42,922 nucleotides of DNA, taken from a virus. Taxonomy: Duplodnaviria > Heunggongvirae > Uroviricota > Caudoviricetes. The translations under genes and the position numbers were made by a program. Location: the IMG/VR virus record IMGVR_UViG_2728369185_000014. One strand, 5' to 3'. This document shows, piece after piece, positions 1 through 42,922 of the stretch (positions within the stretch are counted from its first letter, which is position 1; each line of letters begins with the position of its first letter). The notes below the pieces were generated by a model. It did not search any database and had not been told where the DNA came from. It saw only the letters and a program-made list of their open reading frames with translations.

Positions 1-1143
1 CTATGCTGTTTTGATATCTACGATAATCCAGTCTTTACCACGATCATCATTGTATCGGTCGGTCATTTTTCTGGATTTATGGCCTAACAACTTTTGCGTA
101 TCCAGACCCTGTTCCCGATATAACCGTTCTGACAGAGATCGCTGCTCATGAAATGTGGGCGCAGTTCCTTGCTCCCATTTTATGCCACATTTTTCCCGGG
201 CCTTTTTAAAAGCCGTTGTCAGAGTATTCGCAGAAACCTGGTCTCCTCTGTTTGCTTGAGAGGTAGTGTGACGGTAATGGACCAGATATTTACTAACAAC
301 AGCATCCCTGCACTGAGATATAACTTCACGAAGGGTAATATTCAGAGCATCGCATTTCAGGTTAAGCGGAATAGCAAGTTTTGAACCGGTTTTTTCCTGA
401 GTAATGTGCAACATGTCGTCCCATATATCAGAGAATTTCAAATTGCAGATATCGCCTAAACGTTGTCCAGTAACAAGAGCAAGTAGCATGCCGCATTTTA
501 AATAGGGCTGCCGTCTGCTTACGCTGTCAAATATTGCCTGCCATTCGGGCAGTGACAATCTTTGGCGGTTTACTCGATTTCGCGGTTGTTTTGTTGCCTG
601 CGCTGGGTTAAATCCTGGCGGAACATGTCCTGCGTGTTGTGCTTCTTTGAAGACGTCGATCAACACCATTCTCACGACTTGCGCCATCCTGTTATGACCT
701 TCAGCCTTTACAGCATCAATTATTTCGGCAATATCAAGTGCGGTAATATCCTTGAGGTGTTGCATTCCACAATGCTCACGGAAAAGACGAATGGGTTTGC
801 CTTTTTGCCGATAGGAGTTGGGTCTTAGTTCATTATGTTGCAGCCTGTCCTCTTGGATAGAAATATATTTATCAAGCCATTCTGTCACCGTAATGTCTGA
901 GCGCCTGCCTTTCATTCTTTCCAGACGCTCATTGACGCTTAATATTTGTCTGGTACGTTGTTCAGCAATAATGGTATTTGCTTCAGTAGCAACTTGTTTT
1001 GCTTCATTCTCATCAGTTCCTAAGCTATGAAAACGACCGGATAGTGGATGTTTGTATTGCCAATATACCTTTCCGGTTCGCTTATCTAATTTGCAATATA
1101 AATTGGGTATAGAGATTTTGTGAGATCGGGGTCTAGCAGCCAT
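1..1143 (-). CDS. int: Prophage tyrosine integrase
   Basis: 380-aa ORF at the prophage left end; C-terminal region (...LLGHKSRKMTDRY...) looks like the catalytic end of lambda-family tyrosine recombinases; start overlaps the xis-like gene. Confidence 0.85.
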   Translation of the reverse strand: MAARPRSHKISIPNLYCKLDKRTGKVYWQYKHPLSGRFHSLGTDENEAKQVATEANTIIAEQRTRQILSVNERLERMKGRRSDITVTEWLDKYISIQEDRLQHNELRPNSYRQKGKPIRLFREHCGMQHLKDITALDIAEIIDAVKAEGHNRMAQVVRMVLIDVFKEAQHAGHVPPGFNPAQATKQPRNRVNRQRLSLPEWQAIFDSVSRRQPYLKCGMLLALVTGQRLGDICNLKFSDIWDDMLHITQEKTGSKLAIPLNLKCDALNITLREVISQCRDAVVSKYLVHYRHTTSQANRGDQVSANTLTTAFKKAREKCGIKWEQGTAPTFHEQRSLSERLYREQGLDTQKLLGHKSRKMTDRYNDDRGKDWIIVDIKTA

Positions 1144-1369
1144 CAGCGATTATCCTTTGGAGTTTTGGGTTTGCGTTTATTGGGAGTTGCGGTTCTGCAA
1201 GCGTTCCTACAAAACGGGAATTTCGGTCAATCATCCAGTAGCGACCAACTTTTATAGCGGGTGGGGCCATCATTTTCCCTTGCGCGTATTTTTTCAGAAC
1301 TCGCTCACTTGGTGCTAAGTCCCCAAATTCTTCTTTAGCCCAGTCCTGTAAAGTGATTAGTCGAGACAT
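1133..1369 (-). CDS. xis: Excisionase-like DNA-binding protein
   Basis: 78-aa ORF directly upstream of int and overlapping it by 11 nt (classic xis-int arrangement); sequence is not lambda Xis. Confidence 0.6.
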   Translation of the reverse strand: MSRLITLQDWAKEEFGDLAPSERVLKKYAQGKMMAPPAIKVGRYWMIDRNSRFVGTLAEPQLPINANPKLQRIIADGC

Positions 1370-1508
1370 TTGTCCTCCTCTTAGCTGCTGAGGGAGTTTG
1401 TGACCGATATATCTGACATGATATTAAGCTCATGGCAGGTACATCTCTTGACTGGTCATAGAGATAAATTTAATGCTGAGAAATGCAGTATTGAATTTAT
1501 CAATTTTT

Positions 1509-1748
1509 CTATTTCCTGCGCATGTCACGTAACTTCTTAATGTGTTCTGCCGTTTCGATCTCTTCTGCTATCCGATCTGCATCAGCTTTATTCACAGGTT
1601 CAAAGTCATGATTAAAGCGGAACATGCTGGCGATACATGTTCTGCCTTTTCGGATGTAGTGAACTTTGTTGTGGGTAGAACGCAGGATTTTGCAGGGAGT
1701 GCCGTGGTGGTCGACGTACCAGGTGTTAGGGTCAATCACTCTGAACAT
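1509..1748 (-). CDS. Hypothetical early-left phage protein (79 aa)
   Basis: ORF on the same strand as the early-left operon; no motif recognised. Confidence 0.4.
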   Translation of the reverse strand: MFRVIDPNTWYVDHHGTPCKILRSTHNKVHYIRKGRTCIASMFRFNHDFEPVNKADADRIAEEIETAEHIKKLRDMRRK

Positions 1749-2061
1749 TCTTGACCTTGTGTTGTGCGGATTGATATTCAGTGCTGATATTCACCTTTAT
1801 AGCGAACACCTTTACCGGTTTATCGCCAAAGTGCGGATGTGTGATTGTCTTCACTTCATATCCGTCATACGGAACATCAATTCTGCGACTGGAATCGTCG
1901 CGCTTCGGATATCCCTTTGTGATAATCAGGCGGTCATATTCCCGGAACATAATTCGCTTATTCCAGTAGTCATTACACAAGCGATACTCTTCCGTTTTCT
2001 CTCCGCGAATCATGGCATCGAAGTATTCACTTTTAACAGCAAGTTGCAGGTTAGCCATCAC
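1732..2061 (-). CDS. ASCH-domain-like protein (109 aa)
   Basis: N-terminal ...LAVKSEYFDAMIRGEKTEEYR... resembles the G-x-K-x-x-E-x-R signature of ASCH domains; tentative. Confidence 0.45.
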   Translation of the reverse strand: MMANLQLAVKSEYFDAMIRGEKTEEYRLCNDYWNKRIMFREYDRLIITKGYPKRDDSSRRIDVPYDGYEVKTITHPHFGDKPVKVFAIKVNISTEYQSAQHKVKNVQSD

Positions 2062-2279
2062 TTAATCCCCCTTTGTTTGCGGATAAGCTCCAGATCTTGC
2101 TGGCAACTGGCGCAAGTCCGACAACCCTGAACGGCCAGGCGTCTTCGTTCATCTATCGGATCGCCACACTCACAACAATGAGTGGCAGATACAGCCAGGT
2201 AGTTCAGGCGGCGCATTTTTATTGCTGTGTTGCGCTGTAATTCTTCTATTTCTGATGCTGAATCAATGATGTCTGCCAT
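2058..2279 (-). CDS. TraR/DksA-family C4 zinc-finger protein
   Basis: 73 aa with CxxC...CxxC spacing (CCECGDPIDERRRLAVQGCRTCASC) typical of phage TraR/DksA-like proteins. Confidence 0.7.
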   Translation of the reverse strand: MADIIDSASEIEELQRNTAIKMRRLNYLAVSATHCCECGDPIDERRRLAVQGCRTCASCQQDLELIRKQRGIK

Positions 2280-2659
2280 CTTTCATTAATCCCTGAACTG
2301 TTGGTTAATACGCTTGAGGGTGAATGCGAACAATAAAAAAGGAGCCTGTAGCTCCCTGATAATTTTGCTTTTCATGTTCATCGTTCCTTAAAGACGCCGT
2401 TTAACATGCCGATTGCCAGGCTTAAATGAGTCGGTGTGAATCCCTTCAGCGTTACCGTTTCGCGGTGCTTCTTCAGTACGCTACGGCAAATGTCATTGAC
2501 GTTTTTGGAAACTGCTGTCTGACTTTTTTGATTTCAGAATTAGCCTGACGGGCAATGCTGCGAAGGGCGTTTTCTTGCTGAGGTGTCACTGAACAAGCCC
2601 CATGTCGGCAAGCATAAGCACACAGAATATGAAGCCCGCTGCCAGAAAAATGCATTCAG

Positions 2660-2771
2660 NNNNNNNNNNNNNNNNNNNNNNNNNNNNNNNNNNNNNNNNN
2701 NNNNNNNNNNNNNNNNNNNNNNNNNNNNNNNNNNNNNNNNNNNNNNNNNNNNNNNNNNNNNNNNNNNNNNN
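2660..2771. other. Assembly gap (112 N)
   Basis: Run of n characters. Confidence 0.99.
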
Positions 2772-2786
2772 AATCAATACTCGTTC

Positions 2787-2975
2787 TTAACTCAACAGGA
2801 GATGCTTTGTGCATACCGCCCCCCGTTTATTATTTATCTCCTCAGCCAGCCGCTGGGCTTTCAGCGGATTTCGGATAACAGAAAGACCGTGAAATACCCA
2901 GCCTCGCTTTGTAACGGAGTAGACGAAAGTGATCGCGCCTACCCGGATATTATCGTGAGGATGGGTCATCGCCAT
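2787..2975 (-). CDS. Small early-left protein (lambda orf60a-like)
   Basis: 62-aa ORF immediately upstream of and overlapping exo; resembles the small ORF at this position in lambda, from memory. Confidence 0.5.
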
Positions 2976-3646
2976 TGCTCTCCAAATACAAAACCAATTT
3001 CAGCCAGTGCTTCGTCCATTTTTTCGATGAACTCCGGCACCATCTCGTCAAAACTCGCCATGTACTTTTCATCCCGCTCAACCACGACATAATGCAGGCC
3101 TTCACGCTTCATTCGTGGGTCATAGTTGGCAAAGTACCAGGCATCTTTTCGTGTCACCCACATGCTGTACTGCACCTGGGCCATGTAAGCCGACTTTATG
3201 GCCTCGAAACCACCGAGCCGGAACTTCATGAAATCCCGGGAGGTAAACGGGCATTTCAGCTCAAGGCCATTGCCGTCACTGCATAAACCATCGGGAGAGC
3301 AGGCGGTGCGCATACTTTCGTCGCGATAGATGATCGGGGATTCAGTAACATTCACGCCGGAAGTGAATTCAAACAGGGTTCTGGCGTCGTTCTCGTACTG
3401 TTTTCCCCACGCCAGCGCCTTAGCATTAACTTCCGGAGCCACACCGGTGCAAACCTCAGCCAGCAGGGTGTGGAAGTAGGACATTTTCATGTCAGGCCAC
3501 TTCTTTCCTGAGCGGGGCTTTGCTATCACGTTGTGAACTTCTGAAGCGGTGATGACGCCGAGCCGTAATTTGTGCCATGCATCATCCCCCTGTTCGACAG
3601 CTCTCACGTCGATCCCGGTACGCTGCAGGATAATGTCCGGTATCAT
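2966..3646 (-). CDS. exo: Lambda exonuclease (Red-alpha, 5'-3' dsDNA exonuclease)
   Basis: 226-aa protein matching my recollection of lambda Exo almost throughout ([40 protein letters not shown]...GEQWR). Confidence 0.95.
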
Positions 3647-4428
3647 GCTGCCACCTTCTGCTCAGTGGCTTTCTGTTTCAGGAATCCAAGAGCTTTCACT
3701 GCTTCGGCCTGTGTCAGTTCTGACGATGCGCGAATGTCGCGGCGAAATATCTGGGAACAGAGCGGCAATAAGTCGTCATCCCATGTTTTGTCCAGGGCAA
3801 TCAGCAGAGTGTTAATCTCCTGCATGGTTTCATCGTTAACCGGAGTGATGTCGCGTTCCGGCTGACGTTCTGCAGTGTATGCGGTATTTTCGACAATGCG
3901 CTCGGCTTCATCCTTGTCATAGATACCAGCAAATCCGAAGGCCAGACGGGCACACTGAATCATGGCTTTATGCCGTAACATCCGTTTGGGATGCGACTGC
4001 CACGGCCCCGTGATTTCTCTGCCTTCGCGGGTTTTGAATGGTTCGCGGCGGCATTCATCCATCCACTCGGTAACGCAGATCGGATGATTGCGGTCTTTGC
4101 GGTAAATCCGGCATGTACATGATTCATTGTCCTGCTCAAAGTCCATACCATCAAACTGCTGGTTTTCATTGATGATGCGGGACCAGCCATCAACGCCCAC
4201 CACCGGAACAATGCCGTTCTGCTTATCAGGGAAGGCGTAAATTTCTTTCGTCCACGGATTAAGGCCGTACTGGTTGGCGACGATCAACAATGCGATGAAC
4301 TGCGCATCGCTGGCATCACCTTTAAATGCCGTCTGGCGAAGAGTGGTGATCAGTTCCTGTGGGTCGACAGAATCCATGCCGACACGTTCAGCCAGCTTCC
4401 CTGCCAGCGTTGCGAGTGCTGTACTCAT
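3643..4428 (-). CDS. bet: Lambda Bet (Red-beta single-strand annealing protein)
   Basis: 261-aa protein, near-identical to lambda Beta as I recall it; start overlaps the exo stop. Confidence 0.95.
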
Positions 4429-4433
4429 CCGTT

Positions 4434-4730
4434 TTATACCTCTGAATCAATATCAGCCTGATGGTGAGCAATGGTTTCAACTATGTACCGGATGTGTTCT
4501 GCCATGCGCTCCTGAAACTCAACATCGTCATCAAACGCACGGGTAATGGCTTTTTTGCTGGCCCCGTGGCGTTGTAAATGATCGATGCATAGCGATTCAA
4601 ACAGGTGCTGGGGCAGGCCTTTTTCCATGTCGTCTGCCAGTTCTGCCTCTTTCTCTTCACGGGCGATCTGCTGGTAGTGACGCGCCCAGCTCTGAGCCTC
4701 AAGACGATCCTGAATGTAATAAGCGTTCAT
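4434..4730 (-). CDS. gam: Gam, short isoform (RecBCD inhibitor)
   Basis: 98 aa, [21 protein letters not shown]... matches lambda GamS; the upstream extension for the long isoform is out of frame here (see findings). Confidence 0.9.
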
Positions 4731-4805
4731 GGCTGAACTCCTGAAAATGGCTGTGAAAATATCGCCCGCGAAATGCCAGGCTGATTAGGAAAACAGGAAA
4801 GGGGG

Positions 4806-4949
4806 TTAGTGAATGCTTTTGCTTGATCTCAGTTTCAGTATTAATATCCATTTTTTATAAGCGTCGACGGCCTCACGAAACATCTTTTCATCGCCAATAA
4901 AAGTGGCGATAGTGAATTTAGTCTGGATAGCCATAATTGTTTGATCCAT
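4806..4949 (-). CDS. kil: Kil (host cell-division inhibitor)
   Basis: 47-aa [50 protein letters not shown] nested in the 89-aa track ORF; matches lambda Kil; start placed by hand. Confidence 0.75.
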
Positions 4950-5082
4950 TTTTTGGGACTCCTGGCTGATTAAGTATGTCGATAAGGCGTTTCCATCCGT
5001 CACGTAATTTACGGGTGATTCGTTCAAGTAAAGATTCGGAAGGGCAGCCAGCAACAGGCCACCCTGCAATGGCATATTGCAT
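4918..5082 (-). CDS. cIII: CIII (inhibitor of FtsH-mediated CII degradation)
   Basis: 54-aa [51 protein letters not shown].. translated by hand from the minus strand; below the 60-aa track cutoff; overlaps the kil start as in lambda. Confidence 0.75.
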   Translation of the reverse strand: MQYAIAGWPVAGCPSESLLERITRKLRDGWKRLIDILNQPGVPKNGSNNYGYPD

Positions 5083-5154
5083 GGTGTGCTCCTTATTTAT
5101 ACATAACGAAAAACGCCTCGAGTGAAGCGTAATTGGTATGCGGTAACGCCGCGC

Positions 5155-5523
5155 TCAGGCGGCCTTGATAGTCATATCATCTGAATCAAATATTCCTGAT
5201 GTATCGATATCGGTAATTCTTATTCCTTCACTACCATCCATTGGAGGCCATCCTTCCTGACCATTTCCATCATTCCAGTCGAACTCACACACAACACCAT
5301 ATGCATTTAAGTCGCTTGAAATTGCTATAAGCAGAGCATGTTGCGCCAGCATGATTAATACAGCATTTAATACAGAGCCGTGTTTATTGAGTCGGTATTC
5401 AGAGTCTGACCAGAAATTATTAATCTGGTGAAGTTTTTCCTCTGTCATTACGTCATGGTCAATTTCAATTTCTATTGATGCTTTCCAGTCGTAATCAATG
5501 ATGTATTTTTTGATGTTTGACAT
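5155..5523 (-). CDS. ea10: Ea10-like early protein
   Basis: 122-aa acidic protein (MSNIKKYIIDYDWKASIEIEIDHDVMTEEKL...) matching lambda Ea10 as I recall it. Confidence 0.75.
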   Translation of the reverse strand: MSNIKKYIIDYDWKASIEIEIDHDVMTEEKLHQINNFWSDSEYRLNKHGSVLNAVLIMLAQHALLIAISSDLNAYGVVCEFDWNDGNGQEGWPPMDGSEGIRITDIDTSGIFDSDDMTIKAA

Positions 5524-5705
5524 CTATTCATATCCTCATAGATAAAAAATCGCCCTCACACTGGAGGGCAAAGAAGATTTCCAATAATCAGAACAAGTCG
5601 GCTCCTGTTTAGTTACGAGCGACATTGCTCCGTGTATTCACTCGTTGGAATGAATACACAGTGCAGTGTTTATTCTGTTATTTATGCCAAAAATAAAGGC
5701 CACTA

Positions 5706-5906
5706 TCAGGCAGCTTTGTTGTTCTGTTTACCAAGTTCTCTGGCAATCATTGCCGTCGTTCGTATTGCCCATTTATCGACATATTTCCCATCTTCCATTA
5801 CAGGAAACATTTCTTCAGGCTTAACCATGCATTCCGATTGCAGCTTGCATCCATTGCATCGTTTGAATTGTCCACACCATTGATTTGTATCAATAGTCGT
5901 AGTCAT
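5706..5906 (-). CDS. ral: Ral (restriction alleviation protein)
   Basis: 66 aa MTTTIDTNQWCGQFKRCNGCKLQSECMVKPEE... matching lambda Ral. Confidence 0.85.
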   Translation of the reverse strand: MTTTIDTNQWCGQFKRCNGCKLQSECMVKPEEMFPVMEDGKYVDKWAIRTTAMIARELGKQNNKAA

Positions 5907-5976
5907 ACGGATAGTCCTGGTATTGTTCCATCACATCTTGAGGATGCTCTTCGAACTCTTCAAATTCTTCTTCCAT
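5890..5976 (-). CDS. Small acidic ORF (lambda orf28-like)
   Basis: 28-codon ORF MEEEFEEFEEHPQDVMEQYQDYPYDYDY read by hand; its stop overlaps the ral start. Confidence 0.4.
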   Translation of the reverse strand: MEEEFEEFEEHPQDVMEQYQDYPYDYDY

Positions 5977-6119
5977 ATATCACCTTAAAGAGTGGATTGC
6001 GGTAGTAAAGATTGTGCCTGTCTTTTAACCACATCAGGCTCGGTGGTTCTCGTGTACCCCTACAACGAGAAATCGGATAAACTCTATTCACCCCTACAGA
6101 GAGCAAAAGAGAAACGCCG

Positions 6120-6701
6120 ATGAACAACTCATGGTGGCAGGAACTAATGCATTTTTTCCTGCAAGGAATGACACTTAAACAGTTGATTCATATGCTAATC
6201 ATCCTGATCATATTGATTATTGTTATGCCGGTAAGCGTAAAAGAATGGATAAACCTGCATAATCCAGAAATCCTTCCTCATTACTGGATGTATTACATCC
6301 TGTTGTTTTGCGTTAGCTATGTGCTTAACGGCGTTGTTAATTCCGCTTATCACGCTGTGACTGAAAGAATTGAGGTATTCGCTGCTCAGAAGCGCAAATC
6401 TAAAGAAGAAAAATATGTGCAAGATTTGTTTGATTCGTTAACTCTTGGAGAAAGAGCGTATTTGGCATTCGCTGTAGCCGCTAATAACCAGCTACAAACG
6501 GAAAAGGGCGCTCATGAATCAATTTCATTGCTCAAAAAAGGACTCCTCGTTCGAAGGCCTCCTGCTGTTGGATATCCTGATACCGACCGTTTCGTTATCC
6601 CTGAAAGCTATAGACATGAGTGCTACATTAGGTTTGCCGGGAAGGCAGACAGCCTTATGGATGAACTTATCGCTCAGGATAAGCATGGCAAAAACAAGTA
6701 A
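6120..6701 (+). CDS. sieB: SieB superinfection-exclusion protein
   Basis: 193 aa with an N-terminal membrane segment (MLIILIILIIVMPV), matching lambda SieB; plus-strand, opposite to the flanking early genes. Confidence 0.85.
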   Translation: MNNSWWQELMHFFLQGMTLKQLIHMLIILIILIIVMPVSVKEWINLHNPEILPHYWMYYILLFCVSYVLNGVVNSAYHAVTERIEVFAAQKRKSKEEKYVQDLFDSLTLGERAYLAFAVAANNQLQTEKGAHESISLLKKGLLVRRPPAVGYPDTDRFVIPESYRHECYIRFAGKADSLMDELIAQDKHGKNK

Positions 6702-6717
6702 TTAGCAAATGAATTTA

Positions 6718-6990
6718 TCATCTCGCCGTCAGTTGTTTTGATTTCCGGTAGCCTGCCGCGTAAAGAGCTACGTTCGGAAGACAAGTTGAACCTTCATATT
6801 TTCTGGTCAACGTTGTCAGAGTTATCACTTCTGCTCTCATTGCTGGTTTGAGCTTGCATTGCAAGACCACTCGTGAAGGGGTTGGCCTGTGTAGCTTGTC
6901 GGAGCTGATCGCCTCCTGACTTTGCAGATTTGCGCGACGAGCTCTACGGCGAGAAGCTGCGGTGCCTTTAAATTCTGTTTTTCTGGACAT
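6718..6990 (-). CDS. N: N-like transcription antiterminator (non-lambda specificity)
   Basis: 90-aa basic protein with an arginine-rich motif near the N-terminus (KGTAASRRRARRANL) like N-protein boxB-binding motifs; sits between sieB and the left operator as N does in lambda; start taken at the internal Met of the track ORF. Confidence 0.65.
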   Translation of the reverse strand: MSRKTEFKGTAASRRRARRANLQSQEAISSDKLHRPTPSRVVLQCKLKPAMRAEVITLTTLTRKYEGSTCLPNVALYAAGYRKSKQLTAR

Positions 6991-7106
6991 GGATTCCTCC
7001 CGAATAAACTTTGGCGATGCAATCTCGAAGCTCCTCCTGAGACGGTTGCTTCGGCATTGCATCCCACAGCTTATGTGGTTGGGTGATCTGGCTTTTCAGC
7101 CACGTA

Positions 7107-7133
7107 GTCGAGAGTCGACGTTGTTTAAAGAGC
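7107..7133 (-). promoter_or_regulatory. Putative nutL (boxA plus boxB hairpin)
   Basis: On the minus strand, GCTCTTTAAACAA (boxA-like) followed by the inverted repeat GTCGACTCTCGAC, just upstream of N; placed by hand. Confidence 0.4.
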
Positions 7134-7149
7134 CTGCCAGTCTGTTCCA

Positions 7150-7260
7150 TTTGGCTTCCAGCGTCCTGCTGACGGTTAAATAGTACGATATGTACTTTAC
7201 AAGATCAATACAATTTGTTGTAAGTTGGCGTGGTTTTTTATAACGCTTTGTATTTAATAG
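7150..7260 (-). promoter_or_regulatory. Putative pL/oL region
   Basis: A 15-mer AAAGTACATAT(C/T)GTA is shared with the cI-cro intergenic region (9498..9512), consistent with a common repressor operator; promoter hexamers not confidently assigned. Confidence 0.4.
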
Positions 7261-7426
7261 TGTTGTTTTTTAGCGTGGATGTATTGCCTCGGCGATGTAA
7301 GGAGAGATCAGAATTGCGTGGTTTAGTGGGTTGCATCTATTTATTTTTCAATAAATATAATTGGTTATGTGTTTTTAGGTGGGCGAACGTGAGGCAAAGA
7401 AAACCCGGCGCTGAGGCCGGGTTGTA

Positions 7427-8179
7427 TTATGCTGCAAGTCTCTTAACCCAAGTCTCTCTTTTGGAGAATGGTAGAACTTGGCTTGATTCATGGAAGAGTA
7501 AGGAGAGTTGTTGCATTTGATCACCAATTGCTTCGCTGTCTATAACAACAAATCTGTTGTTATACTCCTCACTTGAAGCTTTAAGATCAATTAGTTTCCC
7601 AAGCAATGAGTAAGCACTATTCCAGCTTCCTCCGTGTTTCACGCTTGATGTAAAAACGTATTTAGGTATGTCGGTTTTTATTGTTACAGGGACGGTAATT
7701 TGATGTCCACTCAAGCCATATACGTTTTCACGAAGAGAAAGTGCGTCTCTAAGCTCTGTGTGATATAGATAATCAATAACCATACTTTCAAACTTTTCAG
7801 CTTGAACTGGCTGATACCAGTCTAACGACAAAGTTGATGCGAGTATACCAGCTCTAATTATGTTCGATGTAATCGCACCGACATCCTTTTCTGTTGCCCA
7901 AGCAATGATTTCTCCTCGAGCATTGAGTTCTGCGCCTTCTTTAAGCAGTAATTGTCGTATCTCATCAAGTCGTTTTTTGGTAAGCGAGATCCCTCTTGCC
8001 TCCATATTCATTAAGGCATCGCATCTGTCACTAACTAAATACCTACCATTGACTTCACGGATAAAGGCACCGACATGCTCTCCATCATCACAGTAAGTGA
8101 ATGGACTGATAATTCTCAAGGTCTTGCCTATTGGATGGCATTCGAAACCTAGTTGTGAGATCACTGTTGAGCACATCAT
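7427..8179 (-). CDS. Uncharacterised protein, second gene of the cassette in the rexAB position (250 aa)
   Basis: ORF whose start overlaps the stop of the upstream 185-aa ORF by 4 nt (ATGA); AT-rich; no transmembrane segment or catalytic motif recognised; not RexA/RexB-like. Confidence 0.6.
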   Translation of the reverse strand: MMCSTVISQLGFECHPIGKTLRIISPFTYCDDGEHVGAFIREVNGRYLVSDRCDALMNMEARGISLTKKRLDEIRQLLLKEGAELNARGEIIAWATEKDVGAITSNIIRAGILASTLSLDWYQPVQAEKFESMVIDYLYHTELRDALSLRENVYGLSGHQITVPVTIKTDIPKYVFTSSVKHGGSWNSAYSLLGKLIDLKASSEEYNNRFVVIDSEAIGDQMQQLSLLFHESSQVLPFSKRETWVKRLAA

Positions 8180-8733
8180 ATTCCAAACCCCATTTGCCCC
8201 GACTCATCTTCAAGCGGTAAAGGTATTCTCCCAGAGTAAGTTATGTTCAGATGTTTACAGAAGTAATTCCAATACCCTACCAGGTCATCTGGGTTTATGT
8301 CATCTTCGATTGGAAACGCTATTCTATCACTATAGTATCCAGCTTCTTCATAGTATACATGGTAGTGAGCACCGTAAATGATATCTTGGTACTTCGGATG
8401 ATCGACCTTGTAACTATTCGTGTGTTTGTCAAAGTGATAGGTATCTACCGCGAAAACCCTCTTGTTATGATAGAAAGCAATAATATTTATTTTAGGGTAA
8501 GAAATCGGGTCATCAGGTTCTGAATCCTGATCTGGTTTCCATTTCAGTTCAAACTTTAGCCCTTGTATAGGTATACAATCCTCATCCAAGGGGATGATAT
8601 GGGCTTGTAGCCACATATCAGAGCGACTTGGTTTCTGTTTCCATTTAACGCCAGAAAAGTTAACTATTTTTTTACAATAAAGTACTTTATCAACTTCTAC
8701 TTGGCTTGGCTGATAATCATCTATTTTTGCCAA
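8176..8733 (-). CDS. Uncharacterised protein, first gene of the cassette in the rexAB position (185 aa)
   Basis: Begins 39 bp downstream of the cI stop on the same strand; apparent TTG start; Tyr/His/Asp-rich soluble protein; no homologue recognised. Confidence 0.55.
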   Translation of the reverse strand: MAKIDDYQPSQVEVDKVLYCKKIVNFSGVKWKQKPSRSDMWLQAHIIPLDEDCIPIQGLKFELKWKPDQDSEPDDPISYPKINIIAFYHNKRVFAVDTYHFDKHTNSYKVDHPKYQDIIYGAHYHVYYEEAGYYSDRIAFPIEDDINPDDLVGYWNYFCKHLNITYSGRIPLPLEDESGQMGFGI

Positions 8734-8772
8734 TGTTTACCGCCCTGTAAATTGTAGATAAAAGTGGTTTCA

Positions 8773-9426
8773 TCACCCAAACGTCTCTTCAGGCCATTGG
8801 CTGGCGATAACTTTCCCCACAACGGAACAACTCTCATTGCATGGGATCATTGGGTATTGTGGGTTTAGTGGCTGTAGAAACACCTGACCGCTATCCCTGA
8901 TCAGTTTCTTGAAGGTAAATTCATCACCACCAAGTCTGGCTATGCAGAAATCGCCGGGCTCAACAGCTTGCTCAGGGTCAACCAGAATTAACATCCCGTC
9001 AGGAAAGCTGGGTTTGGAACCTGTTGGTGCGGTCATTGAGTTACCTTCAACCTCAAGCCAGAATGCAGAGTCACTGGCTTTTTTGGTTGTGCTTACCAAT
9101 CTCTCCGCATCGCCTTTGGTAAAGGTTCTGAGTTCTGGAGAGAACATCCCAGCCTGAACATGAGAAAAAACAGGGTACTCATATTGTTTTTTAACTGGGG
9201 CCGATGAGTATTCGCCAACAGGTGAAAATGTCCCGTCGTGGTTGAATGATATGTTATCAATACCAAGGTATTTAAACACCACACCAATATCACTAAGAGA
9301 TGGATGACGAGATCCGCGCAACCAGTGTCCAATCCCACCCTGCGTCATACCTAGCTCTTCGGCTAACTTCTCTTGAGTTATGCCGAGCTCTTTCATTCTG
9401 GATCTAGCCAGTTCATACCATTTCAT
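8773..9426 (-). CDS. cI: CI-type prophage repressor (S24 LexA-like peptidase domain)
   Basis: C-terminal ~130 aa match the lambda cI autocleavage/dimerisation domain (...[30 protein letters not shown]...WPEETFG); N-terminal HTH domain differs from lambda; start taken at the Met 7 nt after an AAGGA (9432 is an alternative). Confidence 0.85.
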
Positions 9427-9543
9427 TTTCATGTCCTTATTATTACGCTCTGTACTGGAACCATCCATGCACAATGTGTATTTTTACTTGTATTCGCAAA
9501 GTACATATTGTATTTTTTTATTCGTGTTTACTATGGAGGGCAT
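9427..9543. promoter_or_regulatory. cI-cro divergent promoter/operator region (oR-like)
   Basis: Intergenic region between divergent cI and cro, with palindromic elements (TACTTGTATTCGCAAAGTA; AAAGTACATATTGTA) and a GGAGGG ribosome-binding site before cro. Confidence 0.55.
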
Positions 9544-9759
9544 ATGAGCAACCTACGAAAATATCGAGAGTCACTGAATATCTCTCAAACAACACTTGCT
9601 AAGGCAGTTGGATGCACACAGGGAGCTATCGGACATTGGGAATCTGGTCGTCGCTTCCCAGACCTTAAAACATGCCGTGCTCTTGTTGCGTGCCTAAACA
9701 AGTTAGGCGCAAAAGTCAGTCTTGATGACGTGTTCCCGCCGGAACACAAAGCCGCTTAA
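9544..9759 (+). CDS. cro: Cro-like HTH repressor
   Basis: 71-aa protein with an XRE-type helix-turn-helix (SQTTLAKAVGCTQGAIGHWESG), divergent from cI. Confidence 0.8.
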   Translation: MSNLRKYRESLNISQTTLAKAVGCTQGAIGHWESGRRFPDLKTCRALVACLNKLGAKVSLDDVFPPEHKAA

Positions 9760-9900
9760 TAAGCGGATCCGCTCTTTGTAACAACGGACATTCGTCCTAC
9801 GTCGCTGAAAAGCGAGTTCCAAGATATCTGACCAACTAAGGCCATATGCGTTTCCACGCATACCTTTCAACTAACTATTCACTATTGGAAATCTTAAGAA

Positions 9901-10197
9901 ATGGAAAGAACAAGTTACAGCAAACTATCACAGCGTGACGTTGATCGCGCAGAAACAGATTTACTTATCAATCTGTCAGCTATTACCCAGCGCGGTCTGG
10001 CAAAGATGATTGGCTGTCATGAATCGAAGATAAGCAGAACGGACTGGAGATTTATTGCTTCGGTCTTGTGTGCTTTCGGAATGGCATCAGACATCAGTCC
10101 GATTAGCAGGGCTTTTAAGTATGCGCTTGATGGACTCACCAATAAAAAACGCCCGGCGGCAACCGAGCGTTCTGAACAAATCCAGATGGAATTCTGA
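9901..10197 (+). CDS. cII: CII transcriptional activator (hybrid)
   Basis: 98 aa; the C-terminus (...LTNKKRPAATERSEQIQMEF) matches lambda CII, the N-terminal DNA-binding part differs. Confidence 0.8.
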   Translation: MERTSYSKLSQRDVDRAETDLLINLSAITQRGLAKMIGCHESKISRTDWRFIASVLCAFGMASDISPISRAFKYALDGLTNKKRPAATERSEQIQMEF

Positions 10198-10229
10198 GGT
10201 CATTACTGGATCAATCCACAGGAGTCATT

Positions 10230-11129
10230 ATGACAAATACAGCAAAAATACTCAACTTCTGCAGAGGTAACTTTGCCAAACAGGAGCGTAATGTGGCAGA
10301 TCTCGATGATGGTTACGCCAGACTATCAAATATGCTGCTTGAGGCTTATTCAGGCGCAGATCTGACCAAGCGACAGTTTAAAGTGCTGCTTGCCATTCTG
10401 CGTAAAACCTATGGATGGAATAAACCAATGGACAGAATCACCGATTCTCAACTTAGCGAGATTACAAAGTTACCCGTCAAACGGTGCAATGAAGCCAAGT
10501 TAGAACTCGTCAGAATGAATATTATCAAGCAGCAAGGCGGCATGTTTGGACCAAATAAAAACATCTCAGAATGGTGTATCCCTCAAAACGAGGGAAAATC
10601 CCCTAAAACGAGGGATAAAACATCCCTCAAATTGGGGGATTGCTATCCCTCAAAACAGGGGGACACAAAAGACACTATTACAAAAGAAAAAAGAAAAGAT
10701 TATTCGTCAGAGAATTCTGGCGAATCCTCTGACCAGCCAGAAAACGACCTTTCTGTGGTGAAACCGGATGCTGCAATTCAGAGCGGCAGCAAGTGGGGGA
10801 CAGCAGAAGACCTGACCGCCGCAGAATGGATGTTTGACATGGTGAAGACCATCGCGCCATCAGCCAGAAAACCGAATTTTGCAGGGTGGGCTAACGATAT
10901 CCGCCTGATGCGTGAACGTGACGGACGTAACCACCGCGACATGTGCGTGCTGTTCCGCTGGGCATGCCAGGACAACTTCTGGTCCGGTAACGTGCTAAGT
11001 CCGGCCAAACTCCGCGACAAGTGGACCCAACTCGAAATCAACCGTAACAAGCAACAGGCAGGCGTGACAGCTAGCAAACCAAAACTCGACCTGACAAACA
11101 CAGACTGGATTTACGGGGTGGATTTATGA
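10230..11129 (+). CDS. O: Replication initiator O
   Basis: 299 aa, near-identical to lambda O as I recall it; contains the ori iterons. Confidence 0.95.
   Translation: MTNTAKILNFCRGNFAKQERNVADLDDGYARLSNMLLEAYSGADLTKRQFKVLLAILRKTYGWNKPMDRITDSQLSEITKLPVKRCNEAKLELVRMNIIKQQGGMFGPNKNISEWCIPQNEGKSPKTRDKTSLKLGDCYPSKQGDTKDTITKEKRKDYSSENSGESSDQPENDLSVVKPDAAIQSGSKWGTAEDLTAAEWMFDMVKTIAPSARKPNFAGWANDIRLMRERDGRNHRDMCVLFRWACQDNFWSGNVLSPAKLRDKWTQLEINRNKQQAGVTASKPKLDLTNTDWIYGVDL
10576..10705 (+). repeat. Lambda-type origin: four ~19-bp iterons plus an AT-rich region inside O
   Basis: Tandem ATCCCTCAAAACGAGGG-like repeats (four copies) followed by an A/T-rich stretch; placed by hand. Confidence 0.8.
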
Positions 11130-11827
11130 AAAACATCGCCGCACAGATGATTAACTTTGACCGTGAGCAGATGCGTCGGATCGCCAACAACATGCCGGAA
11201 CAGTACGACGAAAAGCCTCAGGTACAGCAGGTAGCGCAGATCATCAATGGTGTGTTCAGCCAGTTACTGGCAACTTTCCCGGCGAGCCTGGCTAACCGGG
11301 ACCAGAACGAACTGAACGAAATCCGCCGCCAGTGGGTTCTGGCTTTCCGGGAAAACGGGATCACCACAATGGAACAGGTTAACGCAGGAATGCGCGTAGC
11401 CCGTCGGCAGAATCGACCATTTCTGCCATCACCCGGGCAGTTTGTTGCATGGTGCCGGGAAGAAGCATCCGTTATCGCCGGACTGCCAAACGTCAGCGAG
11501 CTGGTTGATATGGTTTACGAGTATTGCCGGAAGCGAGGCCTGTATCCGGATGCAGAGTCTTATCCGTGGAAATCGAACGCGCACTACTGGCTGGTTACCA
11601 ACCTGTACCAGAACATGCGGGCCAATGCGCTGACTGACGCGGAATTACGACGCAAGGCTGCCGATGAACTGACCTGTATGACAGCGCGAATTAACCGTGG
11701 TGAGACGATACCTGAACCAGTAAAACAACTTCCTGTCATGGGCGGCAGACCTCTAAATCGTGTTCAGGCGCTGGCGAAGATCGCAGAAATTAAAGCTAAG
11801 TTAGGACTGAAAGGAGCAAGTGTATGA
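11126..11827 (+). CDS. P: Replication protein P (DnaB helicase loader)
   Basis: 233 aa, matching lambda P. Confidence 0.95.
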   Translation: MKNIAAQMINFDREQMRRIANNMPEQYDEKPQVQQVAQIINGVFSQLLATFPASLANRDQNELNEIRRQWVLAFRENGITTMEQVNAGMRVARRQNRPFLPSPGQFVAWCREEASVIAGLPNVSELVDMVYEYCRKRGLYPDAESYPWKSNAHYWLVTNLYQNMRANALTDAELRRKAADELTCMTARINRGETIPEPVKQLPVMGGRPLNRVQALAKIAEIKAKLGLKGASV

Positions 11828-12114
11828 CGGGCAAAGAGGCAATTATTCATTACCTGGGGACGCATAATAGCTTCTGTGCGCCGGACGTTGCCGCGCTAAC
11901 AGGCGCAACAGTAACCAGCATAAATCAGGCCGCGGCTAAAATGGCACGGGCAGGTCTTCTGGTTATCGAAGGTAAGGTCTGGCGAACGGTGTATTACCGG
12001 TTTGCTACCAAGGAAGAACGGGAAGGAAAGATGAGCACGAACCTGATTTTTAAGGAGTGTCGCCAGAGTGCCACGATGAAACGGATATTGGCGGTATATG
12101 GAGTTAAAAGATGA
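11824..12114 (+). CDS. ren: Ren
   Basis: 96 aa, matching lambda Ren; start overlaps the P stop. Confidence 0.85.
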   Translation: MTGKEAIIHYLGTHNSFCAPDVAALTGATVTSINQAAAKMARAGLLVIEGKVWRTVYYRFATKEEREGKMSTNLIFKECRQSATMKRILAVYGVKR

Positions 12115-12187
12115 CCATCTACATCACTGAGCTAATAACAGGCCTGCAGGTAATCGCAGGCCTTTTTATTTGGGGGAGAGGGAAGTC

Positions 12188-12290
12188 ATGAAAAAACTAA
12201 CCTTTGAAATTCGATCTCCGGCACATCAGCAAAACGCTATTCACGCAGTACAGCAAATCCTTCCAGACCCAACCAAACCAATCGTAGTAA
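12188..12290 (+). CDS. ninB: NinB (Orf) 5' fragment, truncated by a gap
   Basis: MKKLTFEIRSPAHQQNAIHAVQQILPDPTKPIVV matches the lambda NinB N-terminus; runs into the 10-N gap. Confidence 0.7.
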
Positions 12291-12300
12291 NNNNNNNNNN
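12291..12300. other. Assembly gap (10 N), probable scaffold join
   Basis: Run of n characters; the sequence on each side belongs to different parts of a phage map. Confidence 0.99.
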
Positions 12301-12706
12301 CCTGCCATCACCCGGGCAGTTTGTTGCATGGTGCCGTGAAGAAGCATCCGTTATTGCCGGACTGCCAAACGCCAGCGAGCTGGTTGATATGGTTTACGAG
12401 TATTGCCGGAAGCGTGGCCTGTATCCGGATGCAGAGTCTTATCCGTGGAAATCAAACGCGCACTACTGGCTGGTTACTAGCCTGTACCAGAATATGCGGG
12501 CCAATGCGCTTACTGATACGGAATTACGGCGCAAGGCTGCCGATGAACTGACTTGTATGACCGCGCGAATTAACCGTGGTGAGGCGATCCCTGAACCAGT
12601 AAAACAACTTCCTGTTATGGGCGGTAGACCTCTAAATCGTGCACAGGCTCTGGCGAAGATCGCAGAAATTAAAGCTAAGTTCGGACTGAAAGGAGCAAGT
12701 GTATGA
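12301..12706 (+). pseudogene. P-like replication gene, 3' fragment (second, diverged copy)
   Basis: Encodes ...LPSPGQFVAWCREEASVIAGLPNASELVDMVYEY...KAKFGLKGASV, a paralogue of the C-terminal part of P (11126..11827); no 5' end is present. Confidence 0.7.
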
Positions 12707-13005
12707 CGGGCAAAGAGGCAATTATTCATTACCTGGGGACGCATAAGAGCTTCTGTGCACAGGACGTTGCCGCGGTAACAGGCGCAACCGTAACCAGCAT
12801 AAATCAGGCTGCGGCTAAAATGGCGCGGGCAGGAATCCTGGTCGTTGATGGTAAGGTCTGGCGAACGGTGTATTACCGGTTCGCTACCAGAGAAGAACGG
12901 GAAGGAAAGGTGAGCACGAATCTGATTTTTAAGGAGTGTCGCCAGAGTGCCGCGATGAAACGCTTATTGAGGGTATATAAAAGAACATCAATGGGTACAC
13001 AATGA
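12703..13005 (+). CDS. Ren-like protein (second, diverged copy)
   Basis: 100-aa paralogue of ren (11824..12114), following the P-like fragment as in the DLP12-type nin arrangement. Confidence 0.75.
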   Translation: MTGKEAIIHYLGTHKSFCAQDVAAVTGATVTSINQAAAKMARAGILVVDGKVWRTVYYRFATREEREGKVSTNLIFKECRQSAAMKRLLRVYKRTSMGTQ

Positions 13006-13072
13006 TGAAACAGGTGAGTTGATTTCAAACTGTAGTACAATTCTCTCCAGTTTGAACAGGAAAGAATATGCT

Positions 13073-13405
13073 ATGAACCCTTATATTTATCTTGGTGGTG
13101 CAATACTTGCAGAGGTCATTGGTACAACCTTAATGAAGTTTTCAGAAGGTTTTACACGGTTATGGCCATCTGTTGGTACAATTATTTGTTATTGTGCATC
13201 ATTCTGGTTATTAGCTCAGACGCTGGCTTATATTCCTACAGGGATTGCTTATGCTATCTGGTCAGGAGTCGGTATTGTCCTGATTAGCTTACTGTCATGG
13301 GGATTTTTCGGCCAACGGCTGGACCTGCCAGCCATTATAGGCATGATGTTGATTTGTGCCGGTGTGTTGGTTATTAATTTATTGTCACGAAGCACACCAC
13401 ATTAA
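13073..13405 (+). CDS. emrE: EmrE small multidrug-resistance efflux transporter
   Basis: 110 aa, four hydrophobic helices, MNPYIYLGGAILAEVIGTTLMKFSEGF... matches E. coli EmrE, a prophage-borne gene in DLP12. Confidence 0.9.
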   Translation: MNPYIYLGGAILAEVIGTTLMKFSEGFTRLWPSVGTIICYCASFWLLAQTLAYIPTGIAYAIWSGVGIVLISLLSWGFFGQRLDLPAIIGMMLICAGVLVINLLSRSTPH

Positions 13406-13661
13406 AAATAATTTGTTTCTAAACGACTAAAATATGGAGGCTCTTATATTTATATGAGCCTCGTTTTATGCTTTTTGTTAATGTCTTTATTTTTTTATGT
13501 ATTCTTTTGTGCTTTCAAGATTATGGCGTAAGAAAATTGCAATACGATTATTGTTGTATATTCAAGATAATGTGACCTTAATTGTCTTTTTAAATAAAAA
13601 TTAAACAAAAATTATATCTCACCACTAAGGTTTATAAAAGCATACGTTAGCAGGTGTCACC

Positions 13662-15188
13662 ATGAAAAAAGCCATAGCATATATGCGATTTTCATCACCA
13701 GGTCAGATGTCTGGCGACTCATTAAACCGACAGAGAAGACTTATTGCTGAATGGTTAAAGGTAAATAGTGATTATTATCTTGATACCATAACATATGAAG
13801 ATTTAGGATTAAGTGCATTCAAAGGAAAGCATGCACAATCAGGAGCTTTTTCGGAATTTTTAGATGCTATAGAGCATGGTTATATATTGCCAGGAACTAC
13901 ATTGTTAGTTGAAAGTCTGGACAGACTTTCAAGAGAAAAAGTCGGTGAAGCGATTGAGCGTCTGAAATTGATTTTGAATCACGGTATTGATGTTATAACT
14001 CTTTGCGATAATACAGTCTATAATATTGACTCTTTGAATGATCCATATTCATTAATAAAAGCCATACTTATAGCACAAAGGGCAAATGAAGAAAGCGAGA
14101 TAAAGTCAAGTCGGGTTAAATTATCATGGAAGAAAAAACGGCAGGATGCACTGGAGTCAGGCACGATTATGACGGCGTCTTGTCCGAGATGGCTCTCCTT
14201 AGATGACAAAAGAACGGCTTTTGTTCCAGACCCCGACAGGGTGAAAACTATTGAGCTAATTTTTAAACTCAGGATGGAAAGGCGCTCATTGAATGCAATA
14301 GCCAAGTATTTAAATGATCATGCTGTAAAGAATTTCTCAGGAAAAGAAAGTGCATGGGGACCTTCTGTAATTGAAAAATTATTAGCGAATAAAGCTCTGA
14401 TAGGTATATGCGTACCTTCATATCGTGCAAGAGGTAAAGGAATAAGTGAAATCGCTGGCTATTATCCCAGAATCATATCAGATGATTTGTTTTACGCTGT
14501 GCAGGAAATTCGGTTGGCACCTTTTGGTATTAGCAATAGTAGCAAAAATCCTATGTTGATAAATCTACTTCGAACAGTTATGAAGTGCGAGGCTTGTGGT
14601 AATACCATGATTGTTCATGCGGTATCTGGAAGTTTGCATGGCTATTATGTTTGTCCGATGAGAAGACTGCATCGATGTGACAGGCCATCAATAAAGAGAG
14701 ATTTGGTTGATTATAATATCATTAATGAGTTGCTTTTTAATTGTAGTAAAATCCAACCAGTTGAAAACAAGAAAGATGCTAATGAAACTTTAGAGTTGAA
14801 AATTATTGAGCTCCAGATGAAAATTAATAATTTAATTGCTGCATTATCTGTTGCGCCTGAAGTTACCGCTATAGCAGAAAAAATCAGAGTATTAGATAAG
14901 GAATTACGAAGGGCTTCTGTATCATTAAAAACTTTGAAGAGTAAAGCGGTGAGCTCACTTGGTGATTTTCATGCTATTGACTTAACCAGTAAAAATGGGC
15001 GAGAGCTATGTCGTACACTTGCCTATAAAACATTCGAAAAAATCATAATCAATACAGATAATAAAACCTGTGATATCTATTTTATGAATGGCATTGTTTT
15101 TAAACACTATCCTTTAATGAAAACAATATCCGCCCAGCAGGCGATAAGTACTCTCAAATATATGGTTGATGGTGAGGTTTATTTTTGA
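13662..15188 (+). CDS. ybcK: Large serine recombinase (YbcK-like)
   Basis: 508 aa; N-terminal resolvase-type catalytic region (AIAYMRFSSPGQ...) and a Cys-rich C-terminal extension; AT-rich. Confidence 0.8.
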   Translation: MKKAIAYMRFSSPGQMSGDSLNRQRRLIAEWLKVNSDYYLDTITYEDLGLSAFKGKHAQSGAFSEFLDAIEHGYILPGTTLLVESLDRLSREKVGEAIERLKLILNHGIDVITLCDNTVYNIDSLNDPYSLIKAILIAQRANEESEIKSSRVKLSWKKKRQDALESGTIMTASCPRWLSLDDKRTAFVPDPDRVKTIELIFKLRMERRSLNAIAKYLNDHAVKNFSGKESAWGPSVIEKLLANKALIGICVPSYRARGKGISEIAGYYPRIISDDLFYAVQEIRLAPFGISNSSKNPMLINLLRTVMKCEACGNTMIVHAVSGSLHGYYVCPMRRLHRCDRPSIKRDLVDYNIINELLFNCSKIQPVENKKDANETLELKIIELQMKINNLIAALSVAPEVTAIAEKIRVLDKELRRASVSLKTLKSKAVSSLGDFHAIDLTSKNGRELCRTLAYKTFEKIIINTDNKTCDIYFMNGIVFKHYPLMKTISAQQAISTLKYMVDGEVYF

Positions 15189-15299
15189 GTAATAATCACT
15201 TTTTCAACCGTGCTATAGTAAGAAAGTTAGGTAAGTACAATAAAATTATCTATCCTGAACGAAGCGTCCTGAGCTATGGTTTTACTATAGGGACTGCCA

Positions 15300-15617
15300 A
15301 TGGATGCTGGCGTTCTCGTTCTAGCAGTTCAACAATCCCCAATCACAAAACAATTCACTGATAACGAACTTTGCACACTCGCCTGGTTATGGCGAGCAGG
15401 GAATGTGATGTTAATTGCCTACCAGAACGTTACTCATCTTCTTCAGGATGCGGAGCATGGTGAAGCTGGTCACTTCACTTCCATCGAGCAAGAATATCCC
15501 CAGATACTCAACAGAGCGCGAGCAATCCTCGTCCGAGAAACGGCACATGTAAAACTTCAGCCGTGGCAGGATGATAAGTGGAGTCGAGTATTGCCGTATT
15601 TGCGTCAAATCTGTTAG
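15300..15617 (+). CDS. Hypothetical protein (105 aa)
   Basis: Track ORF only; no motif recognised; could be a gene remnant. Confidence 0.3.
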   Translation: MDAGVLVLAVQQSPITKQFTDNELCTLAWLWRAGNVMLIAYQNVTHLLQDAEHGEAGHFTSIEQEYPQILNRARAILVRETAHVKLQPWQDDKWSRVLPYLRQIC

Positions 15618-15821
15618 GAGTATAGCCGCCAGCCATGAGTGTTGTATTAAAACAAGGATGTCTATATATGGGATAGCGAGAGTATGAATATCAGTTATTT
15701 TGAGAGTTAACTGATTGTGAAATTAGTTTTTTTCACAAACGAGTGGGGTTACTATGATGAGTGTTCTAATGCATAGGGAACACCTAATTTTTTCAATGAA
15801 TTCAAATTGATAGGATCAAAA

Positions 15822-16751
15822 ATGGCACAACAGAGAACTACCTCCCTCAGATCCATACCTTTAGACTTAGATGTTAAGCAAGAGGCTGTCATTAACGGTA
15901 TAGAAATGGGGGTACTCGATAACGGAATTCCGTACCTTACTCAGAATGGGTTGGCAAATGTTTGTGGTGTTCAGCGTTTGCGAATCAAGGAAATTACCGA
16001 TGAGTGGGCTCAATCTGTTGAGAACGGTATTTTCAAAAAAGGAAGAATGACTTTTATTGGTACATATCTTCTTAATGAAGGTTTTACAGATGAAAAACTT
16101 TATATACCAATAATTCGAAATGGTGTTGAGTACCATGCTTATCCAGATGTTGTATGCATGGCTATACTTGAATACTATGCCTTTGAAGCAAAACAAGCAG
16201 AAAGTGAGACTGCAATTAGATCTTACAGAGAGCTTGCTAAAAAAGGCCTCAAGACATTTATATACGAGGCGCTAAAATATCAACCGGAGGACCCGTGGAG
16301 GCATTACCATGACAGAGTATCTTTATTAAAAGATAAGGGAACCATACCTGATGGGTATTTCATTATATTTAATGAAATTGCAGGTATGATGGTAGATCTC
16401 ATCAATGCTGGATTAGCGATTAATCAGCATACCGTACCTGATGGCAGTGTTGGTTCTTGCTGGGCGCGTCACTGGAAAGCAAAGGGGTTAGCAACAGAAT
16501 TTGGAGAAAGAGTAGACTGTGAGCATTATTACCCTGAAGATTTTCTTCAGGCAAGTTCCAATCCTCAGATCATTAATGCCTATCCTGATTCTGCATTGTC
16601 AGAGTTTCGTAGATGGTTTAAGCATGAATATTTAACCACAAAGTTCCCACCGTATATTCTTAAAAAATCAAACGTGCTTCCTGGTGGTACAGAAGATGCT
16701 AATCGTCTGATAGAAGCTTTCAAAAAATCAGAGCTAGAAAATAAACCATAA
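15822..16751 (+). CDS. Uncharacterised nin-region protein with a possible KilA-N/Bro-N-like N-terminal domain
   Basis: ~309-aa ORF from the ATG 6 nt after AGGA (the track ORF starts at an upstream TTG); N-terminal ...INGIEMGVLDNGIPYLTQNGLANVCGV... resembles phage KilA-N/Bro-N DNA-binding domains; AT-rich. Confidence 0.5.
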   Translation: MAQQRTTSLRSIPLDLDVKQEAVINGIEMGVLDNGIPYLTQNGLANVCGVQRLRIKEITDEWAQSVENGIFKKGRMTFIGTYLLNEGFTDEKLYIPIIRNGVEYHAYPDVVCMAILEYYAFEAKQAESETAIRSYRELAKKGLKTFIYEALKYQPEDPWRHYHDRVSLLKDKGTIPDGYFIIFNEIAGMMVDLINAGLAINQHTVPDGSVGSCWARHWKAKGLATEFGERVDCEHYYPEDFLQASSNPQIINAYPDSALSEFRRWFKHEYLTTKFPPYILKKSNVLPGGTEDANRLIEAFKKSELENKP

Positions 16752-16947
16752 TTGTTTTTTGGCTTTTGATTTTACATAATCATTTTGCCATAATCATGTC
16801 ATCGGAGCCTGAACAACTCCGGTGACTTCTGCGCTAAACGGGGACGTTTATGCGCACATACAATCCAAACTCTCTTCTCCCTTCACAGATGCAGAGATGC
16901 ACCTGCGATTTTTTGCATCCAGCGTTTGACCTCTGCGGAGGTGAAGC

Positions 16948-17403
16948 GTGAATCTCCCACAAGATGGCATCAAATTACATCGCGGTAACTTCACCGCTAT
17001 CGGTCGGCAGATCCAGCCTTATCTGGAGGAGGGCAAATGCTTTCGCATGGTGCTTAAACCGTGGCGTGAGAAACGCAGTCTTTCCCAGAATGCACTCAGC
17101 CACATGTGGTACAGCGAAATCAGTGAATACCTCATCAACAGGGGTAAAACGTTCGCCACTCCAGCTTGGGTAAAAGATGCTCTCAAACACACATATCTCG
17201 GTTATGAAACCAAAGACCTGGTTGATGTCGTAACCGGTGATATCACCACTATCCAGTCGTTACGCCATACCTCCGATCTTGATACCGGAGAGATGTATGT
17301 CTTCCTGTGTAAGGTTGAAGCCTGGGCGGTGAATATTGGCTGCCACCTGACTATTCCGCAGAGCTGCGAGTTCCAGCTGCTCCGTGACAAGCAGGAGGCG
17401 TAA
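16948..17403 (+). CDS. ybcN: YbcN-like nin-region protein
   Basis: 151-aa ORF (GTG start) matching the DLP12 YbcN family as I recall it. Confidence 0.75.
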
Positions 17404-17573
17404 TGGCTACACCGCTTATTCGTGTCATGAACGGACACATCTACAGAGTATCAAATCGTCGTAAGCGTAAGCCTGAGCCGAAGCCATCCGAAATACCAAC
17501 ACTGCTCGGATATACCGCTAGCCTGGTTGATAAAAAATGGTTGCGACTGGCAGCAAGGAGGAATCATGGCTGA
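17403..17573 (+). CDS. ninE: NinE
   Basis: 56-aa [33 protein letters not shown]... read by hand; overlaps the ybcN stop and the ybcO start. Confidence 0.7.
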   Translation: MATPLIRVMNGHIYRVSNRRKRKPEPKPSEIPTLLGYTASLVDKKWLRLAARRNHG

Positions 17574-17856
17574 TTTGAGAAAAGCAGCGCGTGGTCGGGA
17601 ATGCCAGGTAAGAATCCCTGGCGTATGTAATGGCAATTCTGAAACGTCTGTACTGGCACATATCCGGCTGGCTGGATTGTGCGGTACCGGTATCAAACCG
17701 CCAGACCTGATTGCCACCATTGCATGTTCTGCCTGCCACGACGAAATCGACCGCCGCACACATTTTGTCGATGCTGCATATGCAAAAGAATGCGCGCTGG
17801 AAGGTATGGCGAGAACACAGGTTATCTGGCTGAAAGAGGGGGTTATTAAGGCGTGA
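17566..17856 (+). CDS. ybcO: YbcO-like Cys/His-rich nin-region protein
   Basis: 96 aa from the internal ATG ([23 protein letters not shown]...). Confidence 0.7.
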
Positions 17857-18215
17857 ATACCTACAGTATCACATTACCCTGGCCGCCGAGCAATAATCGC
17901 TATTACCGCCATAATCGCGGGCGCACGCACGTCAGCGCAGAGGGGCAGGCATACCGCGATAACGTCGCCCGAATCATTAAAAACGCAATGCTGGATATCG
18001 GCCTAGCTATGCCTGTGAAAATCCGCATTGAGTGCCACATGCCGGATCGCCGTCGCCGTGACCTGGATAATCTGCAAAAAGCCGCTTTTGACGCACTCAC
18101 TAAAGCAGGTTTCTGGCTGGATGATGCTCAGGTCGTTGATTACCGCGTTGTGAAGATGCCTGTTACCAAAGGTGGGAGGCTGGAACTGACCATCACCGAA
18201 ATGGGGAATGAATGA
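17853..18215 (+). CDS. rusA: RusA Holliday-junction resolvase
   Basis: 120 aa [36 protein letters not shown]... matching E. coli RusA; GTG start. Confidence 0.9.
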
Positions 18216-18352
18216 TGTTTGAGTTTAATATGGCAGAATTTCTTCGCCACCGCTGGGGGCGTCTGCGCTTATATCGTTTCCCCGGTTCTGTTTTGACCGA
18301 TTACCGAATACTGAAGAATTACGCCAAAACCCTGACAGGAGCAGGAGTATGA
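18212..18352 (+). CDS. ylcG: YlcG-like small protein
   Basis: 46-codon [26 protein letters not shown]... overlapping the rusA stop; read by hand. Confidence 0.55.
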
Positions 18353-18411
18353 AGTCAGAGATAACAATCAACTAATACTGTTTTGTTGATTTTTGCTTGT
18401 AATTGGCGTTC

Positions 18412-18421
18412 NNNNNNNNNN
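18412..18421. other. Assembly gap (10 N)
   Basis: Run of n characters between ylcG and Q. Confidence 0.99.
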
Positions 18422-18443
18422 CCTGATTTTGTGGAGAAAGTTG

Positions 18444-18800
18444 ATGCGTGATATGTATGAAGTAATGGATCGTTGGGGAGCTTGGGCTGCTTCAGACAAT
18501 AGCGGAGTGGACTGGCAGCCGATAGCGGCTGGTTTCAAGGGACTTTTACCTCATGGCAAAAAGTCACGGATTCAGTGTGATGATGACGAAGGCATCATGA
18601 TAGACAGTTGTGTGGCTCGGTTGAGAAGGTATAAACCAGAGGAATATGAGCTCATCATCGCCCACTTTGTTATCGGTATCTCATTACGCACTATTGCGAA
18701 GAAGAGAAAATGCTCTGATGGCACAATTAGGAAGGAACTGCAAACTGCAATGGGGTTTGTTGACGGCTGTTTAGCAATGTTAGCTTATAGTATGGCATAA
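18444..18800 (+). CDS. Q: Q-like late-gene antiterminator (short type)
   Basis: 118 aa MRDMYEVMDRWGAWAASDNSGVDWQPIAAGFKGLLP...; W-G-A-W-A motif and Cys cluster as in short Q/QuuD-type antiterminators; position after nin and before lysis genes. Confidence 0.7.
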   Translation: MRDMYEVMDRWGAWAASDNSGVDWQPIAAGFKGLLPHGKKSRIQCDDDEGIMIDSCVARLRRYKPEEYELIIAHFVIGISLRTIAKKRKCSDGTIRKELQTAMGFVDGCLAMLAYSMA

Positions 18801-19994
18801 AAAATAAAATAGATTTACTGCCGATTTTTCAAAAAAGACTGGGAACTGTTTATATCCAACGTAAATAAGGCCTCCATAAAACATGGCTGATGCGAGATAT
18901 TTAACAGTTCTCATCCTTTTTTTAGCTTTATCAATCAAACCTGTAATGCTACTCTTAATACTATCTGCATTATCTTTGATTTCTTTATTTTCTTCAAACT
19001 TTAAATACTTATCGAAAGCGGACTCCACTCGAGAACGTAAGTTGTCGAATGTTTCATTGAATATCTCAATAGAAATGTAATTGACTTTTTTTATCATCCA
19101 AAGTCCTGCGATAATCAATATTGCTTCGGTTGTTTCATTAGCCTTCACTAAGCCACCAGCTGCTATTAATGCACCGGGAATAGTCAATGCTTTTGTCTGA
19201 TTAGATGATATGAATTCGTTAATTTTACTCGTGAACTCAAGATTTTTCTCATCGAGTTCGTTAAGAATTTTATTTACAGAAAACCTCTTTGTGTAAATCT
19301 CATATAGTTCATCATATTTTTTCCTGACGAGTTCAGTAGAGTTAAGCAAGTCAAAGAAATTGAACGTACCATTTGCTTTAAATACTTCGTTTATGGCTGA
19401 GCGTATAACGAGCTTGCGCTCGCTTTTGTGTAAATCATTGATTTTTATTGTGTCGAGAAGCTCCTTTATAATTTCATATTTAAGAGACGAGTTCGATAAG
19501 CGATTAATCTCGCTATATTGTAAAAAATGCGTGAGTTCGACTGTATAACTTTTGTCTTCATTGGTGAAAAATAAGACAGAGCAGTCACTGTTATGATGAT
19601 CAGCAATTAATGAAAGGATATCTTTCCACATAAAGAAAATATGGATTTTTTCGATGCTTTCATTCTTAGAAGTAGGGAGTATTAACGGCGTTCCGATGAT
19701 ATAATTTTTCGGAAGAGCGTTTTGGGTGTTTACTCTAGACCAAAAAGACTCAACATTCTCATAAATTATAGCATCATCCCAAGATGAAGCTTGGCGATCT
19801 AGCCAAATTTCATTATTTTCGATGCAGGTTGTTGCCTTTTTATAACCTATAGATTGTAACAGTCTAATTATTTCAGAACTATTTACAATAACAATGCTTT
19901 CTTCAAGACTTATGACAGTGTAGTAGCCCTCAACTCTGCTTGAGGCTCCGTTAATAATCTGCGCTAATCTTGATAAGTCATCAGCAATTGTCAT
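18780..19994 (-). CDS. Uncharacterised protein with C-terminal transmembrane helices (404 aa), second gene of the Q-S cassette
   Basis: AT-rich ORF; hydrophobic segments near the C-terminus (ALTIPGALIAAGGLV, AILIIAGLWMI, YLASAMFYGGLIYVGY); its 3' end overlaps the Q 3' end convergently. Confidence 0.55.
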   Translation of the reverse strand: MTIADDLSRLAQIINGASSRVEGYYTVISLEESIVIVNSSEIIRLLQSIGYKKATTCIENNEIWLDRQASSWDDAIIYENVESFWSRVNTQNALPKNYIIGTPLILPTSKNESIEKIHIFFMWKDILSLIADHHNSDCSVLFFTNEDKSYTVELTHFLQYSEINRLSNSSLKYEIIKELLDTIKINDLHKSERKLVIRSAINEVFKANGTFNFFDLLNSTELVRKKYDELYEIYTKRFSVNKILNELDEKNLEFTSKINEFISSNQTKALTIPGALIAAGGLVKANETTEAILIIAGLWMIKKVNYISIEIFNETFDNLRSRVESAFDKYLKFEENKEIKDNADSIKSSITGLIDKAKKRMRTVKYLASAMFYGGLIYVGYKQFPVFFEKSAVNLFYFLCHTIS

Positions 19995-19996
19995 TA

Positions 19997-21172
19997 TTAG
20001 CTGTCTCTATATCTTTTGAGTTCATCATAATTTGCCTGACTCAATTTTATCACAATTTCGCATTTGTTGTCAGTGAGAATTACAGGCTTATTTGACTTTT
20101 CGTCTCCAATAGCTCCACGCATTATTTTCAACTTAAAATTATTGTCGTTATCTGCCACTTCAATTGTAAGCGCGCTTTCAGCTGCTTTAGGAGTTGGTTC
20201 AAATTGAGGGTCAATCTGGAAACCATTAAGATTAACAAAATCGACAAACGTTCCCTTACATTTGTGTGAATCAGTCAGGCATGAGTCAATTATTTTTGAA
20301 ATATCCTCTATCTTAACGGACTTATTTCCGTGTTTATCTTTTGATTTTTTTTCCAGTAAGGATTTAACTTCATTGTCAATAGTATCACGCAGTACACGAC
20401 CGAGTGAGTTTTTACTAGCAAAAATATCTATAGCACTGAATAATTGCTGAATGCTTCTTTTATTGTCCGAATCATGTCGGCAACCTAATGAGTCTTTGAA
20501 AAAATCGCTTTTAGATTTACCTTGCAAGAAATGTACATATGAGTCACCCTTGTTTTCTGGATAACTGGCTTCGAATAAAGTTAAATCGAACATCGCAGCC
20601 TGCCGTAAGGCATCGGTATTAATTGGATTTAATCTTGTTGGGGTCAACTTATCCGAATCAAAGTCATAGGCGCTTTGTTTATCAACCATTACGATTAGAA
20701 GTTTCCCCAAATCCTCTGGTTCGGTAGACTTATAGTGGATGAAAACAACGCTCCCCCCCTGAAGTTGGGCAACTCTCGATTCGTTATTAGCATTATGTTT
20801 AAGCTTCTCTATTATAGCTCTAGATAAATCAATGAATTCATTATTCTTATTAATGTATTTTTTTAGGATCGTAGGAATGGATGAAGGGTTGTGATCTGAG
20901 TCTAGGAAGTTATGAAATTTGTTTTTTCGGCTAAATTTTTTCTCAATTCTGGTTATGAATTCAGATGTGACTTCATTTTTTAGATCCCAAACTTCACCTA
21001 ATCGATAATCAAATGCTCTTGAATCATTTTTTTCAAGATTTGCTGTTACAGCACCAATAGGAAAGTACGATTGTTTGCCCAGCACTACAACATGAGGCGT
21101 GGCACCGCATTTATCGCAAGCTACAGTTGGGTCGTCAAGAACATTGCCACATTCTAAACAAGTTATATCCAT
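19997..21172 (-). CDS. Zinc-ribbon protein with a possible NdpA/YejK-like nucleoid-associated domain (391 aa), first gene of the Q-S cassette
   Basis: N-terminal CxxC...CxxC (CLECGNVLDDPTVACDKCG); central ...GGSVVFIHY...YVHFLQGKSKSDFF... resembles the YejK/NdpA family as I recall it; 2-nt gap to the downstream ORF. Confidence 0.55.
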   Translation of the reverse strand: MDITCLECGNVLDDPTVACDKCGATPHVVVLGKQSYFPIGAVTANLEKNDSRAFDYRLGEVWDLKNEVTSEFITRIEKKFSRKNKFHNFLDSDHNPSSIPTILKKYINKNNEFIDLSRAIIEKLKHNANNESRVAQLQGGSVVFIHYKSTEPEDLGKLLIVMVDKQSAYDFDSDKLTPTRLNPINTDALRQAAMFDLTLFEASYPENKGDSYVHFLQGKSKSDFFKDSLGCRHDSDNKRSIQQLFSAIDIFASKNSLGRVLRDTIDNEVKSLLEKKSKDKHGNKSVKIEDISKIIDSCLTDSHKCKGTFVDFVNLNGFQIDPQFEPTPKAAESALTIEVADNDNNFKLKIMRGAIGDEKSNKPVILTDNKCEIVIKLSQANYDELKRYRDS

Positions 21173-21288
21173 TATATATCCCGAATTATAAGAATGAATT
21201 TTTATGTGGCTGAAAATTCTATCAAAACACTAACGCGTACGCAAAAAATATCGTAATCTGTTAAGTGTGCTCACTTCGCCACACAGCT

Positions 21289-21320
21289 TAAACCCGCCAT
21301 CGAGCGGGTTTTGTCGTTTC
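21289..21320 (+). terminator. Putative intrinsic terminator (possibly tR'-like)
   Basis: AAACCCGCCATCGAGCGGGTTT hairpin followed by a T-rich tract on the plus strand, upstream of the holin; placed by hand. Confidence 0.4.
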
Positions 21321-21463
21321 TGGGTCTGGGGATTCCTTGGTCCTAGCCTATCCCGCAGTTATCCATTGACTCGGCTTCTTTGACGTTTCCGCTTCTGATT
21401 TGCGGTACATGATGTTTCCTCAATTTGCACCTGCTGTATCAGCGAGGTGAGAGATAACTACAA

Positions 21464-21790
21464 ATGCCTCATAACCCAAATACATGGCTGGAGTTGGTCC
21501 AGAGCTGGTGGCGTGGAGACACACCGCTGGGCGCAGTGATTATGTCGATTGTTATGGCTGGTTTACGTATTGCCTATTTTGGCGGTGGTGGCGGCTGGAA
21601 GCGAAAAACACTCGAAATTCTACTCTGTGGCGCTCTGACGCTGACTTTTGCATCCGCTCTTGAGTATGTCGGATGGCCTAAATCACTATCTGTTGCCATT
21701 GGTGGTGGGGTGGGGCTGATCGGTGTTGATGCTATTCGTGGGGCTGCAATGAGAGTAATCGGTAACAAGTTTGGTGGCTCTAAGGAGTAA
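21464..21790 (+). CDS. S: Holin (lambda S-like, class I)
   Basis: 108-aa track ORF with hydrophobic helices and a charged C-terminus, directly upstream of the endolysin; true start may be internal (dual-start holins). Confidence 0.7.
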   Translation: MPHNPNTWLELVQSWWRGDTPLGAVIMSIVMAGLRIAYFGGGGGWKRKTLEILLCGALTLTFASALEYVGWPKSLSVAIGGGVGLIGVDAIRGAAMRVIGNKFGGSKE

Positions 21791-21793
21791 TTT

Positions 21794-22270
21794 ATGCAGG
21801 TACTAAATTCCCAGCGTAAAGCTTTCCTTGATATGGTGGCATGGTCAGAGGGAACGGATAACGGGCGACAACCGACACGTAACCACGGTTATGACGTTAT
21901 TGTCGGTGGAGAACTCTTCACTGATTACTCCGATCACCCTCGCAAACTTGTCACGCTAAACCCGAAACTCAAATCAACAGCTGCAGGCCGTTATCAACTT
22001 CTTTCACGCTGGTGGGTTGCTTACCGCAAGCAGCTTGGCCTGAAAGACTTCTCTCCGAAAAGCCAGGACGCTGTGGCACTGCAACAGATTAAAGAGCGTG
22101 GCGCTTTACCGATGATTGATCGCGGTGATATTCGTCAGGCTATCGACCGTTGCAGCAATATCTGGGCTTCACTTCCGGGCGCTGGTTATGGTCAGTTCGA
22201 GCATAAGGCTGACAGCCTGATTGCAAAATTCAAAGAAGCGGGCGGAATGGTCAGAGAGATTGAGGTATGA
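21794..22270 (+). CDS. R: Endolysin R (lytic transglycosylase)
   Basis: 158 aa, near-identical to lambda R (...[22 protein letters not shown]...). Confidence 0.95.
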
Positions 22271-22728
22271 ACAGATTAACCGCGATTATCTCCGCTCTGG
22301 TTATCTGCATCATCGTCTGTCTGTCATGGGCGGTTAATCATTACCGTGATAACGCCATTACCTACAAAGCCCAGCGCGACAAAAATGCCAGAGAACTGAA
22401 GCTGGCGAACGCGGCAATTACTGACATGCAGATGCGTCAGCGTGATGTTGCTGCGCTCGATGCAAAATACACGAAGGAGTTAGCTGATGCGAAAGCTGAA
22501 AATGATGCTCTGCGTGATGATGTTGCCGCTGGTCGTCGTCGGTTGCACATCAAAGCAGTCTGTCAGTCAGTGCGTGAAGCCACCACCGCCTCCGGCGTGG
22601 ATAATGCAGCCTCCCCCCGACTGGCAGACACCGCTGAACGGGATTATTTCACCCTCAGAGAGAGGCTGATCACTATGCAAAAACAACTGGAAGGAACCCA
22701 GAAGTATATTAATGAGCAGTGCAGATAG
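22267..22728 (+). CDS. Rz: Rz (inner-membrane spanin subunit)
   Basis: 153 aa, matching lambda Rz; N-terminal membrane anchor. Confidence 0.9.
22487..22669 (+). CDS. Rz1: Rz1 (outer-membrane lipoprotein spanin subunit)
   Basis: 60-aa ORF embedded in Rz in another frame; lipobox (VVGC) and a Pro-rich region, matching lambda Rz1. Confidence 0.85.
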
Positions 22729-22759
22729 AGCTGCCCATATCGATGGGCAACTCATGCAA

Positions 22760-23040
22760 TTATTGTGAGCAATACACACGCGCTTCCAGCGGAGTATAAA
22801 TGCCTAAAGTAATAAAACCGAGCAATCCATTTACGAATGTTTGCTGGGTTTCTGTTTTAACAACATTTTCTGCGCCGCCACAAATTTTGGCTGCATCAAC
22901 AGTTTTCTCCTGTCCAATTCCCGAAACGAAGAAGTGATGGGTGATGGTTTCCTTTGGTGTTACTGCTGTCGGTTTGTTTCCAACAGTAAACGTCTGTTGA
23001 GCACATCCTGTAATAAGCATTGCCAGAGCGGCAGAAAACA
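22760..23040 (-). CDS. bor: Bor lipoprotein (serum-resistance factor), 5' end lost in a gap
   Basis: The readable 92 codons (...LITGCAQQTFTV...ARVYCSQ) match lambda Bor; the N-terminus runs into the N-run. Confidence 0.8.
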
Positions 23041-23192
23041 NNNNNNNNNNNNNNNNNNNNNNNNNNNNNNNNNNNNNNNNNNNNNNNNNNNNNNNNNNNN
23101 NNNNNNNNNNNNNNNNNNNNNNNNNNNNNNNNNNNNNNNNNNNNNNNNNNNNNNNNNNNNNNNNNNNNNNNNNNNNNNNNNNNNNNNNNNNN
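23041..23192. other. Assembly gap (~152 N)
   Basis: Run of n characters; the lower boundary may be 23040. Confidence 0.95.
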
Positions 23193-23467
23193 TATAGGTG
23201 TACGCTCAGACTATTGGAGGAAGTTGGGGACACTCAGAATCCTGTGGAATGAAATAAACCGGTCTATCCGTCTATTACCCTTTTAGCTGCGCTGTATCGT
23301 CGCCGTATTCCCGCATTAACCATGACCGTAGCCCGACGGGGAATTCCTTCTGCGTGAGTGTGCGGGAATAATCAAAAACGATGCACACCGGGTTTTACTG
23401 TGCTGACAGACGCAGGGTTACCCTCATAGTCGCTTTTCCGGTGCGATGGTGGAAGAAACCGGGATGT

Positions 23468-23662
23468 TCATCCATCATCACTTTGGATTGATGTATATGC
23501 TCTCTTTTCTGACGTTAGTCTCCGACGGCAGGCTTCAATGACCCAGGCTGAGAAATTCCCGGACCCTTTTTGCTCAAGAGCGATGTTAATTTGTTCAATC
23601 ATTTGGTTAGGAAAGCGGATGTTGCGGGTTGTTGTTCTGCGGGTTCTGTTCTTCGTTGACAT
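23468..23662 (-). CDS. Small basic protein upstream of cos (lambda orf-64-like)
   Basis: 64 aa MSTKNRTRRTTTRNIRFPNQMIEQINIALEQ...; same position and strand as the small ORF before cos in lambda. Confidence 0.65.
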   Translation of the reverse strand: MSTKNRTRRTTTRNIRFPNQMIEQINIALEQKGSGNFSAWVIEACRRRLTSEKRAYTSIQSDDG

Positions 23663-23830
23663 GAGGTTGCCCCGTATTCAGTGTCGCTGATTTGTATTGT
23701 CTGAAGTTGTTTTTACGTTAAGTTGATGCAGATCAATTAATACGATACCTGCGTCATAATTGATTATTTGACGTGGTTTGATGGCGTAGATGCACGTTGT
23801 GACATGTAGATGATAATTATTATCATTTTG

Positions 23831-23990
23831 CGGGTCCTTTCCGGCGATCCGACAGGTTACGGGGCGGCGACCTCGCGGGTTTTCGCTATTTATGAAAATT
23901 TTCCGGTTTAAGGTGTTTCCGTTCTTCTTCGCCGTAACCTAATGTTTTTATTTAAAACACCCCCTGAAAAGAAAGGAAACGACAGGTGCT
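23831..23990 (+). promoter_or_regulatory. cos packaging site (cosQ-cosN-cosB); cosN 12-mer at about 23862..23873
   Basis: GGGTCCTTTCCGGCGATCCGACAGGTTACG followed by GGGCGGCGACCT and CGCGGGTTTTCGCTATTTATGAAAATTTTCCGG, matching the lambda cohesive-end region as I recall it, immediately upstream of Nu1. Confidence 0.85.
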
Positions 23991-24050
23991 GAAAGCGAGC
24001 TTTTTGGCCTCTGTCGTTTCCTTTCTCTGTTTTTGTCCGTGGAATGAGCA

Positions 24051-24570
24051 ATGGAAGTCAACAAAAAGCAGCTGGCTGACATTTTCGGTGCGAGTATCCG
24101 TACCATTCAGAACTGGCAGGAACAGGGAATGCCCGTTCTGCGAGGCGGTGGCAAGGGTAATGAGGTGCTTTATGACTCTGCCGCCGTCATAAAATGGTAT
24201 GCCGAAAGGGATGCTGAAATTGAGAACGAAAAGCTGCGCCGGGAGGTTGAAGAACTGCTGCAGGCCAGCGAGACAGATCTCCAGCCAGGGACTATTGAGT
24301 ACGAACGCCATCGACTTACGCGTGCGCAGGCCGACGCACAGGAGCTGAAAAATGCCAGAGACTCCGCTGAAGTGGTGGAAACCGCATTCTGTACTTTCGT
24401 GCTGTCGCGTATCGCAGGTGAAATTGCCAGTATTCTCGACGGGATCCCCCTGTCGGTGCAGCGGCGTTTTCCGGAACTGGAAAACCGACATGTTGATTTC
24501 CTGAAACGGGATATCATCAAAGCCATGAACAAAGCAGCCGCGCTGGATGAACTGATACCGGGGTTGCTGA

Positions 24571-24596
<26 letters not shown>
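24051..24596 (+). CDS. nu1: Terminase small subunit Nu1
   Basis: 181 aa, matching lambda Nu1 (MEVNKKQLADIFGASIRTIQNWQEQGMPV...). Confidence 0.95.
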
Positions 24597-28277
<3,681 letters not shown>

Positions 28278-28297
<20 letters not shown>

Positions 28298-29597
28298 TCT
28301 CCCGCATATTGCCAGCATGGCCTTTAATGAGCCGCTGATGCTTGAACCCGCCTATGCGCGGGTTTTCTTTTGTGCGCTTGCAGGCCAGCTTGGGATCAGC
28401 CGCCTGACGGATGCGGTGTCCGGCGACAGCCTGACTGCCCAGGAGGCACTCGCGACGCTGGCATTATCCGGTGATGATGACGGACCACGACAGGCCCGCA
28501 GTTATCAGGTCATGAACGGCATCGCCGTGCTGCCGGTGTCCGGCACGCTGGTCAGCCGGACGCGGGCGCTGCAGCCGTACTCGGGGATGACCGGTTACAA
28601 CGGCATTATCGCCCGTCTGCAACAGGCCGCCAGCGACCCGATGGTGGACGGCATTCTGCTCGATATGGACACGCCAGGCGGAATGGTGGCGGGGGCATTT
28701 GACTGCGCTGACATCATCGCCCGTGTGCGTGACATAAAACCGGTATGGGCGCTGGCCAACGACATGAACTGCAGTGCAGGTCAGCTGCTTGCCAGTGCCG
28801 CCTCCCGGCGTCTGGTCACGCAGACCGCCCGGACAGGCTCCATCGGCGTCATGATGGCTCACAGTAATTACGGTGCTGCCCTGGAGAAACAGGGCGTGGA
28901 AATCACGCTGATTTACAGCGGCAGCCATAAGGTGGATGGCACTCCTTACAGCCATCTTCCGGATGACGTCCGGGAGACACTGCAGTCCCGGATGGACGCA
29001 ACCCGCCGGATGTTTGCGCAGAAGGTGTCGGCATATACCGGCCTGTCTGTGCAGGCTGTGCTGGATACCGAGGCTGCAGTGTACAGCGGTCAGGAGGCCA
29101 TTGATGCCGGACTGGCTGATGAACTTGTTAACAGCACCGATGCGATCACCGTCATGCGTGATGCACTGGATGCACATAAATCCCGTCTCTCAGGAGGGCG
29201 AATGACCAAAGAGACTCAATCAACAACTGTTTCAGCCACTGCTTCGCAGGCTGACGTTACTGAGGTGGTGCCAGCGACGGAGGGCGAAAACGCCAGCGCG
29301 GCGCAGCCGGACGTGAACGCGCAGATCACTGCAGCGGTTGCGGCAGAAAACAGCCGCATTATGGGGATCCTCAACTGTGAGGAGGCTCACGGACGCGAAG
29401 AACAGGCGCGCGTTCTGGCAGAAACCCCCGGTATGACCGTGGAAACGGCCCGCCGCATTCTGGCCGCAGCACCACAGAGTGCACAGGCGCGCAGTGACAC
29501 TGCGCTGGATCGTCTGATGCAGGGTGCACCGGCACCGCTGGCTGCAGGTAACCCGGCATCTGATGCCGTTAACGATTTGCTGAACACACCAGTGTAA
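28278..29597 (+). CDS. C: Head protease/scaffold protein C
   Basis: 439 codons from an internal GTG (VTAELRNLPHIASMAFNEPLML...), matching lambda C; the track ORF has an upstream extension overlapping B. Confidence 0.9.
29202..29597 (+). CDS. nu3: Scaffolding protein Nu3 (in-frame C-terminal product of C)
   Basis: Internal ATG preceded by GGAGGG; the 131-aa product (MTKETQSTTVSATASQ...) matches lambda Nu3. Confidence 0.75.
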   Translation: MTKETQSTTVSATASQADVTEVVPATEGENASAAQPDVNAQITAAVAAENSRIMGILNCEEAHGREEQARVLAETPGMTVETARRILAAAPQSAQARSDTALDRLMQGAPAPLAAGNPASDAVNDLLNTPV

Positions 29598-29606
29598 GGG
29601 ATGTTT

Positions 29607-29939
29607 ATGACGAGCAAAGAAACCTTTACCCATTACCAGCCGCTGGGCAACAGTGACCCGGCTCATACCGCAACCGCGCCAGGCGGATTGAGTGCGAAAG
29701 CGCCTGCAATGACCCCGCTGATGCTGGACACCTCCACCCGTAAGCTGGTTGCGTGGGATGGCACCACCGACGGTGCTGCCGTTGGCATTCTTGCTGTTGC
29801 TGCTGACCAGACCAGCACCACGCTGACGTTCTACAAGTCCGGCACGTTCCGTTATGAGGATGTGCTCTGGCCGGAGGCTGCCAGCGACGAGACGAAAAAA
29901 CGGACCGCGTTTGCCGGAACGGCAATCAGCATCGTTTAA
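29607..29939 (+). CDS. D: Head decoration protein D
   Basis: 110 aa [27 protein letters not shown]..., matching lambda D. Confidence 0.9.
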
Positions 29940-29956
29940 CCTTACCCTTCATCACT

Positions 29957-29982
29957 AAAGGCCGCCTGTGCGGCTTTTTTTA
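29957..29982 (+). terminator. Hairpin plus T-tract between D and E
   Basis: GGCCGCCTGTGCGGC followed by TTTTTTT; placed by hand. Confidence 0.5.
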
Positions 29983-29994
29983 CGGGATTTTTTT

Positions 29995-30239
29995 ATGTCG
30001 ATGTACACAACCGCCCAGCTGCTGGCGGCAAATGAGCAGAAATTTAAGTTTGATCCGCTGTTTCTGCGTCTCTTTTTCCGTGAGAGCTATCCCTTCACCA
30101 CGGAGAAAGTCTATCTCTCACAAATTCCGGGGCTGGTAAACATGGCGCTGTACGTTTCGCCGATTGTTTCCGGTGAGGTTATCCGCTCCCGTGGCGGCTC
30201 CACCTCTGAATTTACGCCGGGATATGTCAAGCCGAAGCA
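29995..30239 (+). pseudogene. E: Major capsid protein E, 5' fragment (codons 1-82) cut by an insertion
   Basis: MSMYTTAQLLAANEQKFKFDPLFLRLFF...TPGYVKPKH matches the lambda E N-terminus, then diverges into 9 unrelated codons and a stop at 30270. Confidence 0.9.
30230..30239 (+). repeat. Left copy of a 10-bp direct repeat AGCCGAAGCA (putative att core)
   Basis: The same 10-mer is at the right junction (41118..41127); both copies lie exactly where E homology is lost and regained; placed by hand. Confidence 0.7.
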
Positions 30240-30402
30240 CTTAGCATGGCTTTCTGAGGCTTTCGTGTAGTTGCTGGTTTTTACACTTAATCTTTTGATA
30301 ATAAAGAATAAGTTTATCTGGTGCTTTCACTGAATTTTCCTCGTTATCTGTGTGTTGCAATCATCTCTGTATTGCAGCTTGTATTGCTTTTTGGGGCTAA
30401 AA

Positions 30403-31638
30403 ATGGCTGGCGAGAACAAACTGAGCGACAAAGCGCTTAAAGGATATCTGGGGAAACCCAGAGAAAAGCAGATCACCATTGCTGATGGAAAGGGGCTTTC
30501 TATTCGTGTGAGTACTAAAGGGGCTGTGAGCTTTGTTTTCTTCTACAGGTTAGCAGGTGGCCGGGCTGCTCCGGTCTGGCTAACGTTGGGTAAATATCCT
30601 GATATGTCACTCAAACAGGCAAGGGAAAAGCGCGACGAGTGCCGTGGTTGGTTGGCTGACAAACGTGATCCGCGTATCCAGATTAAGATTCAGGCTGAAG
30701 AACGCTTAAAGCCGGTCACTGTGGAGGATGCACTAAATTACTGGTATGAAAATTACTGTAAGGTGCGTCGTAAAACTCATGCTGTAACGCTTGGCAGATT
30801 TCGAAAGCATATCTTTCCCTATATCGGTCATTTGCCCGTAAATGACACTCACCTATATGAATGGCTGGACTGTTTTGACCGAATTAAACGTAATGCACCA
30901 GTTATGGCGGCGTATGTTTTTTCTGACACTAAATTAGCTCTTCGTTTTTGTCGGGTACGCCAGTACGCGACGTGTGATGCTTTAAAGGATTTGCGCATGA
31001 GTGATGTGGGGCAGATTGCAGGTAAGCGGGATCGGGTTCTGGATGAAGCCGAACTCGGCCAGCTCTGGAAGGCAATTTTTGTCGAGCCTGATTTAAAACT
31101 AATGTCTGAATACACGCGAAAAATGTTTGTGCTTTGTACAGTATTTGGATGTCGAATGAGTGAAGCCCGATTATCAGAATGGAGCGAATGGGATCTCGAA
31201 AGTTGGGTTTGGACTGTACCAAAAGATCACTCAAAAACTGGTGTTGAAATCGTCAGACCAGTACCTGAAATTCTACGACAGTGGGTAACGGATGTTCACG
31301 AAGAGACAAAACATACTGGTTATGTGCTGGGAAGTCTGCGAATTAGAGAAAGCGTAAGCAAGATTGGGGGGAAAATCGGTAAACGTTTGGGCCATGAAAA
31401 ACAATGGTCACTACACGACCTTAGAAGAACGCTATCTACTCATCTAAGTGATCTCGGTGTTGAATTTTATGTAGTAGAACAACTGTTAGGCCATGCGCTA
31501 CCTGGCGTGGCAGGTGTTTACAACCGGAGTAAGTTTATGGCTAAAAAACTGGATGCTCTGGAACTCTGGACTACATATCTCAATAGCATCGCAGGTGCTG
31601 ATTCAAAAGTGACAATCCTCAAACAAAAGGTTGGTTAA
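30403..31638 (+). CDS. int: Tyrosine integrase (P4-family type) of the inserted element
   Basis: 411 aa from the internal ATG; N-terminal arm-binding-type region and a C-terminal ...HDLRRT...LLGH...GVYNRS region typical of tyrosine recombinases; first gene inside the left junction. Confidence 0.85.
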   Translation: MAGENKLSDKALKGYLGKPREKQITIADGKGLSIRVSTKGAVSFVFFYRLAGGRAAPVWLTLGKYPDMSLKQAREKRDECRGWLADKRDPRIQIKIQAEERLKPVTVEDALNYWYENYCKVRRKTHAVTLGRFRKHIFPYIGHLPVNDTHLYEWLDCFDRIKRNAPVMAAYVFSDTKLALRFCRVRQYATCDALKDLRMSDVGQIAGKRDRVLDEAELGQLWKAIFVEPDLKLMSEYTRKMFVLCTVFGCRMSEARLSEWSEWDLESWVWTVPKDHSKTGVEIVRPVPEILRQWVTDVHEETKHTGYVLGSLRIRESVSKIGGKIGKRLGHEKQWSLHDLRRTLSTHLSDLGVEFYVVEQLLGHALPGVAGVYNRSKFMAKKLDALELWTTYLNSIAGADSKVTILKQKVG

Positions 31639-31639
31639 C

Positions 31640-31867
31640 ATGAAAAAAATGGCAATTGTTGATAAAAAGGGTCTGGAGTACATTCCTAACATTGACCGAA
31701 TGATCCGTGAGAAAGAATGTCGGGAGCTAACCACTCTTGCGAACAGCACACGCTGGAAGCTGGAGAAGGAAGGAAAATTTCCTAAGCGGATCAAGATTGG
31801 TTCCACTGCTGTTGCATATCGTCTTTCAGAAGTGCAGGCATGGATTCGAGGTGAGTGGGTAGTTTAA
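31640..31867 (+). CDS. alpA: AlpA-family transcriptional regulator/excisionase
   Basis: 75 aa starting 2 nt after the int stop; ...RELTTLANSTRWKLEKEGKFPKRIKIGSTAVAYRLSEVQAWI... fits the AlpA/Vis winged-helix family. Confidence 0.7.
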   Translation: MKKMAIVDKKGLEYIPNIDRMIREKECRELTTLANSTRWKLEKEGKFPKRIKIGSTAVAYRLSEVQAWIRGEWVV

Positions 31868-31936
31868 ATTATCTCAGAATAAAATATTATGAATTACTGA
31901 TTTGAGAATTTGTACTCAAATCAGTAATAACATTCT

Positions 31937-32473
31937 TTATAAGAGATTAAATCCAAATAAAGAGTAATCATATACCGGGGTGCATTGCATTCCACTGAAT
32001 ATGCTGATGTTTTTTTCTGTTTCTATCCTTTTTTCAATAAGTTGTTGTATATTTTTACAGTACAATTTGTGTGTGATGTTATTATCGTAAGCCTGATATA
32101 GCAACGTCAATGTTGACGCTAGGAAACATACAGATAAAATTAAAGTAACATATGCGGTTTTTTTATTTTTTGTCCATGATCTATTTGTTTGTGAAATATA
32201 AAGAATTCTGATGTGGATAATGGTGAGAGACAATAGCAGGCCACTCAATAAAATAAGTATTGGGTTTGCGTATTTTATTAATGGTTGAGAGCAAAAAACT
32301 ATTATAGCTCCTGTGACTGCGTATGAGAAAAAGGAGTAATTAAACTTCTTACTCCTTCTCTCAAGTATTTTAATTTCATCTTGTGTGGGGGTTTTAGATG
32401 CCTCTAATATAAGTTTATTGAATGTTTCTGTTATCTTGTTTTTTGTGTTTGTGGCTATTTTTTTTAGATTCAT
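31937..32473 (-). CDS. Accessory membrane protein (178 aa, about three TM helices)
   Basis: Very AT-rich ORF with hydrophobic segments (AVTGAIIVFCSQPLI, ILILLSGLLLSLTIIHI, YVTLILSVCFLASTLTLL); no homologue recognised. Confidence 0.5.
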   Translation of the reverse strand: MNLKKIATNTKNKITETFNKLILEASKTPTQDEIKILERRSKKFNYSFFSYAVTGAIIVFCSQPLIKYANPILILLSGLLLSLTIIHIRILYISQTNRSWTKNKKTAYVTLILSVCFLASTLTLLYQAYDNNITHKLYCKNIQQLIEKRIETEKNISIFSGMQCTPVYDYSLFGFNLL

Positions 32474-32823
32474 AGCATTCTAACTCCCTTAACTTATTTA
32501 TTACTTTCTCTTTATGATAAGAGAGGGGAATGACTTGGTAAAGTGATTTGTCATTAATAATGATAATCCTTGCGATAAATATTTCTGCAAGTTATTTATC
32601 TGTTTGTTGCTATCTTGTTAAGCGTTGGGTGTGGTTTATGTTTGGAGCGACTTTATTTAATCGTGATTTTATGGATTTATATTTATATCCTGTAAGATAA
32701 GCGCATGTTAGTTCAGGAGTAGTGTCAGATAAAATTATTCGGAGTAGAACTACCTTTTCTGTTTATTGCCAGTATTTACATAGCAATGCGCCGTAGTTAC
32801 TCACATCACGGCGCTGATACTAA

Positions 32824-33126
32824 TTATTCAGATTCTTTGGCTTTACGCCGCTGGAGTTCTTCACGAGCGACGGCTACGAGTTGCCCGATTTCCTCCGCTG
32901 CCTTGATGCCGATTTGTTCGACCTTAGCTAAGGCATCCAGTGAAGACACGAGGGGATTTTCTCCGCTTCCTTCTGCCTGGCGGCGGGCGATCTCACCGCG
33001 CATGGCGGTTACTATGAATCCGGCGTTGCTCTCGCCGTCCAGTTTTACGGATTCCATGCCCTCCATAACATCGTGGGGAACCCTGATCGTTGTCATTTGC
33101 GATTTTGCATTTTTGTATACAGACAT
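32824..33126 (-). CDS. Ribbon-helix-helix-type DNA-binding protein (100 aa)
   Basis: N-terminal ...MTTIRVPHDVMEGMESVKLDGESNAGFIVTAMR... has the pattern of CopG/Arc-type RHH domains; divergent from the rightward operon. Confidence 0.5.
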   Translation of the reverse strand: MSVYKNAKSQMTTIRVPHDVMEGMESVKLDGESNAGFIVTAMRGEIARRQAEGSGENPLVSSLDALAKVEQIGIKAAEEIGQLVAVAREELQRRKAKESE

Positions 33127-33334
33127 AGTTAATCACCAATTTGTTATGTGTATATCACTATACACAAAAGTGATATATAAAAACACTTGCAATGTATATC
33201 ACCACAATATAATGTATATCTCACATTATGGTCGCTATGTATCTCACAATGATCGATTCATAAAAACGACGAAACCCGGCAGTGCGCGAACACTAACCGG
33301 GCTTCTAACCAAACCGTTAAACGAGGTAACGATT
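33127..33334. promoter_or_regulatory. Divergent promoter region with TGTATATCAC/GTGATATA repeats
   Basis: AT-rich intergenic segment with at least four copies of TGTATATC(A/T)C in both orientations, between the RHH gene and the rightward operon. Confidence 0.45.
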
Positions 33335-33700
33335 ATGGCTGGAACACAGCATACCCAAACTCACCCTAAATTTATATACACCTTTCTGGCACTACACCAC
33401 GACCGCATGGCAGATGGAGCAACTACGGTACATGTAGCCGCTGACACGCTGGTTGATGCCCGCAAGATGGTTAAGGAGATGGGCTATACTGCGGCTTTCT
33501 GGAAAGGGCGTGAAGAAAACACGCTGTTTATTCAGAAATGCGAAAACAATTTCATCTGGCGTTTTATCGCCCTGAGTACGGCACAACCGCGCGTGATTCA
33601 CATCGTGGCCACCAGCGAACAGGAAGCCCGCCAGCAATCCCCGGCTGGTTGCGTGAGGGTATTCGCCGCCCGTATTCGTCAGGAGGTATGCCGTGCTTAA
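33335..33700 (+). CDS. Hypothetical protein (121 aa), first gene of the island rightward operon
   Basis: Internal ATG of the long track ORF; the upstream part of that ORF is antisense to the RHH gene. Confidence 0.45.
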   Translation: MAGTQHTQTHPKFIYTFLALHHDRMADGATTVHVAADTLVDARKMVKEMGYTAAFWKGREENTLFIQKCENNFIWRFIALSTAQPRVIHIVATSEQEARQQSPAGCVRVFAARIRQEVCRA

Positions 33701-33878
33701 AACCTTCCGTGTATTTGCCCGAGCGGTTAACCCACGAGGCCACACAATTGGTATCACTCAGAACGTGAAGGCTGTTAATGTTCAGACGGCTATTGCTGTG
33801 GTGAGAAGCGAATCATCAGAATATGGCTTATCACAAGTCATTATTTCAGCAGTGTATGAATTAAAAGAGGTGCATTAA
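33693..33878 (+). CDS. Hypothetical small protein (61 aa)
   Basis: Track ORF overlapping the previous stop; same operon. Confidence 0.4.
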   Translation: MLKTFRVFARAVNPRGHTIGITQNVKAVNVQTAIAVVRSESSEYGLSQVIISAVYELKEVH

Positions 33879-34069
33879 TGCAGGAAATTACATTACACGA
33901 AGCCGCTGAACGTGCGCACCAGACAGAAATTATTTGCCGCCTTCTTGAGGTATACCCGAACAAAATTACAGATGCTGATATATCCGCACTGGCGAGCCTA
34001 CTGGCGCGTCTTTCGGGAAGTGTCGCTAGTTTTTTGATTGAGGAAGAAAGTAAGCTGGTGGGGGATTAA
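33878..34069 (+). CDS. Hypothetical small protein (63 aa)
   Basis: Track ORF with stop/start overlap to its neighbours. Confidence 0.4.
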   Translation: MQEITLHEAAERAHQTEIICRLLEVYPNKITDADISALASLLARLSGSVASFLIEEESKLVGD

Positions 34070-34291
34070 ATGAATACAGAACGGGAAGTCTTTTTTAAAT
34101 TGTTAGCATGTGCAGAAAGTTCATTAACTTTAAATAATTCAGCAAAAGCAATATTAAATATGTGGCTTGATTGCATAAATGACAATGAAGATGCAAATAT
34201 TGCTTATGGCCTGTTGTCACTTATTGATGAAGCAGCAGAAAAACTCAATGACGCAATAAATAGTGCCCTGTTATCAAATAAGTCGAGTTAA
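34070..34291 (+). CDS. Hypothetical small protein (73 aa)
   Basis: Track ORF, AT-rich, contiguous in the operon. Confidence 0.4.
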   Translation: MNTEREVFFKLLACAESSLTLNNSAKAILNMWLDCINDNEDANIAYGLLSLIDEAAEKLNDAINSALLSNKSS

Positions 34292-34308
34292 GTCGAGGAA
34301 TAAATAAT

Positions 34309-34608
34309 ATGGAAATGAAAAATTCTGGCTTTATTGCCAGCGGCCCCGCTCGGCCTGAATTTATGAACGGCGATATTTACCGCGATAAATACGGCGGCAC
34401 GGTAACGATTAAAGGCGTGGCAGAACGGCGCATCACTTACCGCCGTGAGGGGTATAGCTATGACTGCGTGATGCCTGTTTATCAGTTCCGGCGTGATTTT
34501 TCCCTGGTATATGCCGCACCTCGCAGTAAGCCCACCAGCAGGGAAAAAGCGCGGGGAAACATCCAGAAAATGAAAAGCATGATTAACGCATTCAGGGGCA
34601 AAAAATGA
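34309..34608 (+). CDS. Hypothetical basic protein (99 aa)
   Basis: Track ORF whose stop overlaps the primase start. Confidence 0.4.
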   Translation: MEMKNSGFIASGPARPEFMNGDIYRDKYGGTVTIKGVAERRITYRREGYSYDCVMPVYQFRRDFSLVYAAPRSKPTSREKARGNIQKMKSMINAFRGKK

Positions 34609-36356
34609 AACTGGCACCGAACTTAAAAAAACAGCCACGCGACAGACTGACAGAGGTAATCATCTTTGCAGGTAGTGATGCGTGGAGCCATGCGAAAGAG
34701 TGGCAGGAATGGGCGGGTAAACATATTGCCGCCGACGATGTGCCGCCTGTCGTGCTGGCTGATGAGCAACTGAAAAACATCATCGATTACCGGATCATTG
34801 ATGAAGATCGTCAGTGTGTGCGTGTTTACCGCGCAGGACATATCACAGAGCACAGCATGACGCAGATTGTTACGTTACTGGCTGTGGCTGGAGTGAAGAC
34901 CGTACACGAATACGCGGGGATTACTGACACCAGCCCCGTGGATTTATCCGACCAGTTGCCGCGACTCAAAGAGGAATGCGAGCGTGGGGAAAGTCTGGTG
35001 CTTAATCTTCCGACGAAGCAAAAGGCGCAACTTTCACAGATGGCAGACAGTGAACGTGCACAACTACTTGCCGATCGCTTTGATGGTGTGTGTGTTCATG
35101 CAGAAAGTGAAATCGTCCACGTATGGCGCGGCGGGGTATGGTGTCCGGTCAGCACAATGGAGCTGAGCCGCGAAATGGTGGCGATCTATTCAGAGCACAG
35201 GGCCACGTTCAGCAAACGTGTAATCAATAACGCCGTGGAAGCGTTAAAAGTTATTGCCGACCCCATGGGGGAGCCGTCCGGTGATTTACTACCGTTCACT
35301 AATGGTGTGCTTAACCTGAAAACGGGGGATTTTTCTCCGCACTTACCGGAGCACTGGAGCACCACGCACAATGGCATTGAGTACACGCCACCAGTAGCAG
35401 GGGAAAACATCCGCGATAATGCGCCAAATTTCCATAAATGGCTTGAACATGCTGCAGGAAAAGACCCGCGCAAGATGATGCGTATATGTGCCGCGTTATA
35501 CATGATTATGGCGAACCGCTACGACTGGCAGATGTTCATTGAGGCCACCGGAGACGGGGGAAGCGGTAAGAGTACATTTACCCATATTGCCACCCTGCTT
35601 GCTGGCAAACAGAACACCGTAAGCGCAGAGATGACATCACTCGATGATGCAGGAGGGCGCGCGCAGGTTGTCGGGAGTCGTCTTATCGTCCTTGCCGATC
35701 AGCTGAAATATACGGGGGAAGGCACGGGCATCAAGAAAATCACGGGAGGCGATCCCGTTGAAATTAACCCGAAATATGAGAAGCGATTCACGACGATAAT
35801 AAGGGCGGTGGTACTGGCAACCAATAACGACCCGATGATCTTTACCGAACGGGCCGGAGGTGTGTCACGCCGTCGGGTGATTTTCCGGTTCGACAACATT
35901 GTAAGGGAGGACGAAAAAGACAAGGAATTACCGGAAAAGATAGCGGCAGAAATCCCCGTAATTATCCGCCGCTTGCTGGCTAATTTTGCTGACCCTGAAA
36001 AGGCACGGGCTTTATTACTGGAACAGCGTGACGGTGATGAAGCTCTGGCAATAAAGCAGCAAACGGATCCGGTTGTTGAGCTTTGCGCGGCGCTGGAGTT
36101 TCTGGAGGAAGCTCGTGGGCTAATGATGGGCGGTGGTGGTGACACCGTGAAGTACACGACCAGAAACAGCCTTTACCGTGTCTATATGGCCTTCATGGCA
36201 TATACAGGAAAGGGGAAATGTTTGAGCGTGAATGAGTTCGGAAAGGCTATGAGGTCAGCGGCGAAAGTTTACGGATATGAATATATTACGCGAAAAGTTA
36301 AGGGAGTCACGCAGACCAACGCAACGACTACTGATGATTGCGATGCGTTTTTATAA
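34605..36356 (+). CDS. Primase-helicase (P4-alpha/D5-type NTPase)
   Basis: 583 aa with Walker A GDGGSGKST and downstream helicase-like motifs; immediately followed by an iteron array. Confidence 0.8.
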   Translation: MKLAPNLKKQPRDRLTEVIIFAGSDAWSHAKEWQEWAGKHIAADDVPPVVLADEQLKNIIDYRIIDEDRQCVRVYRAGHITEHSMTQIVTLLAVAGVKTVHEYAGITDTSPVDLSDQLPRLKEECERGESLVLNLPTKQKAQLSQMADSERAQLLADRFDGVCVHAESEIVHVWRGGVWCPVSTMELSREMVAIYSEHRATFSKRVINNAVEALKVIADPMGEPSGDLLPFTNGVLNLKTGDFSPHLPEHWSTTHNGIEYTPPVAGENIRDNAPNFHKWLEHAAGKDPRKMMRICAALYMIMANRYDWQMFIEATGDGGSGKSTFTHIATLLAGKQNTVSAEMTSLDDAGGRAQVVGSRLIVLADQLKYTGEGTGIKKITGGDPVEINPKYEKRFTTIIRAVVLATNNDPMIFTERAGGVSRRRVIFRFDNIVREDEKDKELPEKIAAEIPVIIRRLLANFADPEKARALLLEQRDGDEALAIKQQTDPVVELCAALEFLEEARGLMMGGGGDTVKYTTRNSLYRVYMAFMAYTGKGKCLSVNEFGKAMRSAAKVYGYEYITRKVKGVTQTNATTTDDCDAFL

Positions 36357-36364
36357 AAAATGGC

Positions 36365-36615
36365 AATGGTTATCTACCTTGTCTACCTGACTGAAATAAA
36401 ATACTTTTATTTCAATGTATTAATGCAGGTAGATAACTATTTTTCACTGTCTACCTGTTATCTACCTTATCTACCCATTTTTGTAGACAGGTAAGGAGAC
36501 GGGTAGAGATGAGGTAGACAGCTATTTGGGGCTGTCTACCTCCCTGAAACCCGCGCCATTACTGGCCTGATAACTAATCAGGTAGACAAGGTAGACAAGG
36601 TGGTGGTGCACAAAA
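36365..36615. repeat. Iteron array (GGTAGACA/TGTCTACC, at least 10 copies) with an AT-rich spacer: putative island origin
   Basis: Repeated 8-9-mers in both orientations (TTGTCTACC, AGGTAGATA, CAGGTAGACAAGGTAGACAAGG...) flanking an A/T-rich segment directly after the primase gene. Confidence 0.7.
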
Positions 36616-36645
36616 AACTTTTTAAACGAGGGGGTAAAAATAAAA

Positions 36646-36888
36646 ATGCACACATCAGGAAAACTGAACAAACATATAAAGCCACATTACCGCGCCCTTG
36701 ATATGGCTGAACACTGGCTAAGGGTGGCGATTAAGGCAATAGACCGCAACGCCGGGGAAGGATACGCGAAAGCACATCCCGAACTGATAAGCGCATTCAT
36801 GACAACGGCGGCTGCAAACTTTGCCACGCTGACCGAACGGGAGATTGCCGAAGCGGAGGAAGTGACAACCATCAATATTAAGTCCTGA
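36646..36888 (+). CDS. Hypothetical protein (80 aa)
   Basis: Track ORF between the origin and ssb. Confidence 0.35.
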   Translation: MHTSGKLNKHIKPHYRALDMAEHWLRVAIKAIDRNAGEGYAKAHPELISAFMTTAAANFATLTEREIAEAEEVTTINIKS

Positions 36889-36899
36889 GAGCAGGCAGC

Positions 36900-37349
36900 A
36901 TGACGGCGCAAATAGCAGCTTACGGGCGGCTGGTGGACGACCCACAGGTAAAACATACCAGCAAGGGAACACCCATGACACTGGCACGGATGGCGGTATC
37001 TTTGCCATGCAGCCAGGCAGATGACGGAACGGCGACGATGTGGTTATCTGTGCTGGCGTTTGGCAGACAAGCCGACGCGCTGGCAAAGCATCACAAAGGC
37101 GAACTCCTGAGCGTGGCGGGTAATATGCAGGTGAGCCAGTGGAGCGGACAGAACGGGGAAACGCGGCAGGGCTGGCAGGTTATCGCAGACAGCGTAATCA
37201 GTGCCAGAACGGTGCGACCGGGCGGCAAAAAAGGTCAACAGGGGCAGGCTACTGATGCACTGAACAGAGCAAAACAACAGGCAGATCAGCAAGGAAGCCA
37301 TCCACCAGTGGGAGATAATGAGCAATGGGGAGATGATATTCCGTTTTAA
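36900..37349 (+). CDS. ssb: Single-stranded DNA-binding protein
   Basis: 149 aa with an OB-fold-like N-terminal region, a Gly/Gln-rich linker and the acidic C-terminal tail ...DDIPF characteristic of bacterial/phage SSB. Confidence 0.75.
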   Translation: MTAQIAAYGRLVDDPQVKHTSKGTPMTLARMAVSLPCSQADDGTATMWLSVLAFGRQADALAKHHKGELLSVAGNMQVSQWSGQNGETRQGWQVIADSVISARTVRPGGKKGQQGQATDALNRAKQQADQQGSHPPVGDNEQWGDDIPF

Positions 37350-37565
37350 ATATTGCCAATAAAAAAGGCCGGAAAAAATATATTTTCCGGCATGCTACAT
37401 AAATCCCGACCAAAGGGAGTGAAGATATTAACACTAATTATCCGCGCTGAAGTTGTCATCCCAAAACTTTATACAACATTGCACTCGGTTGCATGTGTTA
37501 GCATGACAAATATCGGTGATAGCATATATCCACAATTATTTTTAATGAATGTAAAGAGGATGAGT

Positions 37566-38606
37566 ATGGTTGATTTATATTCGCCTGCCCAGCTTGTGCA
37601 GGTGGCTAATGCAGAAGAGGTGCAAAAAAAATTAAATGCATTGTTTACCAGTTTGTTTTTCACTCGCTCGGTAATGTTTGAATCAAGAGACATTATTCTT
37701 GATACAATCGACGATCCAAATATCCCAATTGCAGCGTTTTGTTCTCCTATGGTGGGTAGTAAAGTTTCACGTGACGAAGGGTACGAATCAAAGACAATTC
37801 GTCCAGGCTATATGAAGCCGAAAAGCAGCATTGATCCAAATAAGTTAGCTGTGCGCCCTGCTGGTGTATCACCTGAGCAATACAATGCTTTTGGAGCGCG
37901 TAATATTAAAGTTAAACAGGCGATTGTAAATCAGGCTAAAGCTATTCGTGCACGTATTGAATGGCTTGCCGTTCAGGCAATCACAACGGGGAAAAATATC
38001 ATTGAGGGCGATGGCATTGAACGCTATGAACTGGACTGGAATATAAAACCACAAAATATTATCACGCAGTCCGGCGGTGCTGAGTGGTCAGGTAAGGATA
38101 AAGAAACTTTTGATCCAAATGATGATATTGAGAGCTACGCAGAATTTAGTGAGGGCGTCACTAATATCATCATTATGGGCGGTAATGTATGGAAGAAATA
38201 CCGTTCATTCAGAGCGATAAAAGAGGCTCTGGATACCCGTCGTGGTTCTAATTCCGAACTGGAAACGGCCCTTAAAGACCTTGGTGATTCGGTGAGTTTT
38301 AAAGGGTATATGGGCGATGTTGCGATTGTTGTATACAGCGGGCGTTATACCGACGAGGACGGAACTGAAAAACATTTCCTTGATCCTGATTTGATGGTGC
38401 TTGGCAATACGGCTCTTCAGGGGATTGTCGCCTATGGCGGTATTCAGGATCCGGAGCTAATCCGAATGGGGCTGACTAAAGCCGAACTTGCACCGAAAAA
38501 CTATATTGTGCCTGGTGATCCGGCTATTGAATATGTGCAGACACATTCAGCACCACAGCCAATACCGGCCCGCATCAATCGTTTTGTTACCGTTCGCATT
38601 GGCTAA
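37566..38606 (+). CDS. Major capsid protein homologue (lambda E-like)
   Basis: Alignable to lambda E along its length (e.g. ITQSGGAEWSGKDKETFDPNDDIESYA vs ITQSGGTEWSKRDKSTYDPTDDIEAYA; DTRRGSNSELETALKDLG vs DTRRGSHSELETAVKDLG; GDVAIVVYSG); start at the ATG 6 nt after AAGAGG. Confidence 0.8.
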   Translation: MVDLYSPAQLVQVANAEEVQKKLNALFTSLFFTRSVMFESRDIILDTIDDPNIPIAAFCSPMVGSKVSRDEGYESKTIRPGYMKPKSSIDPNKLAVRPAGVSPEQYNAFGARNIKVKQAIVNQAKAIRARIEWLAVQAITTGKNIIEGDGIERYELDWNIKPQNIITQSGGAEWSGKDKETFDPNDDIESYAEFSEGVTNIIIMGGNVWKKYRSFRAIKEALDTRRGSNSELETALKDLGDSVSFKGYMGDVAIVVYSGRYTDEDGTEKHFLDPDLMVLGNTALQGIVAYGGIQDPELIRMGLTKAELAPKNYIVPGDPAIEYVQTHSAPQPIPARINRFVTVRIG

Positions 38607-38615
38607 GGGGGAGCA

Positions 38616-38957
38616 ATGGCTACTCATTACACTGAACTCATGGCTGGCACTGAAGCACTGGTGACTACGCTGGGGATATTTTCAGCTAATAAAGGGGTAA
38701 TTCCTGCATTTACGCCACTGATGCAGGAAGATGCAACAGGTGCACTGGTGGTATGGGATGGTTCGAGCGTAGGTAAAGCGGTTTATGTTTCCGCTGTACA
38801 AATCGACACCGCGAAAAAAACACAGGCTCAGGTCTATAAGACAGGTGTCTTAAATGTTGATGCTCTGAACTGGCCTGAGTCTGTAAAAGAACTGTCAGTA
38901 AAGATTGCAGCGTTTGTTGGCTCAGGTATTTCTGTTCAGCCGCTGGCTCGTGTGTAA
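38616..38957 (+). CDS. Head decoration protein homologue (lambda D-like)
   Basis: 113 aa; ...VVWDGSSVGKAVYVSAVQ...AFVGSGISV parallels lambda D ...[18 protein letters not shown]...[10 protein letters not shown]; directly downstream of the capsid homologue, as D precedes E in lambda. Confidence 0.65.
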   Translation: MATHYTELMAGTEALVTTLGIFSANKGVIPAFTPLMQEDATGALVVWDGSSVGKAVYVSAVQIDTAKKTQAQVYKTGVLNVDALNWPESVKELSVKIAAFVGSGISVQPLARV

Positions 38958-38968
38958 AGGGGGATACA

Positions 38969-39352
38969 ATGCAGAATCATTACAATGACCTTAAGCCAAT
39001 TGCCGAAATGATGTATCCGGATCCAGCAGTAGAGGAATTAAAGGCTATTGCTGACAAAATGCGTTTAAGCGAGCGTCTTGTTGATATGAATCAGGTGATG
39101 GAACTTACAACCCTGAGTCGTCGTACACTGCTAAACCTTGAAGCACGTGGAGAGTTCCCCGAACGCGTGCAGGTTACGGAAGGGCGTAAGGCCTGGTATT
39201 TAAGCGAAGTGATCGACTGGATAAACAATATTCCGCGCGCTTCTGAATATTGCCGCGTACCTGTCCCAAAAAAGCCAGATGCGGCGCTATGCCTCAAGAT
39301 TGAGCGTGTACGCCGCAATGCGCGGGATGGTCGCTATAAGCTGATTGGTTGA
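38969..39352 (+). CDS. AlpA/excisionase-like winged-helix protein (127 aa) next to the island cos
   Basis: Central ...MNQVMELTTLSRRTLLNLEARGEFPERVQVTEGRKAWYLSEVIDWI... fits the AlpA/Xis-type HTH; sits immediately upstream of the island cos. Confidence 0.5.
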   Translation: MQNHYNDLKPIAEMMYPDPAVEELKAIADKMRLSERLVDMNQVMELTTLSRRTLLNLEARGEFPERVQVTEGRKAWYLSEVIDWINNIPRASEYCRVPVPKKPDAALCLKIERVRRNARDGRYKLIG

Positions 39353-39379
39353 TGAAATTAGGGCCCGTTCTGGCTGGCG

Positions 39380-39445
39380 GGTCCTTTCCGGCGATCCAGA
39401 ACGTTACGGGGCGGCGACCTCGCGGGTTTTCGCTATTTATGAGCA
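39380..39445 (+). promoter_or_regulatory. Island cos site (cosN 12-mer at about 39408..39419)
   Basis: GGGTCCTTTCCGGCGATCC...TTACGGGGCGGCGACCTCGCGGGTTTTCGCTATTTATGA is nearly identical to the prophage cos at 23840..23900, then diverges. Confidence 0.75.
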
Positions 39446-39568
39446 TTTTTAGGGGACTGGTGGTGGTTTTGTTGTTCGCTATATCTGTATGAATAATAAG
39501 AGAAAAACACAATCAACACACCAACCTGAAACAGTAATTAAGTTGTGGTATCAATGAAATTGCACCTG

Positions 39569-40096
39569 ATGAACAAAAAAAACATGGCAAAAAGTTGCCG
39601 TGTAAGCGCCACTGCGTTCGATAAGTGGGGAGTGATTCCCGTCGAGCGTAAGGGCCGCGAGGCGTTTTATGATGTCGCCAGTGTAATAGATAATCGGGTT
39701 AACAATGCAATCAGCCAGATTACAAACGAAACGGGCGAGATTGATGATGATGAACTCCTACGAGTCAGGATCAGATTGCTGACAGCACAGGCAGAGGCGC
39801 AGGAGCTTAAAAACGAGCGCGAACGCGGCGACGTTATTGATACAGCGTTTTGTATATACGTGCTTTCAAAACTGGCGAGTCAGATTTCTTCAATCATGGA
39901 CAGCCTGCCGCTTGCCATGACAAGGAAGTTTCCCGACATGAAGCCGTCTATGCTGGATGGACTGAAAAAAGAAGTTATCAGAGCCTGTAACGCATGCGCA
40001 AAACTTGACGAAAACATACCGCTGATGCTGTCCGATTATCTGATGGAAACTGCCGGAAACGTACCGGATAAGTTGCAGCTGAATAAAGATAAGTAA
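39569..40096 (+). CDS. Terminase small-subunit paralogue (Nu1-like)
   Basis: MNKKNMAKSCRVSATAFDKWGVIPV... and ...RLLTAQAEAQELKNERERGDVIDTAFCIYVLSKLASQISSIMDSLPLAMTRKFPD... parallel lambda Nu1; start uncertain (the track ORF begins at 39545). Confidence 0.7.
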   Translation: MNKKNMAKSCRVSATAFDKWGVIPVERKGREAFYDVASVIDNRVNNAISQITNETGEIDDDELLRVRIRLLTAQAEAQELKNERERGDVIDTAFCIYVLSKLASQISSIMDSLPLAMTRKFPDMKPSMLDGLKKEVIRACNACAKLDENIPLMLSDYLMETAGNVPDKLQLNKDK

Positions 40097-40107
40097 CGTA
40101 GTACGCT

Positions 40108-40389
40108 ATGACTGAATCCGAAATACTGCGATTAATCCGCCGTGCTTGTGGAATCAGCAAGCAGCATGACGAACAGGCCACGCAGCCGGACAGCGTGATC
40201 GCCGAAAATTACGCGCGTGTTGTTGCTGATGTGATGCGCCGTGATGGTATTGAGCTTAACGGCGTGGATATGCGCGACATACGGATCAGATTCCTTGAGT
40301 TGCTGGCATACCGTCGCCGTTCTCAACAACGAAGGGAGAGCGCGAAAAACACTTATCAGTGGAAGAAGCCGGAACGGTTGCGGCGGTAG
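40108..40389 (+). CDS. Hypothetical basic protein (93 aa)
   Basis: Track ORF downstream of the Nu1-like gene. Confidence 0.35.
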   Translation: MTESEILRLIRRACGISKQHDEQATQPDSVIAENYARVVADVMRRDGIELNGVDMRDIRIRFLELLAYRRRSQQRRESAKNTYQWKKPERLRR

Positions 40390-41117
40390 ATTCCTGATAT
40401 TCAGGAAAACCACGAATCCGGGGGTTTTACTGGCGCGGTGTACACGGTGGAACGTATAGCGTTACCTGACTTATTGCATTGTAAAAAGTTGAAAGGCACG
40501 GCCTGTAAGATGGGATGTTGTGAGTAGTTTAAAGCTACCCGCAAATTCTTTCGTTGTGCTGGCACAGGCGGTTAAACCGTCGGTAACTGGATAATCCCCA
40601 CTGGGGGAAAAGCTGGCTACATCCCTCACATCTGAGGACTGATAACGCAAAATTGCGTTGGCTGGCAGAGTGCAAATTTGCACGATGGCCTAACCCATTG
40701 ATTCTTTCGAAAACCCCCATTGGGGGAGAACGGGGGAATAAACCTGACTCATTGATTTTTCCACAATCCTTAATTTGAGGAAGCTGGATAGTTGCACTAC
40801 CCAAAAAGTGCAGTACCCACATAGCTGCTTAATAGCGTTTATTTTTTCCGCACACCTCAAATCTGAGAAGGCCGGAATGATGACATGGCAGGATTATGAT
40901 TCCTTGATTTCAAGGAGTCCTCCAGTGTGAAAATGAAATTATCTGGGCTGGTGGGTGAGTTGCTGATCTGCAACTCGGCTATGAAACTTAATAATCGAAC
41001 AGCATGTAAATTCATTTCTGTGTATTGCAGCATGTATTGCAACATAGTCATTCTGGTAGAGATTATGCTCTATTTTTCCTCTTATATCATTCACATACTT
41101 ACGTCATTGACTCATGT

Positions 41118-41127
41118 AGCCGAAGCA
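41118..41127 (+). repeat. Right copy of the 10-bp direct repeat AGCCGAAGCA (putative att core)
   Basis: Identical to 30230..30239; E codons resume immediately after it; placed by hand. Confidence 0.7.
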
Positions 41128-41908
41128 TGAGGTGAATCCGCAGATGACCCTGCGTCGCCTGCCGGATGAAGATCCGCAGAATCTGGCGGACCCGGCTTAC
41201 CGCCGCCGTCGCATCATTATGCAGAACATGCGTGACGAAGAGCTGGCCATTGCCCAGGTCGAAGAGATGCAGGCAGTTTCTGCCGTGCTTAAGGGCAAAT
41301 ACACCATGACCGGTGAAGCTTTCGATCCGGTTGAGGTGGATATGGGCCGCAGTGCGGCCAACAACATCACGCAGTCCGGCGGCACGGAGTGGAGCAAGCG
41401 TGACAAGTCCACGTATGACCCGACCGACGATATCGAAGCCTACGCGCTGAACGCCAGCGGAGTGGTGAATATCATCGTGTTTGATCCGAAAGGCTGGGCG
41501 CTGTTCCGTTCCTTCAAAGCCGTCAAGGAGAAGCTGGATACTCGTCGCGGCTCTCATTCCGAGCTGGAGACAGCGGTGAAAGACCTGGGCAAAGCGGTGT
41601 CCTACAAGGGGATGTATGGCGATGTGGCCATCGTCGTGTATTCCGGACAGTACGTGGAAAACGGCGTCAAAAAGAACTTCCTGCCGGACAACACGATGGT
41701 GCTGGGGAACACTCAGGCACGCGGTCTGCGCACCTATGGCTGCATTCAGGATGCGGACGCACAGCGCGAAGGCATTAACGCCTCTGCCCGTTACCCGAAA
41801 AACTGGGTGACCACCGGCGATCCGGCGCGTGAGTTCACCATGATTCAGTCAGCACCGCTGATGCTGCTGGCTGATCCTGATGAGTTCGTGTCTGTACAAC
41901 TGGCGTAA
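41128..41908 (+). pseudogene. E: Major capsid protein E, 3' fragment (codons 83-341)
   Basis: ...EVNPQMTLRRLPDEDPQNLADPAYRRRRIIMQNMRDEELAIAQ...DPDEFVSVQLA matches the rest of lambda E and is in frame with the 5' fragment once the insert is removed. Confidence 0.9.
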
Positions 41909-41949
41909 TCATGGCCCTTCGGGGCCATTTTCTCTCTGTGGAGGAGTTC

Positions 41950-42348
41950 ATGACGAAAGATGAACTGATTGCCCGTCTTCAGGAGCTGGGTGAGCAACTG
42001 AACCGCGATGTCAGTTTGACGGGAACGAAAGAAGAACTGGCGCTTCGTGTGGCAGAGCTGGAAGAAGAGCTTGATGACACGGATGAAACTGCCGGTCAGG
42101 ACACCCCTCTCAGCCGGGAAAATGTGCTGACCGGGCATGAAAATGAGGTGGTATCAGCGCAGCCGGATACCGTGATTCAGGATACGGCTGAACTGGTCAC
42201 GGTTGTGGCACTGGTGACGCTGCATACTGATGCACTTCACGCCACGCGGGATGAACCTGTGGCATTTGTGCTGCCGGGAACGGCGTTCCGTGTCTCTGCC
42301 GGTGTGGCAGCTGAAATGACAGAGCGCGGCCTGGCCAGAATGCAATAA
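41950..42348 (+). CDS. FI: DNA-packaging protein FI
   Basis: 132 aa from the internal ATG (MTKDELIARLQELGEQLNRDVSLTG...), matching lambda FI. Confidence 0.85.
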   Translation: MTKDELIARLQELGEQLNRDVSLTGTKEELALRVAELEEELDDTDETAGQDTPLSRENVLTGHENEVVSAQPDTVIQDTAELVTVVALVTLHTDALHATRDEPVAFVLPGTAFRVSAGVAAEMTERGLARMQ

Positions 42349-42359
42349 CGGGAGGCGCT

Positions 42360-42713
42360 GTGGCTGATTTCGATAACCTGTTCGATGCTGCCATTGCCCG
42401 CGCCGATGAAACGATACGCGGGTACATGGGAACGTCAGCCACCATGACATCCGGTGAGCAGTCCGGTGCTGTGATACGTGGTGTTTTTGATGACCCTGAA
42501 AATATCAGCTATGCCGGACAGGGCGTGCGCGTTGAAGGCTCCAGCCCGTCCCTGTTTGTCCGGACTGATGATGTGCGGCAGCTGCGGCGCGGCGACACGC
42601 TGACCATCGGTGAGGAAAACTTCTGGATAGACCGGATTTCGCCGGATGATGGCGGAAGCTGTCATCTCTGGCTTGGGCGGGGCGTACCGCCTGCCGTTAA
42701 CCGTCGCCGCTGA
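42360..42713 (+). CDS. FII: Head completion protein FII
   Basis: 117 aa, matching lambda FII (MADFDNLFDAAIARADETIRGYMG...). Confidence 0.9.
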   Translation: MADFDNLFDAAIARADETIRGYMGTSATMTSGEQSGAVIRGVFDDPENISYAGQGVRVEGSSPSLFVRTDDVRQLRRGDTLTIGEENFWIDRISPDDGGSCHLWLGRGVPPAVNRRR

Positions 42714-42724
42714 AAGGGGGATGT

Positions 42725-42922
42725 ATGGCCATAAAAGGTCTTGAGCAGGCCGTTGAAAACCTCAGCCGTATCAGCAGAACGGCGGTGCCCGGTGCCGCCG
42801 CAATGGCCATTAACCGCGTTGCTTCATCCGCGATATCGCAGTCGGCGTCACAGGTTGCCCGTGAGACAAAGGTACGCCGGAAACTGGTAAAGGAAAGGGC
42901 CAGGCTGAAAAGGGCCACGGTC
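42725..42922 (+). CDS. Z: Tail assembly protein Z (5' part, runs off the window)
   Basis: MAIKGLEQAVENLSRISRTAVPGAAAMAINRVASSAISQSASQVARETKV... matches the lambda Z N-terminus; truncated by the window end. Confidence 0.8.
   Translation, partial: MAIKGLEQAVENLSRISRTAVPGAAAMAINRVASSAISQSASQVARETKVRRKLVKERARLKRATV

What the first reader, a model, noticed from the sequence alone, without database searches (positions are those of the whole stretch)
7427..8733. Uncharacterised two-gene cassette in the rexAB position of the immunity region
Seen in the sequence: two overlapping ORFs (185 aa then 250 aa, joined by ATGA) start 39 bp after the cI stop on the same strand and end before N/pL. They are clearly more AT-rich than the flanking cI and N genes. 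Neither has transmembrane segments or motifs I can assign, and the first appears to start with TTG. Established knowledge: in lambda this slot holds rexA-rexB, an abortive-infection/exclusion system co-transcribed with cI in the lysogen, and the slot is a known hotspot for exclusion genes in lambdoid phages. Inference: a lysogen-expressed exclusion or defence module, mechanistically unlike Rex because no membrane component is evident.
Basis: partly seen in the sequence, partly recalled or inferred. Interest (0 to 1): 0.8.

Follow-up and report, generated by a model that had tools for sequence, protein, structure and literature searches.

The report
Untested prophage defence gene pair
Where phage lambda carries its rexAB exclusion genes, this lambda-like prophage carries a different, strictly conserved pair of soluble proteins that two published computational screens call anti-phage defence genes; nobody has tested them, although they sit in well-known E. 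coli strains such as Nissle 1917.

Summary
On the minus strand, cI (8773-9474) is followed after 39 nt by gene A (8176-8733, 185 aa, TTG start). Gene B (7427-8179, 250 aa) overlaps it by ATGA. The lambda t_imm terminator hairpin follows (7423-7402). Both genes are AT-rich and have no membrane segment.

The pair is real and conserved. In all 96 related loci that contain B, A lies immediately upstream with overlapping stop and start. The pair almost always sits just 3' of a prophage repressor, and those repressors fall into at least 20 sequence clusters.

B has a DUF1828 domain with a YbjN/T3SS-chaperone-like fold and a DUF1829 domain with a PD-(D/E)xK fold. The canonical catalytic residues are absent. 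A has a confidently predicted fold with no solved relative and an invariant K/R/D/H/N/H/H set.

Two features are new here. A starts with GTG or TTG in 44 of 45 distinct genes. B ends in ssrA-like LAA or LVA in 44 of 45.

B matches the untested PADLOC candidate PDC-M24B. DefensePredictor lists exactly these two proteins as predicted defence genes but did not test them.

Verdict: a probable lysogen-expressed defence module, unrelated to Rex, with an unresolved mechanism. It is a good experimental target but not categorically new.

The parts
8773..9474 (-). cI-type repressor gene (HTH_3 + Peptidase_S24), the first gene of the presumed operon. Deposited annotations of identical phages start it at 9468, giving 231 aa.
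   Evidence: Pfam PF00717 1.3e-28 and PF01381 2.1e-10; annotated cI / LexA family in PhiR57_1 and Nissle 1917.
8734..8772 (-). 39-nt spacer between the cI stop and the TTG of gene A, with a weak Shine-Dalgarno-like GGGCGG.
   Evidence: Sequence read directly. The promoter-like matches in the region do not exceed the number in shuffled sequence (5 found, 6.9 expected).
8176..8733 (-). Gene A, 185 aa (identical to WP_001062368.1). TTG start. Soluble and acidic (pI 5.3). Predicted fold without a solved relative. Family-wide invariants are K22, W31, R92, D97, N106, H123, H125, F158 and P173, with H104, G121, W155 and Q180 nearly invariant. It has a conserved, low-confidence C-terminal tail (..SGQMGFGI).
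   Evidence: Sub-threshold matches to Pfam DUF6978 (22 bits against a cutoff of 29.6) and PADLOC PDC-M24A (E 4.8e-4). phrog_2017, function unknown.
8176..8179 (-). ATGA overlap of the A stop and the B start (translational coupling). An overlap is kept in all 96 related loci.
7427..8179 (-). Gene B, 250 aa (identical to WP_000968518.1). The N-terminal domain (about residues 1-121) is DUF1828 with a YbjN/T3SS-chaperone-like fold. The C-terminal domain (about residues 127-250) is DUF1829 with a PD-(D/E)xK fold but without the canonical D...(D/E)xK residues. The C-terminus is ..RLAA.
7402..7423 (-). Intrinsic terminator hairpin (8-bp G+C-rich stem, then UUUUCUUU). It is homologous to lambda t_imm and forms the end of the cI-A-B unit.
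   Evidence: Terminator scan; RNA fold -18.9 kcal/mol, z -3.2; alignment to lambda just 3' of rexB.

Best explanation
The cassette is a moron (an accessory gene module carried by the prophage) that is transcribed with the repressor gene in the lysogen: cI-A-B-t_imm, the same arrangement as cI-rexA-rexB in lambda. Its most likely job is to protect the lysogen against other phages.

The two proteins are made together and in small amounts, because A has a weak non-ATG start and B is translationally coupled to it. I infer that they act as a complex.

The mechanism I think most likely has three parts:
- B is the executing component. A highly conserved chaperone-like DUF1828 domain controls a PD-(D/E)xK-fold DUF1829 domain that attacks nucleic acid with non-canonical chemistry. 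The invariant residues are S157, H159, T177, D198 and R209.
- A is the faster-evolving, lineage-specific partner. It senses infection or sets specificity, possibly through its own conserved K/R/D/H/N/H/H site and its conserved C-terminal tail.
- Superinfection changes the A-B complex, and the released activity stops phage development, by exclusion or by abortive infection.

Shown: the anatomy, the conservation of the pair, its position next to repressors, the folds and the invariant residues.

Inferred: co-transcription, complex formation, the defence function, and which protein is the effector.

My confidence by layer: lysogen-expressed conserved two-protein module about 0.85; anti-phage function about 0.65; B as effector with A as sensor or regulator about 0.35.
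For: Operon anatomy:
- 39-nt gap after cI, ATGA overlap, t_imm hairpin, no promoter signal above chance.

Pair conservation:
- 96 of 96 loci with B have A immediately upstream with stop/start overlap.
- An unannotated A-like ORF precedes the B-like gene in Pseudomonas phage phPA-G.

Position:
- The gene upstream is a repressor falling into at least 20 clusters at 60% identity. 73 are S24-type and 12 are HTH-only. In 8 loci a DUF3024 gene lies directly upstream of A; in the one locus read through (L012) an S24 cI precedes it.
- The identical cassette occurs beside two different repressors (L042 and L043 against the rest).

Moron signature:
- Lower G+C than its surroundings, and other cargo in the same slot in sister phages.

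Defence predictions:
- All 33 B homologues match PDC-M24B. PDC candidates were found embedded in BREX, DISARM and type I RM systems.
- DefensePredictor log-odds are 5.6-6.3 for B and 4.9-5.4 for A, against a cutoff of 4, and both genes are assigned to one transcription unit.

B as effector:
- B is more conserved than A in every lineage, as effectors usually are relative to sensors (general knowledge).

Retention:
- The cassette is kept intact in the decayed Nissle 1917 prophage.
- It is present in 240 of 5426 complete E. coli genomes at 99% identity or more.
Against: - There is no experimental phenotype anywhere that I could find. The pair is absent from the complete DefensePredictor tables of tested units (S6-S8).
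- Brenes and Laub 2025, the most relevant paper, could not be read.
- B lacks the canonical PD-(D/E)xK catalytic residues. The D position holds H159, the K position in strand 3 holds T177, and K173 and K181 are not conserved. It may not be a nuclease at all.
- The only validated DUF1829 protein is DS-6B of HipAD (a weak domain call, HHpred probability 0.78). It is an antitoxin-like partner, not an effector.
- The most conserved part of the system is B's N-terminal domain, which fits poorly with a domain that senses variable phage proteins.
- A's invariant polar residues look more like an active site than a sensor surface.
- The match of A to PDC-M24A is weak: 3 of 21 members, partial coverage.
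- Co-transcription with cI was not measured.
Confidence: 0.6

Rival explanations
1. A toxin-antitoxin-like abortive-infection pair with the roles reversed. A is the effector or toxin, an enzyme with a new fold and a K22/R92/D97/H104/N106/H123/H125 active site, kept scarce by its GTG or TTG start. B is its neutraliser, made by coupled translation. B holds A through the chaperone-like DUF1828 domain, perhaps via A's conserved C-terminal tail. B is kept unstable by an ssrA-like C-terminal LAA or LVA that ClpXP would recognise. Phage shut-off of host gene expression, or a phage protein that displaces A from B, frees A.
For: - A starts with GTG in 38, TTG in 6 and ATG in 1 of 45 distinct genes. B ends in LAA in 33, LVA in 11 and something else in 1. 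LAA and LVA are the strong ssrA-tag degron variants (established knowledge).
- B lacks the canonical nuclease residues.
- A has enzyme-like invariant residues across relatives only 21-26% identical.
- A's last residues are conserved but predicted with low confidence, as expected for a partner-binding tail.
- The validated HipAD/DS-6 system has the same logic and gene order, with a DUF1829 protein as the antitoxin-like second gene.
- In one locus A is frameshifted while B is intact (L044).
Against: - A evolves faster than B in every lineage. This is the opposite of the usual TA pattern, in which the toxin is conserved and the antitoxin varies.
- A resembles no known toxin.
- The LAA end lies in a confidently predicted terminal helix, so it may be structural rather than a degron.
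- The conserved tail of A overlaps B's ribosome-binding region, so part of its conservation may be at the nucleotide level.
- A labile antitoxin in the cI operon would endanger the prophage's own induction.
Confidence: 0.25
2. The pair is not a defence system. It is an accessory of the prophage's own life cycle, for example modulating the lysis-lysogeny switch or induction as lambda RexA does, or it is a lysogenic-conversion function that benefits the host in some way unrelated to phages.
For: - Constant placement in the repressor operon.
- Lambda RexA has a documented role in the lysogenic-to-lytic transition (cited in PMC11077077, and PMC12315714).
- Enrichment in extraintestinal and commensal B2-type strains is compatible with a host-fitness role.
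- No defence phenotype has been shown.
Against: - The pair is found with both SOS-cleavable S24 repressors and short HTH-only repressors, and with many immunity specificities. It is therefore not matched to any one switch.
- No DNA-binding motif was detected in either protein.
- B matches the PDC-M24B models, whose candidate set was found embedded in BREX, DISARM and RM systems outside prophages.
- DefensePredictor scores both genes as defensive.
- It is retained in a prophage that has lost its integrase, and the published study reported no induction of any Nissle prophage by antibiotic or heat.
Confidence: 0.12
3. A signalling system. A is an enzyme that makes or modifies a small molecule or nucleotide on infection. 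B's highly conserved DUF1828 domain is the receptor, and it switches on the DUF1829 domain. This would be analogous in logic to CARF-nuclease effectors such as Can2 and Card1.
For: - B's N-terminal domain is the most conserved part of the system and has invariant D32, D51, D54, R70 and E90, as expected for binding an invariant ligand.
- A has an active-site-like invariant set in a new fold.
Against: - DUF1828 has a chaperone-like fold, not a CARF or SAVED fold.
- A resembles no cyclase or nucleotidyltransferase.
- Overlapping genes and a conserved A tail suggest a stoichiometric complex rather than a diffusible signal.
Confidence: 0.08

Closest known systems
Lambda RexA/RexB exclusion system
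   Same: Identical genomic slot and arrangement: two genes directly 3' of cI on the same strand, ending at the t_imm terminator, with homology to lambda resuming 3 nt after the last stop codon. It is presumably expressed from the repressor promoters in the lysogen.
PADLOC phage-defence candidate PDC-M24 (Payne et al., bioRxiv 10.1101/2024.01.29.577857)
   Same: A two-gene candidate. All 33 B homologues match PDC-M24B models over the full length (best E 7.8e-12). A gives weak partial matches to PDC-M24A. The genes are adjacent on the same strand.
   Different: PDC candidates were defined by being embedded in BREX, DISARM or type I RM systems and are untested. This branch sits in prophage immunity regions. 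A is so diverged that only 3 of 21 relatives reach E 1e-3.
DefensePredictor 'predicted novel defense gene' entries WP_000968518.1 and WP_001062368.1 (DeWeirdt, Mahoney and Laub, Science 2026, PMC13092281)
   Same: These are the very same proteins, with accessions confirmed in Nissle 1917. Both exceed log-odds 4 and are assigned to one transcription unit. HHpred annotates DUF1828 and DUF1829.
   Different: This is a prediction only. The pair does not appear in the tables of the 94 tested and 42 validated units, and it has no name or mechanism.
HipAD / DS-6 (HipA-like kinase plus a DUF3037-DUF1829 protein)
   Same: A two-gene, prophage-associated defence system in which the second gene encodes a DUF1829-containing protein (a weak HHpred call, probability 0.78) proposed to bind and restrain the first gene's product.
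   Different: The first gene there is a HipA kinase, and A has no kinase similarity. The partner carries DUF3037, not DUF1828.
PD-(D/E)xK nuclease effectors of defence systems (type II restriction enzymes NgoMIV, PspGI and BstEII; CARF nucleases Can2 and Card1)
   Different: The canonical D...(D/E)xK residues are not conserved. The invariants are S157, G158, H159, T177, D198 and R209. Nuclease activity is unproven.
Chaperone-based phage sensing in toxin-antitoxin-chaperone systems (e.g. CmdTAC; bioRxiv 10.1101/2024.02.24.581848 listed) - an analogy only
   Same: A chaperone-like module in a small defence operon could hold a partner protein and be titrated by phage proteins. B's N-terminal domain has a T3SS-chaperone/YbjN-like fold.
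   Different: Those systems use SecB-like chaperones as a separate third protein. Here the domain is fused to a nuclease-fold domain and is the most conserved part of the system. I did not read that paper; the comparison rests on my own knowledge.

Membership tests
Lambda Rex (RexA/RexB) | Two genes between cI and t_imm, same strand as cI | tested here: met
Lambda Rex (RexA/RexB) | Sequence or fold homology to RexA | tested here: not met
Lambda Rex (RexA/RexB) | RexB-type polytopic membrane protein | tested here: not met
   Highest 19-residue hydropathy 0.45 (A) and 1.19 (B); BLASTP of B against RexB E 0.34.
PADLOC PDC-M24 candidate system | Protein matching a PDC-M24B model over its full length | tested here: met
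   E 4.7e-10, residues 2-249 on model positions 4-254 of 256; 33 of 33 homologues match.
PADLOC PDC-M24 candidate system | Adjacent protein matching a PDC-M24A model | tested here: inconclusive
   E 4.8e-4 covering only residues 104-163; 3 of 21 family members reach E 1e-3.
PADLOC PDC-M24 candidate system | Demonstrated anti-phage activity | not testable with these tools
   The authors describe the 145 PDC systems as untested.
PD-(D/E)xK nucleases (Pfam clan CL0236, DUF1829) | Alpha-beta-beta-beta-alpha-beta core fold | tested here: met
PD-(D/E)xK nucleases (Pfam clan CL0236, DUF1829) | Conserved catalytic D ... (D/E)xK residues | tested here: not met
   Alignments of 33 homologues plus the Pseudomonas relative: H159 sits where the strand-2 Asp is expected, T177 is the invariant residue in strand 3, and K173 and K181 vary. 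Positions were assigned from secondary structure, not from coordinates.
YbjN / type III secretion chaperone-like fold (DUF1828) | Pfam DUF1828 match above the gathering score, and the fold | tested here: met
Pfam DUF6978 (for protein A) | Match above the gathering score | tested here: not met
   22 bits against a cutoff of 29.6, C-terminal half only. Distant relatives score 15-23 bits.
Type II toxin-antitoxin modules | Two small adjacent, translationally coupled genes | tested here: met
   ATGA overlap, kept in 96 of 96 loci.
Type II toxin-antitoxin modules | Proteolytically labile antitoxin | tested here: inconclusive
   B ends in LAA or LVA in 44 of 45 distinct genes, which resembles the ssrA degron. 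Stability was not measured, and the end lies in a confident helix.
Type II toxin-antitoxin modules | One product toxic and neutralised by the other; antitoxin binds the operator DNA | not testable with these tools
   No HTH, RHH or AbrB domain was detected in either protein. Toxicity needs an experiment.

The most novel reading that the evidence does not exclude
A is the founding member of a previously unseen enzyme fold that acts as the killing or blocking activity of a new kind of abortive-infection module. It is held by a chaperone-like, degenerate-nuclease partner (B) whose ssrA-like tail makes the complex a timer for host shut-off. This module, rather than the published 'pr' gene (which maps to cII), would then account for the unexplained complete resistance of E. 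coli Nissle 1917 to lambdoid phages.
Probability: 0.2. Interest if true: 0.75.

Novelty: new variant of a known kind. Interest (0 to 1): 0.55.

Why it matters
- If the pair is a working defence system, it adds an uncharacterised mechanism. One protein has no solved structural relative, and the other joins a chaperone-like domain to a PD-(D/E)xK fold lacking the usual catalytic residues.
- Lambdoid genetics makes the system easy to dissect.
- It is carried by about 4% of complete E. coli genomes. These include the probiotic Nissle 1917, the asymptomatic-bacteriuria strain ABU 83972, the type strain ATCC 11775, the strain labelled 'FDA strain Seattle 1946' (to my knowledge ATCC 25922) and many ExPEC and APEC isolates. 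It could therefore affect phage-therapy host range and the engineering of these strains.
- The published study of Nissle's resistance to lambda and Stx phages left an 'unidentified factor' in this very prophage.
- The conserved non-ATG start of A and the LAA/LVA end of B are simple, testable regulatory hypotheses.
- The finding also gives direct evidence that the cI-to-t_imm slot is a cargo hotspot holding several other unknown genes.

Tried and rejected
**Rex homology.** Rejected.

**A hidden membrane component.** None is present.

**Known defence systems.** PADLOC gave only PDC-M24. NCBIfam gave nothing. PHROGs gave families of unknown function only.

**Solved relatives by sequence.** None for A, and only chance-level hits for B.

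**Fold of A.**
- BFVD gave one uncharacterised Siphoviridae protein (E 8.8e-6, TM 0.5).
- The AFDB50 library was not available.

**Internal or own promoter.** Consensus matches do not exceed shuffled expectation, and the best one would start inside gene A.

**Known RNAs in 6000-10500.** None.

**Reaching distant A relatives in metagenomes or IMG/VR.** The alignments were too divergent to make search patterns. A single-protein scan found nothing.

**Literature.**
- No paper mentions PDC-M24. The only papers mentioning DUF1828 or DUF6978 do so in unrelated gene lists; three of the four were opened or identifiable as S. aureus studies.
- Brenes and Laub 2025 (Cell Host Microbe) is not held and could not be checked.
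- The GenBank records of PhiR57_1 and PhiR63_2 call both genes hypothetical.

**dN/dS.** Synonymous sites are saturated, so only the qualitative conclusion of strong purifying selection is drawn.
Full report
**1. Observation**

All features lie on the minus strand.

- The repressor gene occupies 8773-9474 (HTH_3 plus Peptidase_S24).
- After a 39-nt spacer comes gene A (8176-8733, 185 aa, TTG start).
- Gene B (7427-8179, 250 aa) starts inside the stop codon of A, in the sequence ATGA.
- N (6718-7062) and a plus-strand sieB (6120-6701) lie beyond.
- G+C is 38.2% for A and 40.6% for B, against 46.3% for cI and 49.9% for N.
- Neither product has a hydrophobic stretch long enough to span a membrane.
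- The TTG start is genuine. Homologues are conserved from the first residue (MAK.DDY...), and the next in-frame ATG is codon 40.

**2. The transcription unit**

- Three nucleotides after the stop of B lies an 8-bp G+C-rich hairpin followed by UUUUCUUU (7423-7402).
- An alignment with lambda shows that homology resumes exactly there. The hairpin is lambda's t_imm, immediately 3' of rexB.
- No promoter-like signal above chance lies between cI and A.

By synteny with lambda, the unit is cI-A-B-t_imm, read from the repressor promoters in the lysogen. This is an inference, because no expression data were available.

The slot is truly variable. Lambda has rexAB there, while phages 2G7b, E212 and mEp332 each carry a different unknown gene between cI and the same terminator.

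**3. The pair as a conserved unit**

- Both proteins have homologues in Salmonella, Klebsiella, Yersinia, Providencia, Xenorhabdus, Pantoea, Thorsellia and Aeromonas.
- I collected 97 loci from genomes, IMG/VR and assemblies. Every one of the 96 that contain a complete B has an A homologue immediately upstream with overlapping stop and start.
- In a Pseudomonas D3-like phage, a B homologue 29.5% identical is preceded by an unannotated A-like ORF with the same 4-nt overlap.
- The gene upstream of A is a prophage repressor in nearly all loci, and the repressors fall into at least 20 clusters at 60% identity.
  - 73 are S24-type and 12 are short HTH-only.
  - In 8 loci a DUF3024 gene lies directly upstream of A. 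In the one locus I read through (L012), an S24 cI precedes that gene.
- The 100%-identical E. coli cassette is found next to two unrelated repressors.
- Synonymous sites are saturated between lineages while dN stays at 0.11-0.47.
- A diverges faster than B in every lineage. Within B, the N-terminal domain is the most conserved part.

**4. What the proteins are**

*Protein B*

- It matches Pfam DUF1828 above the curated cutoff.
- Its AlphaFold2 model (pLDDT 84.7) has two domains.
- Published HHpred results for this exact protein give DUF1829, of clan PDDEXK, at 98.8%.
- The canonical catalytic residues are missing. Across 33 homologues plus the Pseudomonas relative, the invariant polar residues of this domain are S157, H159, T177, D198 and R209. 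H159 sits where the strand-2 Asp is expected. No conserved (D/E)xK exists.
- The N-terminal domain carries an invariant acidic set: D32, D51, D54 and E90, plus R70.

*Protein A*

- It belongs to a very small family. A profile search of 1.84 billion representative proteins returned only 20 proteins at E up to 0.001.
- Its matches to DUF6978 and PDC-M24A are sub-threshold.
- Across relatives only 21-26% identical, K22, W31, R92, D97, N106, H123, H125, F158 and P173 are invariant. H104, G121, W155 and Q180 are nearly so.
- The C-terminal ..SGQ..(L/F).. tail is conserved although it is modelled with low confidence.

**5. Two further conserved features found here**

- At the conserved MAK N-terminus, the start codon of A is GTG in 38, TTG in 6 and ATG in only 1 of 45 distinct genes. 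The Pseudomonas gene uses ATG.
- B ends in LAA in 33, LVA in 11 and something else in 1 of the same 45. The Pseudomonas B ends in ALAA. LAA and LVA are the classic strong ssrA-type ClpXP degron endings. That is established knowledge, and whether B is degraded is untested.

Together with the overlap, these features indicate tightly limited, stoichiometrically coupled expression.

**6. What is already known**

- PADLOC's PDC-M24 is a two-gene 'phage defence candidate'. The PDC set was derived by guilt-by-embedding in BREX, DISARM and type I RM systems, and its authors describe it as untested.
- All 33 B homologues match PDC-M24B. A matches PDC-M24A only weakly.
- DefensePredictor (PMC13092281) lists exactly these proteins as 'Predicted novel defense gene' in one transcription unit. 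They are WP_000968518.1 (B) and WP_001062368.1 (A), identified through the Nissle 1917 annotation. The log-odds are 5.6-6.3 and 4.9-5.4, against a stringent cutoff of 4.
- They do not appear in the complete tables of tested and validated units.
- The only validated DUF1829 protein is DS-6B of HipAD (a weak domain call, HHpred probability 0.78). It is proposed to be the antitoxin-like partner of a HipA kinase.
- No paper mentions PDC-M24. The only papers that mention DUF1828 or DUF6978 do so in unrelated gene lists.
- All source names for both proteins are 'hypothetical' or 'DUF1828 domain-containing'.
- The most relevant experimental paper, Brenes and Laub 2025, could not be read.

**7. Mechanism**

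The best-supported statement is that this is a lysogen-expressed, two-protein module acquired as a moron, most likely for defence against other phages.

For the mechanism I favour B as the executing protein, with a regulatory DUF1828 domain and a non-canonical PD-(D/E)xK-fold domain. A would be the faster-evolving sensing or specificity partner.

- For this model: effectors are usually the conserved, widely shared component, and the nuclease fold is the commonest defence effector.
- Against it, and in favour of the reversed TA-like model: B lacks the catalytic residues, A has enzyme-like invariant residues and a weak start codon, B has a degron-like end, and HipAD provides a precedent.
- Against the reversed model: A evolves faster than B, which is atypical for a toxin.

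A signalling model and a non-defence model are less likely but not excluded. None of these can be settled without the experiments listed.

**8. Distribution and relevance**

- The cassette is present in 240 of 5426 complete E. coli genomes. It is single-copy, chromosomal, at least 99% identical, and full-length in 238 of them.
- Carriers include Nissle 1917, ABU 83972, ATCC 11775, 'FDA strain Seattle 1946' and APEC O18.
- In Nissle the prophage has a truncated integrase and an IS element in place of the left arm, yet sieB-N-B-A-cI is intact.
- The published study of Nissle's resistance to lambdoid phages attributed partial protection to a 'phage repressor (pr)' and left an unidentified factor in the same prophage.
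- The cloning primers of that study map to window 9855-10222, which is the cII gene.

**9. Verdict**

The position, the module behaviour, the lack of any relation to Rex and two independent computational predictions all point to defence, but there is no functional evidence.
- The cassette is a new variant of a known kind, a prophage immunity-region defence cargo. It is already flagged computationally, and its mechanism is unresolved and possibly new.

Noticed in passing
window 9855-10222 (cII ORF 9901-10197, + strand): The primers used by Bury et al. 2018 (PMC5987069) to clone the Nissle 1917 'phage repressor (pr)' gene match the window exactly at 9855-9873 and 10204-10222. The amplicon is the cII homologue, not cI. 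The reported roughly 200-fold drop in lambda and Stx phage plating may therefore reflect cII overexpression from pUC19.
   Followed up: partly
window 6120-6701 (+): A SieB superinfection-exclusion gene (Pfam SieB 2.5e-22; phrog_1301) lies next to N on the opposite strand. The prophage therefore carries at least one further exclusion function within 1 kb of the cassette.
   Followed up: no
L098 (E. coli Nissle 1917, NZ_CP022686.1 4786023-4793523): The Nissle prophage next to icd has a truncated integrase followed by a frameshifted ISEc52. The int-to-ral left arm is missing, but sieB-N-B-A-cI-cro-cII-O-P is intact. The immunity-region cargo has outlived the phage.
   Followed up: partly
L101 3653-4504, L103 3094-3951, L102 3146-4183: In phages 2G7b, E212 and mEp332, the slot between cI and the t_imm-like terminator holds single unknown genes of 283, 285 and 345 aa (the last annotated 'T2SS GspM containing protein'). 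These are further uncharacterised cargo of the same hotspot.
   Followed up: no
L012 4053-4394 and 5819-6064 (Providencia alcalifaciens prophage): A DUF3024 gene (113 aa, E 1e-26) is inserted between cI and A. An 81-aa lipoprotein-like ORF follows B. The slot can accumulate several morons while A-B stays intact.
   Followed up: partly
L099 3420-4004 (Pseudomonas phage VB_PaD_phPA-G, PP083311.1): An A-like ORF is not annotated in the GenBank record. It has the D, HxN and HxH motifs, ends ..FGQMGFDV, and overlaps the B-like gene by 4 nt. A 216-aa gene with weak SHOCT-like and BRCT-like matches lies between the CI repressor and this ORF.
   Followed up: partly
L017 (NZ_JBHSON010000334.1, 518 bp, labelled Actinomadura rugatobispora): This 518-bp contig encodes the end of A and the start of B at 82% amino-acid identity to the E. 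coli proteins. It is almost certainly enterobacterial contamination of an actinomycete assembly.
   Followed up: no
L044 4448-5004 (IMG/VR UViG 2526164629_000012): Gene A is split by a frameshift while B is intact and 100% identical. This is the only disrupted copy seen among 96 loci.
   Followed up: no

Follow-up and report, generated by a model that had tools for sequence, protein, structure and literature searches.

The window, as the whole 42,922-nucleotide stretch of viral DNA analysed here will be called, is very probably best read as containing a BstA abortive-infection protein that is carried as nin-region cargo of a DLP12-type lambda-like prophage, accompanied by a proposed self-immunity element (aba) at the 5' end of its gene. 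The gene itself is not new: it is an already known, catalogued member of the BstA family, recognised by PADLOC, PHROGs, Pfam (PF26567) and current PGAP annotation. The new part of the analysis is a direct repeat that recurs at a fixed spacing in BstA loci, together with the candidate aba that this repeat suggests for the window allele. The evidence consists of family membership, domain layout, genomic context and repeat architecture.

The gene and its neighbours

An AT-rich ORF of about 309 aa had been described between a serine recombinase gene and ybcN, preceded by an ORF of 105 aa, and both were borne out. The features of the locus are as follows.

13662..15188, plus strand: ybcK, large serine recombinase, the left flank (Pfam Resolvase, Recombinase and Zn_ribbon_recom)
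15300..15617, plus strand: 105-aa ORF with the P22 antirepressor C-terminal domain only (Pfam P22_AR_C, PHROG 7640)
15822..16751, plus strand: bstA homologue, 309 aa, WP_000068668.1 (PHROG 6287, PADLOC BstA, identity to BTP1 BstA, PF26567)
16850-16951: ylcH-like ORF, 33 aa, just before ybcN (PGAP annotation)
16948..17403, plus strand: ybcN, the right flank (PGAP on an identical locus; 95.9% identity to K-12)

In the ORF list the second ORF ends at 16751 and encodes 314 aa if read from a TTG at 15807, or 309 aa from an ATG at 15822. An AGGA Shine-Dalgarno sequence lies 6 nt 5' of the ATG, and the 309-aa form is the one found both in RefSeq/PGAP annotation and in the database cluster representative. 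GC content is 0.35-0.42 over 15600-16800, as against about 0.50 in ybcN and the nin genes beyond.

The flanks are those of DLP12. The ybcK-containing block is 96.9% identical to K-12 DLP12, and ybcN opens the conserved nin module ybcN-ninE-ybcO-rusA-ylcG-Q (PGAP). Homology to K-12 DLP12 extends up to 15227 and is found again from 16764, and it follows that ybcL-ybcM have been replaced by 15228-16763. The K-12 DLP12 cargo genes emrE, ybcL and ybcM sit in the region that bstA occupies here.

Membership in the BstA family

That the 309-aa protein (15822..16751) belongs to the BstA family is, from its sequence, close to certain. The profile PHROG 6287, 'BstA abortive infection system', matches at E 1.9e-136, with residues 10-313 of the 314-aa form aligned to positions 2-303 of 304, and the PADLOC BstA profile matches the 309-aa protein at E 3.8e-121. 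A translated search of phage genomes returned BstA of Salmonella phage BTP1 at 40% identity and 99% query coverage; a BstA-Ec-like protein (WP_000026554.1, E. coli 2012C-4431) is 38% identical to the window protein, and a Klebsiella-phage homologue 37.8%. The domain PF26567 (BstA_C) is present in the precomputed annotation of this exact protein and of homologues, and every residue that is invariant across 60 aligned homologues is kept. The PGAP product name is 'BstA C-terminal domain-containing protein', a name borne by three newer RefSeq records among the matches listed, the gene being a 'hypothetical protein' in the other 27 of these 30. The family as a whole has about 1,250 database matches; these homologues, together with the identical cassette in 108 complete E. 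coli genomes, indicate that bstA is a real gene and not a chance ORF.

The preliminary description had mentioned, among KilA-N-domain proteins of prophages, an abortive-infection family. That family is BstA, and comparison with it yielded the end-to-end profile matches and the 40% identity to BstA-BTP1 given above. The contrary outcome that it had envisaged, clear homology to an antirepressor of known function, did not appear: no antirepressor family was matched, and the whole length of the protein, including the C-terminal half, matches BstA.

Three BstA alleles, from BTP1, K. pneumoniae Kp52.145 and E. coli NCTC10963, defend by abortive infection (Owen et al. 2021, PMC8585504). The tested alleles share 41.7-48.4% identity with one another, yet all of them defend (Owen et al. 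2021, PMC8585504). Because alleles only 42-48% identical to BstA-BTP1 are functional, the divergence of the window allele lies within the functional range of the family. An identical copy of WP_000068668.1 is encoded at 4556999-4557928 of E. coli NCTC8623, and these coordinates enclose the Table S1 entry 'NCTC8623 LR134234 4557005-4557922' (Owen et al. 2021, PMC8585504), which means that the protein belonged to the original set of 72 BstA homologues, outside the three that were tested. The possibility that the window protein is BstA-Ec itself was considered and rejected, the genes being 897 and 930 nt long, the cloning primer being absent from the window and identity to the Ec-like protein being 38%. 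The BstA-Ec gene adjoins a LexA-family repressor.

Domain layout and the KilA-N label

An AlphaFold2 model based on 60 homologues (mean pLDDT 85) predicts two domains, with residues 1-14 disordered.

15873..16271, plus strand: N-terminal domain, residues ~18-150, modelled as a beta-hairpin plus helices, putatively KilA-N-like and DNA-binding
16299..16727, plus strand: C-terminal domain BstA_C (PF26567), residues ~160-302 (precomputed PF26567; no solved structural relative)

Remote homology led to the description of residues 32-147 of BstA-BTP1 as 'KilA-N (-like)', the C-terminal domain being distinct (Owen et al. 2021, PMC8585504). Profile searches with Pfam KilA-N (PF04383), Bro-N (PF02498), ORF6N and P63C gave no match, either to the window protein at E<=1 or to 60 homologues at E<=10; NCBIfam scans gave no such match either, and only faint helix-turn-helix matches appeared in the Pfam scans. 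A sequence search of the PDB with the family profile found no match, and Foldseek against the PDB returned nothing below E 0.08. Against viral models (BFVD), Foldseek gave weak matches that include antirepressors, Bro and KilA-N proteins.

The proposal of a KilA-N/Bro-N N-terminus was upheld with a qualification: the published description of the family as KilA-N(-like) and the weak fold matches speak for it, whereas the Pfam profile test that had been suggested for it was negative. The assignment to BstA is secure and the label 'KilA-N' is not, because profiles match BstA while the Pfam test is negative and fold support is weak. The N-terminal half is a putative small DNA-binding-type domain of KilA-N-like topology. 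The C-terminal half, which had been called uncharacterised, has no solved structural relative and carries BstA_C (PF26567). Most of the invariant residues of the family fall in this half.

Host prophage and distribution

The window bstA lies inside a lambda-like prophage that encodes integrase, repressor, O/P, nin, Q, lysis and terminase functions. A tRNA search of the window found none, and the attachment site was identified instead in strain PK12, which has an identical cassette. There, a complete lambda-like prophage that carries intD occupies the DLP12 site, beside tRNA-Arg (argU) and fimZ. The location of E. coli bstA in lambda-like prophages at the tRNA-Arg hotspot has been reported (Hochhauser et al. 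2023, PMC10121019), and the earlier characterisation of the gene as unusual cargo does not hold for this site, bstA having been reported before in tRNA-Arg lambda-like E. coli prophages (PMC10121019).

The stretch 15190-16950 is found at >=80% coverage in 108 of 5,426 complete E. coli genomes, with the cassette at least 99% identical and the ORF intact. The 80 BstA genome loci that were retrieved are mainly proteobacterial, a few being assigned elsewhere among the phyla. Comparison with strains that hold other cargo in the same slot places homology breakpoints at 15615/15616 and 16764/16765, and these define a module.

15616..16764, plus strand: bstA module exchanged between strains, comprising 206 bp of upstream DNA, bstA and 13 bp past the stop codon (sharp homology breakpoints)

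From the position of the breakpoints, what is exchanged is bstA plus the 206 bp upstream of it, whereas the 105-aa ORF is part of the flank. The repressor gene, at 8773-9474, is about 6 kb away, and bstA is not directly downstream of it. A repressor-adjacent bstA that shares the repressor promoter is common in the family and not universal (Owen et al. 2021, PMC8585504).

Two further features of the prophage were observed. Relative to PK12, a 10.9-kb insertion at 30240-41117 interrupts the major capsid gene of the window prophage. The insertion, which encodes integrase, primase, SSB, a major capsid protein, a decoration protein, an AlpA-type regulator and a small terminase, looks like a capsid-forming satellite, and the same arrangement is present in 17 complete genomes. 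In addition, two minus-strand genes between Q and holin (18780-21172) match NCBIfam DS-1 anti-phage models, the DS-1 system having originated in the DefensePredictor study. With bstA alongside the two-gene DS-1, the prophage is a multi-defence element. For annotation, the gene can be named as a BstA-family abortive-infection gene, and it is one more defence gene in a DS-1-carrying prophage.

A candidate aba element in the window

The aba of BTP1 is 63 bp long, spans -29 to +34 of bstA and ends in CCCGCC direct repeats (Owen et al. 2021, PMC8585504). It acts as DNA, without transcription; it is needed at high copy in trans and is allele-specific, and a single-base change in either terminal repeat abolishes its activity (Owen et al. 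2021, PMC8585504). An exact-seed search around the start codon of the window gene found no direct repeat of 6 nt or more, and the repeat emerged only by way of relatives.

15776..15787, plus strand: candidate aba repeat copy 1, GGGAACACCTAA, non-coding, starting 46 nt 5' of the ATG (conserved in relatives)
15833..15844, plus strand: candidate aba repeat copy 2, GAGAACTACCTC, in codons 4-8 of bstA (57-bp spacing from copy 1)

Alignment with the loci of four relatives (74-86% protein identity) shows upstream DNA that cannot be aligned apart from a single conserved block, AGGGAACACCCTA. Four of the five loci have a spacing of exactly 57 bp between the copies, though the offset of the start codon varies between loci; in the fifth (L088) copy 2 falls under the search threshold, and a weaker 57-bp repeat matches there at 8/10 positions. 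The copies in the window match at 7/10 positions at the 57-bp spacing, or at 10/11 if a 1-nt gap is introduced by eye. This match is below that of the relatives (8/10) and far below the perfect 12-mers of 14 loci, which places the window allele among the weaker examples of the repeat.

In position and spacing the candidate repeats agree with the CCCGCC repeats that terminate BTP1 aba, and the likeness between the window candidate and BTP1 aba does not go past this shared architecture to the sequence. On this comparison the repeat-bounded segment 15776-15844 (about 70 bp) may be the functional aba of the window allele, a candidacy to which slightly less than an even chance is given. The capsid gene of the window prophage is interrupted, so self-immunity may face relaxed selection here.

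A repeat at fixed spacing across the family

For a view of the family, 85 non-redundant BstA loci were anchored on the codon aligned to Gly30, and the best 10-nt direct repeat at the 5' end was scored in each. The best repeat is spaced by 56 or 57 bp in 64% of the 85 loci, compared with 3-9% at four control offsets. Where the repeat matches at 9/10 positions or better, 37.5 of 44 loci (ties shared) have the 56/57-bp spacing, against 0-2 in the controls. The scan recovered the BTP1 aba repeats, at a spacing of 56, and Ec-like and Kp-like loci showed distinct repeats (ATCCCTAC/ATCCCTGC and TGGTCATC/TGGTCACC, respectively) at a spacing of 57. The repeats have a common GC-rich core and otherwise vary in sequence between loci: copies from one locus match perfectly over a 12-mer in 17% of comparisons, copies from different loci in 1%. 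That the Ec-like and Kp-like repeats differ in sequence from those of the window is expected, since immunity is cognate.

These data suggest, though with confidence held just short of even, that the BTP1 aba repeats are one instance of a family-wide feature, in which most BstA genes begin with an allele-specific pair of repeats at a fixed distance of 56-57 bp, the window pair being degenerate and possibly decaying with its interrupted prophage. The pairs may be non-coding in short forms of the protein, whereas in long forms they may fall within an N-terminal extension. In the window allele the two copies would probably serve as a pair of half-sites for the putative DNA-binding domain at the N-terminus. 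Neither the BstA paper with its preprint and supplements nor any later paper was seen to describe the 56/57-bp pattern, within a literature search that was thin on subscription journals.

An alternative, which is unlikely although it has some evidence in its favour, is that the 57-bp repeat is not a self-immunity site at all, and is either an operator for autoregulation or, in long forms, the DNA image of a peptide repeat in a disordered N-terminal tail. In 34 of the 42 loci with strong repeats the open frame runs through both copies. The N-terminal extension of the long-form homologues (342-345 aa) is conserved, and in it the two copies specify the peptide (S/T)PA(T/P) at an interval of 19 residues, so that constraint at the protein level is possible in these forms. 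Copy 1 is also, by eye, a near-palindrome in the clade of the window (TAGGG-N4-CCCTA in L089), as operators often are. Against both versions, the same architecture occurs in BTP1, where it is the experimentally defined aba, acting as DNA without transcription and sensitive to single-base changes (PMC8585504). A peptide repeat is further opposed by the fact that copy 1 lies outside the coding sequence at the window locus and at the BTP1, Ec-like and Kp-like loci, and that the 56-bp spacing of many loci is out of frame. Moreover, residues that are identical in the two copies of long forms share the same codon in 97 of 114 cases versus 40.9 expected, an excess that is inflated by the choice of loci on nucleotide match.

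If the repeats are indeed half-sites that BstA reads, a code of cognate self-immunity could be readable from genome sequence for hundreds of alleles. How aba DNA switches BstA off, and on what its specificity is based, were left open (Owen et al. 2021, PMC8585504), and the repeat makes both questions directly testable.

Proposed function

A defence function for the window allele is likely. By homology with the three tested BstA proteins, BstA would be made in the lysogen. On infection by an unrelated phage the protein would accumulate where the phage DNA is being replicated and stop that replication, and the infected cell would lyse without progeny, by which the population and the prophage would be protected. 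When the resident prophage is itself induced, the short 5' DNA element aba would neutralise the cognate BstA.

Since it lies apart from the repressor, the gene would need a promoter of its own, and it is from such a promoter that we infer expression in the lysogen. One site in the upstream part of the module could serve.

15730..15758, plus strand: sigma-70 promoter-like site TTTTCA-17-TATGAT, a possible bstA promoter (consensus scan, 9/12)

In the consensus scan, promoter-like sites in the region are as numerous as in shuffled sequence, with no excess, and 15730-15758 is possibly the promoter of bstA, to be treated as a lead and not as evidence.

It is improbable, but worth weighing, that bstA is a silent or decaying passenger with no current function, either intact and unexpressed in the lysogen or left with a degenerated self-immunity site. 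The nin region of lambdoid prophages is transcribed from pR only after induction. A gene in this position, with weak promoter evidence, with repeat copies that are degenerate in comparison with those of its relatives and in a prophage whose capsid gene is interrupted, would fit such a description. Nevertheless, the 108 genomes have an intact ORF of at least 99% identity, and some of them a complete prophage; all residues invariant across the 60 homologues are retained; the module keeps its own 206 bp of upstream DNA across the recombination breakpoints; and the same region harbours the cargo genes emrE, ybcL and ybcM in K-12 DLP12.

The gene itself adds no new biology, and the fixed-spacing repeat, a by-product of the analysis, may matter more. 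The main value lies in a testable prediction of aba.

The upstream 105-aa ORF

The 105-aa ORF matches P22_AR_C (PF10548) at E 7.7e-14, with 52 bits against a cut-off of 22.4, over residues 15-85 of 105. PHROG 7640 matches it at E 1.7e-69, and it aligns to the C-terminal parts of Ant PHROG profiles. The N-terminal domain of an antirepressor (Ant, Bro-N or Rha) is absent from it in both the Pfam and the PHROG searches. The DNA segment with the ORF is matched in 838 E. coli genomes, with most of the query covered in only 107, the query having reached into upstream sequence specific to bstA. In other strains different cargo comes after the ORF: a 169-aa protein (O104:H4), a 260-aa protein (YPE12), or a HEPN protein and partner (EH031). 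It is a pseudogene in NCTC8623 and O104:H4 and has a 202-aa form in EH031. In the sampled BstA loci outside E. coli it is absent, save for one marginal match of 51 aa (E 0.003).

The idea that the 105-aa ORF encodes a conserved partner of BstA, or its antitoxin, was rejected on these grounds, namely absence from the sampled BstA loci outside E. coli apart from the one marginal match, association mostly with other cargo, and pseudogenes. It is probably a remnant or a stand-alone gene of the nin region, outside the BstA system. It is very improbable that the 309-aa protein is a prophage regulator of the antirepressor or KilA-like type working with this ORF: its N-terminus does resemble small DNA-binding domains, with the weak BFVD matches noted above, and its neighbour does bear the P22 antirepressor C-terminal domain, but its full length, C-terminal half included, matches BstA and no antirepressor family, and that neighbour, found mostly with other cargo and, save for the one marginal match, absent from the sampled BstA loci of other species, is a pseudogene in some bstA strains.

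Comparison with known systems

The P22 antirepressor Ant is related to the locus only through the 105-aa ORF, which shares its C-terminal domain. The ORF differs from Ant in having no N-terminal antirepressor domain, is often a pseudogene and is unlinked to BstA outside the E. coli cassette. For bstA itself, the likeness to KilA-N/Bro-N/APSES domains (Iyer et al. 2002) consists in a small N-terminal domain of beta-hairpin and helices, and the weak fold likeness of the window N-terminus is to the Mbp1 APSES domain and a baculovirus N-terminal domain.

RexAB of lambda resembles the window BstA as prophage-encoded abortive-infection cargo in a hotspot of the lambdoid mosaic. Its proteins, its mechanism (membrane depolarisation) and its position (the cI-N region) are nevertheless unrelated to those of window BstA.

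BstA-Ec (NCTC10963) and BstA-Kp (Kp52.145) belong to the same family as the window protein, and Ec-like and Kp-like loci likewise carry a 57-bp-spaced repeat. They are other alleles, and their genes lie beside the prophage repressor. With BstA-BTP1 the window protein shares full-length homology, a prophage-borne gene, a two-domain layout with a boundary near residue 155 and, on either side of the start codon, the copies of a short direct repeat at a spacing of about 56-57 bp. The window gene differs in that it sits in the nin region between ybcK and ybcN and not downstream of the cI repressor, in that its allele is known from sequence alone, and in that its repeat is imperfect and of another sequence from that of BTP1.

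Cargo exchange and the 5' end of bstA

When window 15616-16764 was set against four other loci (L004, L085, L086 and L087) the breakpoints were sharp, and the slot that runs from the P22AR_C ORF, which carries a P22 antirepressor C-terminal domain, to the ylcH-like ORF is a site of cargo exchange. Its occupant varies by strain: bstA, a hypothetical protein of 169 aa, another of 260 aa, or a HEPN protein together with a partner. The cargo in K-12 is ybcL-ybcM, with the left breakpoint at 15227/15228. The cargos other than bstA may likewise be defence genes.

Across loci L005-L092, drawn from 80 species genomes and from phage loci, the direct repeat at the bstA 5' end is a family-wide feature, allele-specific in sequence and fixed at a spacing of 56/57 bp. 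The long-form BstA homologues (342-345 aa) share a conserved N-terminal extension, IEPIDADFDDVV..., and both repeat copies sit inside it, encoding the peptide (S/T)PA(T/P) twice. The AT-rich DNA upstream of bstA (15690-15738) also holds two adjacent, perfect 8-bp inverted repeats, which immediately precede the promoter-like site:

within 15690-15738: inverted repeat 1, ATCAGTTA-10-TAACTGAT
within 15690-15738: inverted repeat 2, TTGTGAAA-8-TTTCACAA

A second defence system

The bstA-carrying prophage has a second defence system (18780-21172), flanked by the Q antiterminator on one side and the holin on the other. Its two genes match the NCBIfam models of DS-1, a system described in the DefensePredictor study:

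18780-19994, minus strand: DS1_2 gene (NCBIfam DS1_2_antiphage, E 2.8e-112)
19997-21172, minus strand: DS1_1 gene (NCBIfam DS1_1 nucleoid-associated anti-phage protein, E 2.1e-135)

The annotation of PK12, an E. coli strain with the identical bstA cassette, splits the DS1_1 gene into two separate CDSs. Masked runs of N occupy 2660-2771, 12291-12300, 18412-18421 and 23041-23192 of the window; one lies inside the 5' part of the Q-antiterminator ORF as listed (18393-18800) and one beyond the lysis genes.

An element within the major capsid gene

The major capsid gene of the prophage is interrupted by a 10.9-kb element, and among complete E. coli genomes 17 show this arrangement:

29968-30270, 41132-41908: halves of the major capsid gene
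30240-41117: inserted element

When placed on the uninterrupted PK12 sequence, the flanks of the element overlap by 10 bp. The element encodes an integrase, a repressor-like protein, a primase and SSB, as well as a major capsid protein, a head decoration protein, an AlpA-type excisionase/regulator and a small terminase, and because of this gene set it looks like a capsid-forming phage satellite.

Follow-up and report, generated by a model that had tools for sequence, protein, structure and literature searches.

The locus described here has its closest counterpart in DS-1 (working ID D390), a two-gene anti-phage system reported in the DefensePredictor work of DeWeirdt, Mahoney and Laub (bioRxiv 10.1101/2025.01.08.631726; Science 2026, PMC13092281). 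Cloned in a low-copy plasmid under its native promoter, DS-1 protected E. coli MG1655 from several phages in replicated assays (PMC13092281). In the available part of Table S7, the -log10 EOP obtained with DS-1 is 7.6 for Bas1, 2.7 for Bas26, 1.7 for Bas3, 1.7 for T3, 1.0 for T5 and 0.9, with small plaques, for T7; that is, plating is cut about 10^7.6-fold for Bas1 and 10- to 500-fold for Bas26, Bas3, T3 and T5, and part 1 of 9 of this table contains no T4 row for DS-1 (PMC13092281). The paper offers no mechanism for DS-1, its Figure 5 being concerned with other systems.

A second system of comparable architecture is PANGU type II, described in a preprint of April 2026, in which a YejK-like sensor is set loose when the nucleoid is degraded and then switches on a membrane effector (10.64898/2026.04.06.716658). 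PANGU-Ecu, which comes from a UPEC strain of E. coli, consists of the nucleoid-associated sensor Pag2A and the membrane effector Pag2B. PANGU type II requires both genes and gives growth curves that resemble abortive infection; Pag2A-GFP departs from the nucleoid upon T4 infection, and Pag2A binds the N-domain of Pag2B with a KD of 19 nM (10.64898/2026.04.06.716658). T4 denA mutants evade PANGU, the escape mapping to the phage nuclease EndoII, and PANGU has modular effectors, among them enzymes such as the toxSAS GRel and lysozymes (10.64898/2026.04.06.716658).

Kiwa likewise joins a membrane protein to a non-specific DNA binder: KwaA, a transmembrane protein, is the sensor, and phage DNA that has been ejected is bound by KwaB (PMC11785009). 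Among the closest known systems we also count the ClyA-family alpha-pore-forming toxins (MakA, AhlB, SmhB and ClyA) and the CorA-type channels. Here we analyze a window of 42,922 nucleotides, the whole of a Caudoviricetes sequence, in which a leftward two-gene cassette is, on sequence identity, almost certainly DS-1 itself, carried by a lambdoid prophage; the system was already known, and the present finding is a rediscovery.

Results

An initial annotation of the window had described two leftward open reading frames, separated by 2 nt, between the Q antiterminator and the holin, and their coordinates proved exact. The DS-1A gene (positions 19,997-21,172, minus strand) encodes a YejK/NA37-family nucleoid-associated protein of 391 aa, and the DS-1B gene (18,780-19,994, minus strand) encodes its 404-aa partner, which belongs to no Pfam family; the gap from the first to the second is 2 nt (TAA-TA-ATG). 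At the base composition of the cassette, the chance of a stop-free run is about 5e-14 for 391 codons and about 2e-14 for 404 codons. The cassette had also rightly been called AT-rich, its GC fraction being 0.349 compared to 0.495 and 0.494 in the flanks (about 35% against 49.5%). Its left neighbor is the gene for the Q antiterminator (18,444-18,800, plus strand; 118 aa; PF06530, 1.8e-46), the 3′ end of which overlaps the DS-1B gene convergently by 21 nt, while to the right lie a lambda-family holin (PF05106, 5.7e-25), then an endolysin and Rz. A candidate sigma-70 promoter of the cassette (21,198-21,225, minus strand; TTGATA, 16 nt, AAAAAT; 9/12 in a consensus scan) precedes the start codon of DS-1A by about 26 nt and lies within cargo-specific DNA, and its TTGATA is also present in an 83%-identical Klebsiella copy.

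Both proteins score above the cut-offs of NF053868 and NF053869, the curated NCBIfam equivalog models for DS-1. DS-1A matches NF053868 (DS1_1_antiphage) with 451.4 bits (cut-off 330; profile positions 3-369 of 369), and DS-1B matches NF053869 (DS1_2_antiphage) with 375.2 bits (cut-off 315; profile positions 1-337 of 337). Furthermore, DS-1A is identical at 391/391 residues to WP_000355468.1, which is gene 1 of DS-1 in Table S8, and DS-1B is identical to WP_000150292.1 at all of the residues printed in that table (399/399). The unit is 2,393 bp long both here and in the cloned DS-1, and, with gene order and 2-nt spacing also the same, we find no sequence-level difference from the DS-1 of PMC13092281. 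The view that this pairing is not a named system was therefore mistaken: besides the two equivalog models, RefSeq already labels the pair as a "nucleoid-associated anti-phage protein" and an "anti-phage protein". PADLOC-DB v2 (2023) returned no HMM family match for DS-1A or DS-1B because this library is older than DS-1. The suspected role in phage defense has been shown experimentally by others for the identical sequence (PMC13092281). As a discovery, the cassette thus adds nothing, since DS-1 is named, validated, provided with curated HMMs and annotated in RefSeq; a reader with only the sequence did get the domains and the functional class right.

The likeness of the 391-aa protein to YejK/NdpA was borne out by a match to Pfam NA37 (PF04245; 1.2e-23, 84.5 bits, cut-off 24.6, residues 64-376) and by Foldseek, in which the only significant PDB match of the DS-1A AF2 model (pLDDT 84.6) was E. 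coli YejK 9be2 (E = 3e-14, probability 1.00, TM 0.43-0.49, this low TM being due to domain orientation). 9be2 was the sole solved-structure relative of DS-1A, and a search of the PDB with the nucleoid-protein profile also found YejK only, with no deposited PANGU structure as a bridge. The score of DS-1A against the YejK equivalog model NF001557 was 81.4 bits, below the cut-off of 341, which indicates that it is a paralog and not the housekeeping YejK. The two proteins have the NA37 fold and family in common, but DS-1A is only about 19% identical to the housekeeping 37-kDa protein (YejK, or NdpA) in the structural alignment, has an additional N-terminal extension of 35-40 residues that is acidic and carries the putative zinc ribbon, and has its gene on mobile DNA, in one operon with that of an effector. 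These domain calls agree with those of the DS-1 authors, whose HHpred analysis of gene 1 gave ZF + YejK: residues 42-382 matched NA37, and residues 3-26 matched a NinF-like zinc ribbon at 86% probability (PMC13092281).

The extension of DS-1A comprises an acidic CxxC...CxxC stretch (residues 1-25), with cysteines arranged as C5-x2-C8...C19-x2-C22, and a disordered linker (residues 26-33). The initial annotation had named this stretch a zinc ribbon; the motif is present, and all four cysteines are retained in 20/37 aligned homologs, but the zinc-ribbon models of Pfam remain under threshold (Zn_Ribbon_1, E = 0.07; DZR, 0.16). The acidic extension itself occurs in every DS-1A homolog, whereas the predicted zinc ribbon is confined to these 20, which belong to the enterobacterial clade apart from a few distant family members. 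Natural copies of DS-1A are sometimes broken, either by an IS1 insertion or by frameshift truncation to 332 or 363 aa, and because some copies are disrupted in this way, DS-1 appears to be dispensable to its host.

The AF2 model of DS-1B (pLDDT 85.3) consists of an N-terminal alpha/beta domain (residues 1-210), modeled at a pLDDT of about 86-94, followed by very long helices (220-269, 271-284, 288-331, 337-383 and 385-403). The hydrophobic C-terminus that had been noted in the 404-aa protein corresponds to three segments in its C-terminal third (about 266-286, 287-307 and 362-386), which are conserved across the family and marginally hydrophobic in the E. coli copy (KD 1.25-1.9; Hessa dG +5 to +8 kcal/mol). 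Membrane insertion of DS-1B is plausible from its sequence, and because the segments are marginal in the E. coli copy, constitutive insertion is not assured. The hyperconserved core of the protein (residues 226-284) is a helix running into the first hydrophobic segment, with P273, A275 and A278 invariant. Among 33 diverse homologs, W72, P95, D187 and R193 of the N-domain are invariant, and D132, H133, E192 and R198 are at least 90% conserved. The N-domain has a net charge of -7 and a pI of 5.3 (the family mean charge is -7.4); mildly acidic and modeled as alpha/beta, it bears no obvious resemblance to a DNA mimic. Sequence and profile searches of the PDB with DS-1B gave no match, the structural search gave no significant match, and no Pfam, NCBIfam-domain or PDB match pointed to an enzyme fold.

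We also investigated how widely the two genes occur together. The family comprises 772 representatives at 50% identity. In P. aeruginosa, the gene next to the nucleoid-protein homolog is a DS-1B homolog (hhalign probability 100%, E = 1.4e-55), and three more distant DS-1B relatives each lie directly downstream of, and overlap, an NA37 gene. Throughout Gammaproteobacteria and Betaproteobacteria, the two genes form an obligate pair. Homologous pairs are also found outside prophage Q-S sites, near integrases, HicAB and Bro-N genes. Megablast and tblastn searches of 50,697 phage records detected neither DS-1 DNA nor a DS-1B homolog, and we encountered DS-1 only in prophages and plasmids.

The cassette occupies swappable DNA. 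Its left junction was defined by alignment of the Q proteins and by Q nucleotide matches that stop at query position 315, and its right junction by leader matches that start at query positions 45-59 together with nucleotide alignment of the loci; between them lie about 2.45 kb of cargo-specific DNA (18,767-21,220; 34.7% GC). Among six loci, the Q proteins share at least 86% identity through residue 108 and are cargo-dependent thereafter, the last ~10 codons being cargo-specific. To the right of the cargo, a conserved Q-linked block (21,221-21,312, plus strand) is common to all seven aligned loci whatever their cargo or downstream DNA, and homology with the Klebsiella copy stops exactly at 21,312. 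The block contains an invariant palindrome, GCGTACGC, as well as an A-tract, TATnGT, TGTTAAG and a hairpin terminator; the last was found by a terminator scan at 21,290-21,311, followed by a T-run, and the centroid fold retains an 8-bp GC-rich stem. The block is probably the late promoter or Q-utilization site together with tR'. A sigma-70 scan found no good plus-strand promoter within 21,221-21,312, and the late promoter is placed here because of linkage, not because of a consensus match. A search of Rfam with positions 18,300-21,600 gave nothing credible, indicating that no described RNA family accounts for the leader block; a link to the StxS/Pas small RNAs was considered and dropped, as there was no sequence evidence for it.

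This arrangement modifies the statement that the cassette runs opposite to late transcription. Q and the lysis genes do run antiparallel to it, but because the Q-linked block with its leader and terminator is located downstream, the cassette is probably situated between Q and the late promoter, and thus outside the late transcript. The further statement that the Q-S interval is a moron, or cargo, site is supported. Beside Q, and likewise pointing leftward, a prophage of strain c1-17 carries Kiwa at this site, and three uncharacterized cassettes are found there in L006, L008 and L009. Direct or inverted repeats on either side of the cargo were sought and not found, and hence there is no sign of transposition. 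What is new here is that the pairing is conserved family-wide, that the cassette lies in a cargo hotspot, and that Kiwa and uncharacterized cassettes occupy the same site elsewhere; in the available part of PMC13092281, there is no mention of the Q-adjacent hotspot, of pairing across the 772-representative family or of the conserved acidic N-extension.

Discussion

DS-1 and PANGU type II have the same two-gene order, with a YejK-like protein followed by a C-terminally hydrophobic or transmembrane partner, and both are anti-phage systems of E. coli; PANGU Cluster 2 is reported to be large and to extend across bacterial classes, as does the DS-1B family. The initial annotation had suggested a DNA-binding sensor and a membrane effector that act by abortive infection, and the PANGU preprint reports just this for the same architecture (10.64898/2026.04.06.716658). 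By analogy, we give a probability of roughly 0.5 to a mechanism in which DS-1A released from the nucleoid triggers membrane damage by DS-1B. In the lysogen, the pair would be transcribed leftward from its own promoter, and DS-1A would coat the host chromosome. An infecting phage that degrades or remodels the nucleoid would release DS-1A, and the free protein would bind DS-1B at the inner membrane; DS-1B would then damage the membrane via its hydrophobic helical hairpin (residues 268-304) and C-terminal helix, and the infected cell would cease to support phage growth, as in abortive infection. Such a mechanism is reported for PANGU type II (10.64898/2026.04.06.716658).

The conserved hydrophobic segments of DS-1B, together with the fact that its most conserved stretch runs into the first of them, argue for the membrane step. 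The phages restricted by DS-1 (T5-like, T1-like and T7/T3) degrade host DNA; we take Bas1, from the BASEL collection, to be a T1-like phage of the Drexlerviridae. The context also counts in favor, since the site houses Kiwa in a different prophage and the prophage described here encodes BstA as well. Several observations speak against the mechanism. The phage spectra differ, since PANGU-Ecu acts on T4 and leaves T1 and T5 unaffected, whereas DS-1, in the available part of Table S7, hits Bas1, Bas26, T3 and T5. In addition, the N-domain of Pag2B is described as a strongly acidic DNA mimic, while that of DS-1B is alpha/beta and mildly acidic; the hydrophobic segments of DS-1B are marginal, and no significant structural match was found for it. 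The two systems differ in other respects as well: the PANGU loci were chosen for their linkage to defense islands, in contrast to the DS-1 copy described here, which is in a prophage Q-S site, and the PANGU preprint never mentions a zinc ribbon.

The alternative that survives best, although we consider it unlikely, is that the roles are reversed. A membrane-embedded DS-1B would sense phage attachment or DNA ejection, and a membrane-held DS-1A would coat the incoming phage DNA and block its replication or transcription, so that the cell survives. Kiwa works in this manner (PMC11785009), and elsewhere it fills this very site beside Q in a prophage. Its membrane protein serves as the sensor; there is no sequence relationship between Kiwa and DS-1 (PADLOC gave no match for either DS-1 protein), and the membrane protein gene comes first in Kiwa, which is the reverse of the order in DS-1. 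DNA binding by YejK-type proteins is not sequence-specific. The near-absolute block of Bas1 in the available part of Table S7 fits direct immunity as well as it fits abortive infection, and the acidic N-extension present in every homolog could hold DS-1A off the host DNA until it is triggered. On the other hand, the nucleoid protein of PANGU type II is on the nucleoid before infection and dispersed afterwards, and escape maps to EndoII, which suggests that sensing is done by the nucleoid protein. Moreover, nothing indicates that DS-1A is tethered to the membrane.

Less probable still is an enzymatic effector, in which catalysis or ligand binding would fall to the N-terminal alpha/beta domain of DS-1B, with the hydrophobic helices serving just to anchor or oligomerize the protein. 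The invariant and highly conserved residues of this domain and the confidence with which it is modeled are consistent with such a function, as is the modular nature of the PANGU effectors, some of which are enzymes; however, the searches gave no match to an enzyme fold, and conservation is highest in the helix (226-284) that runs into the hydrophobic hairpin, and not in the N-domain. Finally, it is very improbable that the native task of the pair is to regulate or maintain the prophage (by silencing or addiction), the defense seen from a plasmid being a side effect: the location of AT-rich DNA directly beside the late-gene switch and the dispensability implied by the IS1-disrupted and frameshifted copies would suit this, but the defense assay was replicated and used the native promoter on a low-copy plasmid, Kiwa occupies the same site elsewhere, and pairs next to integrases, HicAB and Bro-N genes outside Q-S sites are typical of defense cargo, unlike a lambdoid regulator.

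For the mechanism of DS-1, the obligate pairing, the conserved N-extension, the hyperconserved helix and the spectrum that contrasts with that of PANGU-Ecu provide testable features. The acidic extension of DS-1A could mimic DNA in cis or serve as a module that binds the trigger, and DS-1B, with its marginally hydrophobic helical hairpins, could be an intracellular pore-former that switches from a soluble to a membrane form, like the alpha-pore-forming toxins. Taken jointly, the possibility that DS-1 is not simply a PANGU type II system and that the gap between Q and the late promoter is an undescribed defense hotspot is put forward tentatively, as a reading that we find somewhat doubtful. If the hotspot reading is true, the three uncharacterized cassettes would be new defense systems. 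Because Kiwa and several unknown cassettes are found there, the sharply bounded swap site between Q and the leader/terminator block is a practical place to seek prophage-borne defense.

The Q-holin cassette is the published defence system DS-1

The two leftward genes between the Q antiterminator and the holin, DS-1A (391 aa; 19997..21172, minus strand) and DS-1B (404 aa; 18780..19994, minus strand), are DS-1, a defence system that has already been published, validated and annotated. Searches with equivalog models of NCBIfam release 20, which carry curated cut-offs, gave 451 bits for DS-1A against NF053868 (DS1_1_antiphage, 'nucleoid-associated anti-phage protein'; cut-off 330) and 375 bits for DS-1B against NF053869 (DS1_2_antiphage, 'anti-phage protein'; cut-off 315). 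DS-1 was named by DeWeirdt, Mahoney and Laub in 'DefensePredictor' (bioRxiv January 2025; Science April 2026; PMC13092281), where Table S6 places it, under the working ID D390, at NZ_RRVY01000002.1 220602..222994 (2,393 bp), with the proteins WP_000355468.1 and WP_000150292.1. The window interval 18780..21172 equals this unit in length (2,393 bp), and its products are identical to the Table S8 sequences over 391/391 residues for DS-1A and all 399/399 printed residues for DS-1B. The initial annotation did not recognise the pair as a named system, and this claim of novelty was wrong because DS-1 had already been described; recent RefSeq annotations of the DS-1 proteins carry the anti-phage names, and PADLOC-DB v2 (2023) contains no DS-1 model.

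In the published assay, the unit was placed on a low-copy plasmid with its predicted native promoter in MG1655, and 24 phages were used (PMC13092281). The -log10 EOP values listed for D390 in Table S7 were 7.6 for Bas1, 2.7 for Bas26, 1.7 for both Bas3 and T3, 1.0 for T5 and 0.9, with small plaques, for T7, while SECphi27 showed small plaques only; part 1 of 9 of this table has no T4 row for D390. The article counts the YejK domain among those for which it gives the first validation in defence, and reports no mechanistic work on DS-1. A unit identical to the one in the window thus protects its host, as the initial annotation had proposed, and its functional interpretation was essentially right.

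DS-1A is a YejK-family protein with an acidic extension

DS-1A matched the Pfam family NA37 (37-kDa nucleoid-associated proteins, YejK/NdpA) over residues 64-376 (1.2e-23; 84.5 bits, gathering score 24.6), which bears out the earlier assignment to this family. Its sole relative of solved structure is E. coli YejK (9be2), which was recovered by phmmer (1.2e-9) and by a family profile (4.3e-20), and a Foldseek comparison of the AF2 model of DS-1A (pLDDT 84.6) with 9be2 gave E = 3e-14 at a probability of 1.0. A housekeeping YejK orthologue is ruled out, since DS-1A reached only 81 of the 341 bits that the YejK equivalog model requires.

The first 25 residues of DS-1A contain the cysteine motif C5-x2-C8…C19-x2-C22. 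The CxxC…CxxC pattern reported initially is therefore present, but the zinc-ribbon Pfam models remained below threshold (E = 0.07); the HHpred analysis in PMC13092281 assigned residues 3-26 of the first gene product to a NinF-like zinc beta-ribbon and residues 42-382 to NA37. All four cysteines are retained in 20 of the 37 aligned homologues, comprising the enterobacterial clade and two distant members, and Pseudomonas-type relatives have a cysteine-free tail instead. The N-terminal extension (residues 1-40, window 21053-21172), which YejK lacks, is acidic in the aligned homologues (net -1 to -10) independently of the cysteines, with one exception of net charge 0 whose extension is only 7 residues long. 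This alignment suggests that the conserved property may be charge rather than zinc binding, and the extension could mimic DNA in cis or serve for autoinhibition.

DS-1B is a conserved partner of NA37 proteins

No Pfam family and no PDB sequence matched DS-1B. Its AF2 model (pLDDT 85.3) comprises an alpha/beta domain (residues 1-210), mildly acidic at net -7 (family mean -7.4), followed by very long predicted helices at 220-269, 271-284, 288-331, 337-383 and 385-403. Three hydrophobic segments (~266-286, 287-307 and 362-386) are conserved family-wide, in agreement with the helices noted initially, but those of the E. coli protein are only marginally hydrophobic (Kyte-Doolittle 1.25-1.9; Hessa dG +5 to +8 kcal/mol); in distant relatives the Kyte-Doolittle values reach 2-3. 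Conservation is highest at 226-284, in the helix entering the first hydrophobic segment.

A word-indexed search found 69 DS-1B clusters. When 1.84 billion representatives were searched exhaustively with a profile, 772 reached E ≤ 1e-3 and 363 reached E ≤ 1e-10; almost all have a length of 380-450 aa. In every non-Enterobacterales neighbourhood examined, the DS-1B homologue lies immediately 3' of an NA37 gene and overlaps it; these cases are P. aeruginosa (hhalign probability 100%, E = 1.4e-55), one isolate genome, one metagenome and a 186,786-bp contig of GCA_040148885.1. Therefore, the pairing, independently of the zinc ribbon, defines the system. The non-Enterobacterales pairs adjoin integrase, Bro-N, HicAB or transposase genes.

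DS-1 occupies a cargo site linked to Q

The initial description of two AT-rich leftward ORFs, 2 nt apart (…AGC TAA TA ATG…), in the interval from Q to the holin was accurate. Given the base composition, open frames of 391 and 404 codons have chances of ~5e-14 and ~2e-14, and the GC content of the cassette is 34.9%, compared with 49.5% and 49.4% in its flanks. To the left lies Q (18444-18800, plus strand; 118 aa; PF06530, E = 1.8e-46), whose 3' end overlaps the DS-1B gene convergently by 21 nt, with NinB, YbcO and RusA encoded upstream; the genes on the right encode a lambda-family holin (PF05106), endolysin and Rz. A sigma-70 scan found a candidate leftward promoter (TTGATA, 16 nt, AAAAAT; 21225..21198, minus strand) within cargo-specific DNA.

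The unit shared across prophage backbones begins at the Q start codon and, in the diverged Klebsiella copy, stops exactly at a hairpin terminator at window 21312. Related Q alleles share 82-91% of their DNA sequence and, as far as residue 108, no less than 86% of their protein sequence; the last ~10 residues vary with the cargo, which means that every type of cargo supplies the C-terminal tail of its Q. The cargo, which is leftward in all cases, is DS-1 in the window (18767-21220), KwaA/KwaB of Kiwa in L007 (3870-5281; PADLOC 1.9e-83 and 2.3e-150), one gene of the TIGR04255 family and two unknown genes in L006 (3871-5598), and sets of unknown genes in L008 (3864-5427) and L009 (3879-5986). These shared positions agree with the moron site proposed initially. 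No repeats were found at the cargo flanks. PADLOC and NCBIfam gave no match for the unknown genes of L006, L008 and L009, and these cassettes are candidate defence systems.

Beyond the cargo, a sharply bounded block of ~90 bp (21221-21312, plus strand) recurs in each of the seven loci of this Q family that were aligned, regardless of cargo, and contains an invariant palindrome GCGTACGC, an A-tract, TATnGT, TGTTAAG and the GC-rich hairpin terminator. Downstream of it the loci vary, some having a holin of lambda type, some a different holin and some a methyltransferase and tRNAs. The sigma-70 scan found no good plus-strand promoter in the block, and Rfam gave no match to it. Since this block follows Q rather than the genes beyond it, it probably represents the late promoter or Q-utilisation site, together with tR', that belongs to this Q. 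The cargo site would then lie between Q and its own late promoter, and the leftward cassette, described initially as opposing late transcription, would converge on the end of the early operon, which runs rightward, and would not lie antisense within the late transcript.

Among 5,426 complete E. coli genomes, 105 carry the cassette, in each case with at least 99% identity and directly beside a Q gene; it was found in none of 50,697 phage records by DNA or protein search. Three plasmids carry it, among them K. pneumoniae pBio30 (NZ_CP093857.1 86020-88421), in which Q, DS-1 and the leader block are 83-85% identical to the window; pBio30 is a conjugative IncF plasmid of 316 kb, and the copy lies in a stretch of it that resembles a prophage and is followed by another lysis cassette. 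Q, its cargo and the leader move together, as one module, from one phage backbone or genus to another. DS-1A is interrupted by IS1 in NZ_OZ547033.1 and frameshifted, with truncation to 332 or 363 aa, in two other loci (L001 5399-6394 and L005 5301-6392); these copies keep DS-1B intact, which suggests that the effector is tolerated by itself.

A proposed mechanism and its relation to PANGU

What remains of interest is how DS-1 works, how it relates to PANGU type II, and the cargo hotspot beside Q with its alternative cassettes. PANGU systems are operons of two genes, one for a nucleoid-associated protein like YejK and one for an effector; in type II, Pag2A is paired with Pag2B, which has an N-terminal acidic DNA-mimicking domain and a C-terminal transmembrane domain (April 2026 preprint, 10.64898/2026.04.06.716658). 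According to the same preprint, PANGU-Ecu of E. coli needs both genes, its growth curves resemble abortive infection, Pag2A-GFP is located at the nucleoid and disperses when T4 infects the cell, the N-domain of Pag2B is bound by Pag2A (KD 19 nM), T4 denA (EndoII) mutants escape, and T1 and T5 are unrestricted. DS-1 shares the two-gene architecture of a YejK-like protein and a partner, as described in the preprint, as well as the E. coli source, and the large DS-1B family, spread across classes, also favours equivalence. However, the phage spectrum of DS-1 runs the other way, the N-domain of DS-1B is only mildly acidic, and a zinc ribbon is nowhere mentioned in the preprint.

If DS-1 works as PANGU type II does, DS-1A would coat host DNA, be freed when a phage degrades the nucleoid and engage DS-1B, which would then damage the inner membrane and abort infection; we give this scheme as a whole a probability of about one half. 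T5-like, T1-like and T7/T3 phages, those restricted by DS-1, degrade host DNA, which fits such sensing. The lack of a T4 effect, as far as part 1 of 9 of Table S7 goes, does not. A reversed arrangement like that of Kiwa, with the sensor in the membrane and an effector that coats DNA, has a precedent (PMC11785009) and seems to us unlikely, and we consider more doubtful still an enzymatic role of the DS-1B N-domain, in which W72, P95, D187 and R193 are invariant and D132, H133, E192 and R198 nearly so. A prophage role other than defence is highly improbable.

Other features of the prophage

Four masked N runs occur in the window (2660-2771, 12291-12300, 18412-18421 and 23041-23192), of which one lies a short way upstream of the Q start codon and another breaks a leftward Bor/Iss-like lipoprotein gene (22760-23233). 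The prophage also encodes BstA, a prophage abortive-infection protein (15807-16751, plus strand; 314 aa; PADLOC 3.8e-121; phrog_6287 1.9e-136; no Pfam or NCBIfam match), and therefore carries at least two defence loci. BstA adjoins an Ant-like ORF (15300-15617; 105 aa). A second AT-rich island (13600-16800, GC 0.377) is located in the nin region; it contains this ORF and the gene of a large serine recombinase (13662-15188; 508 aa; Resolvase, Recombinase and Zn_ribbon_recom domains; phrog_95 integrase). Such a gene in mid-prophage may point to a nested element or to a segment that can be inverted or excised.

Follow-up and report, generated by a model that had tools for sequence, protein, structure and literature searches.

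The DNA analyzed here, a stretch of 42,922 nucleotides of viral origin (IMGVR_UViG_2728369185_000014; the window), contains a lambdoid prophage whose major capsid gene E is split by an insert of 10,878 bp. The GC content of the insert is 45.5%, compared with 51–58% in the flanks. The locus raises the question of what kind of element lies inside the capsid gene, how it came to be there, and whether it can make use of the prophage that carries it.

Interruption of gene E and the attachment sites

The flanking helper genes encode terminase, portal, protease, and D upstream of the insert, and FI, head-tail, and tail proteins downstream. A sequence-only reading of the locus had described gene E as starting at 29995, broken at codon 82 and continuing from 41128, with 82 + 259 codons adding up to 341, and all of these coordinates hold (Table 1). 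The stub reads 18 codons into the element before ending, and the last base of codon 82 comes from the element. In a check suggested by that reading, deletion of 30240–41127 in silico joined the two fragments into an uninterrupted ORF of 341 residues with an end-to-end match to Pfam Phage_cap_E (242 bits). The empty site was likewise sought in other genomes. The rebuilt site (230 bp) has 100% identity with intact 'major capsid protein' genes; the matches listed include several complete E. coli genomes (e.g., NZ_CP025916). Gene E of phage PhiR49_1 matches it at 99.6% identity. In an identical copy of the locus, the N-terminal fragment is annotated as 'major capsid protein, missing C-terminus'.

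The 10-mer AGCCGAAGCA, previously noticed as a direct repeat at both junctions, occurs exactly twice in the window, and the identity between the junctions stops at 10 bp. This block spans codons 79–82 of E, equivalent to positions 75–78, approximately, of the current Phage_cap_E model. Since the element brings no replacement sequence, its precise insertion with duplication of the 10-bp core leaves E split. The inner repeats reported near each end are also present, as a doubled TGTATTGC motif in both arms and an additional degenerate half-site, TGTGTTGC, in the left arm. Relative to the core centre, the half-sites lie at −101 to −94, −89 to −82, +133 to +140, and +145 to +152, all on the + strand; the left-arm motif ends 16 bp ahead of the int ATG. 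Four of the eight exact copies of TGTATTGC in the window are these arm half-sites. The right arm, described earlier as a non-coding end of ~730 bp, indeed lacks an annotated gene over 728 bp, and outside the motif it has only short blocks in common with other PICIs.

Table 1. Features of the interrupted gene E, the inserted element, and the helper prophage (positions in the window).
Feature	Position	Strand	Basis
Helper prophage cos (cosN 23862-23873)	23830..23902	+	upstream of helper Nu1 (24051-24596)
In-frame stop (codon 157) in helper portal gene B (26696-28297)	27164..27166	+	sequence
Helper E, N-terminal fragment (codons 1-82)	29995..30239	+	ORF list, sequence, Pfam Phage_cap_E positions 1-78
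attL copy of 10-bp core	30230..30239	+	repeat search; supplement of PMC10111431
Left (P') arm motif	30351..30387	+	degenerate half-site (30351), doubled motif (30368-30375, 30380-30387)
Tyrosine integrase, 411 aa	30403..31638	+ (late-operon orientation)	Pfam Arm-DNA-bind_3, Phage_integrase
AlpA (excisionase/activator family), 75 aa	31640..31867	+	Pfam Phage_AlpA, 56 bits
Two divergently oriented accessory ORFs: 178-aa hypothetical (31937-32473), YlcI/YnfO (32824-33126)	31937..33126	-	annotation, Pfam
Variable regulatory zone: Icd-like protein, three small ORFs (PHROGs 3672, 1478, 2196), DUF4222 protein	33335..34608	+	annotation, Pfam, PHROGs
Primase/helicase, 583 aa	34605..36356	+	Pfam D5_N + DUF5906 + Pox_D5
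Iteron cluster, (G/A)TCTACCT direct and inverted repeats	36365..36600	.	repeat analysis
Single-stranded DNA-binding protein (SSB)	36900..37349	+	Pfam SSB
Satellite major capsid protein E', 346 aa	37566..38606	+	Pfam Phage_cap_E, 143 bits
Satellite head decoration protein D', 113 aa	38616..38957	+	Pfam HDPD
Second AlpA-family winged-helix protein (HTH2), 127 aa	38969..39352	+	Pfam Phage_AlpA; PHROG 2790; PDB 8c3t AlpA family
Satellite cos (cosQ-cosN and first bases beyond)	39377..39449	+	93% identical to helper cos
Satellite cosN GGGCGGCGACCT	39409-39420		
Satellite Nu1-family small terminase (TerS), 180 aa	39554..40096	+	Pfam Phage_Nu1, 87 bits, profile 33-162 only
Conserved hypothetical protein (p93), 93 aa, PHROG 1561	40108..40389	+	PHROGs, genome comparison
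Right (P) arm	40390..41117	.	doubled motif (41021-41028, 41033-41040)
attR copy of 10-bp core	41118..41127	+	repeat search
Helper E, C-terminal fragment (codons 83-341 plus stop)	41128..41908	+	ORF list, in-silico restoration, annotation

Relation to helper-embedded PICIs

A satellite integrated at a core inside a helper E gene is already known since 2023 (PMC10111431). The sequence-only reading knew of no satellite that targets a structural gene of its helper, a statement overtaken by the description of helper-embedded PICIs (HE-PICIs) by Tommasini, Mageeney & Williams (2023, NAR Genom Bioinform 5:lqad036; PMC10111431), where the same gene and site appear as HE-PICI 11capE. The prototype, Eco567.11capE, resides in prophage 50icd of E. 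coli NRG857c (PMC10111431). In the part of the supplement available to us, elements of the E_Phage_cap_E_80 type have the identity block 'agccgaagca' with at least 85 occurrences, and their attL alignment matches the attL observed here almost base for base. HE-PICIs carry a co-oriented doubled motif, tgTGTATTGCantgTGTATTGCa, whose published distances from the attP centre are 81 ± 2 bp on the upstream side and 132 ± 2 bp on the downstream side (PMC10111431). The spacing in our element agrees with these values, the left-arm motif starting at +133 and the right-arm motif ending at −82. In keeping with the published group, the identity block is located at site E:Phage_cap_E:80, the element lies inside late gene E of a lambdoid prophage and disrupts it, and the genes int, alpA, pri, SSB, E', D', and terS share the orientation of helper E.

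The published HE-PICI layout consists of four ordered zones, namely Integration, Bro, Replication, and Late (PMC10111431). In the insert, Integration is represented by int and alpA, Replication by DUF4222, primase, iterons, and SSB, and Late by E', D', cos, and terS, in this order, and the second zone is composed of YlcI/YnfO, the Icd-like protein, and small ORFs. Neither a Bro-N domain (by Pfam and PHROGs) nor a C4/isrK RNA was detected in the variable zone.

By pairwise identity, the integrase agrees with that of the prototype (WP_000896726, NRG857c) at 99.5% over all 411 residues, with two differences, which assigns it to the 11capE clade, and AlpA is 100% identical to its prototype counterpart. 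Both elements have in common the target gene and codon, the 10-bp block, the late-operon co-orientation, the arm motifs with their spacing, and the gene order, and E', D', and HTH2 are 98.6%, 100%, and 96% identical, respectively. In contrast, the core is AACCCAAGCA in Eco567.11capE and AGCCGAAGCA here, both variants being catalogued in PMC10111431. The primases are only 48% identical, corresponding to a different replication module, and the right-end cargo is HEPN/DUF262 in the prototype, which lacks terS (PMC10111431), and a Nu1-type terS with the 93-aa ORF in our element. The helpers differ as well: the prototype helper is located at icd, while the present one is a mosaic relative of the argU (tRNA-Arg)-site prophage in GN06489 and has a nonsense codon in its portal gene. 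We conclude that the insert is very probably an HE-PICI of the 11capE group at E:Phage_cap_E:80 in a lambdoid (DLP12/lambda-like) prophage, integrated by its own integrase in co-orientation with the late operon, and that it would follow the course from induction to packaging outlined below.

Gene content and packaging functions

The insert opens with a tyrosine integrase and AlpA, both recognized in the sequence-only reading and confirmed by Pfam. The two accessory ORFs that follow gave no match to defence models. The iteron cluster is the probable origin of replication of the satellite; in GN-PICIs the origin is positioned downstream of pri (PMC10111431). E' and D' have 42% and 38% protein identity to helper E and D, respectively. 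Chromosomal PICIs and a cf-PICI also have the p93 ORF at their right end.

Downstream of cosN, the cosB-equivalent of the satellite is unrelated to that of the helper. The satellite TerS has 38% identity to helper Nu1. Homology extends over the C-terminal two thirds, and the DNA-recognition part at the N-terminus has diverged. Consistent with this division, it does not match the structures of lambda Nu1 1–98 and RppC, both of which are matched by helper Nu1. A search for RppC (6HLK/6HN7) with satellite TerS, HTH2, and p93 returned none at E ≤ 1, helper Nu1 again giving a match. To our knowledge, Rpp is frequent in Gram-negative cos PICIs, yet not universal. The E-like and D-like genes, cos, and terS belonging to the insert are not mentioned in the finding of the sequence-only reading.

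Gram-negative cos PICIs are about 10–20 kb in size. Those of the EcCICFT073 type, reportedly described by Fillol-Salom et al. in ISME J in 2018 and in Mol Cell in 2019, resemble our element in the int-alpA...pri...capsid-gene...cos layout, the size of ~11 kb, the lambdoid helpers, and a lambda-type cosQ/cosN combined with a non-lambda cosB. With int, alpA, and pri-rep, a helper-like cos, 10.9 kb, and no full virion module, the insert has the features of this class, and a chromosomal PICI at the cspD/clpS locus has the late module E'-D'-HTH-terS-p93 in common with it. However, classical Gram-negative PICIs occupy a chromosomal site and not a helper late gene, and the Rpp of the EcCICFT073 type is not detectable here, where a full-length Nu1-family TerS is found instead. 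An own major capsid protein, a small terminase, and the right-end p93 ORF are also reminiscent of cf-PICIs. Assignment to that class was rejected, since cf-PICIs encode a complete HK97-type head module (capsid, protease, portal, connectors, TerS, TerL), as does the true cf-PICI at clpS, whereas our element has only the lambda-type E', D', and TerS.

It is possible, rather than probable, that this copy is a rare packaging variant among HE-PICIs. Its full-length TerS, whose exchanged DNA-recognition N-terminus would suit the non-lambda cosB, may recruit helper TerL directly, bypassing both the TerS of the helper, on which the prototype is proposed to rely, and an Rpp adaptor, as in EcCICFT073. 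Together with E' and D', it could build and fill heads while helper E stays interrupted.

The stop codon in portal gene B is common to the near-identical (99.98%) prophage of GN06489, where it is annotated as 'internal stop'. Particle production in this strain therefore probably needs another lambdoid helper, and the helper–satellite composite may be a dead end. There is a substantial chance, somewhat short of even, that this copy is an abandoned HE-PICI, a member of the family trapped in a defective helper and no longer part of a working pair. In addition to the portal stop, this would fit the observation that many HE-PICI helpers look truncated and that neither plaque-forming nor satellite particles could be recovered even from the prototype (PMC10111431). 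On the other hand, the satellite ORFs, att arms, and cos are all intact and the integrase is nearly that of the prototype, a co-resident or incoming lambdoid phage could provide the portal, and the lone nonsense codon may have arisen recently or be subject to suppression.

Far less probable is a generic integrative island, of the defence or P4-like kind, that uses E as an attachment site without parasitizing the prophage. Some related copies do carry defence-like right-end cargo, such as the HEPN and DUF262 genes of the prototype, and Icd-like, DUF4222, and D5-type primase genes occur in P4-like elements too. Nevertheless, a lambda-type cos so close to that of the helper, a Nu1-type TerS, and E- and D-type genes are sensible only with lambdoid packaging. 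The P4-like class itself was rejected, as no sid, psu, or delta families were found in ORFs scanned with Pfam or PHROGs and cos is lambda-type and not P2-type. The element has no portal, protease, TerL, or tail gene and therefore cannot form particles alone.

Distribution and proposed course of induction

A search for the element in other prophages, another suggestion of the sequence-only reading, identified the attL junction, and thus an occupied E site, in ~172 of 5,426 complete E. coli genomes. The family recurs at this site in different prophages and with different cargo, and the rare variant whose cargo includes a cos of its own and a Nu1-type TerS is found in four of the 5,426 genomes and in one gut-metagenome contig. 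An assembly chimera, named in that reading as a possible refutation, would join two unrelated loci via a short repeat. This general possibility, with only 10 bp in common at the junctions, is effectively refuted: the same junctions are present in 172 independently assembled complete genomes with prophages at different chromosomal sites, the repeat is shorter than assembler k-mers, and the E halves are in frame and rebuild a gene 100% identical to intact copies. Entry by homologous recombination between helper E and the E-like gene of the element, for which the homology itself and the AGCCGAA common to the core and the equivalent codons of E' could speak, is hardly credible given that E' lies 7.3 kb inside the element and away from its ends, that E and E' are so divergent, that no hybrid E/E' gene exists, and that a clean 10-bp duplication adjoins integrase arm motifs at fixed spacing.

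In the human-gut metagenome contig L007, which derives from a close relative of the element, E'-D'-HTH-cos-terS is followed by the right arm, the core, the left arm, and int-alpA. This contig bears the exact predicted attP junction at a low coverage of 2.9x; it could also represent a tandem integrated pair instead of a free circle. The proposal that the core inside the helper capsid gene serves as the attachment site is thus upheld by the in-silico restoration, the genomes with the same site, the integrase identity to the induced prototype, and the metagenomic attP junction.

Mitomycin C induction of the prototype yielded precise attB and attP reads, as followed by qPCR and deep sequencing, and the composite excised first, followed by replication and then by excision of the satellite (PMC10111431). 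For the strain studied here, excision, late read-through, and packaging are predicted by analogy with the prototype and lambda biology. Upon SOS induction, the whole composite would excise and replicate, an expectation based on the prototype as well as on lambda and PICI biology. Q-antiterminated late transcription would then cover Nu1 to D and the E stub and continue into int-alpA. Int and AlpA would cut the satellite out at the core and rebuild E, acting as a 'timer' that delays the capsid, and the excised satellite would be a circle replicating from its own origin. The satellite TerS, combining the Nu1 C-terminal region with a different DNA-recognition N-terminus, might guide helper TerL to the satellite cos, the putative target with its lambda-type cosQ/cosN and different cosB. 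The heads receiving the satellite DNA would have helper portal, protease, and tails, with phage-length concatemers (4 × 10.9 = 43.6 kb) as the probable packaged form.

Gene-splitting elements that can be excised include the skin element in sigK and phage-like elements in comK or mutL. Our element resembles these in the integrase-borne split, the lack of a replacement sequence, and a precise excision that restores the gene at a defined time. Here, by contrast, the interrupted gene is part of a second mobile element, a prophage, and HE-PICI excision is presumed to be timed for the satellite and not for the cell (PMC10111431, discussion). For E-site HE-PICIs in general, exploitation of the helper is presumed, the prototype having yielded no recoverable particles (PMC10111431). 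To the known HE-PICI family, the present analysis adds a genome count of occupied E sites, a rare variant that carries its own cos and a Nu1-type TerS as cargo, a metagenomic attP junction, and a nonsense codon in the helper portal gene.

The split capsid gene E and its occupancy

Gene E, for the major capsid protein of the helper, the lambdoid prophage surrounding the insert, starts at 29995 and is colinear with the lambda-type capsid protein for 82 codons. The core AGCCGAAGCA occurs exactly twice in the window (30230-30239 and 41118-41127), and the identity between the attL and attR junctions extends over these 10 bases and no further. In-silico removal of 30240-41127 yields one 341-codon ORF with a whole-length match to Pfam Phage_cap_E (242 bits). 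The 230-bp rebuilt empty site matches intact, annotated major capsid genes from several complete E. coli genomes at 100% identity; against gene E of phage PhiR49_1 the value is 99.6%. The restored ORF and the identity of the empty site therefore define the two E halves as one precisely interrupted gene, not two decayed fragments. The insert measures 10,878 bp and has a GC content of 45.5%, compared with 51-58% in the flanks. These data bear out the sequence-only reading, in which E was split after 82 codons with a 10-mer at both junctions and deletion in silico would restore it, and they support its proposal of a satellite that uses a core inside the helper capsid gene, splitting E on integration and restoring it on excision.

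A megablast search with the insert returned three identical copies and dozens at 97-98% identity; among the matches listed, all insert copies overlap split 'major capsid protein' annotations. In APEC E14033 and NRG857c, E is split at the same point, in prophages unlike that of the window and with other right-end cargo. A 230-bp attL occupancy probe (coverage of at least 80%) is present in 172 of 5,426 complete E. coli genomes. The same set has 4,533 matches to the E half alone, spread over 3,205 genomes, and 3,103 genomes contain the rebuilt empty site. Other lambdoid prophages thus include both occupied and empty sites, as the earlier reading had suggested looking for, with an occupancy of about 3% by genome and about 4% by lambda-type E copy. 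Entry by homologous recombination through E', the satellite's own lambda-E-type capsid gene, was rejected, E' being only 42% identical to helper E, and an assembly chimera at the junctions is rejected because the same junction recurs in the 172 complete genomes.

Membership in the HE-PICI family and a trace of the excised form

The sequence-only reading knew of no satellite targeting a helper structural gene. This claim of novelty falls, as helper-embedded PICIs (HE-PICIs) at E were published in 2023 (PMC10111431). Their prototype is Eco567.11capE from E. coli NRG857c. Lying in capsid gene E of prophage 50icd, this 11-kb PICI has a 10-bp identity block shared by attL and attR and carries a capsid gene of its own (PMC10111431). 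E is the most common published site of this element family. In the part of the supplement covered here, the identity block of E-site elements, 'agccgaagca', occurs at least 85 times, and the attL of the window is nearly base-for-base the same as the attL alignment (PMC10111431).

In the published elements, the attP centre has a doubled motif, tgTGTATTGCantgTGTATTGCa, on each side, at a distance of 81 +/- 2 bp upstream and 132 +/- 2 bp downstream (PMC10111431). The attP rebuilt from the window carries TGTATTGC half-sites at -101..-94 and -89..-82 upstream of the core centre and at +133..+140 and +145..+152 downstream, all four co-oriented, in agreement with the published spacing. The integrase is 99.5% identical to that of the prototype over all 411 residues, and the corresponding values are 100% for AlpA, 98.6% for E', 100% for the lambda-D-type decoration protein D', and 96% for the second AlpA-like protein. 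Given that orientation and gene order also agree, the element belongs to the published family and occupies its published site. The only published feature left unconfirmed belongs to the variable second zone, where profile and Rfam scans found neither a Bro-N-domain protein nor a match to the P4-type immunity RNAs C4/isrK. The initial observation is thus confirmed and its interpretation supported, and the element is a further instance of a published family, in a rare terS-bearing cargo variant. At codons ~80-88 of E', AGCCGAAAAG stands opposite the helper core, with 7/10 bases in common and different flanks; this divergence is consistent with the published view of avoided self-integration.

For the prototype, mitomycin C induction with qPCR and deep sequencing established that the composite was excised precisely and replicated, and that the satellite was then excised, giving the predicted attB and attP (PMC10111431). 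We looked in public collections for the attP junction predicted for the window element (right arm, core, left arm). No match was found in IMG/VR viral contigs or in a one-genome-per-species collection, and a single match came from a human-gut metagenome contig (L007; 8,651 bp, 2.9x coverage). The order in this contig is primase, E'-D'-HTH-cos-terS (HTH being the second AlpA-family protein), right arm with the doubled motif, core, left arm and int-alpA; its core is the AACCCAAGCA variant, and E sequence is found on neither side. The contig has the arrangement that integrase action at the core is expected to give, as a circle, concatemer or tandem.

Gene content and the packaging module

The insert is a satellite, not a phage; it has no portal, protease, large terminase or tail gene.

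Features of the insert and of the helper anti-phage pair; gene positions in the insert follow the RefSeq annotation of an identical copy, and families come from profile scans
Feature	Position	Strand	Basis or remark
Tyrosine integrase with arm-binding domain	30403-31638	+	annotation, profile
AlpA	31640-31867	+	annotation, profile
178-aa hypothetical protein and YlcI/YnfO	after alpA	-	annotation, profile
Icd-like protein, small conserved ORFs, DUF4222 protein	before primase	+	annotation, profile
D5/DUF5906 primase	34605-36356	+	annotation, profile
Iteron cluster	36365-36600		after primase
SSB	after iterons	+	profile
Lambda-E-type major capsid gene E'	37566-38606	+	42% identical to helper E
Lambda-D-type decoration gene D'	38616-38957	+	profile
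Second AlpA-family protein	after D'	+	profile
cosQ-cosN-like 73-bp block	before terS		93% identical to helper counterpart
cosN GGGCGGCGACCT	39409-39420		exact
Nu1-family small terminase (terS)	39554-40096	+	profile
93-aa conserved ORF (p93)	after terS	+	annotation
Right arm without annotated gene, 728 bp	40390-41117
DS1_2_antiphage (helper)	18780-19994	-	NCBIfam, 375 bits
DS1_1_antiphage (helper)	19997-21172	-	NCBIfam, 451 bits

The accessory ORFs of the element gave no PADLOC match to defence systems. On the minus strand, 33268-33340 matches the SymR family over its full length (RF01809; sub-threshold at 35.3 bits, gathering score 61); the match lies antisense to where the Icd-like ORF begins (33335) and may represent a satellite immunity or antitoxin RNA. 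The right arm has only short blocks in common with other PICIs: 40641-40728 is 92% identical to a cf-PICI right end, and 40946-40986 is common to the right end of a clpS-site PICI. It also contains several perfect palindromes (GTGCAAATTTGCAC, CCCCCATTGGGGG and GAGTTGC-n6-GCAACTC) and a doubled integrase-arm motif (41021-41040).

By sequence comparison with Eco567.11capE, the window element is a mosaic. Its first 3.2 kb (99% identity) and the segment from SSB to cos (96%) are alike, whereas the primase module (48% protein identity) and all sequence right of cos are different. The prototype lacks terS and presumably relies on that of the helper (PMC10111431), whereas the window element encodes a 180-aa Nu1-family protein. 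The Pfam match of this TerS (87 bits) covers profile positions 33-162 only, and its 38% identity to helper Nu1 lies mostly in its C-terminal two thirds and reaches the extreme C-terminus. In PDB searches, helper Nu1 matches lambda TerS 1-98 and, weakly, RppC, and the satellite TerS matches neither. An Rpp-type packaging factor was rejected, as none of three candidate satellite proteins matches RppC. The sequence downstream of the satellite cosN is unrelated to helper cosB.

Of the 5,426 complete E. coli genomes, only 4 have the terS-bearing right end. The terms terS and Nu1 are absent from the supplement text of PMC10111431 in the part covered. Just past cos, the right end of E-site HE-PICIs is a cargo hotspot, holding a 438-aa unknown protein in APEC E14033 (locus L002 15598-16914, - strand), HEPN and DUF262 in NRG857c (locus L004 15537-17253, - strand), and terS and p93 in the window element. 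A chromosomal PICI at the cspD/clpS locus carries the same E'-D'-HTH-terS-p93 module, and a cf-PICI at this locus likewise has the p93 ORF at its end; from these likenesses, exchange with classical PICIs has evidently taken place at the right end.

Helper prophage, proposed excision cycle and implications

Codon 157 of the helper portal gene B (26696-28297) is an in-frame stop (27164-27166; ...FVQAT*DTS...). It is also annotated as 'internal stop' in GN06489, an E. coli with a near-identical prophage whose late region is 99.98% identical. With this stop, head assembly by the helper probably fails. Heads do not form without a portal, so the composite probably depends on another lambdoid phage for its movement. 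Many HE-PICI helpers are degraded, and particles were not recovered from the prototype (PMC10111431).

The helper also encodes a BstA abortive-infection protein (15807-16751; PADLOC BstA, E 4e-121) and, between antiterminator Q and holin, the classical moron position, a minus-strand two-gene anti-phage pair (18780-21172) recognized by NCBIfam equivalog models; PADLOC 2.0 has no model for this pair. In its early region (1-12300) the helper is a mosaic when compared with the GN06489 prophage, to which it is otherwise 99.9% identical, and among complete E. coli genomes none reaches 80% coverage of window 1-24000.

The window shows the structure of the integrated state, the att anatomy and the replication and packaging determinants of the satellite; the order of excision events after induction has been demonstrated for the prototype only. 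In the window, Q-dependent late transcription of the helper would pass from Nu1...D across the E stub and on into int-alpA. No strong plus-strand terminator is seen between E and int, and a Q-modified polymerase would ignore a terminator. Such read-through would confine production of Int and AlpA to the late phase, when the satellite would exit and E would be rebuilt. The satellite would replicate from its own ori, and its TerS would direct helper TerL to the satellite cos. The DNA requirement of a lambda head is roughly 38-51 kb, so one head would be filled by four units (43.6 kb). Four-unit filling has been reported for EcCICFT073 (cited in PMC10111431), and PICI capsid genes are dispensable in the model system (PMC10111431). 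The downstream doubled arm motif (30368-30403 region) stops 16 bp short of the integrase start codon, so that arm binding could autoregulate int.

HE-PICIs illustrate that control of a helper by its satellite can act in cis, a point already made in 2023: inside the capsid gene, the satellite holds back the helper capsid until its own excision, and it is replicated and transcribed passively along with the helper. The additions from the window are modest and confirmatory, namely an independent count of occupied and empty E sites in complete genomes, a late module including a Nu1-type terS that evidently moves between embedded and chromosomal PICIs, and a natural attP junction from a gut metagenome. 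For annotation pipelines, 'pseudogenised' capsid genes of lambdoid prophages may be reversibly split.

What the first reader, a model, noticed from the sequence alone, without database searches (positions are those of the whole stretch)
31937..34608. AT-rich accessory cargo inside the element
Seen in the sequence: between alpA and the primase lie a very AT-rich leftward gene for a small membrane protein (31937..32473), a leftward ribbon-helix-helix gene (32824..33126), a divergent promoter with TGTATATCAC-type repeats (33127..33334), and a rightward operon of five small overlapping genes with no recognisable function. Established knowledge: satellite accessory regions often carry anti-phage or helper-interference functions. 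Inference only: this is the place to look for defence or helper-manipulation genes.
Basis: inference. Interest (0 to 1): 0.5.

Follow-up and report, generated by a model that had tools for sequence, protein, structure and literature searches.

The report
Satellite cargo slot plus regulatory switch
Only the AT-rich membrane-protein gene is swappable cargo, sitting where sister phage satellites carry defence-type genes; the rest of the flagged stretch appears to be the satellite's conserved on/off switch, a repressor and a small antisense RNA guarding its replication genes.

Summary
The element is a known helper-embedded PICI of the 11capE type, inserted in the prophage capsid gene E.

(1) 31868-32823 (31% GC) is a real cargo slot. 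Of 178 E. coli genomes with the same int/alpA, about 67 carry this membrane gene. Siblings carry a TIR protein (PADLOC PDC-S35) or a DUF2971 protein at the same place. The 178-aa, three-helix inner-membrane protein is nearly an orphan, with no defence, phage or structural match. Its function is inferred only; phage exclusion at the periplasmic face is my best guess.

(2) 32824-34608 is not cargo. It is a module conserved across enterobacterial PICIs, including the model EcCICFT073:
- a YlcI/YnfO ribbon-helix-helix protein whose DNA-reading strand covaries with the five operator repeats;
- divergent promoters;
- an apparently undescribed SymR-like antisense RNA (33340→33263) over the start of an Icd-like leader gene;
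- three variable small genes, then DUF4222 coupled to the primase.

Verdict: observation partly confirmed, interpretation partly supported. The switch is a new variant of the P1/P4-type immunity module.

The parts
30230..30239 (.). attL core AGCCGAAGCA inside prophage major capsid gene E (context: left end of the satellite)
   Evidence: The same 10-bp block recurs at 41118-41127. The E gene is split into 5' and 3' fragments. This matches the 10-bp identity block of 11capE in PMC10111431.
30403..31638 (+). Tyrosine integrase of the satellite
   Evidence: Pfam Arm-DNA-bind_3 and Phage_integrase; RefSeq call in L001.
31640..31867 (+). alpA (activator/excisionase family)
   Evidence: Pfam Phage_AlpA, E=3e-15. 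Homology with sibling elements ends at about 31859.
31893..31928 (.). 14-bp palindromic hairpin between the convergent alpA and membrane genes; likely bidirectional terminator
   Evidence: Terminator scan; function inferred.
31937..32473 (-). Cargo gene: 178-aa inner-membrane protein with three TM helices, N-in/C-out, and a periplasmic C-terminal domain with two invariant cysteines. 30.5% GC.
   Evidence: Near-orphan: 8 clusters among 1.8 billion representatives. No PADLOC, Pfam, PHROG, PDB-fold or phage match. Present in 67 of 5426 E. coli genomes.
32474..32823 (-). AT-rich spacer belonging to the cargo cassette. No terminator is predicted between ylcI and the membrane gene; weak promoter-like sites.
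32824..33126 (-). YlcI/YnfO-family protein: N-terminal ribbon-helix-helix plus a C-terminal long helix. Proposed operator-binding repressor and autoregulator.
33149..33247 (.). Five operator copies of TGTATATCAC, at 33149(+), 33170(-), 33193(+), 33213(+) and 33238(+). They straddle the inferred leftward -10 (TATAGT, 33162-33157) and the rightward -35 (TTGCAA, 33187-33192) and -10 (TAATGT, 33210-33215).
   Evidence: Promoter hexamers are inferred from positions conserved across loci.
33263..33340 (-). SymR-like cis-antisense small RNA. It starts 3 nt past the icd-like ATG, covers the start codon and Shine-Dalgarno sequence, and ends in a GC hairpin plus U-run.
   Evidence: Rfam SymR hit of 35.3 bits, E=1.9e-4, over the full model but below the gathering score of 61. 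19 pairs, 97.3% paired, 9 pairs with compensatory changes, 0 of 500 shuffles as good. 32 G·U cells fall on this strand and none on the sense strand, and the same holds in non-training loci. A model built from PICI copies finds K-12 symR at its annotated start and a copy in EcCICFT073.
33335..33700 (+). Icd-like leader gene (two Icd-like repeats), first gene of the rightward operon
   Evidence: NF033153, 72.4 bits. PHROG 1743 and 6196, with two stretches.
33693..34291 (+). Three small, translationally coupled genes of 61, 63 and 73 aa, function unknown. This set varies between related elements.
   Evidence: PHROGs 3672, 1478 and 2196, all 'unknown function'. Different gene sets occupy this position in L003-L006 and L019-L022.
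34309..34608 (+). DUF4222 protein, overlapping the replicase start. A conserved partner of the replicase, whether primase or RepA helicase.
   Evidence: Pfam PF13973, E=9e-24. Synteny.
34605..36356 (+). P4-type primase/helicase (D5_N, DUF5906), end point of the operon
36369..36541 (.). Iteron repeats flanking an AT-rich stretch; probable replication origin (context)
   Evidence: Repeat families D3 and D7. The layout is as described for E. coli PICI origins in PMC6092414.

Best explanation
The flagged interval is two units of a helper-embedded PICI (11capE type).

**Unit A (31868-32823)** is a swappable cargo cassette in the satellite's variable slot after alpA.
- It encodes an orphan three-helix inner-membrane protein. 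Its conserved residues face the periplasm: the QPLxKYANP loop, and a C-terminal domain with two invariant cysteines.
- It lies on the repressor-side (leftward) strand, so it is probably made while the satellite is quiescent.
- My best guess is that it excludes superinfecting phages at the inner membrane, for example by blocking genome entry. This step is inferred only.

**Unit B (32824-34608)** is the satellite's immunity and replication switch.
- A YlcI-type ribbon-helix-helix dimer binds five TGTATATCAC operators. These overlap its own promoter and the rightward promoter, which shuts the replication operon.
- As a second lock, a constitutive 78-nt SymR-like antisense RNA pairs with the ribosome-binding site and start codon of the Icd-like leader gene.
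- All downstream genes are translationally coupled, so the block propagates through the small genes and DUF4222 to the primase.
- AlpA, and/or helper late transcription entering from the interrupted capsid gene, overrides both locks.

**Shown:** gene identities, synteny, slot variability, operator-protein covariation, and the RNA structure with its strand bias.
**Inferred:** repression, coupling, the induction route, and the membrane protein's function.
For: **Element identity**
-, and PMC10111431.

**Cargo slot**
- 67 of 178 genomes with the same int/alpA carry the membrane cassette.
- Siblings carry TIR/PDC-S35, DUF2971 or an unknown 273-aa protein at the same position.
- More distant PICIs carry AntA/Bro-type genes there.
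- A 38%-identical homologue sits in the same slot of another capsid-gene satellite. It lies 66 nt behind an Arc-like repressor gene on the same strand, with no terminator between them.
- Periplasm-facing conservation and topology.

**Switch**
- The YlcI-icd...DUF4222-replicase synteny holds in 20 or more loci from several genera and in EcCICFT073.
- The same RHH strand sequence goes with the same operator, even between E. coli and Xenorhabdus.
- Two YlcI proteins that are 93% identical but differ in the strand have different operators.
- RHH fold support.
- Antisense RNA.
- K-12 symR/symE has the same geometry.
- Overlapping start and stop codons.
Against: - There is no expression or binding data.
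- Neither promoter passed the generic consensus scan.
- The RNA scores below Rfam's SymR gathering threshold.
- The membrane protein has no similarity to any known exclusion or defence protein. Some distant homologues are lone chromosomal genes outside mobile elements.
- In this window the membrane gene lies 350 nt from ylcI, so co-transcription is not assured.
- Published work shows that AlpA alone induces EcCICFT073 (PMC6092414). The repressor layer may therefore be secondary.
Confidence: 0.62

Rival explanations
1. One reading: the whole 31937-34608 block is accessory cargo carrying defence or helper-interference genes.
For: - The slot after alpA is variable and holds defence-type genes in siblings.
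- The three middle small genes vary between elements and have no known function.
- The literature places accessory genes between the regulator and the primase (PMC10085698).
Against: - YlcI, the operator region, the antisense RNA, the icd-like gene and DUF4222-replicase are syntenic across PICIs with unrelated integrases and across genera.
- These genes have normal GC content.
- There are no PADLOC hits.
Confidence: 0.12
2. The membrane protein is a non-defence moron. For example, it could be an immunity protein against a membrane-acting bacteriocin or contact-dependent toxin, or a host-adaptation factor.
For: - Its size (178 aa), three-helix inner-membrane topology, AT-richness and periplasm-facing conservation resemble small immunity proteins. 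This resemblance rests on general knowledge, not on a test.
- Distant homologues sit alone in chromosomal, non-phage contexts.
Against: - There is no Pfam colicin-immunity or other family hit.
- The alternative alleles at this same slot are defence-type: TIR/PDC-S35 and DUF2971.
- A homologue keeps the same slot in a second satellite.
Confidence: 0.25
3. The RHH protein and the membrane protein form a toxin-antitoxin or abortive-infection pair: RHH antitoxin first, membrane toxin second.
For: - In L023 an Arc-like RHH gene precedes the membrane homologue by 66 nt on the same strand.
Against: - YlcI-type genes occur in at least 417 genomes, but the membrane gene in only 67.
- In most loci the RHH gene has no downstream partner, or faces a Bro/AntA gene.
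- Its operators sit on the promoter of the replication operon.
Confidence: 0.08
4. The conserved hairpins upstream of the icd-like gene act within the sense mRNA leader, as an attenuator or RBS-sequestering structure, and not as a separate antisense RNA.
For: - The first hairpin places the Shine-Dalgarno sequence in its loop on the sense strand.
- No transcript data are available.
Against: - All 32 wobble cells in the training set are G·U on the minus strand and would be A·C mismatches on the sense strand (291 against 259 of 299 cells paired). Non-training copies show the same bias (161 against 145 of 169).
- On the minus strand the second hairpin is followed by a U-run, as in a terminator.
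- A conserved -10-like TATGCT/TATGAT lies at the right distance.
- The 5' end coincides with that of K-12 symR relative to the start codon.
Confidence: 0.15

Closest known systems
Helper-embedded PICI Eco567.11capE, site E:Phage_cap_E:80 (Tommasini, Mageeney & Williams 2023, PMC10111431)
   Same: - Same insertion in the lambdoid capsid gene E, with a 10-bp core, co-oriented int-alpA-primase, and its own capsid and decoration genes.
- Strain NRG857c carries the same membrane cassette at 99.1% identity.
- The flagged region corresponds to the paper's 'Bro/dynamic zone' plus the start of its 'replication zone'.
   Different: - This element's dynamic zone has no Bro-N/AntA protein and no C4 or isrK RNA hit.
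- The paper treats the leftward genes as hypothetical.
- It does not mention YlcI, the operators, a SymR-like RNA, or TIR cargo.
Phage P1/P7 immI (c4 antisense RNA - icd - ant) and the P4 CI RNA immunity region
   Same: An Icd-type leader ORF heads a translationally coupled operon, and its expression is gated by a small antisense-acting RNA. This description of P1 and P4 rests on established knowledge and on the summary in PMC10111431.
   Different: - The RNA here is a true cis-antisense transcript of a different family (SymR-like); Rfam C4 and isrK do not match.
- A protein repressor with operators is added.
- The operon ends in a primase rather than an antirepressor.
SymR/SymE of E. coli K-12 (Rfam RF01809)
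   Same: - Same two-hairpin architecture and shared sequence blocks.
- The RNA starts 3 nt beyond the target's start codon.
- Detection works in both directions.
   Different: - Scores are below the family threshold (35 bits against 61).
- The target gene is Icd-like and unrelated to SymE.
- The setting is a satellite's replication switch, not an SOS-induced toxin.
P22 immI Mnt/Arc ribbon-helix-helix repressors at divergent promoters
   Same: Small RHH proteins, with Mnt also carrying a C-terminal oligomerisation helix, bind repeated operators between divergent promoters. This rests on established knowledge.
   Different: - No significant sequence or profile similarity.
- Membership of the RHH fold is supported only modestly.
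Defence hotspots of satellites and prophages (P4 and P2 hotspots; PICI immune cargo) and repressor-linked exclusion genes such as lambda cI-rexAB, P22 sieA and T4 imm
   Same: A fixed slot with alternative cargo, including a TIR protein. The cargo lies on the repressor-side strand, so it would be expressed in the quiescent state.
   Different: The membrane protein shares no detectable sequence or fold with any of these, and its activity is untested.

Membership tests
Helper-embedded PICI (E:Phage_cap_E:80 group) | [quoted passage not shown] | tested here: met
   The E gene is split at 30239 and 41118, with a 10-bp AGCCGAAGCA block at both ends.
Helper-embedded PICI (E:Phage_cap_E:80 group) | Four ordered zones: int plus alpA, dynamic zone, primase/SSB/ori, late genes | tested here: met
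Bro-network dynamic zone (PMC10111431) | A Bro-N/AntA-type domain-swapping protein between alpA and the replication genes | tested here: not met
   None of the window's genes in 31868-34608 has a Bro-N or AntA hit. Related PICIs do have one.
YlcI/YnfO family (NCBIfam NF041551) | Score above the curated cutoff over the 42-residue N-terminal domain | tested here: met
   70.5 bits against a cutoff of 30, covering profile positions 1-42 of 42.
Ribbon-helix-helix (Arc/MetJ/CopG) DNA-binding fold | Strand-helix-helix topology superposable on solved RHH domains | tested here: inconclusive
   - The model shows an extended strand, H18-27 and H34-53.
- Foldseek found nothing, and hhalign against Arc and Mnt was insignificant.
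Ribbon-helix-helix (Arc/MetJ/CopG) DNA-binding fold | Sequence-specific binding to repeated operators through the N-terminal strand | not testable with these tools
   Indirect support only: the strand residues covary with the operator repeats across 17 loci.
Icd-like protein (NCBIfam NF033153) | Score above the curated cutoff | tested here: met
   72.4 bits against a cutoff of 25.
Icd-like protein (NCBIfam NF033153) | Inhibits host cell division | not testable with these tools
SymR antisense RNA (Rfam RF01809) | Score at or above the gathering threshold | tested here: not met
   35.3 bits against 61. I therefore call it SymR-like, not a member.
SymR antisense RNA (Rfam RF01809) | Cis-antisense to the target's 5' end, starting just inside the coding sequence; two hairpins, the second a terminator | tested here: met
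   The geometry is identical to K-12 symR/symE. Structure and strand bias. Reciprocal detection at E=2e-5.
C4 / isrK immunity RNAs (Rfam) | Covariance-model match in the dynamic zone | tested here: not met
   No hit at the gathering score anywhere in the window, nor at E≤5 in 31850-33800.
Known or candidate anti-phage defence systems (PADLOC-DB v2) | Profile match for the membrane protein or any of the small proteins | tested here: not met
   No family matched any of the seven proteins at E≤0.1. The sibling TIR cargo does match PDC-S35.
Satellite cargo/defence hotspot | Same flanks, alternative unrelated genes, some of them defence-type | tested here: met
Type II toxin-antitoxin pair (RHH antitoxin plus toxin) | Obligate co-occurrence of the two genes as an operon | tested here: not met
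   The YlcI-type gene is in at least 417 genomes and the membrane gene in 67. Most loci have no partner gene.

The most novel reading that the evidence does not exclude
The YlcI-type RHH protein and the SymR-like antisense RNA together form the missing repression system of Gram-negative PICIs, where the literature so far knows only the activator AlpA. The chromosomal symR/symE locus would then be a relative or remnant of this mobile-element switch. Separately, the orphan membrane protein would be a new single-gene phage-exclusion factor carried in a satellite hotspot.
Probability: 0.3. Interest if true: 0.72.

Novelty: new variant of a known kind. Interest (0 to 1): 0.55.

Why it matters

- **A concrete repressor candidate.** This region offers a two-layer lock on the replication operon: an operator-binding RHH protein and a cis-antisense RNA. 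The same module is present in the model island EcCICFT073, so it can be tested with existing strains.
- **A link to SymR.** SymR has so far been known as a chromosomal antitoxin RNA. This result connects it to a widespread mobile-element RNA.
- **A defined search site.** The analysis delimits a precise cargo slot (about 31859 to the leftward regulator) in capsid-gene-embedded satellites. The slot alternates between a TIR protein, a DUF2971 protein and this orphan membrane protein, which makes it a compact place to look for new anti-phage functions.

Tried and rejected
**Membrane protein**
- Pfam, NCBIfam, PHROG and PADLOC scans gave only sub-threshold, composition-type hits: DUF443, DUF2721 and DUF4231 at E 0.005-0.07. 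I rejected these as evidence.
- The word-indexed homologue search found only copies at 83% identity or higher. The exhaustive HMMER search added just seven remote relatives.
- tblastn found nothing in phages and one marginal plasmid hit.
- A Foldseek search of the model against PDB gave nothing at E≤0.001. The AFDB library was unavailable.
- The contexts of the distant homologues were mixed: one satellite, one small integrase island, and one plain chromosomal site. Guilt by association therefore works only for the satellite slot.

**YlcI-like protein**

**Other tests**
- DUF4222 had no PDB relative.
- SymE and the Icd-like protein are unrelated.
- Rfam C4 and isrK, which I expected from the HE-PICI paper, gave no match.
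- Literature searches linking SymR, RHH, YlcI or DUF4222 to PICIs found nothing relevant.
- I considered a toxin-antitoxin reading of the RHH-membrane pair and rejected it on co-occurrence counts.
Full report
**Context**

The window holds a lambda-like prophage: terminase, portal, S49 protease, decoration protein and capsid gene E. Gene E is split by a 10.9-kb element. The same 10-bp block, AGCCGAAGCA, lies at 30230-30239 and at 41118-41127. The element carries int, alpA, a P4-type primase, SSB, iterons, its own E-like capsid and D-like decoration genes, a second AlpA-like gene and a Nu1-like small terminase.

This is the helper-embedded PICI described by Tommasini, Mageeney and Williams (PMC10111431), of type 11capE at site E:Phage_cap_E:80. 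The type strain NRG857c matches the flagged membrane cassette at 99.1%. In that paper's terms, the finding covers the 'dynamic (Bro) zone' and the start of the 'replication zone'.

**Checking the observation**

All stated ORFs exist and match RefSeq gene calls in a 99.9%-identical genome. The five rightward genes overlap or abut one another and run into the primase. TGTATATCAC occurs five times, with at most 1 mismatch, in 33149-33247 and only once elsewhere in the window.

Two parts of the description do not hold.
- Only 31868-32823 (31% GC) and the 73-aa gene (32% GC) are AT-rich. The other genes are 43-53% GC.
- Three of the 'unrecognisable' genes are recognisable: YlcI/YnfO, Icd-like and DUF4222.

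**The slot after alpA is real cargo space**

- A query ending in alpA finds 178 E. coli genomes. In many of them the match stops at about 31859, and in the rest it continues into the membrane cassette.
- The cassette itself is in 67 genomes.
- Sibling elements in the same capsid-gene site carry other genes there:
  - a 291-aa protein with a CAP12/Pycsar-type TIR domain, matching PADLOC candidate PDC-S35 at E=7e-67, in 37 genomes;
  - a DUF2971 protein in 36 genomes;
  - an unknown 273-aa protein.
- PICIs with other integrases, in E. coli and in six other genera, hold AntA/Bro-type genes, small ORFs or nothing in this slot.
- The literature independently lists this interval as an accessory position (PMC10085698).

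**The membrane protein**

- It has three hydrophobic helices. A basic N-terminal segment (11 K/R) and a basic second loop predict an N-in/C-out topology.
- The AlphaFold model is all-helical, with pLDDT 82.6.
- The family is tiny: eight clusters among 1.8 billion representatives.
- In the alignment, the invariant positions are P71 and G78 around the first periplasmic loop, and C139, Q143, E153, F159 and C164 in the C-terminal domain. The cytoplasmic N-terminus varies. This points to action on the periplasmic side, with a likely disulfide.
- There is no match to defence profiles, phage proteins, phage or plasmid DNA, or solved folds.
- A 38%-identical homologue occupies the same slot in another capsid-gene satellite. 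There it follows a 59-aa Arc-like repressor gene by 66 nt on the same strand, with no predicted terminator. That arrangement recalls lambda cI-rexAB.
- Other distant homologues sit in non-phage chromosomal sites.

I commit to phage exclusion at the inner membrane as the most likely role, at roughly 0.35-0.4. An immunity-type or host-adaptation moron is the main rival. None of this has been tested.

**The rest is a conserved switch**

The order is leftward YlcI-type gene, about 200 bp of control region, Icd-like gene, a variable number of small genes, DUF4222 overlapping the replicase. This order recurs in PICIs with unrelated integrases and with either primase or RepA-helicase replicases. It is found in E. 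coli, Xenorhabdus, Photorhabdus, Serratia, Yersinia, Scandinavium, Pantoea and Lelliottia, and in the model island EcCICFT073. In some capsid-gene siblings the leftward regulator is replaced by a SWIM-finger protein or a short Arc-like protein. This is how immunity regions typically behave.

**Repressor and operators**

The stronger evidence is comparative.

| Strand residues | Operator repeat | Loci |
|---|---|---|
| QMTTIRVP | TGTATATCAC | window, L003 |
| QLTTVRVP | GTGTGTTTCA | E. coli L002 and five Xenorhabdus/Photorhabdus loci |
| QSLTARIP | GTGTAAG-type repeats | L005, L006 |
| KQISIRIP | GTGTGATTCA | L013 |
| QIKNVR(V/I)P | GTGTGCATT / GTGTGTATT | L015, L016 |

The window and L002 proteins are 93% identical overall but differ in the strand and in their operators. 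The repeats flank a conserved leftward -10-like TATA(C/G/T)T, and they lie in and after the rightward -35/-10 (TTGAC(G/A)-type; TTGCAA and TAATGT here). Promoter function is inferred.

**An antisense RNA**

A sequence between the operators and the Icd-like start codon is more conserved than its surroundings. Several lines of evidence identify it as an antisense RNA.
- Rfam's SymR model aligns end to end on the minus strand at 33340→33268, with 35.3 bits and E=1.9e-4. This is below the gathering score of 61.
- In 16 loci, the two hairpins have 19 pairs that are 97.3% paired. Nine pairs show compensatory changes, and no shuffle or slid register comes close.
- All 32 wobble cells are G·U on the minus strand, which makes them A·C mismatches on the sense strand. 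The same bias holds in nine copies not used to build the model.
- The second hairpin is followed by a U-run.
- A -10-like TATGCT/TATGAT is conserved inside codons 4-6 of the Icd-like gene.
- The RNA would start 3 nt past the ATG, exactly as K-12 symR does relative to symE.
- A covariance model built only from PICI copies finds K-12 symR at its annotated 5' end (33.8 bits, E=2e-5). It also finds copies in the SWIM-type, TIR-type and L023 satellites and in EcCICFT073.
- SymE and the Icd-like protein are unrelated.

The logic matches the icd-containing immunity operon of P1/P7 and the RNA immunity of P4, but the RNA family is different. Rfam C4 and isrK do not match.

I found no paper that links SymR-like RNAs, YlcI or an RHH repressor to PICIs. 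The founding paper states that a global repressor in Gram-negative PICIs is unclear.

**The small genes**

The 61-, 63- and 73-aa genes belong to PHROGs of unknown function and are replaced by other small genes in related elements. They could act on the helper or the host, but nothing here tests that. DUF4222 is a fixed partner of the replicase and is best read as a replication accessory.

**Verdict**

The element is already known, and the cargo slot is a new instance of a known kind of hotspot with an orphan occupant. The RHH-plus-SymR-like switch is a new variant of phage and satellite immunity modules, and it is directly testable in EcCICFT073.

Noticed in passing
window 33263-33340 (minus strand): A conserved SymR-like cis-antisense RNA lies over the Shine-Dalgarno sequence and start codon of the Icd-like gene. 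It shows strong covariation and a strand-specific G·U bias, is detected reciprocally with K-12 symR, and is also present in EcCICFT073.
   Followed up: yes
window 26696-28297: The helper prophage's portal gene has an in-frame stop after codon 156 (27164-27166), as in the near-identical genome GN06489, where it is annotated as a pseudogene. The embedding prophage is probably defective, so the satellite may be stranded unless another helper enters the cell.
   Followed up: partly
window 23468-23662 (minus strand): The helper prophage carries its own 64-aa YlcI paralogue next to cos/nu1. It shares only the N-terminal domain with the satellite's 100-aa YlcI-like protein. Cross-talk between the two is possible but untested.
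   Followed up: no
L005 3824-4133 (E. coli 2013C-3250 PICI): A second SymR-like RNA copy (71.6 bits) and a 57-aa Arc-like gene sit inside the slot between alpA and ylcI. This looks like a remnant of a second, tandem immunity module.
   Followed up: partly
window 31893-31928: A perfect 14-bp palindromic hairpin lies between the convergent alpA and membrane genes. Q-antiterminated helper late transcription reading through it would run antisense over the membrane and repressor genes and then sense into the replication operon. This is a possible induction route in cis.
   Followed up: no
window 36369-36541: Two sets of iterons (GTTATCTACCTT-type and AGGTAGA..CTGTCTACCT palindromes) flank an AT-rich stretch just after the primase. 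This is the probable satellite origin.
   Followed up: no
window 38969-40096: A second AlpA-like gene and a Nu1-type small terminase follow the satellite's own capsid and decoration genes, whereas the published 11capE was described as lacking terS. The late zone differs between otherwise near-identical elements (compare L001 and L002).
   Followed up: no
L019-L022 (sibling capsid-gene satellites): The leftward regulator is swapped together with the cargo: a SWIM zinc-finger protein accompanies the DUF2971 cargo, and a 59-aa Arc-like protein accompanies the TIR cargo. The SymR-like RNA and the Icd-like gene are retained in all of them.
   Followed up: partly
window 5037-5095 (minus strand): Rfam match to the lambda cIII thermoregulator (88.5 bits), confirming that the surrounding prophage is lambda-like.
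   Followed up: no

Follow-up and report, generated by a model that had tools for sequence, protein, structure and literature searches.

The element described here, which interrupts the gene for the major capsid protein, E, in a lambda-like prophage, carries intact genes for a capsid protein (E') and a head decoration protein (D') of its own. In database comparisons the two proteins form a lineage that is confined to satellites and absent from phages, and both genes are under strong purifying selection. The element lies in a window of 42,922 nucleotides (the whole stretch of viral DNA analysed, IMG/VR record IMGVR_UViG_2728369185_000014) and is, with near certainty, a PICI of the helper-embedded kind (HE-PICI), in the group E:Phage_cap_E:80. 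This finding is correct yet already known. Both the HE-PICI configuration and the capsid gene appeared in a 2023 paper (Tommasini, Mageeney & Williams; PMC10111431), which says of the element that it "bears its own capsid gene", and PICI homologues of capsid and decoration proteins were published in 2018 (Fillol-Salom et al.; PMC6092414). The main text of PMC10111431 does not mention the decoration gene. Added here are the satellite-only lineage, the purifying selection, the constant adjacency of E' and D', and the element's own cos site and Nu1-like small terminase (TerS'). As for function, we favour, with even or slightly lower confidence, the view that E' and D' build a lambda-type satellite shell on the portal and protease/scaffold of the helper.

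The element and its helper

The inserted element is 10,888 bp long and is flanked by 10-bp direct repeats (Table 1). Matches to uninterrupted E genes, found in roughly 3,000 E. coli genomes, end precisely at the last base of the left repeat. The element lies within a lambda-type E, in the same orientation and at about codon 80 of the Phage_cap_E profile, which is the E:Phage_cap_E:80 site. The same insertion arrangement was seen in four further loci (L001, L002, L006 and L007), and the same junction in E in 172 of 5,426 complete E. coli genomes. Supplement file 5 of PMC10111431 gives exactly the attL flank (cttagcatggctttctgaggctttcgtgtagttgctgg...) present here. In HE-PICIs a doubled TGTATTGC flanks the attP centre, 81±2 bp away on the upstream and 132±2 bp away on the downstream side, with the HE-PICI-specific motif tgTGTATTGCantgTGTATTGCa at +132±2 (PMC10111431); the spacing of the doubled copies in this element, about 82 and 130 bp, agrees with those values.

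Table 1. Features of the element and of the interrupted helper genes (positions in the window)
Feature	Position	Strand	Basis or remark
Helper portal gene B	26696..28300	+	In-frame stop at codon 157
Helper decoration gene D	29607..29939	+	Helper's own copy, intact
Helper E, 5' fragment	29995..30239	+	Codons 1-81, ending ...GYVKPK-H; cut by satellite
attL identity block AGCCGAAGCA	30230..30239		Direct repeat; block listed for E_Phage_cap_E_80 HE-PICIs (PMC10111431 supplement)
Doubled motif TCTCTGTATTGCAGCTTGTATTGC	30364..30387	+	Repeat family; ~130 bp from att centre
Satellite tyrosine integrase	30403..31638	+	Pfam Arm-DNA-bind_3 and Phage_integrase; RefSeq annotation
AlpA regulator/excisionase	31640..31867	+	Pfam Phage_AlpA, 3e-15
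DUF4222 protein	34309..34608	+	Pfam
D5_N/DUF5906 primase-helicase	34605..36356	+	Pfam
Iteron cluster (TTATCTACCTTGTCTACC and inverted copies), presumed satellite origin	36365..36600		Repeat analysis; just 3' of primase gene
SSB	36900..37349	+	Pfam SSB, 1e-14
E', satellite-lineage major capsid protein, 346 aa	37566..38606	+	Intact ORF; SD AGAGGA 8 nt upstream
D', satellite-lineage head decoration protein, 113 aa	38616..38957	+	Intact ORF with its own SD
AlpA2, second AlpA-family HTH protein	38969..39352	+	PDB 8C3T, 1.6e-10
Satellite cos	39377..39449	+	cosQ/cosN part 92% identical to helper cos (23830-23902)
TerS', Nu1-like small terminase	39554..40096	+	Pfam Phage_Nu1, 1.4e-24; PHROG 57
Conserved PICI protein, 93 aa	40108..40389	+	73% identical to EcCICFT073 homologue
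Doubled TGTATTGC motif, second copy	41017..41040	+	Same repeat family; ~82 bp from att centre
attR identity block AGCCGAAGCA	41118..41127		Direct repeat
Helper E, 3' fragment	41128..41908	+	Joining 30239 to 41128 gives ...KPKHEVNPQ... and a 341-codon E

The gene content is that of a Gram-negative PICI of about 10-15 kb: an int-alpA pair, a Bro/regulatory segment, a primase with its origin, and a late zone, with neither tail nor lysis genes. The presumed origin occupies the place known for PICI origins, just 3' of the primase gene (PMC6092414). The integrase is 83-88% identical to integrases of E-embedded elements in Cedecea and Kosakonia. In insertion site, orientation, attL sequence, doubled TGTATTGC motif and spacing, int-alpA-...-primase-SSB-capsid order and icd-type lambda-like helper, the element resembles Eco567.11capE and its E:Phage_cap_E:80 group; the AGCCGAAGCA block is that of several members of the group, while Eco567 itself has AACCCAAGCA. 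The two differ in the packaging region: Eco567.11capE is reported to lack terS and to have 258 bp in common with the helper cos region, whereas the present copy encodes TerS' and has only 73 bp (cosQ/cosN) in common. For the type HE-PICI, excision was detected by qPCR and sequencing, and virions were not recovered (PMC10111431).

The first-pass annotation had stated that genes for a portal, a protease and a large terminase are missing from the element, and we found the same: the only ORFs longer than 200 aa within 30240..41117 are those of the integrase, the primase-helicase and E'. Its further proposal, that the element depends on its helper, also stood, since an island without portal, protease/scaffold, TerL and tail genes must take those functions from the helper. 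Neither a scaffold-like nor a Sid/Cpm-like gene was found in the element. A scan of 36300-41200 for promoters and terminators gave no more sites than shuffled sequence, and no promoter could be assigned to E'. An Rfam search of the whole window at the gathering threshold found no C4/isrK-type immunity RNA in the element; the sole match in the window was the lambda CIII thermoregulator (5037-5095).

The helper in this strain is defective. Because of the nonsense codon in its portal gene, this copy of the element is unable to make particles with the resident helper alone.

E' and D' are homologues of lambda E and D

Residues 2-346 of E' align with residues 1-340 of the helper's reconstructed E at 42% identity (E=4e-85), and the alignment contains only 11 gap positions. 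In a profile search, E' matched Pfam Phage_cap_E with 1.7e-41 and 142.8 bits (cut-off 22.9) over profile positions 3-327 of 329. Its structural homologues include PDB 3BQW (3e-121) and lambda gpE (7VI9, 1e-77). The homology to E along the whole length that had been claimed for E' is thus confirmed. The fold of E' is already fixed by 3BQW, which is 56% identical, and by the lambda gpE structures; monomer models cannot settle the T-number.

D' is 38% identical to the helper's D (E=1e-17) and matched Pfam HDPD with 4.4e-15 and 56.3 bits (cut-off 29.1). Phage 21 SHP (1TD0, 6e-16) and lambda gpD (1C5E/7VII, 1e-11) were found as structural homologues. The earlier assignment of D' to the D family, and the statement that both proteins are clearly diverged from the helper's own E and D, were likewise borne out, and the profile searches that had been suggested as a check against HK97-fold capsid and gpD families both scored above cut-off. 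D' starts 9 nt past the stop codon of E', and E', D' and alpA2 are spaced 9-11 nt apart, each preceded by an SD. E' and D' thus share with lambda gpE/gpD and phage 21 SHP the Pfam families, the lengths and the pairing of D with E. Identity to them is only 38-42%, and the gene order is E'-D' in the satellite versus D-E in lambda.

The divergence of E' from E is greatest in the N-terminal ~150 aa, where identity in 50-aa windows is 22-32% with the helper-type half of the chimeric cluster P0040 as the reference. This region presumably comprises the N-arm and the E-loop that contact gpD in the lambda capsid structures. A decoration protein that has diverged together with its capsid protein would make sense only in an expanded shell whose threefold sites are made of E'.

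A conserved satellite lineage

The E'-D' cassette was found in 394 of 5,426 complete E. coli genomes (about 7%) and in at least eight other genera. Among 50,697 phage records the best full-length match to E' was lambda E, with 42.4% identity; the best for D' had 40%. Identities to E' in the protein database were bimodal, either 50-100% or at most 43%. The split between satellite-type and phage-type E was recovered in 200 of 200 bootstrap replicates with cluster P0040 left out; P0040 is an E/E' chimera, and with it included the value for the split was 44 of 100. On these sequence comparisons, the E'/D' lineage stands apart from phage E and is of old date; it was not captured recently.

E' and D' were intact in all 11 copies inspected, which came from nine genera. 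All ten contexts inspected were islands running from an integrase to E'-D', and in nine a replication gene lay upstream of E' (L005 had no integrase or primase match). A contig scan using the E'/c1499 alignment, with narrow peptide patterns, gave four loci, and the set of contexts was completed through the protein database. E' and D' were always adjacent regardless of the integration site. In L004-L007 the gene after D' encodes an AlpA2 homologue (64-72% identity), and in L009 and L011 too D' is followed by an AlpA-family gene. In the commoner E. coli variant (L001), TerS' is absent and a 438-aa ORF is present instead.

Where dS was measurable, dN/dS of E' was about 0.03-0.09, with 0.087 for the window versus L001 and 0.029 for L004 versus L005. 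That of D' was 0.07-0.17; where amino-acid identity is 80-87%, the synonymous sites are saturated. The lineage is therefore under strong purifying selection. The first-pass annotation had offered degraded remnants of a phage head module as an alternative, and the surrounding helper is indeed partly decayed, as its portal nonsense codon shows. These facts refute that alternative, whose probability we regard as practically negligible: every inspected copy is intact with its SD, dN/dS lies far below 1, and the cassette is kept in the 394 E. coli genomes and the other genera, with E'-D' synteny at unrelated sites.

The integration sites bear on a different explanation, proposed in the discussion of PMC10111431, in which E' is a backup copy that stands in for the interrupted helper E, so that heads could be made before excision. 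In the window the helper E is split, and until excision E' is the only complete capsid gene of the composite, as this explanation would have it. E'-D' also occurs, however, in satellites that leave E uninterrupted. The island of CFT073 adjoins phoQ, those of Serratia and Lelliottia adjoin fis, and that of Edwardsiella sits within the portal gene with helper D and E intact downstream. The E junction is present in only 172 of the 394 cassette-bearing E. coli genomes. A backup for E, moreover, needs no D', the helper's D being intact. We consider the backup explanation rather improbable.

Packaging functions and relation to known satellites

The 12-nt end GGGCGGCGACCT of the satellite cos lies at 39409-39420. 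The 73-bp cosQ/cosN part is common to the helper, whereas the cosB side, presumed to lie at 39450-39545, is divergent. TerS' is 38% identical to the helper's Nu1 (BLASTP 6e-38), and its C-terminal half is the better conserved; in Nu1 the C-terminal half binds gpA (PMC6739421).

EcCICFT073 carries the closest characterised homologues, c1499 (PDB 3BQW; 56% identical to E') and c1500 (54% identical to D'). In both elements E'-D' comes after the replication module, the 93-aa gene lies downstream, and the helpers are lambda-type. EcCICFT073, however, is not embedded in a helper, and the genes following D' in the two elements are unrelated. EcCICFT073 retargets the helper TerS by means of RppA, whereas the present element has its own TerS', and BLASTP with four ORFs from downstream of D' (those of the 80-aa protein, AlpA2, TerS' and the 93-aa protein) gave no match to RppA (c1503). 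Deletion of c1499 or c1500 altered neither transfer nor interference, and the packaged EcCICFT073 DNA was entirely phage-sized (PMC6092414).

SaPIbov5 offers a second comparison. Its Ccm is, like E', a homologue of the helper's HK97-fold major capsid protein encoded by a cos-packaged island. Ccm is 23% identical to the helper capsid protein, still requires that protein, has no partner decoration protein, and is proven to redirect capsid size with strong interference (PMC6893505); E' is paired with D', and its closest tested homologue c1499, like c1500, neither gives small capsids nor blocks the helper. The cf-PICIs (EcCIEDL933) also combine int, alpA and rep with their own capsid protein and small terminase. 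They encode in addition a protease, portal, head-tail connectors, HNH and TerL, stealing only tails, whereas capsid protein, decoration protein and TerS' are all that the present element has of such genes. Our literature searches yielded no subsequent functional study of HE-PICIs or of PICI homologues of gpE/gpD.

Possible roles of E' and D'

According to the reading we favour, a satellite shell on helper parts, induction would switch on the co-oriented E'-D'-alpA2 operon through helper late transcription, the satellite AlpA proteins, or both. E' would assemble into a lambda-type shell on the helper portal gpB with gpC/Nu3, on the assumption that these are compatible, and D' trimers, matched to E' and not to helper E, would stabilise the expanded shell. 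TerS' would bind its own cosB beside the lambda-type cosN and recruit helper gpA, so that heads are filled with satellite concatemers, and helper connectors and tails would complete the particle. The shell is most likely of full size; about four 10.9-kb units amount to 43.6 kb. After excision of the satellite, E' would be functionally redundant with helper E, and such redundancy would explain why deletions of the EcCICFT073 homologues are silent in the laboratory. Against this reading, the silent deletions mean that a structural role is at best redundant under laboratory conditions. The failure to recover virions from the type composite and the nonsense codon in the portal gene of the present helper also count against it, as does a relative, L011, that occupies the tail sheath gene of a prophage with a contractile tail.

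The first-pass annotation had gone further and suggested a different, possibly smaller, capsid. Replacement of the helper shell proteins by E' and D' would then yield a capsid sized to hold the 10.9-kb genome once or twice. Small capsids do have precedents in satellites, as Ccm of SaPIbov5 drives small isometric capsids and PmCI172 has both small capsids and a capsid homologue (PMC6893505; PMC6092414). Also in favour, the TerS' and cosB of the present element set it apart from EcCICFT073, which is therefore no proxy for its packaging. Against a smaller capsid stand the phage-sized DNA of EcCICFT073 and its mutants without phenotype. E' also equals E in length with a nearly gapless alignment, and the element has no gene of the scaffold or Sid/Cpm kind. 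The sequence gives no sign of a changed T-number. This part of the earlier proposal thus found no support, and we judge a smaller capsid to be quite improbable. The unit length is uninformative as an argument on capsid size: 10.9 kb fits a T=7 lambda head four times, and hypothetical T=4 and T=3 heads roughly twice and once.

It is also conceivable, although unlikely, that E' and D' have a non-structural role, such as modulation of helper assembly or sensing in host defence, or that the late zone carries them as near-neutral passengers. The deletions of c1499 and c1500 had no phenotype in transfer or interference, and the late zones of PICIs, being dynamic, take up late genes from helpers, both of which would fit. 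Such a role accords poorly with strong purifying selection on both genes across genera, with the strict conservation of E'-D' as a unit, and with a lineage that is old and not recently captured. In addition, deletion of rppA by itself nearly fully restored lambda plating on EcCICFT073, which means that the E'/D' homologues are not notable inhibitors.

Returning to a structural role, the shell might be a dedicated one, a reading to which we assign a somewhat low probability. The element would then be a half-way capsid-forming satellite with its own shell, decoration, cos and small terminase, which would steal only the portal, protease/scaffold, large terminase, connectors and tail. Insertion in helper E would silence the competing shell gene until excision, and the first procapsids after induction would be satellite-type, equal in size or smaller. 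Such a satellite would represent a third route to capsid autonomy, lying between classical PICIs and cf-PICIs.

Implications

The analysis leaves a puzzle, in that selection strongly maintains an E/D pair in an Enterobacterales PICI lineage, yet no phenotype came from the only deletions that have been tried. The crystal structure of a lineage member (3BQW), together with high-resolution lambda capsid structures, makes the question directly testable. If E' and D' do form a satellite shell, partial capsid autonomy would have arisen stepwise, from a classical PICI through a PICI with E'/D' (and TerS') to a cf-PICI. The embedded configuration would also gain a logic, with the helper shell gene disabled and the satellite supplying its own shell.

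The element and its helper

The window holds a lambda-like prophage, the helper, in which an insert of 10,888 bp separates the two parts of gene E. A direct repeat, AGCCGAAGCA, lies at both bounds (30230-30239 and 41118-41127), and the E halves, once joined, again read ...KPKHEVNPQ..., as in lambda E. A junction probe was run against 5,426 complete E. coli genomes; its match ended at base 30239 in about 3,000 uninterrupted E genes and ran across into the insert in 172 further genomes. No portal, protease/scaffold, large terminase, connector, tail or lysis gene was found among the insert genes, in agreement with the first-pass annotation, which had reported the portal, protease and large terminase missing. 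The iteron cluster is presumably the satellite origin.

Features of the satellite and of the flanking helper prophage
Feature	Coordinates	Remarks
Helper integrase	1..1143	(-) strand
Helper cos	near 23830-23902	
Helper Nu1, A, W, B, C, D, then FI and FII		FI/FII from 41911
Helper E, codons 1-81	29995..30239	
Satellite integrase	30403..31638	
AlpA	31640..31867	
Small genes, including an Icd-like one		from AlpA to DUF4222 protein
DUF4222 protein	34309..34608	
D5_N/DUF5906 primase-helicase	34605..36356	
Iterons (TTATCTACCTTGTCTACC)	36365-36600	dense direct and inverted set directly 3' of primase gene
SSB	36900..37349	
E' (major capsid)	37566..38606	
D' (decoration)	38616..38957	
Second AlpA-family protein (alpA2)	38969..39352	
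TerS' (Nu1-like small terminase)	39554..40096	
93-aa protein	40108..40389	
Helper E, remaining part	41128..41908	

The element and its capsid gene are already known, having been published in 2023 among the helper-embedded PICIs (HE-PICIs) of Tommasini, Mageeney & Williams (PMC10111431). The type element, Eco567.11capE of E. coli NRG857c, occupies the site E:Phage_cap_E:80, for which 201 instances were reported; its identity block is 10 bp long, and an HE-PICI-specific doubled motif, tgTGTATTGCantgTGTATTGCa, lies on each side of the attP centre, the upstream copy at 81±2 bp and the downstream copy at 132±2 bp (PMC10111431). The window element has the same block, AGCCGAAGCA, which the supplement of that paper gives for several members, an attL flank identical to the published alignment, and the gene order of Eco567.11capE. 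Its doubled motif lies at 41017-41040 (~82 bp from the att centre) and 30364-30387 (~130 bp). The membership tests place the element in the E:Phage_cap_E:80 group and among the Gram-negative PICIs. Copies 100% identical to it are present in three RefSeq genomes. Relatives of ~97-98% identity are common, and both that were examined (L001, from APEC E14033, and L002) lie inside gene E of a lambda-like prophage. We regard the identity of the element and of its E' and D' genes as secure.

Codon 157 of the helper portal gene B (26696..28300) is an in-frame stop, annotated in RefSeq as 'internal stop'. This makes the resident helper of this strain defective, so that the window copy would need another helper. 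In the otherwise similar composite of APEC E14033 the portal gene is intact. The helper also encodes a homologue of the abortive-infection protein BstA (15807..16751; PADLOC BstA, 3.8e-121), in a low-GC stretch (35-40%; 13662..16751) that it shares with an adjacent gene for a large serine recombinase (13662..15188). Two adjacent genes of the immunity region (7427..8733, minus strand), one with a DUF1828 domain, gave weak matches to PDC-M24A/B (4.7e-10 and 4.8e-4), a candidate defence pair. A low-GC (~35%) block in the late-regulatory region (18780..21172, minus strand) consists of genes for an NA37-family nucleoid-associated protein (19997..21172) and a 404-aa protein without a family match.

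Homology, lineage and selection of E' and D'

The first-pass annotation had described E' and D' as homologues of lambda E and D, clearly diverged from the helper's own copies, and this observation was confirmed in every part. The 346-aa E' product aligned end to end with helper E (42% identity, 59% positives, 11 gap positions, E=4e-85), and the 113-aa D' product matched helper D (38% identity, E=1e-17). Pfam profile searches gave scores far over the curated cut-offs for both (Phage_cap_E, 142.8 bits; HDPD, 56.3 bits). Among solved structures, E' matched 3BQW (3e-121) and lambda gpE (7VI9; 1e-77), and D' matched phage 21 SHP (1TD0; 6e-16) and lambda gpD (1e-11). Both genes are preceded by a Shine-Dalgarno sequence, and E', D' and the next gene are spaced by 9-11 nt. 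A possible alternative start of E' (37560..37568, ATG AGT ATG) would give MSMVDLY..., mirroring MSMYTT... of lambda E; the Shine-Dalgarno spacing supports the annotated ATG at 37566.

Across 50,697 phage records, E' had its closest full-length match in lambda E (42.4%), and the closest match of D' reached 40%. In a database of 5.8 billion proteins, identities to E' were bimodal with a gap, at 50-100% versus 43% or less; the former group includes Escherichia, Salmonella, Cedecea, Scandinavium, Serratia, Edwardsiella, Lelliottia and Enterobacter. Neighbour-joining trees, with one chimeric sequence removed, supported the split into two groups in 200/200 bootstraps. E' and D' thus form a lineage confined to satellites. 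In a 4432-bp ENA metagenome contig with the order B-C-D-[E/E' hybrid]-D'-alpA2, the hybrid protein P0040 (2801-3829) is 96-100% identical to helper-type E over residues 1-~200 and 98-100% identical to E' over residues 250-342, with the crossover within a 135-nt zone matching both. It arose either by true recombination between E and E' or as an artefact of assembly; in the window itself, E and E' share no exact match longer than 17 nt.

The dN/dS of E' was 0.087 (dS 0.115) between the window and L001 and 0.029 between Kluyvera and Superficieibacter, and that of D' was 0.07-0.17. For most intergeneric pairs, synonymous sites were saturated while the proteins were still 80-87% identical. All 11 copies examined were intact. 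The suggestion of the first-pass annotation that the genes might be remnants of a degraded head module is excluded by these intact copies and dN/dS values, which indicate purifying selection; pseudogene remnants are extremely improbable.

Packaging signals

A satellite cos at 39377-39449 is 92% identical to the helper cos region and includes the lambda cohesive-end sequence GGGCGGCGACCT (39409-39420); the similarity ends where cosB would start. The adjacent gene encodes a homologue of Nu1 (38% identity); its conserved part is the C-terminal half, the half of Nu1 that binds gpA (PMC6739421). The window copy thus appears to have packaging signals of its own. The commoner E. coli variant, L001, is without TerS', in agreement with the published 11capE, which is without terS (PMC10111431), and has ~206 bp (83%) in common with its helper's cos region. 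In place of TerS' it has a 438-aa ORF on the opposite strand, for which no Pfam or PADLOC match was found (right ends compared: window 39377..40096, L001 18083..20237). The PICI EcCICFT073 has Rpp; its interference and packaging specificity are due to RppA, which retargets the helper TerS (PMC6739421). Four ORFs of the window element downstream of D' were compared with RppA, and none matched. There are therefore at least three packaging routes in close relatives: a helper-like cos, an own cosB with TerS', and Rpp.

Integration contexts

E'-D' satellites were located inside gene E in E. coli, Cedecea and Kosakonia. The Kluyvera satellite has a different integrase, and no integrase or primase match was found at the Superficieibacter locus with the window's proteins as queries. 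The CFT073 satellite adjoins phoQ, and those of Serratia and Lelliottia adjoin fis. The Lelliottia sp. element (L010, 5117-12752) encodes an S49 (gpC-like) protease and a Phage_HCP head-completion protein besides E' and D', and is one step beyond the window element towards capsid autonomy. In Edwardsiella tarda (L008, 765-12681), the HE-PICI interrupts the helper portal gene and leaves intact the helper D and E genes a short way downstream, so carriage of the capsid pair does not depend on interruption of E. A Salmonella enterica satellite (L011, GCA_005980655.1, 3526-15165), with int, DUF4222, AAA_25 replication protein, E', D' and AlpA-like genes, lies in a contractile-tail prophage, between baseplate/tail-fibre genes and the tube gene. 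Since a sheath C-terminal fragment (Phage_sheath_1 and Phage_sheath_1C) is just downstream, insertion into the tail sheath gene is suggested. The 14 HE-PICI sites were described as cognates of lambda late genes (PMC10111431), and the sheath gene may be an additional site type.

In every context examined D' directly follows E'; an alpA2-homologous gene comes next in the close relatives L004-L007, and an AlpA-family gene also follows in L009 and L011. The context was always a satellite, at whatever integration site. Tommasini et al. raised the idea that the satellite copy may back up the interrupted helper gene (PMC10111431). As a general role this is unlikely, given the varied sites; of the 394 E. 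coli genomes carrying the E'D' cassette, just 172 have the E junction.

Proposed role of the E'/D' pair

E' departs most from E over its first ~150 residues, where 50-aa windows show 22-32% identity, against 56-80% in the middle region. We take this diverged region to hold the N-arm and E-loop, which contact gpD in lambda capsid structures. Together with the co-diverged D', it suggests that E' and D' are a matched pair.

Homologues of both were described earlier on EcCICFT073, as c1499 and c1500 (Fillol-Salom et al. 2018, PMC6092414). The identity of E' is 56% with c1499 but 42% with helper E; that of D' is 54% with c1500 but 38% with helper D. The structure 3BQW has the same length as c1499 and agrees with it in all aligned residues shown. 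The DNA packaged by EcCICFT073 was all phage-sized, and neither Δc1499 nor Δc1500 relieved interference with lambda or changed transfer, the authors finding no c1499 phenotype (PMC6092414). Because of these data, full-size heads are the default expectation. The small capsids that the first-pass annotation had raised as a possibility for the satellite genome are accordingly quite improbable. The sole likeness of SaPIbov5 Ccm to E' is that of a satellite-borne capsid homologue; those homologues of E' that were tested showed neither the size-redirecting nor the interfering activity of Ccm. Capsid-forming PICIs (cf-PICIs) have protease, portal, connectors, HNH and TerL, all absent from the window element, which is thus not a cf-PICI.

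Our preferred reading, held at slightly under an even chance, is a real but redundant structural role in full-size heads. E' would assemble on the helper portal and scaffold/protease, and D' would stabilise the expanded shell. TerS' and the satellite cos would direct helper gpA to satellite concatemers, and helper tails would complete a particle with a full-size head of ~4 units (43.6 kb). A non-structural or dispensable role is unlikely. Virions were not obtained by Tommasini et al. (PMC10111431), and literature searches found no later functional work on HE-PICIs or PICI gpE/gpD homologues. The question touched here, the role of the conserved E'/D' pair of PICIs, is a real one, but it has been raised before.
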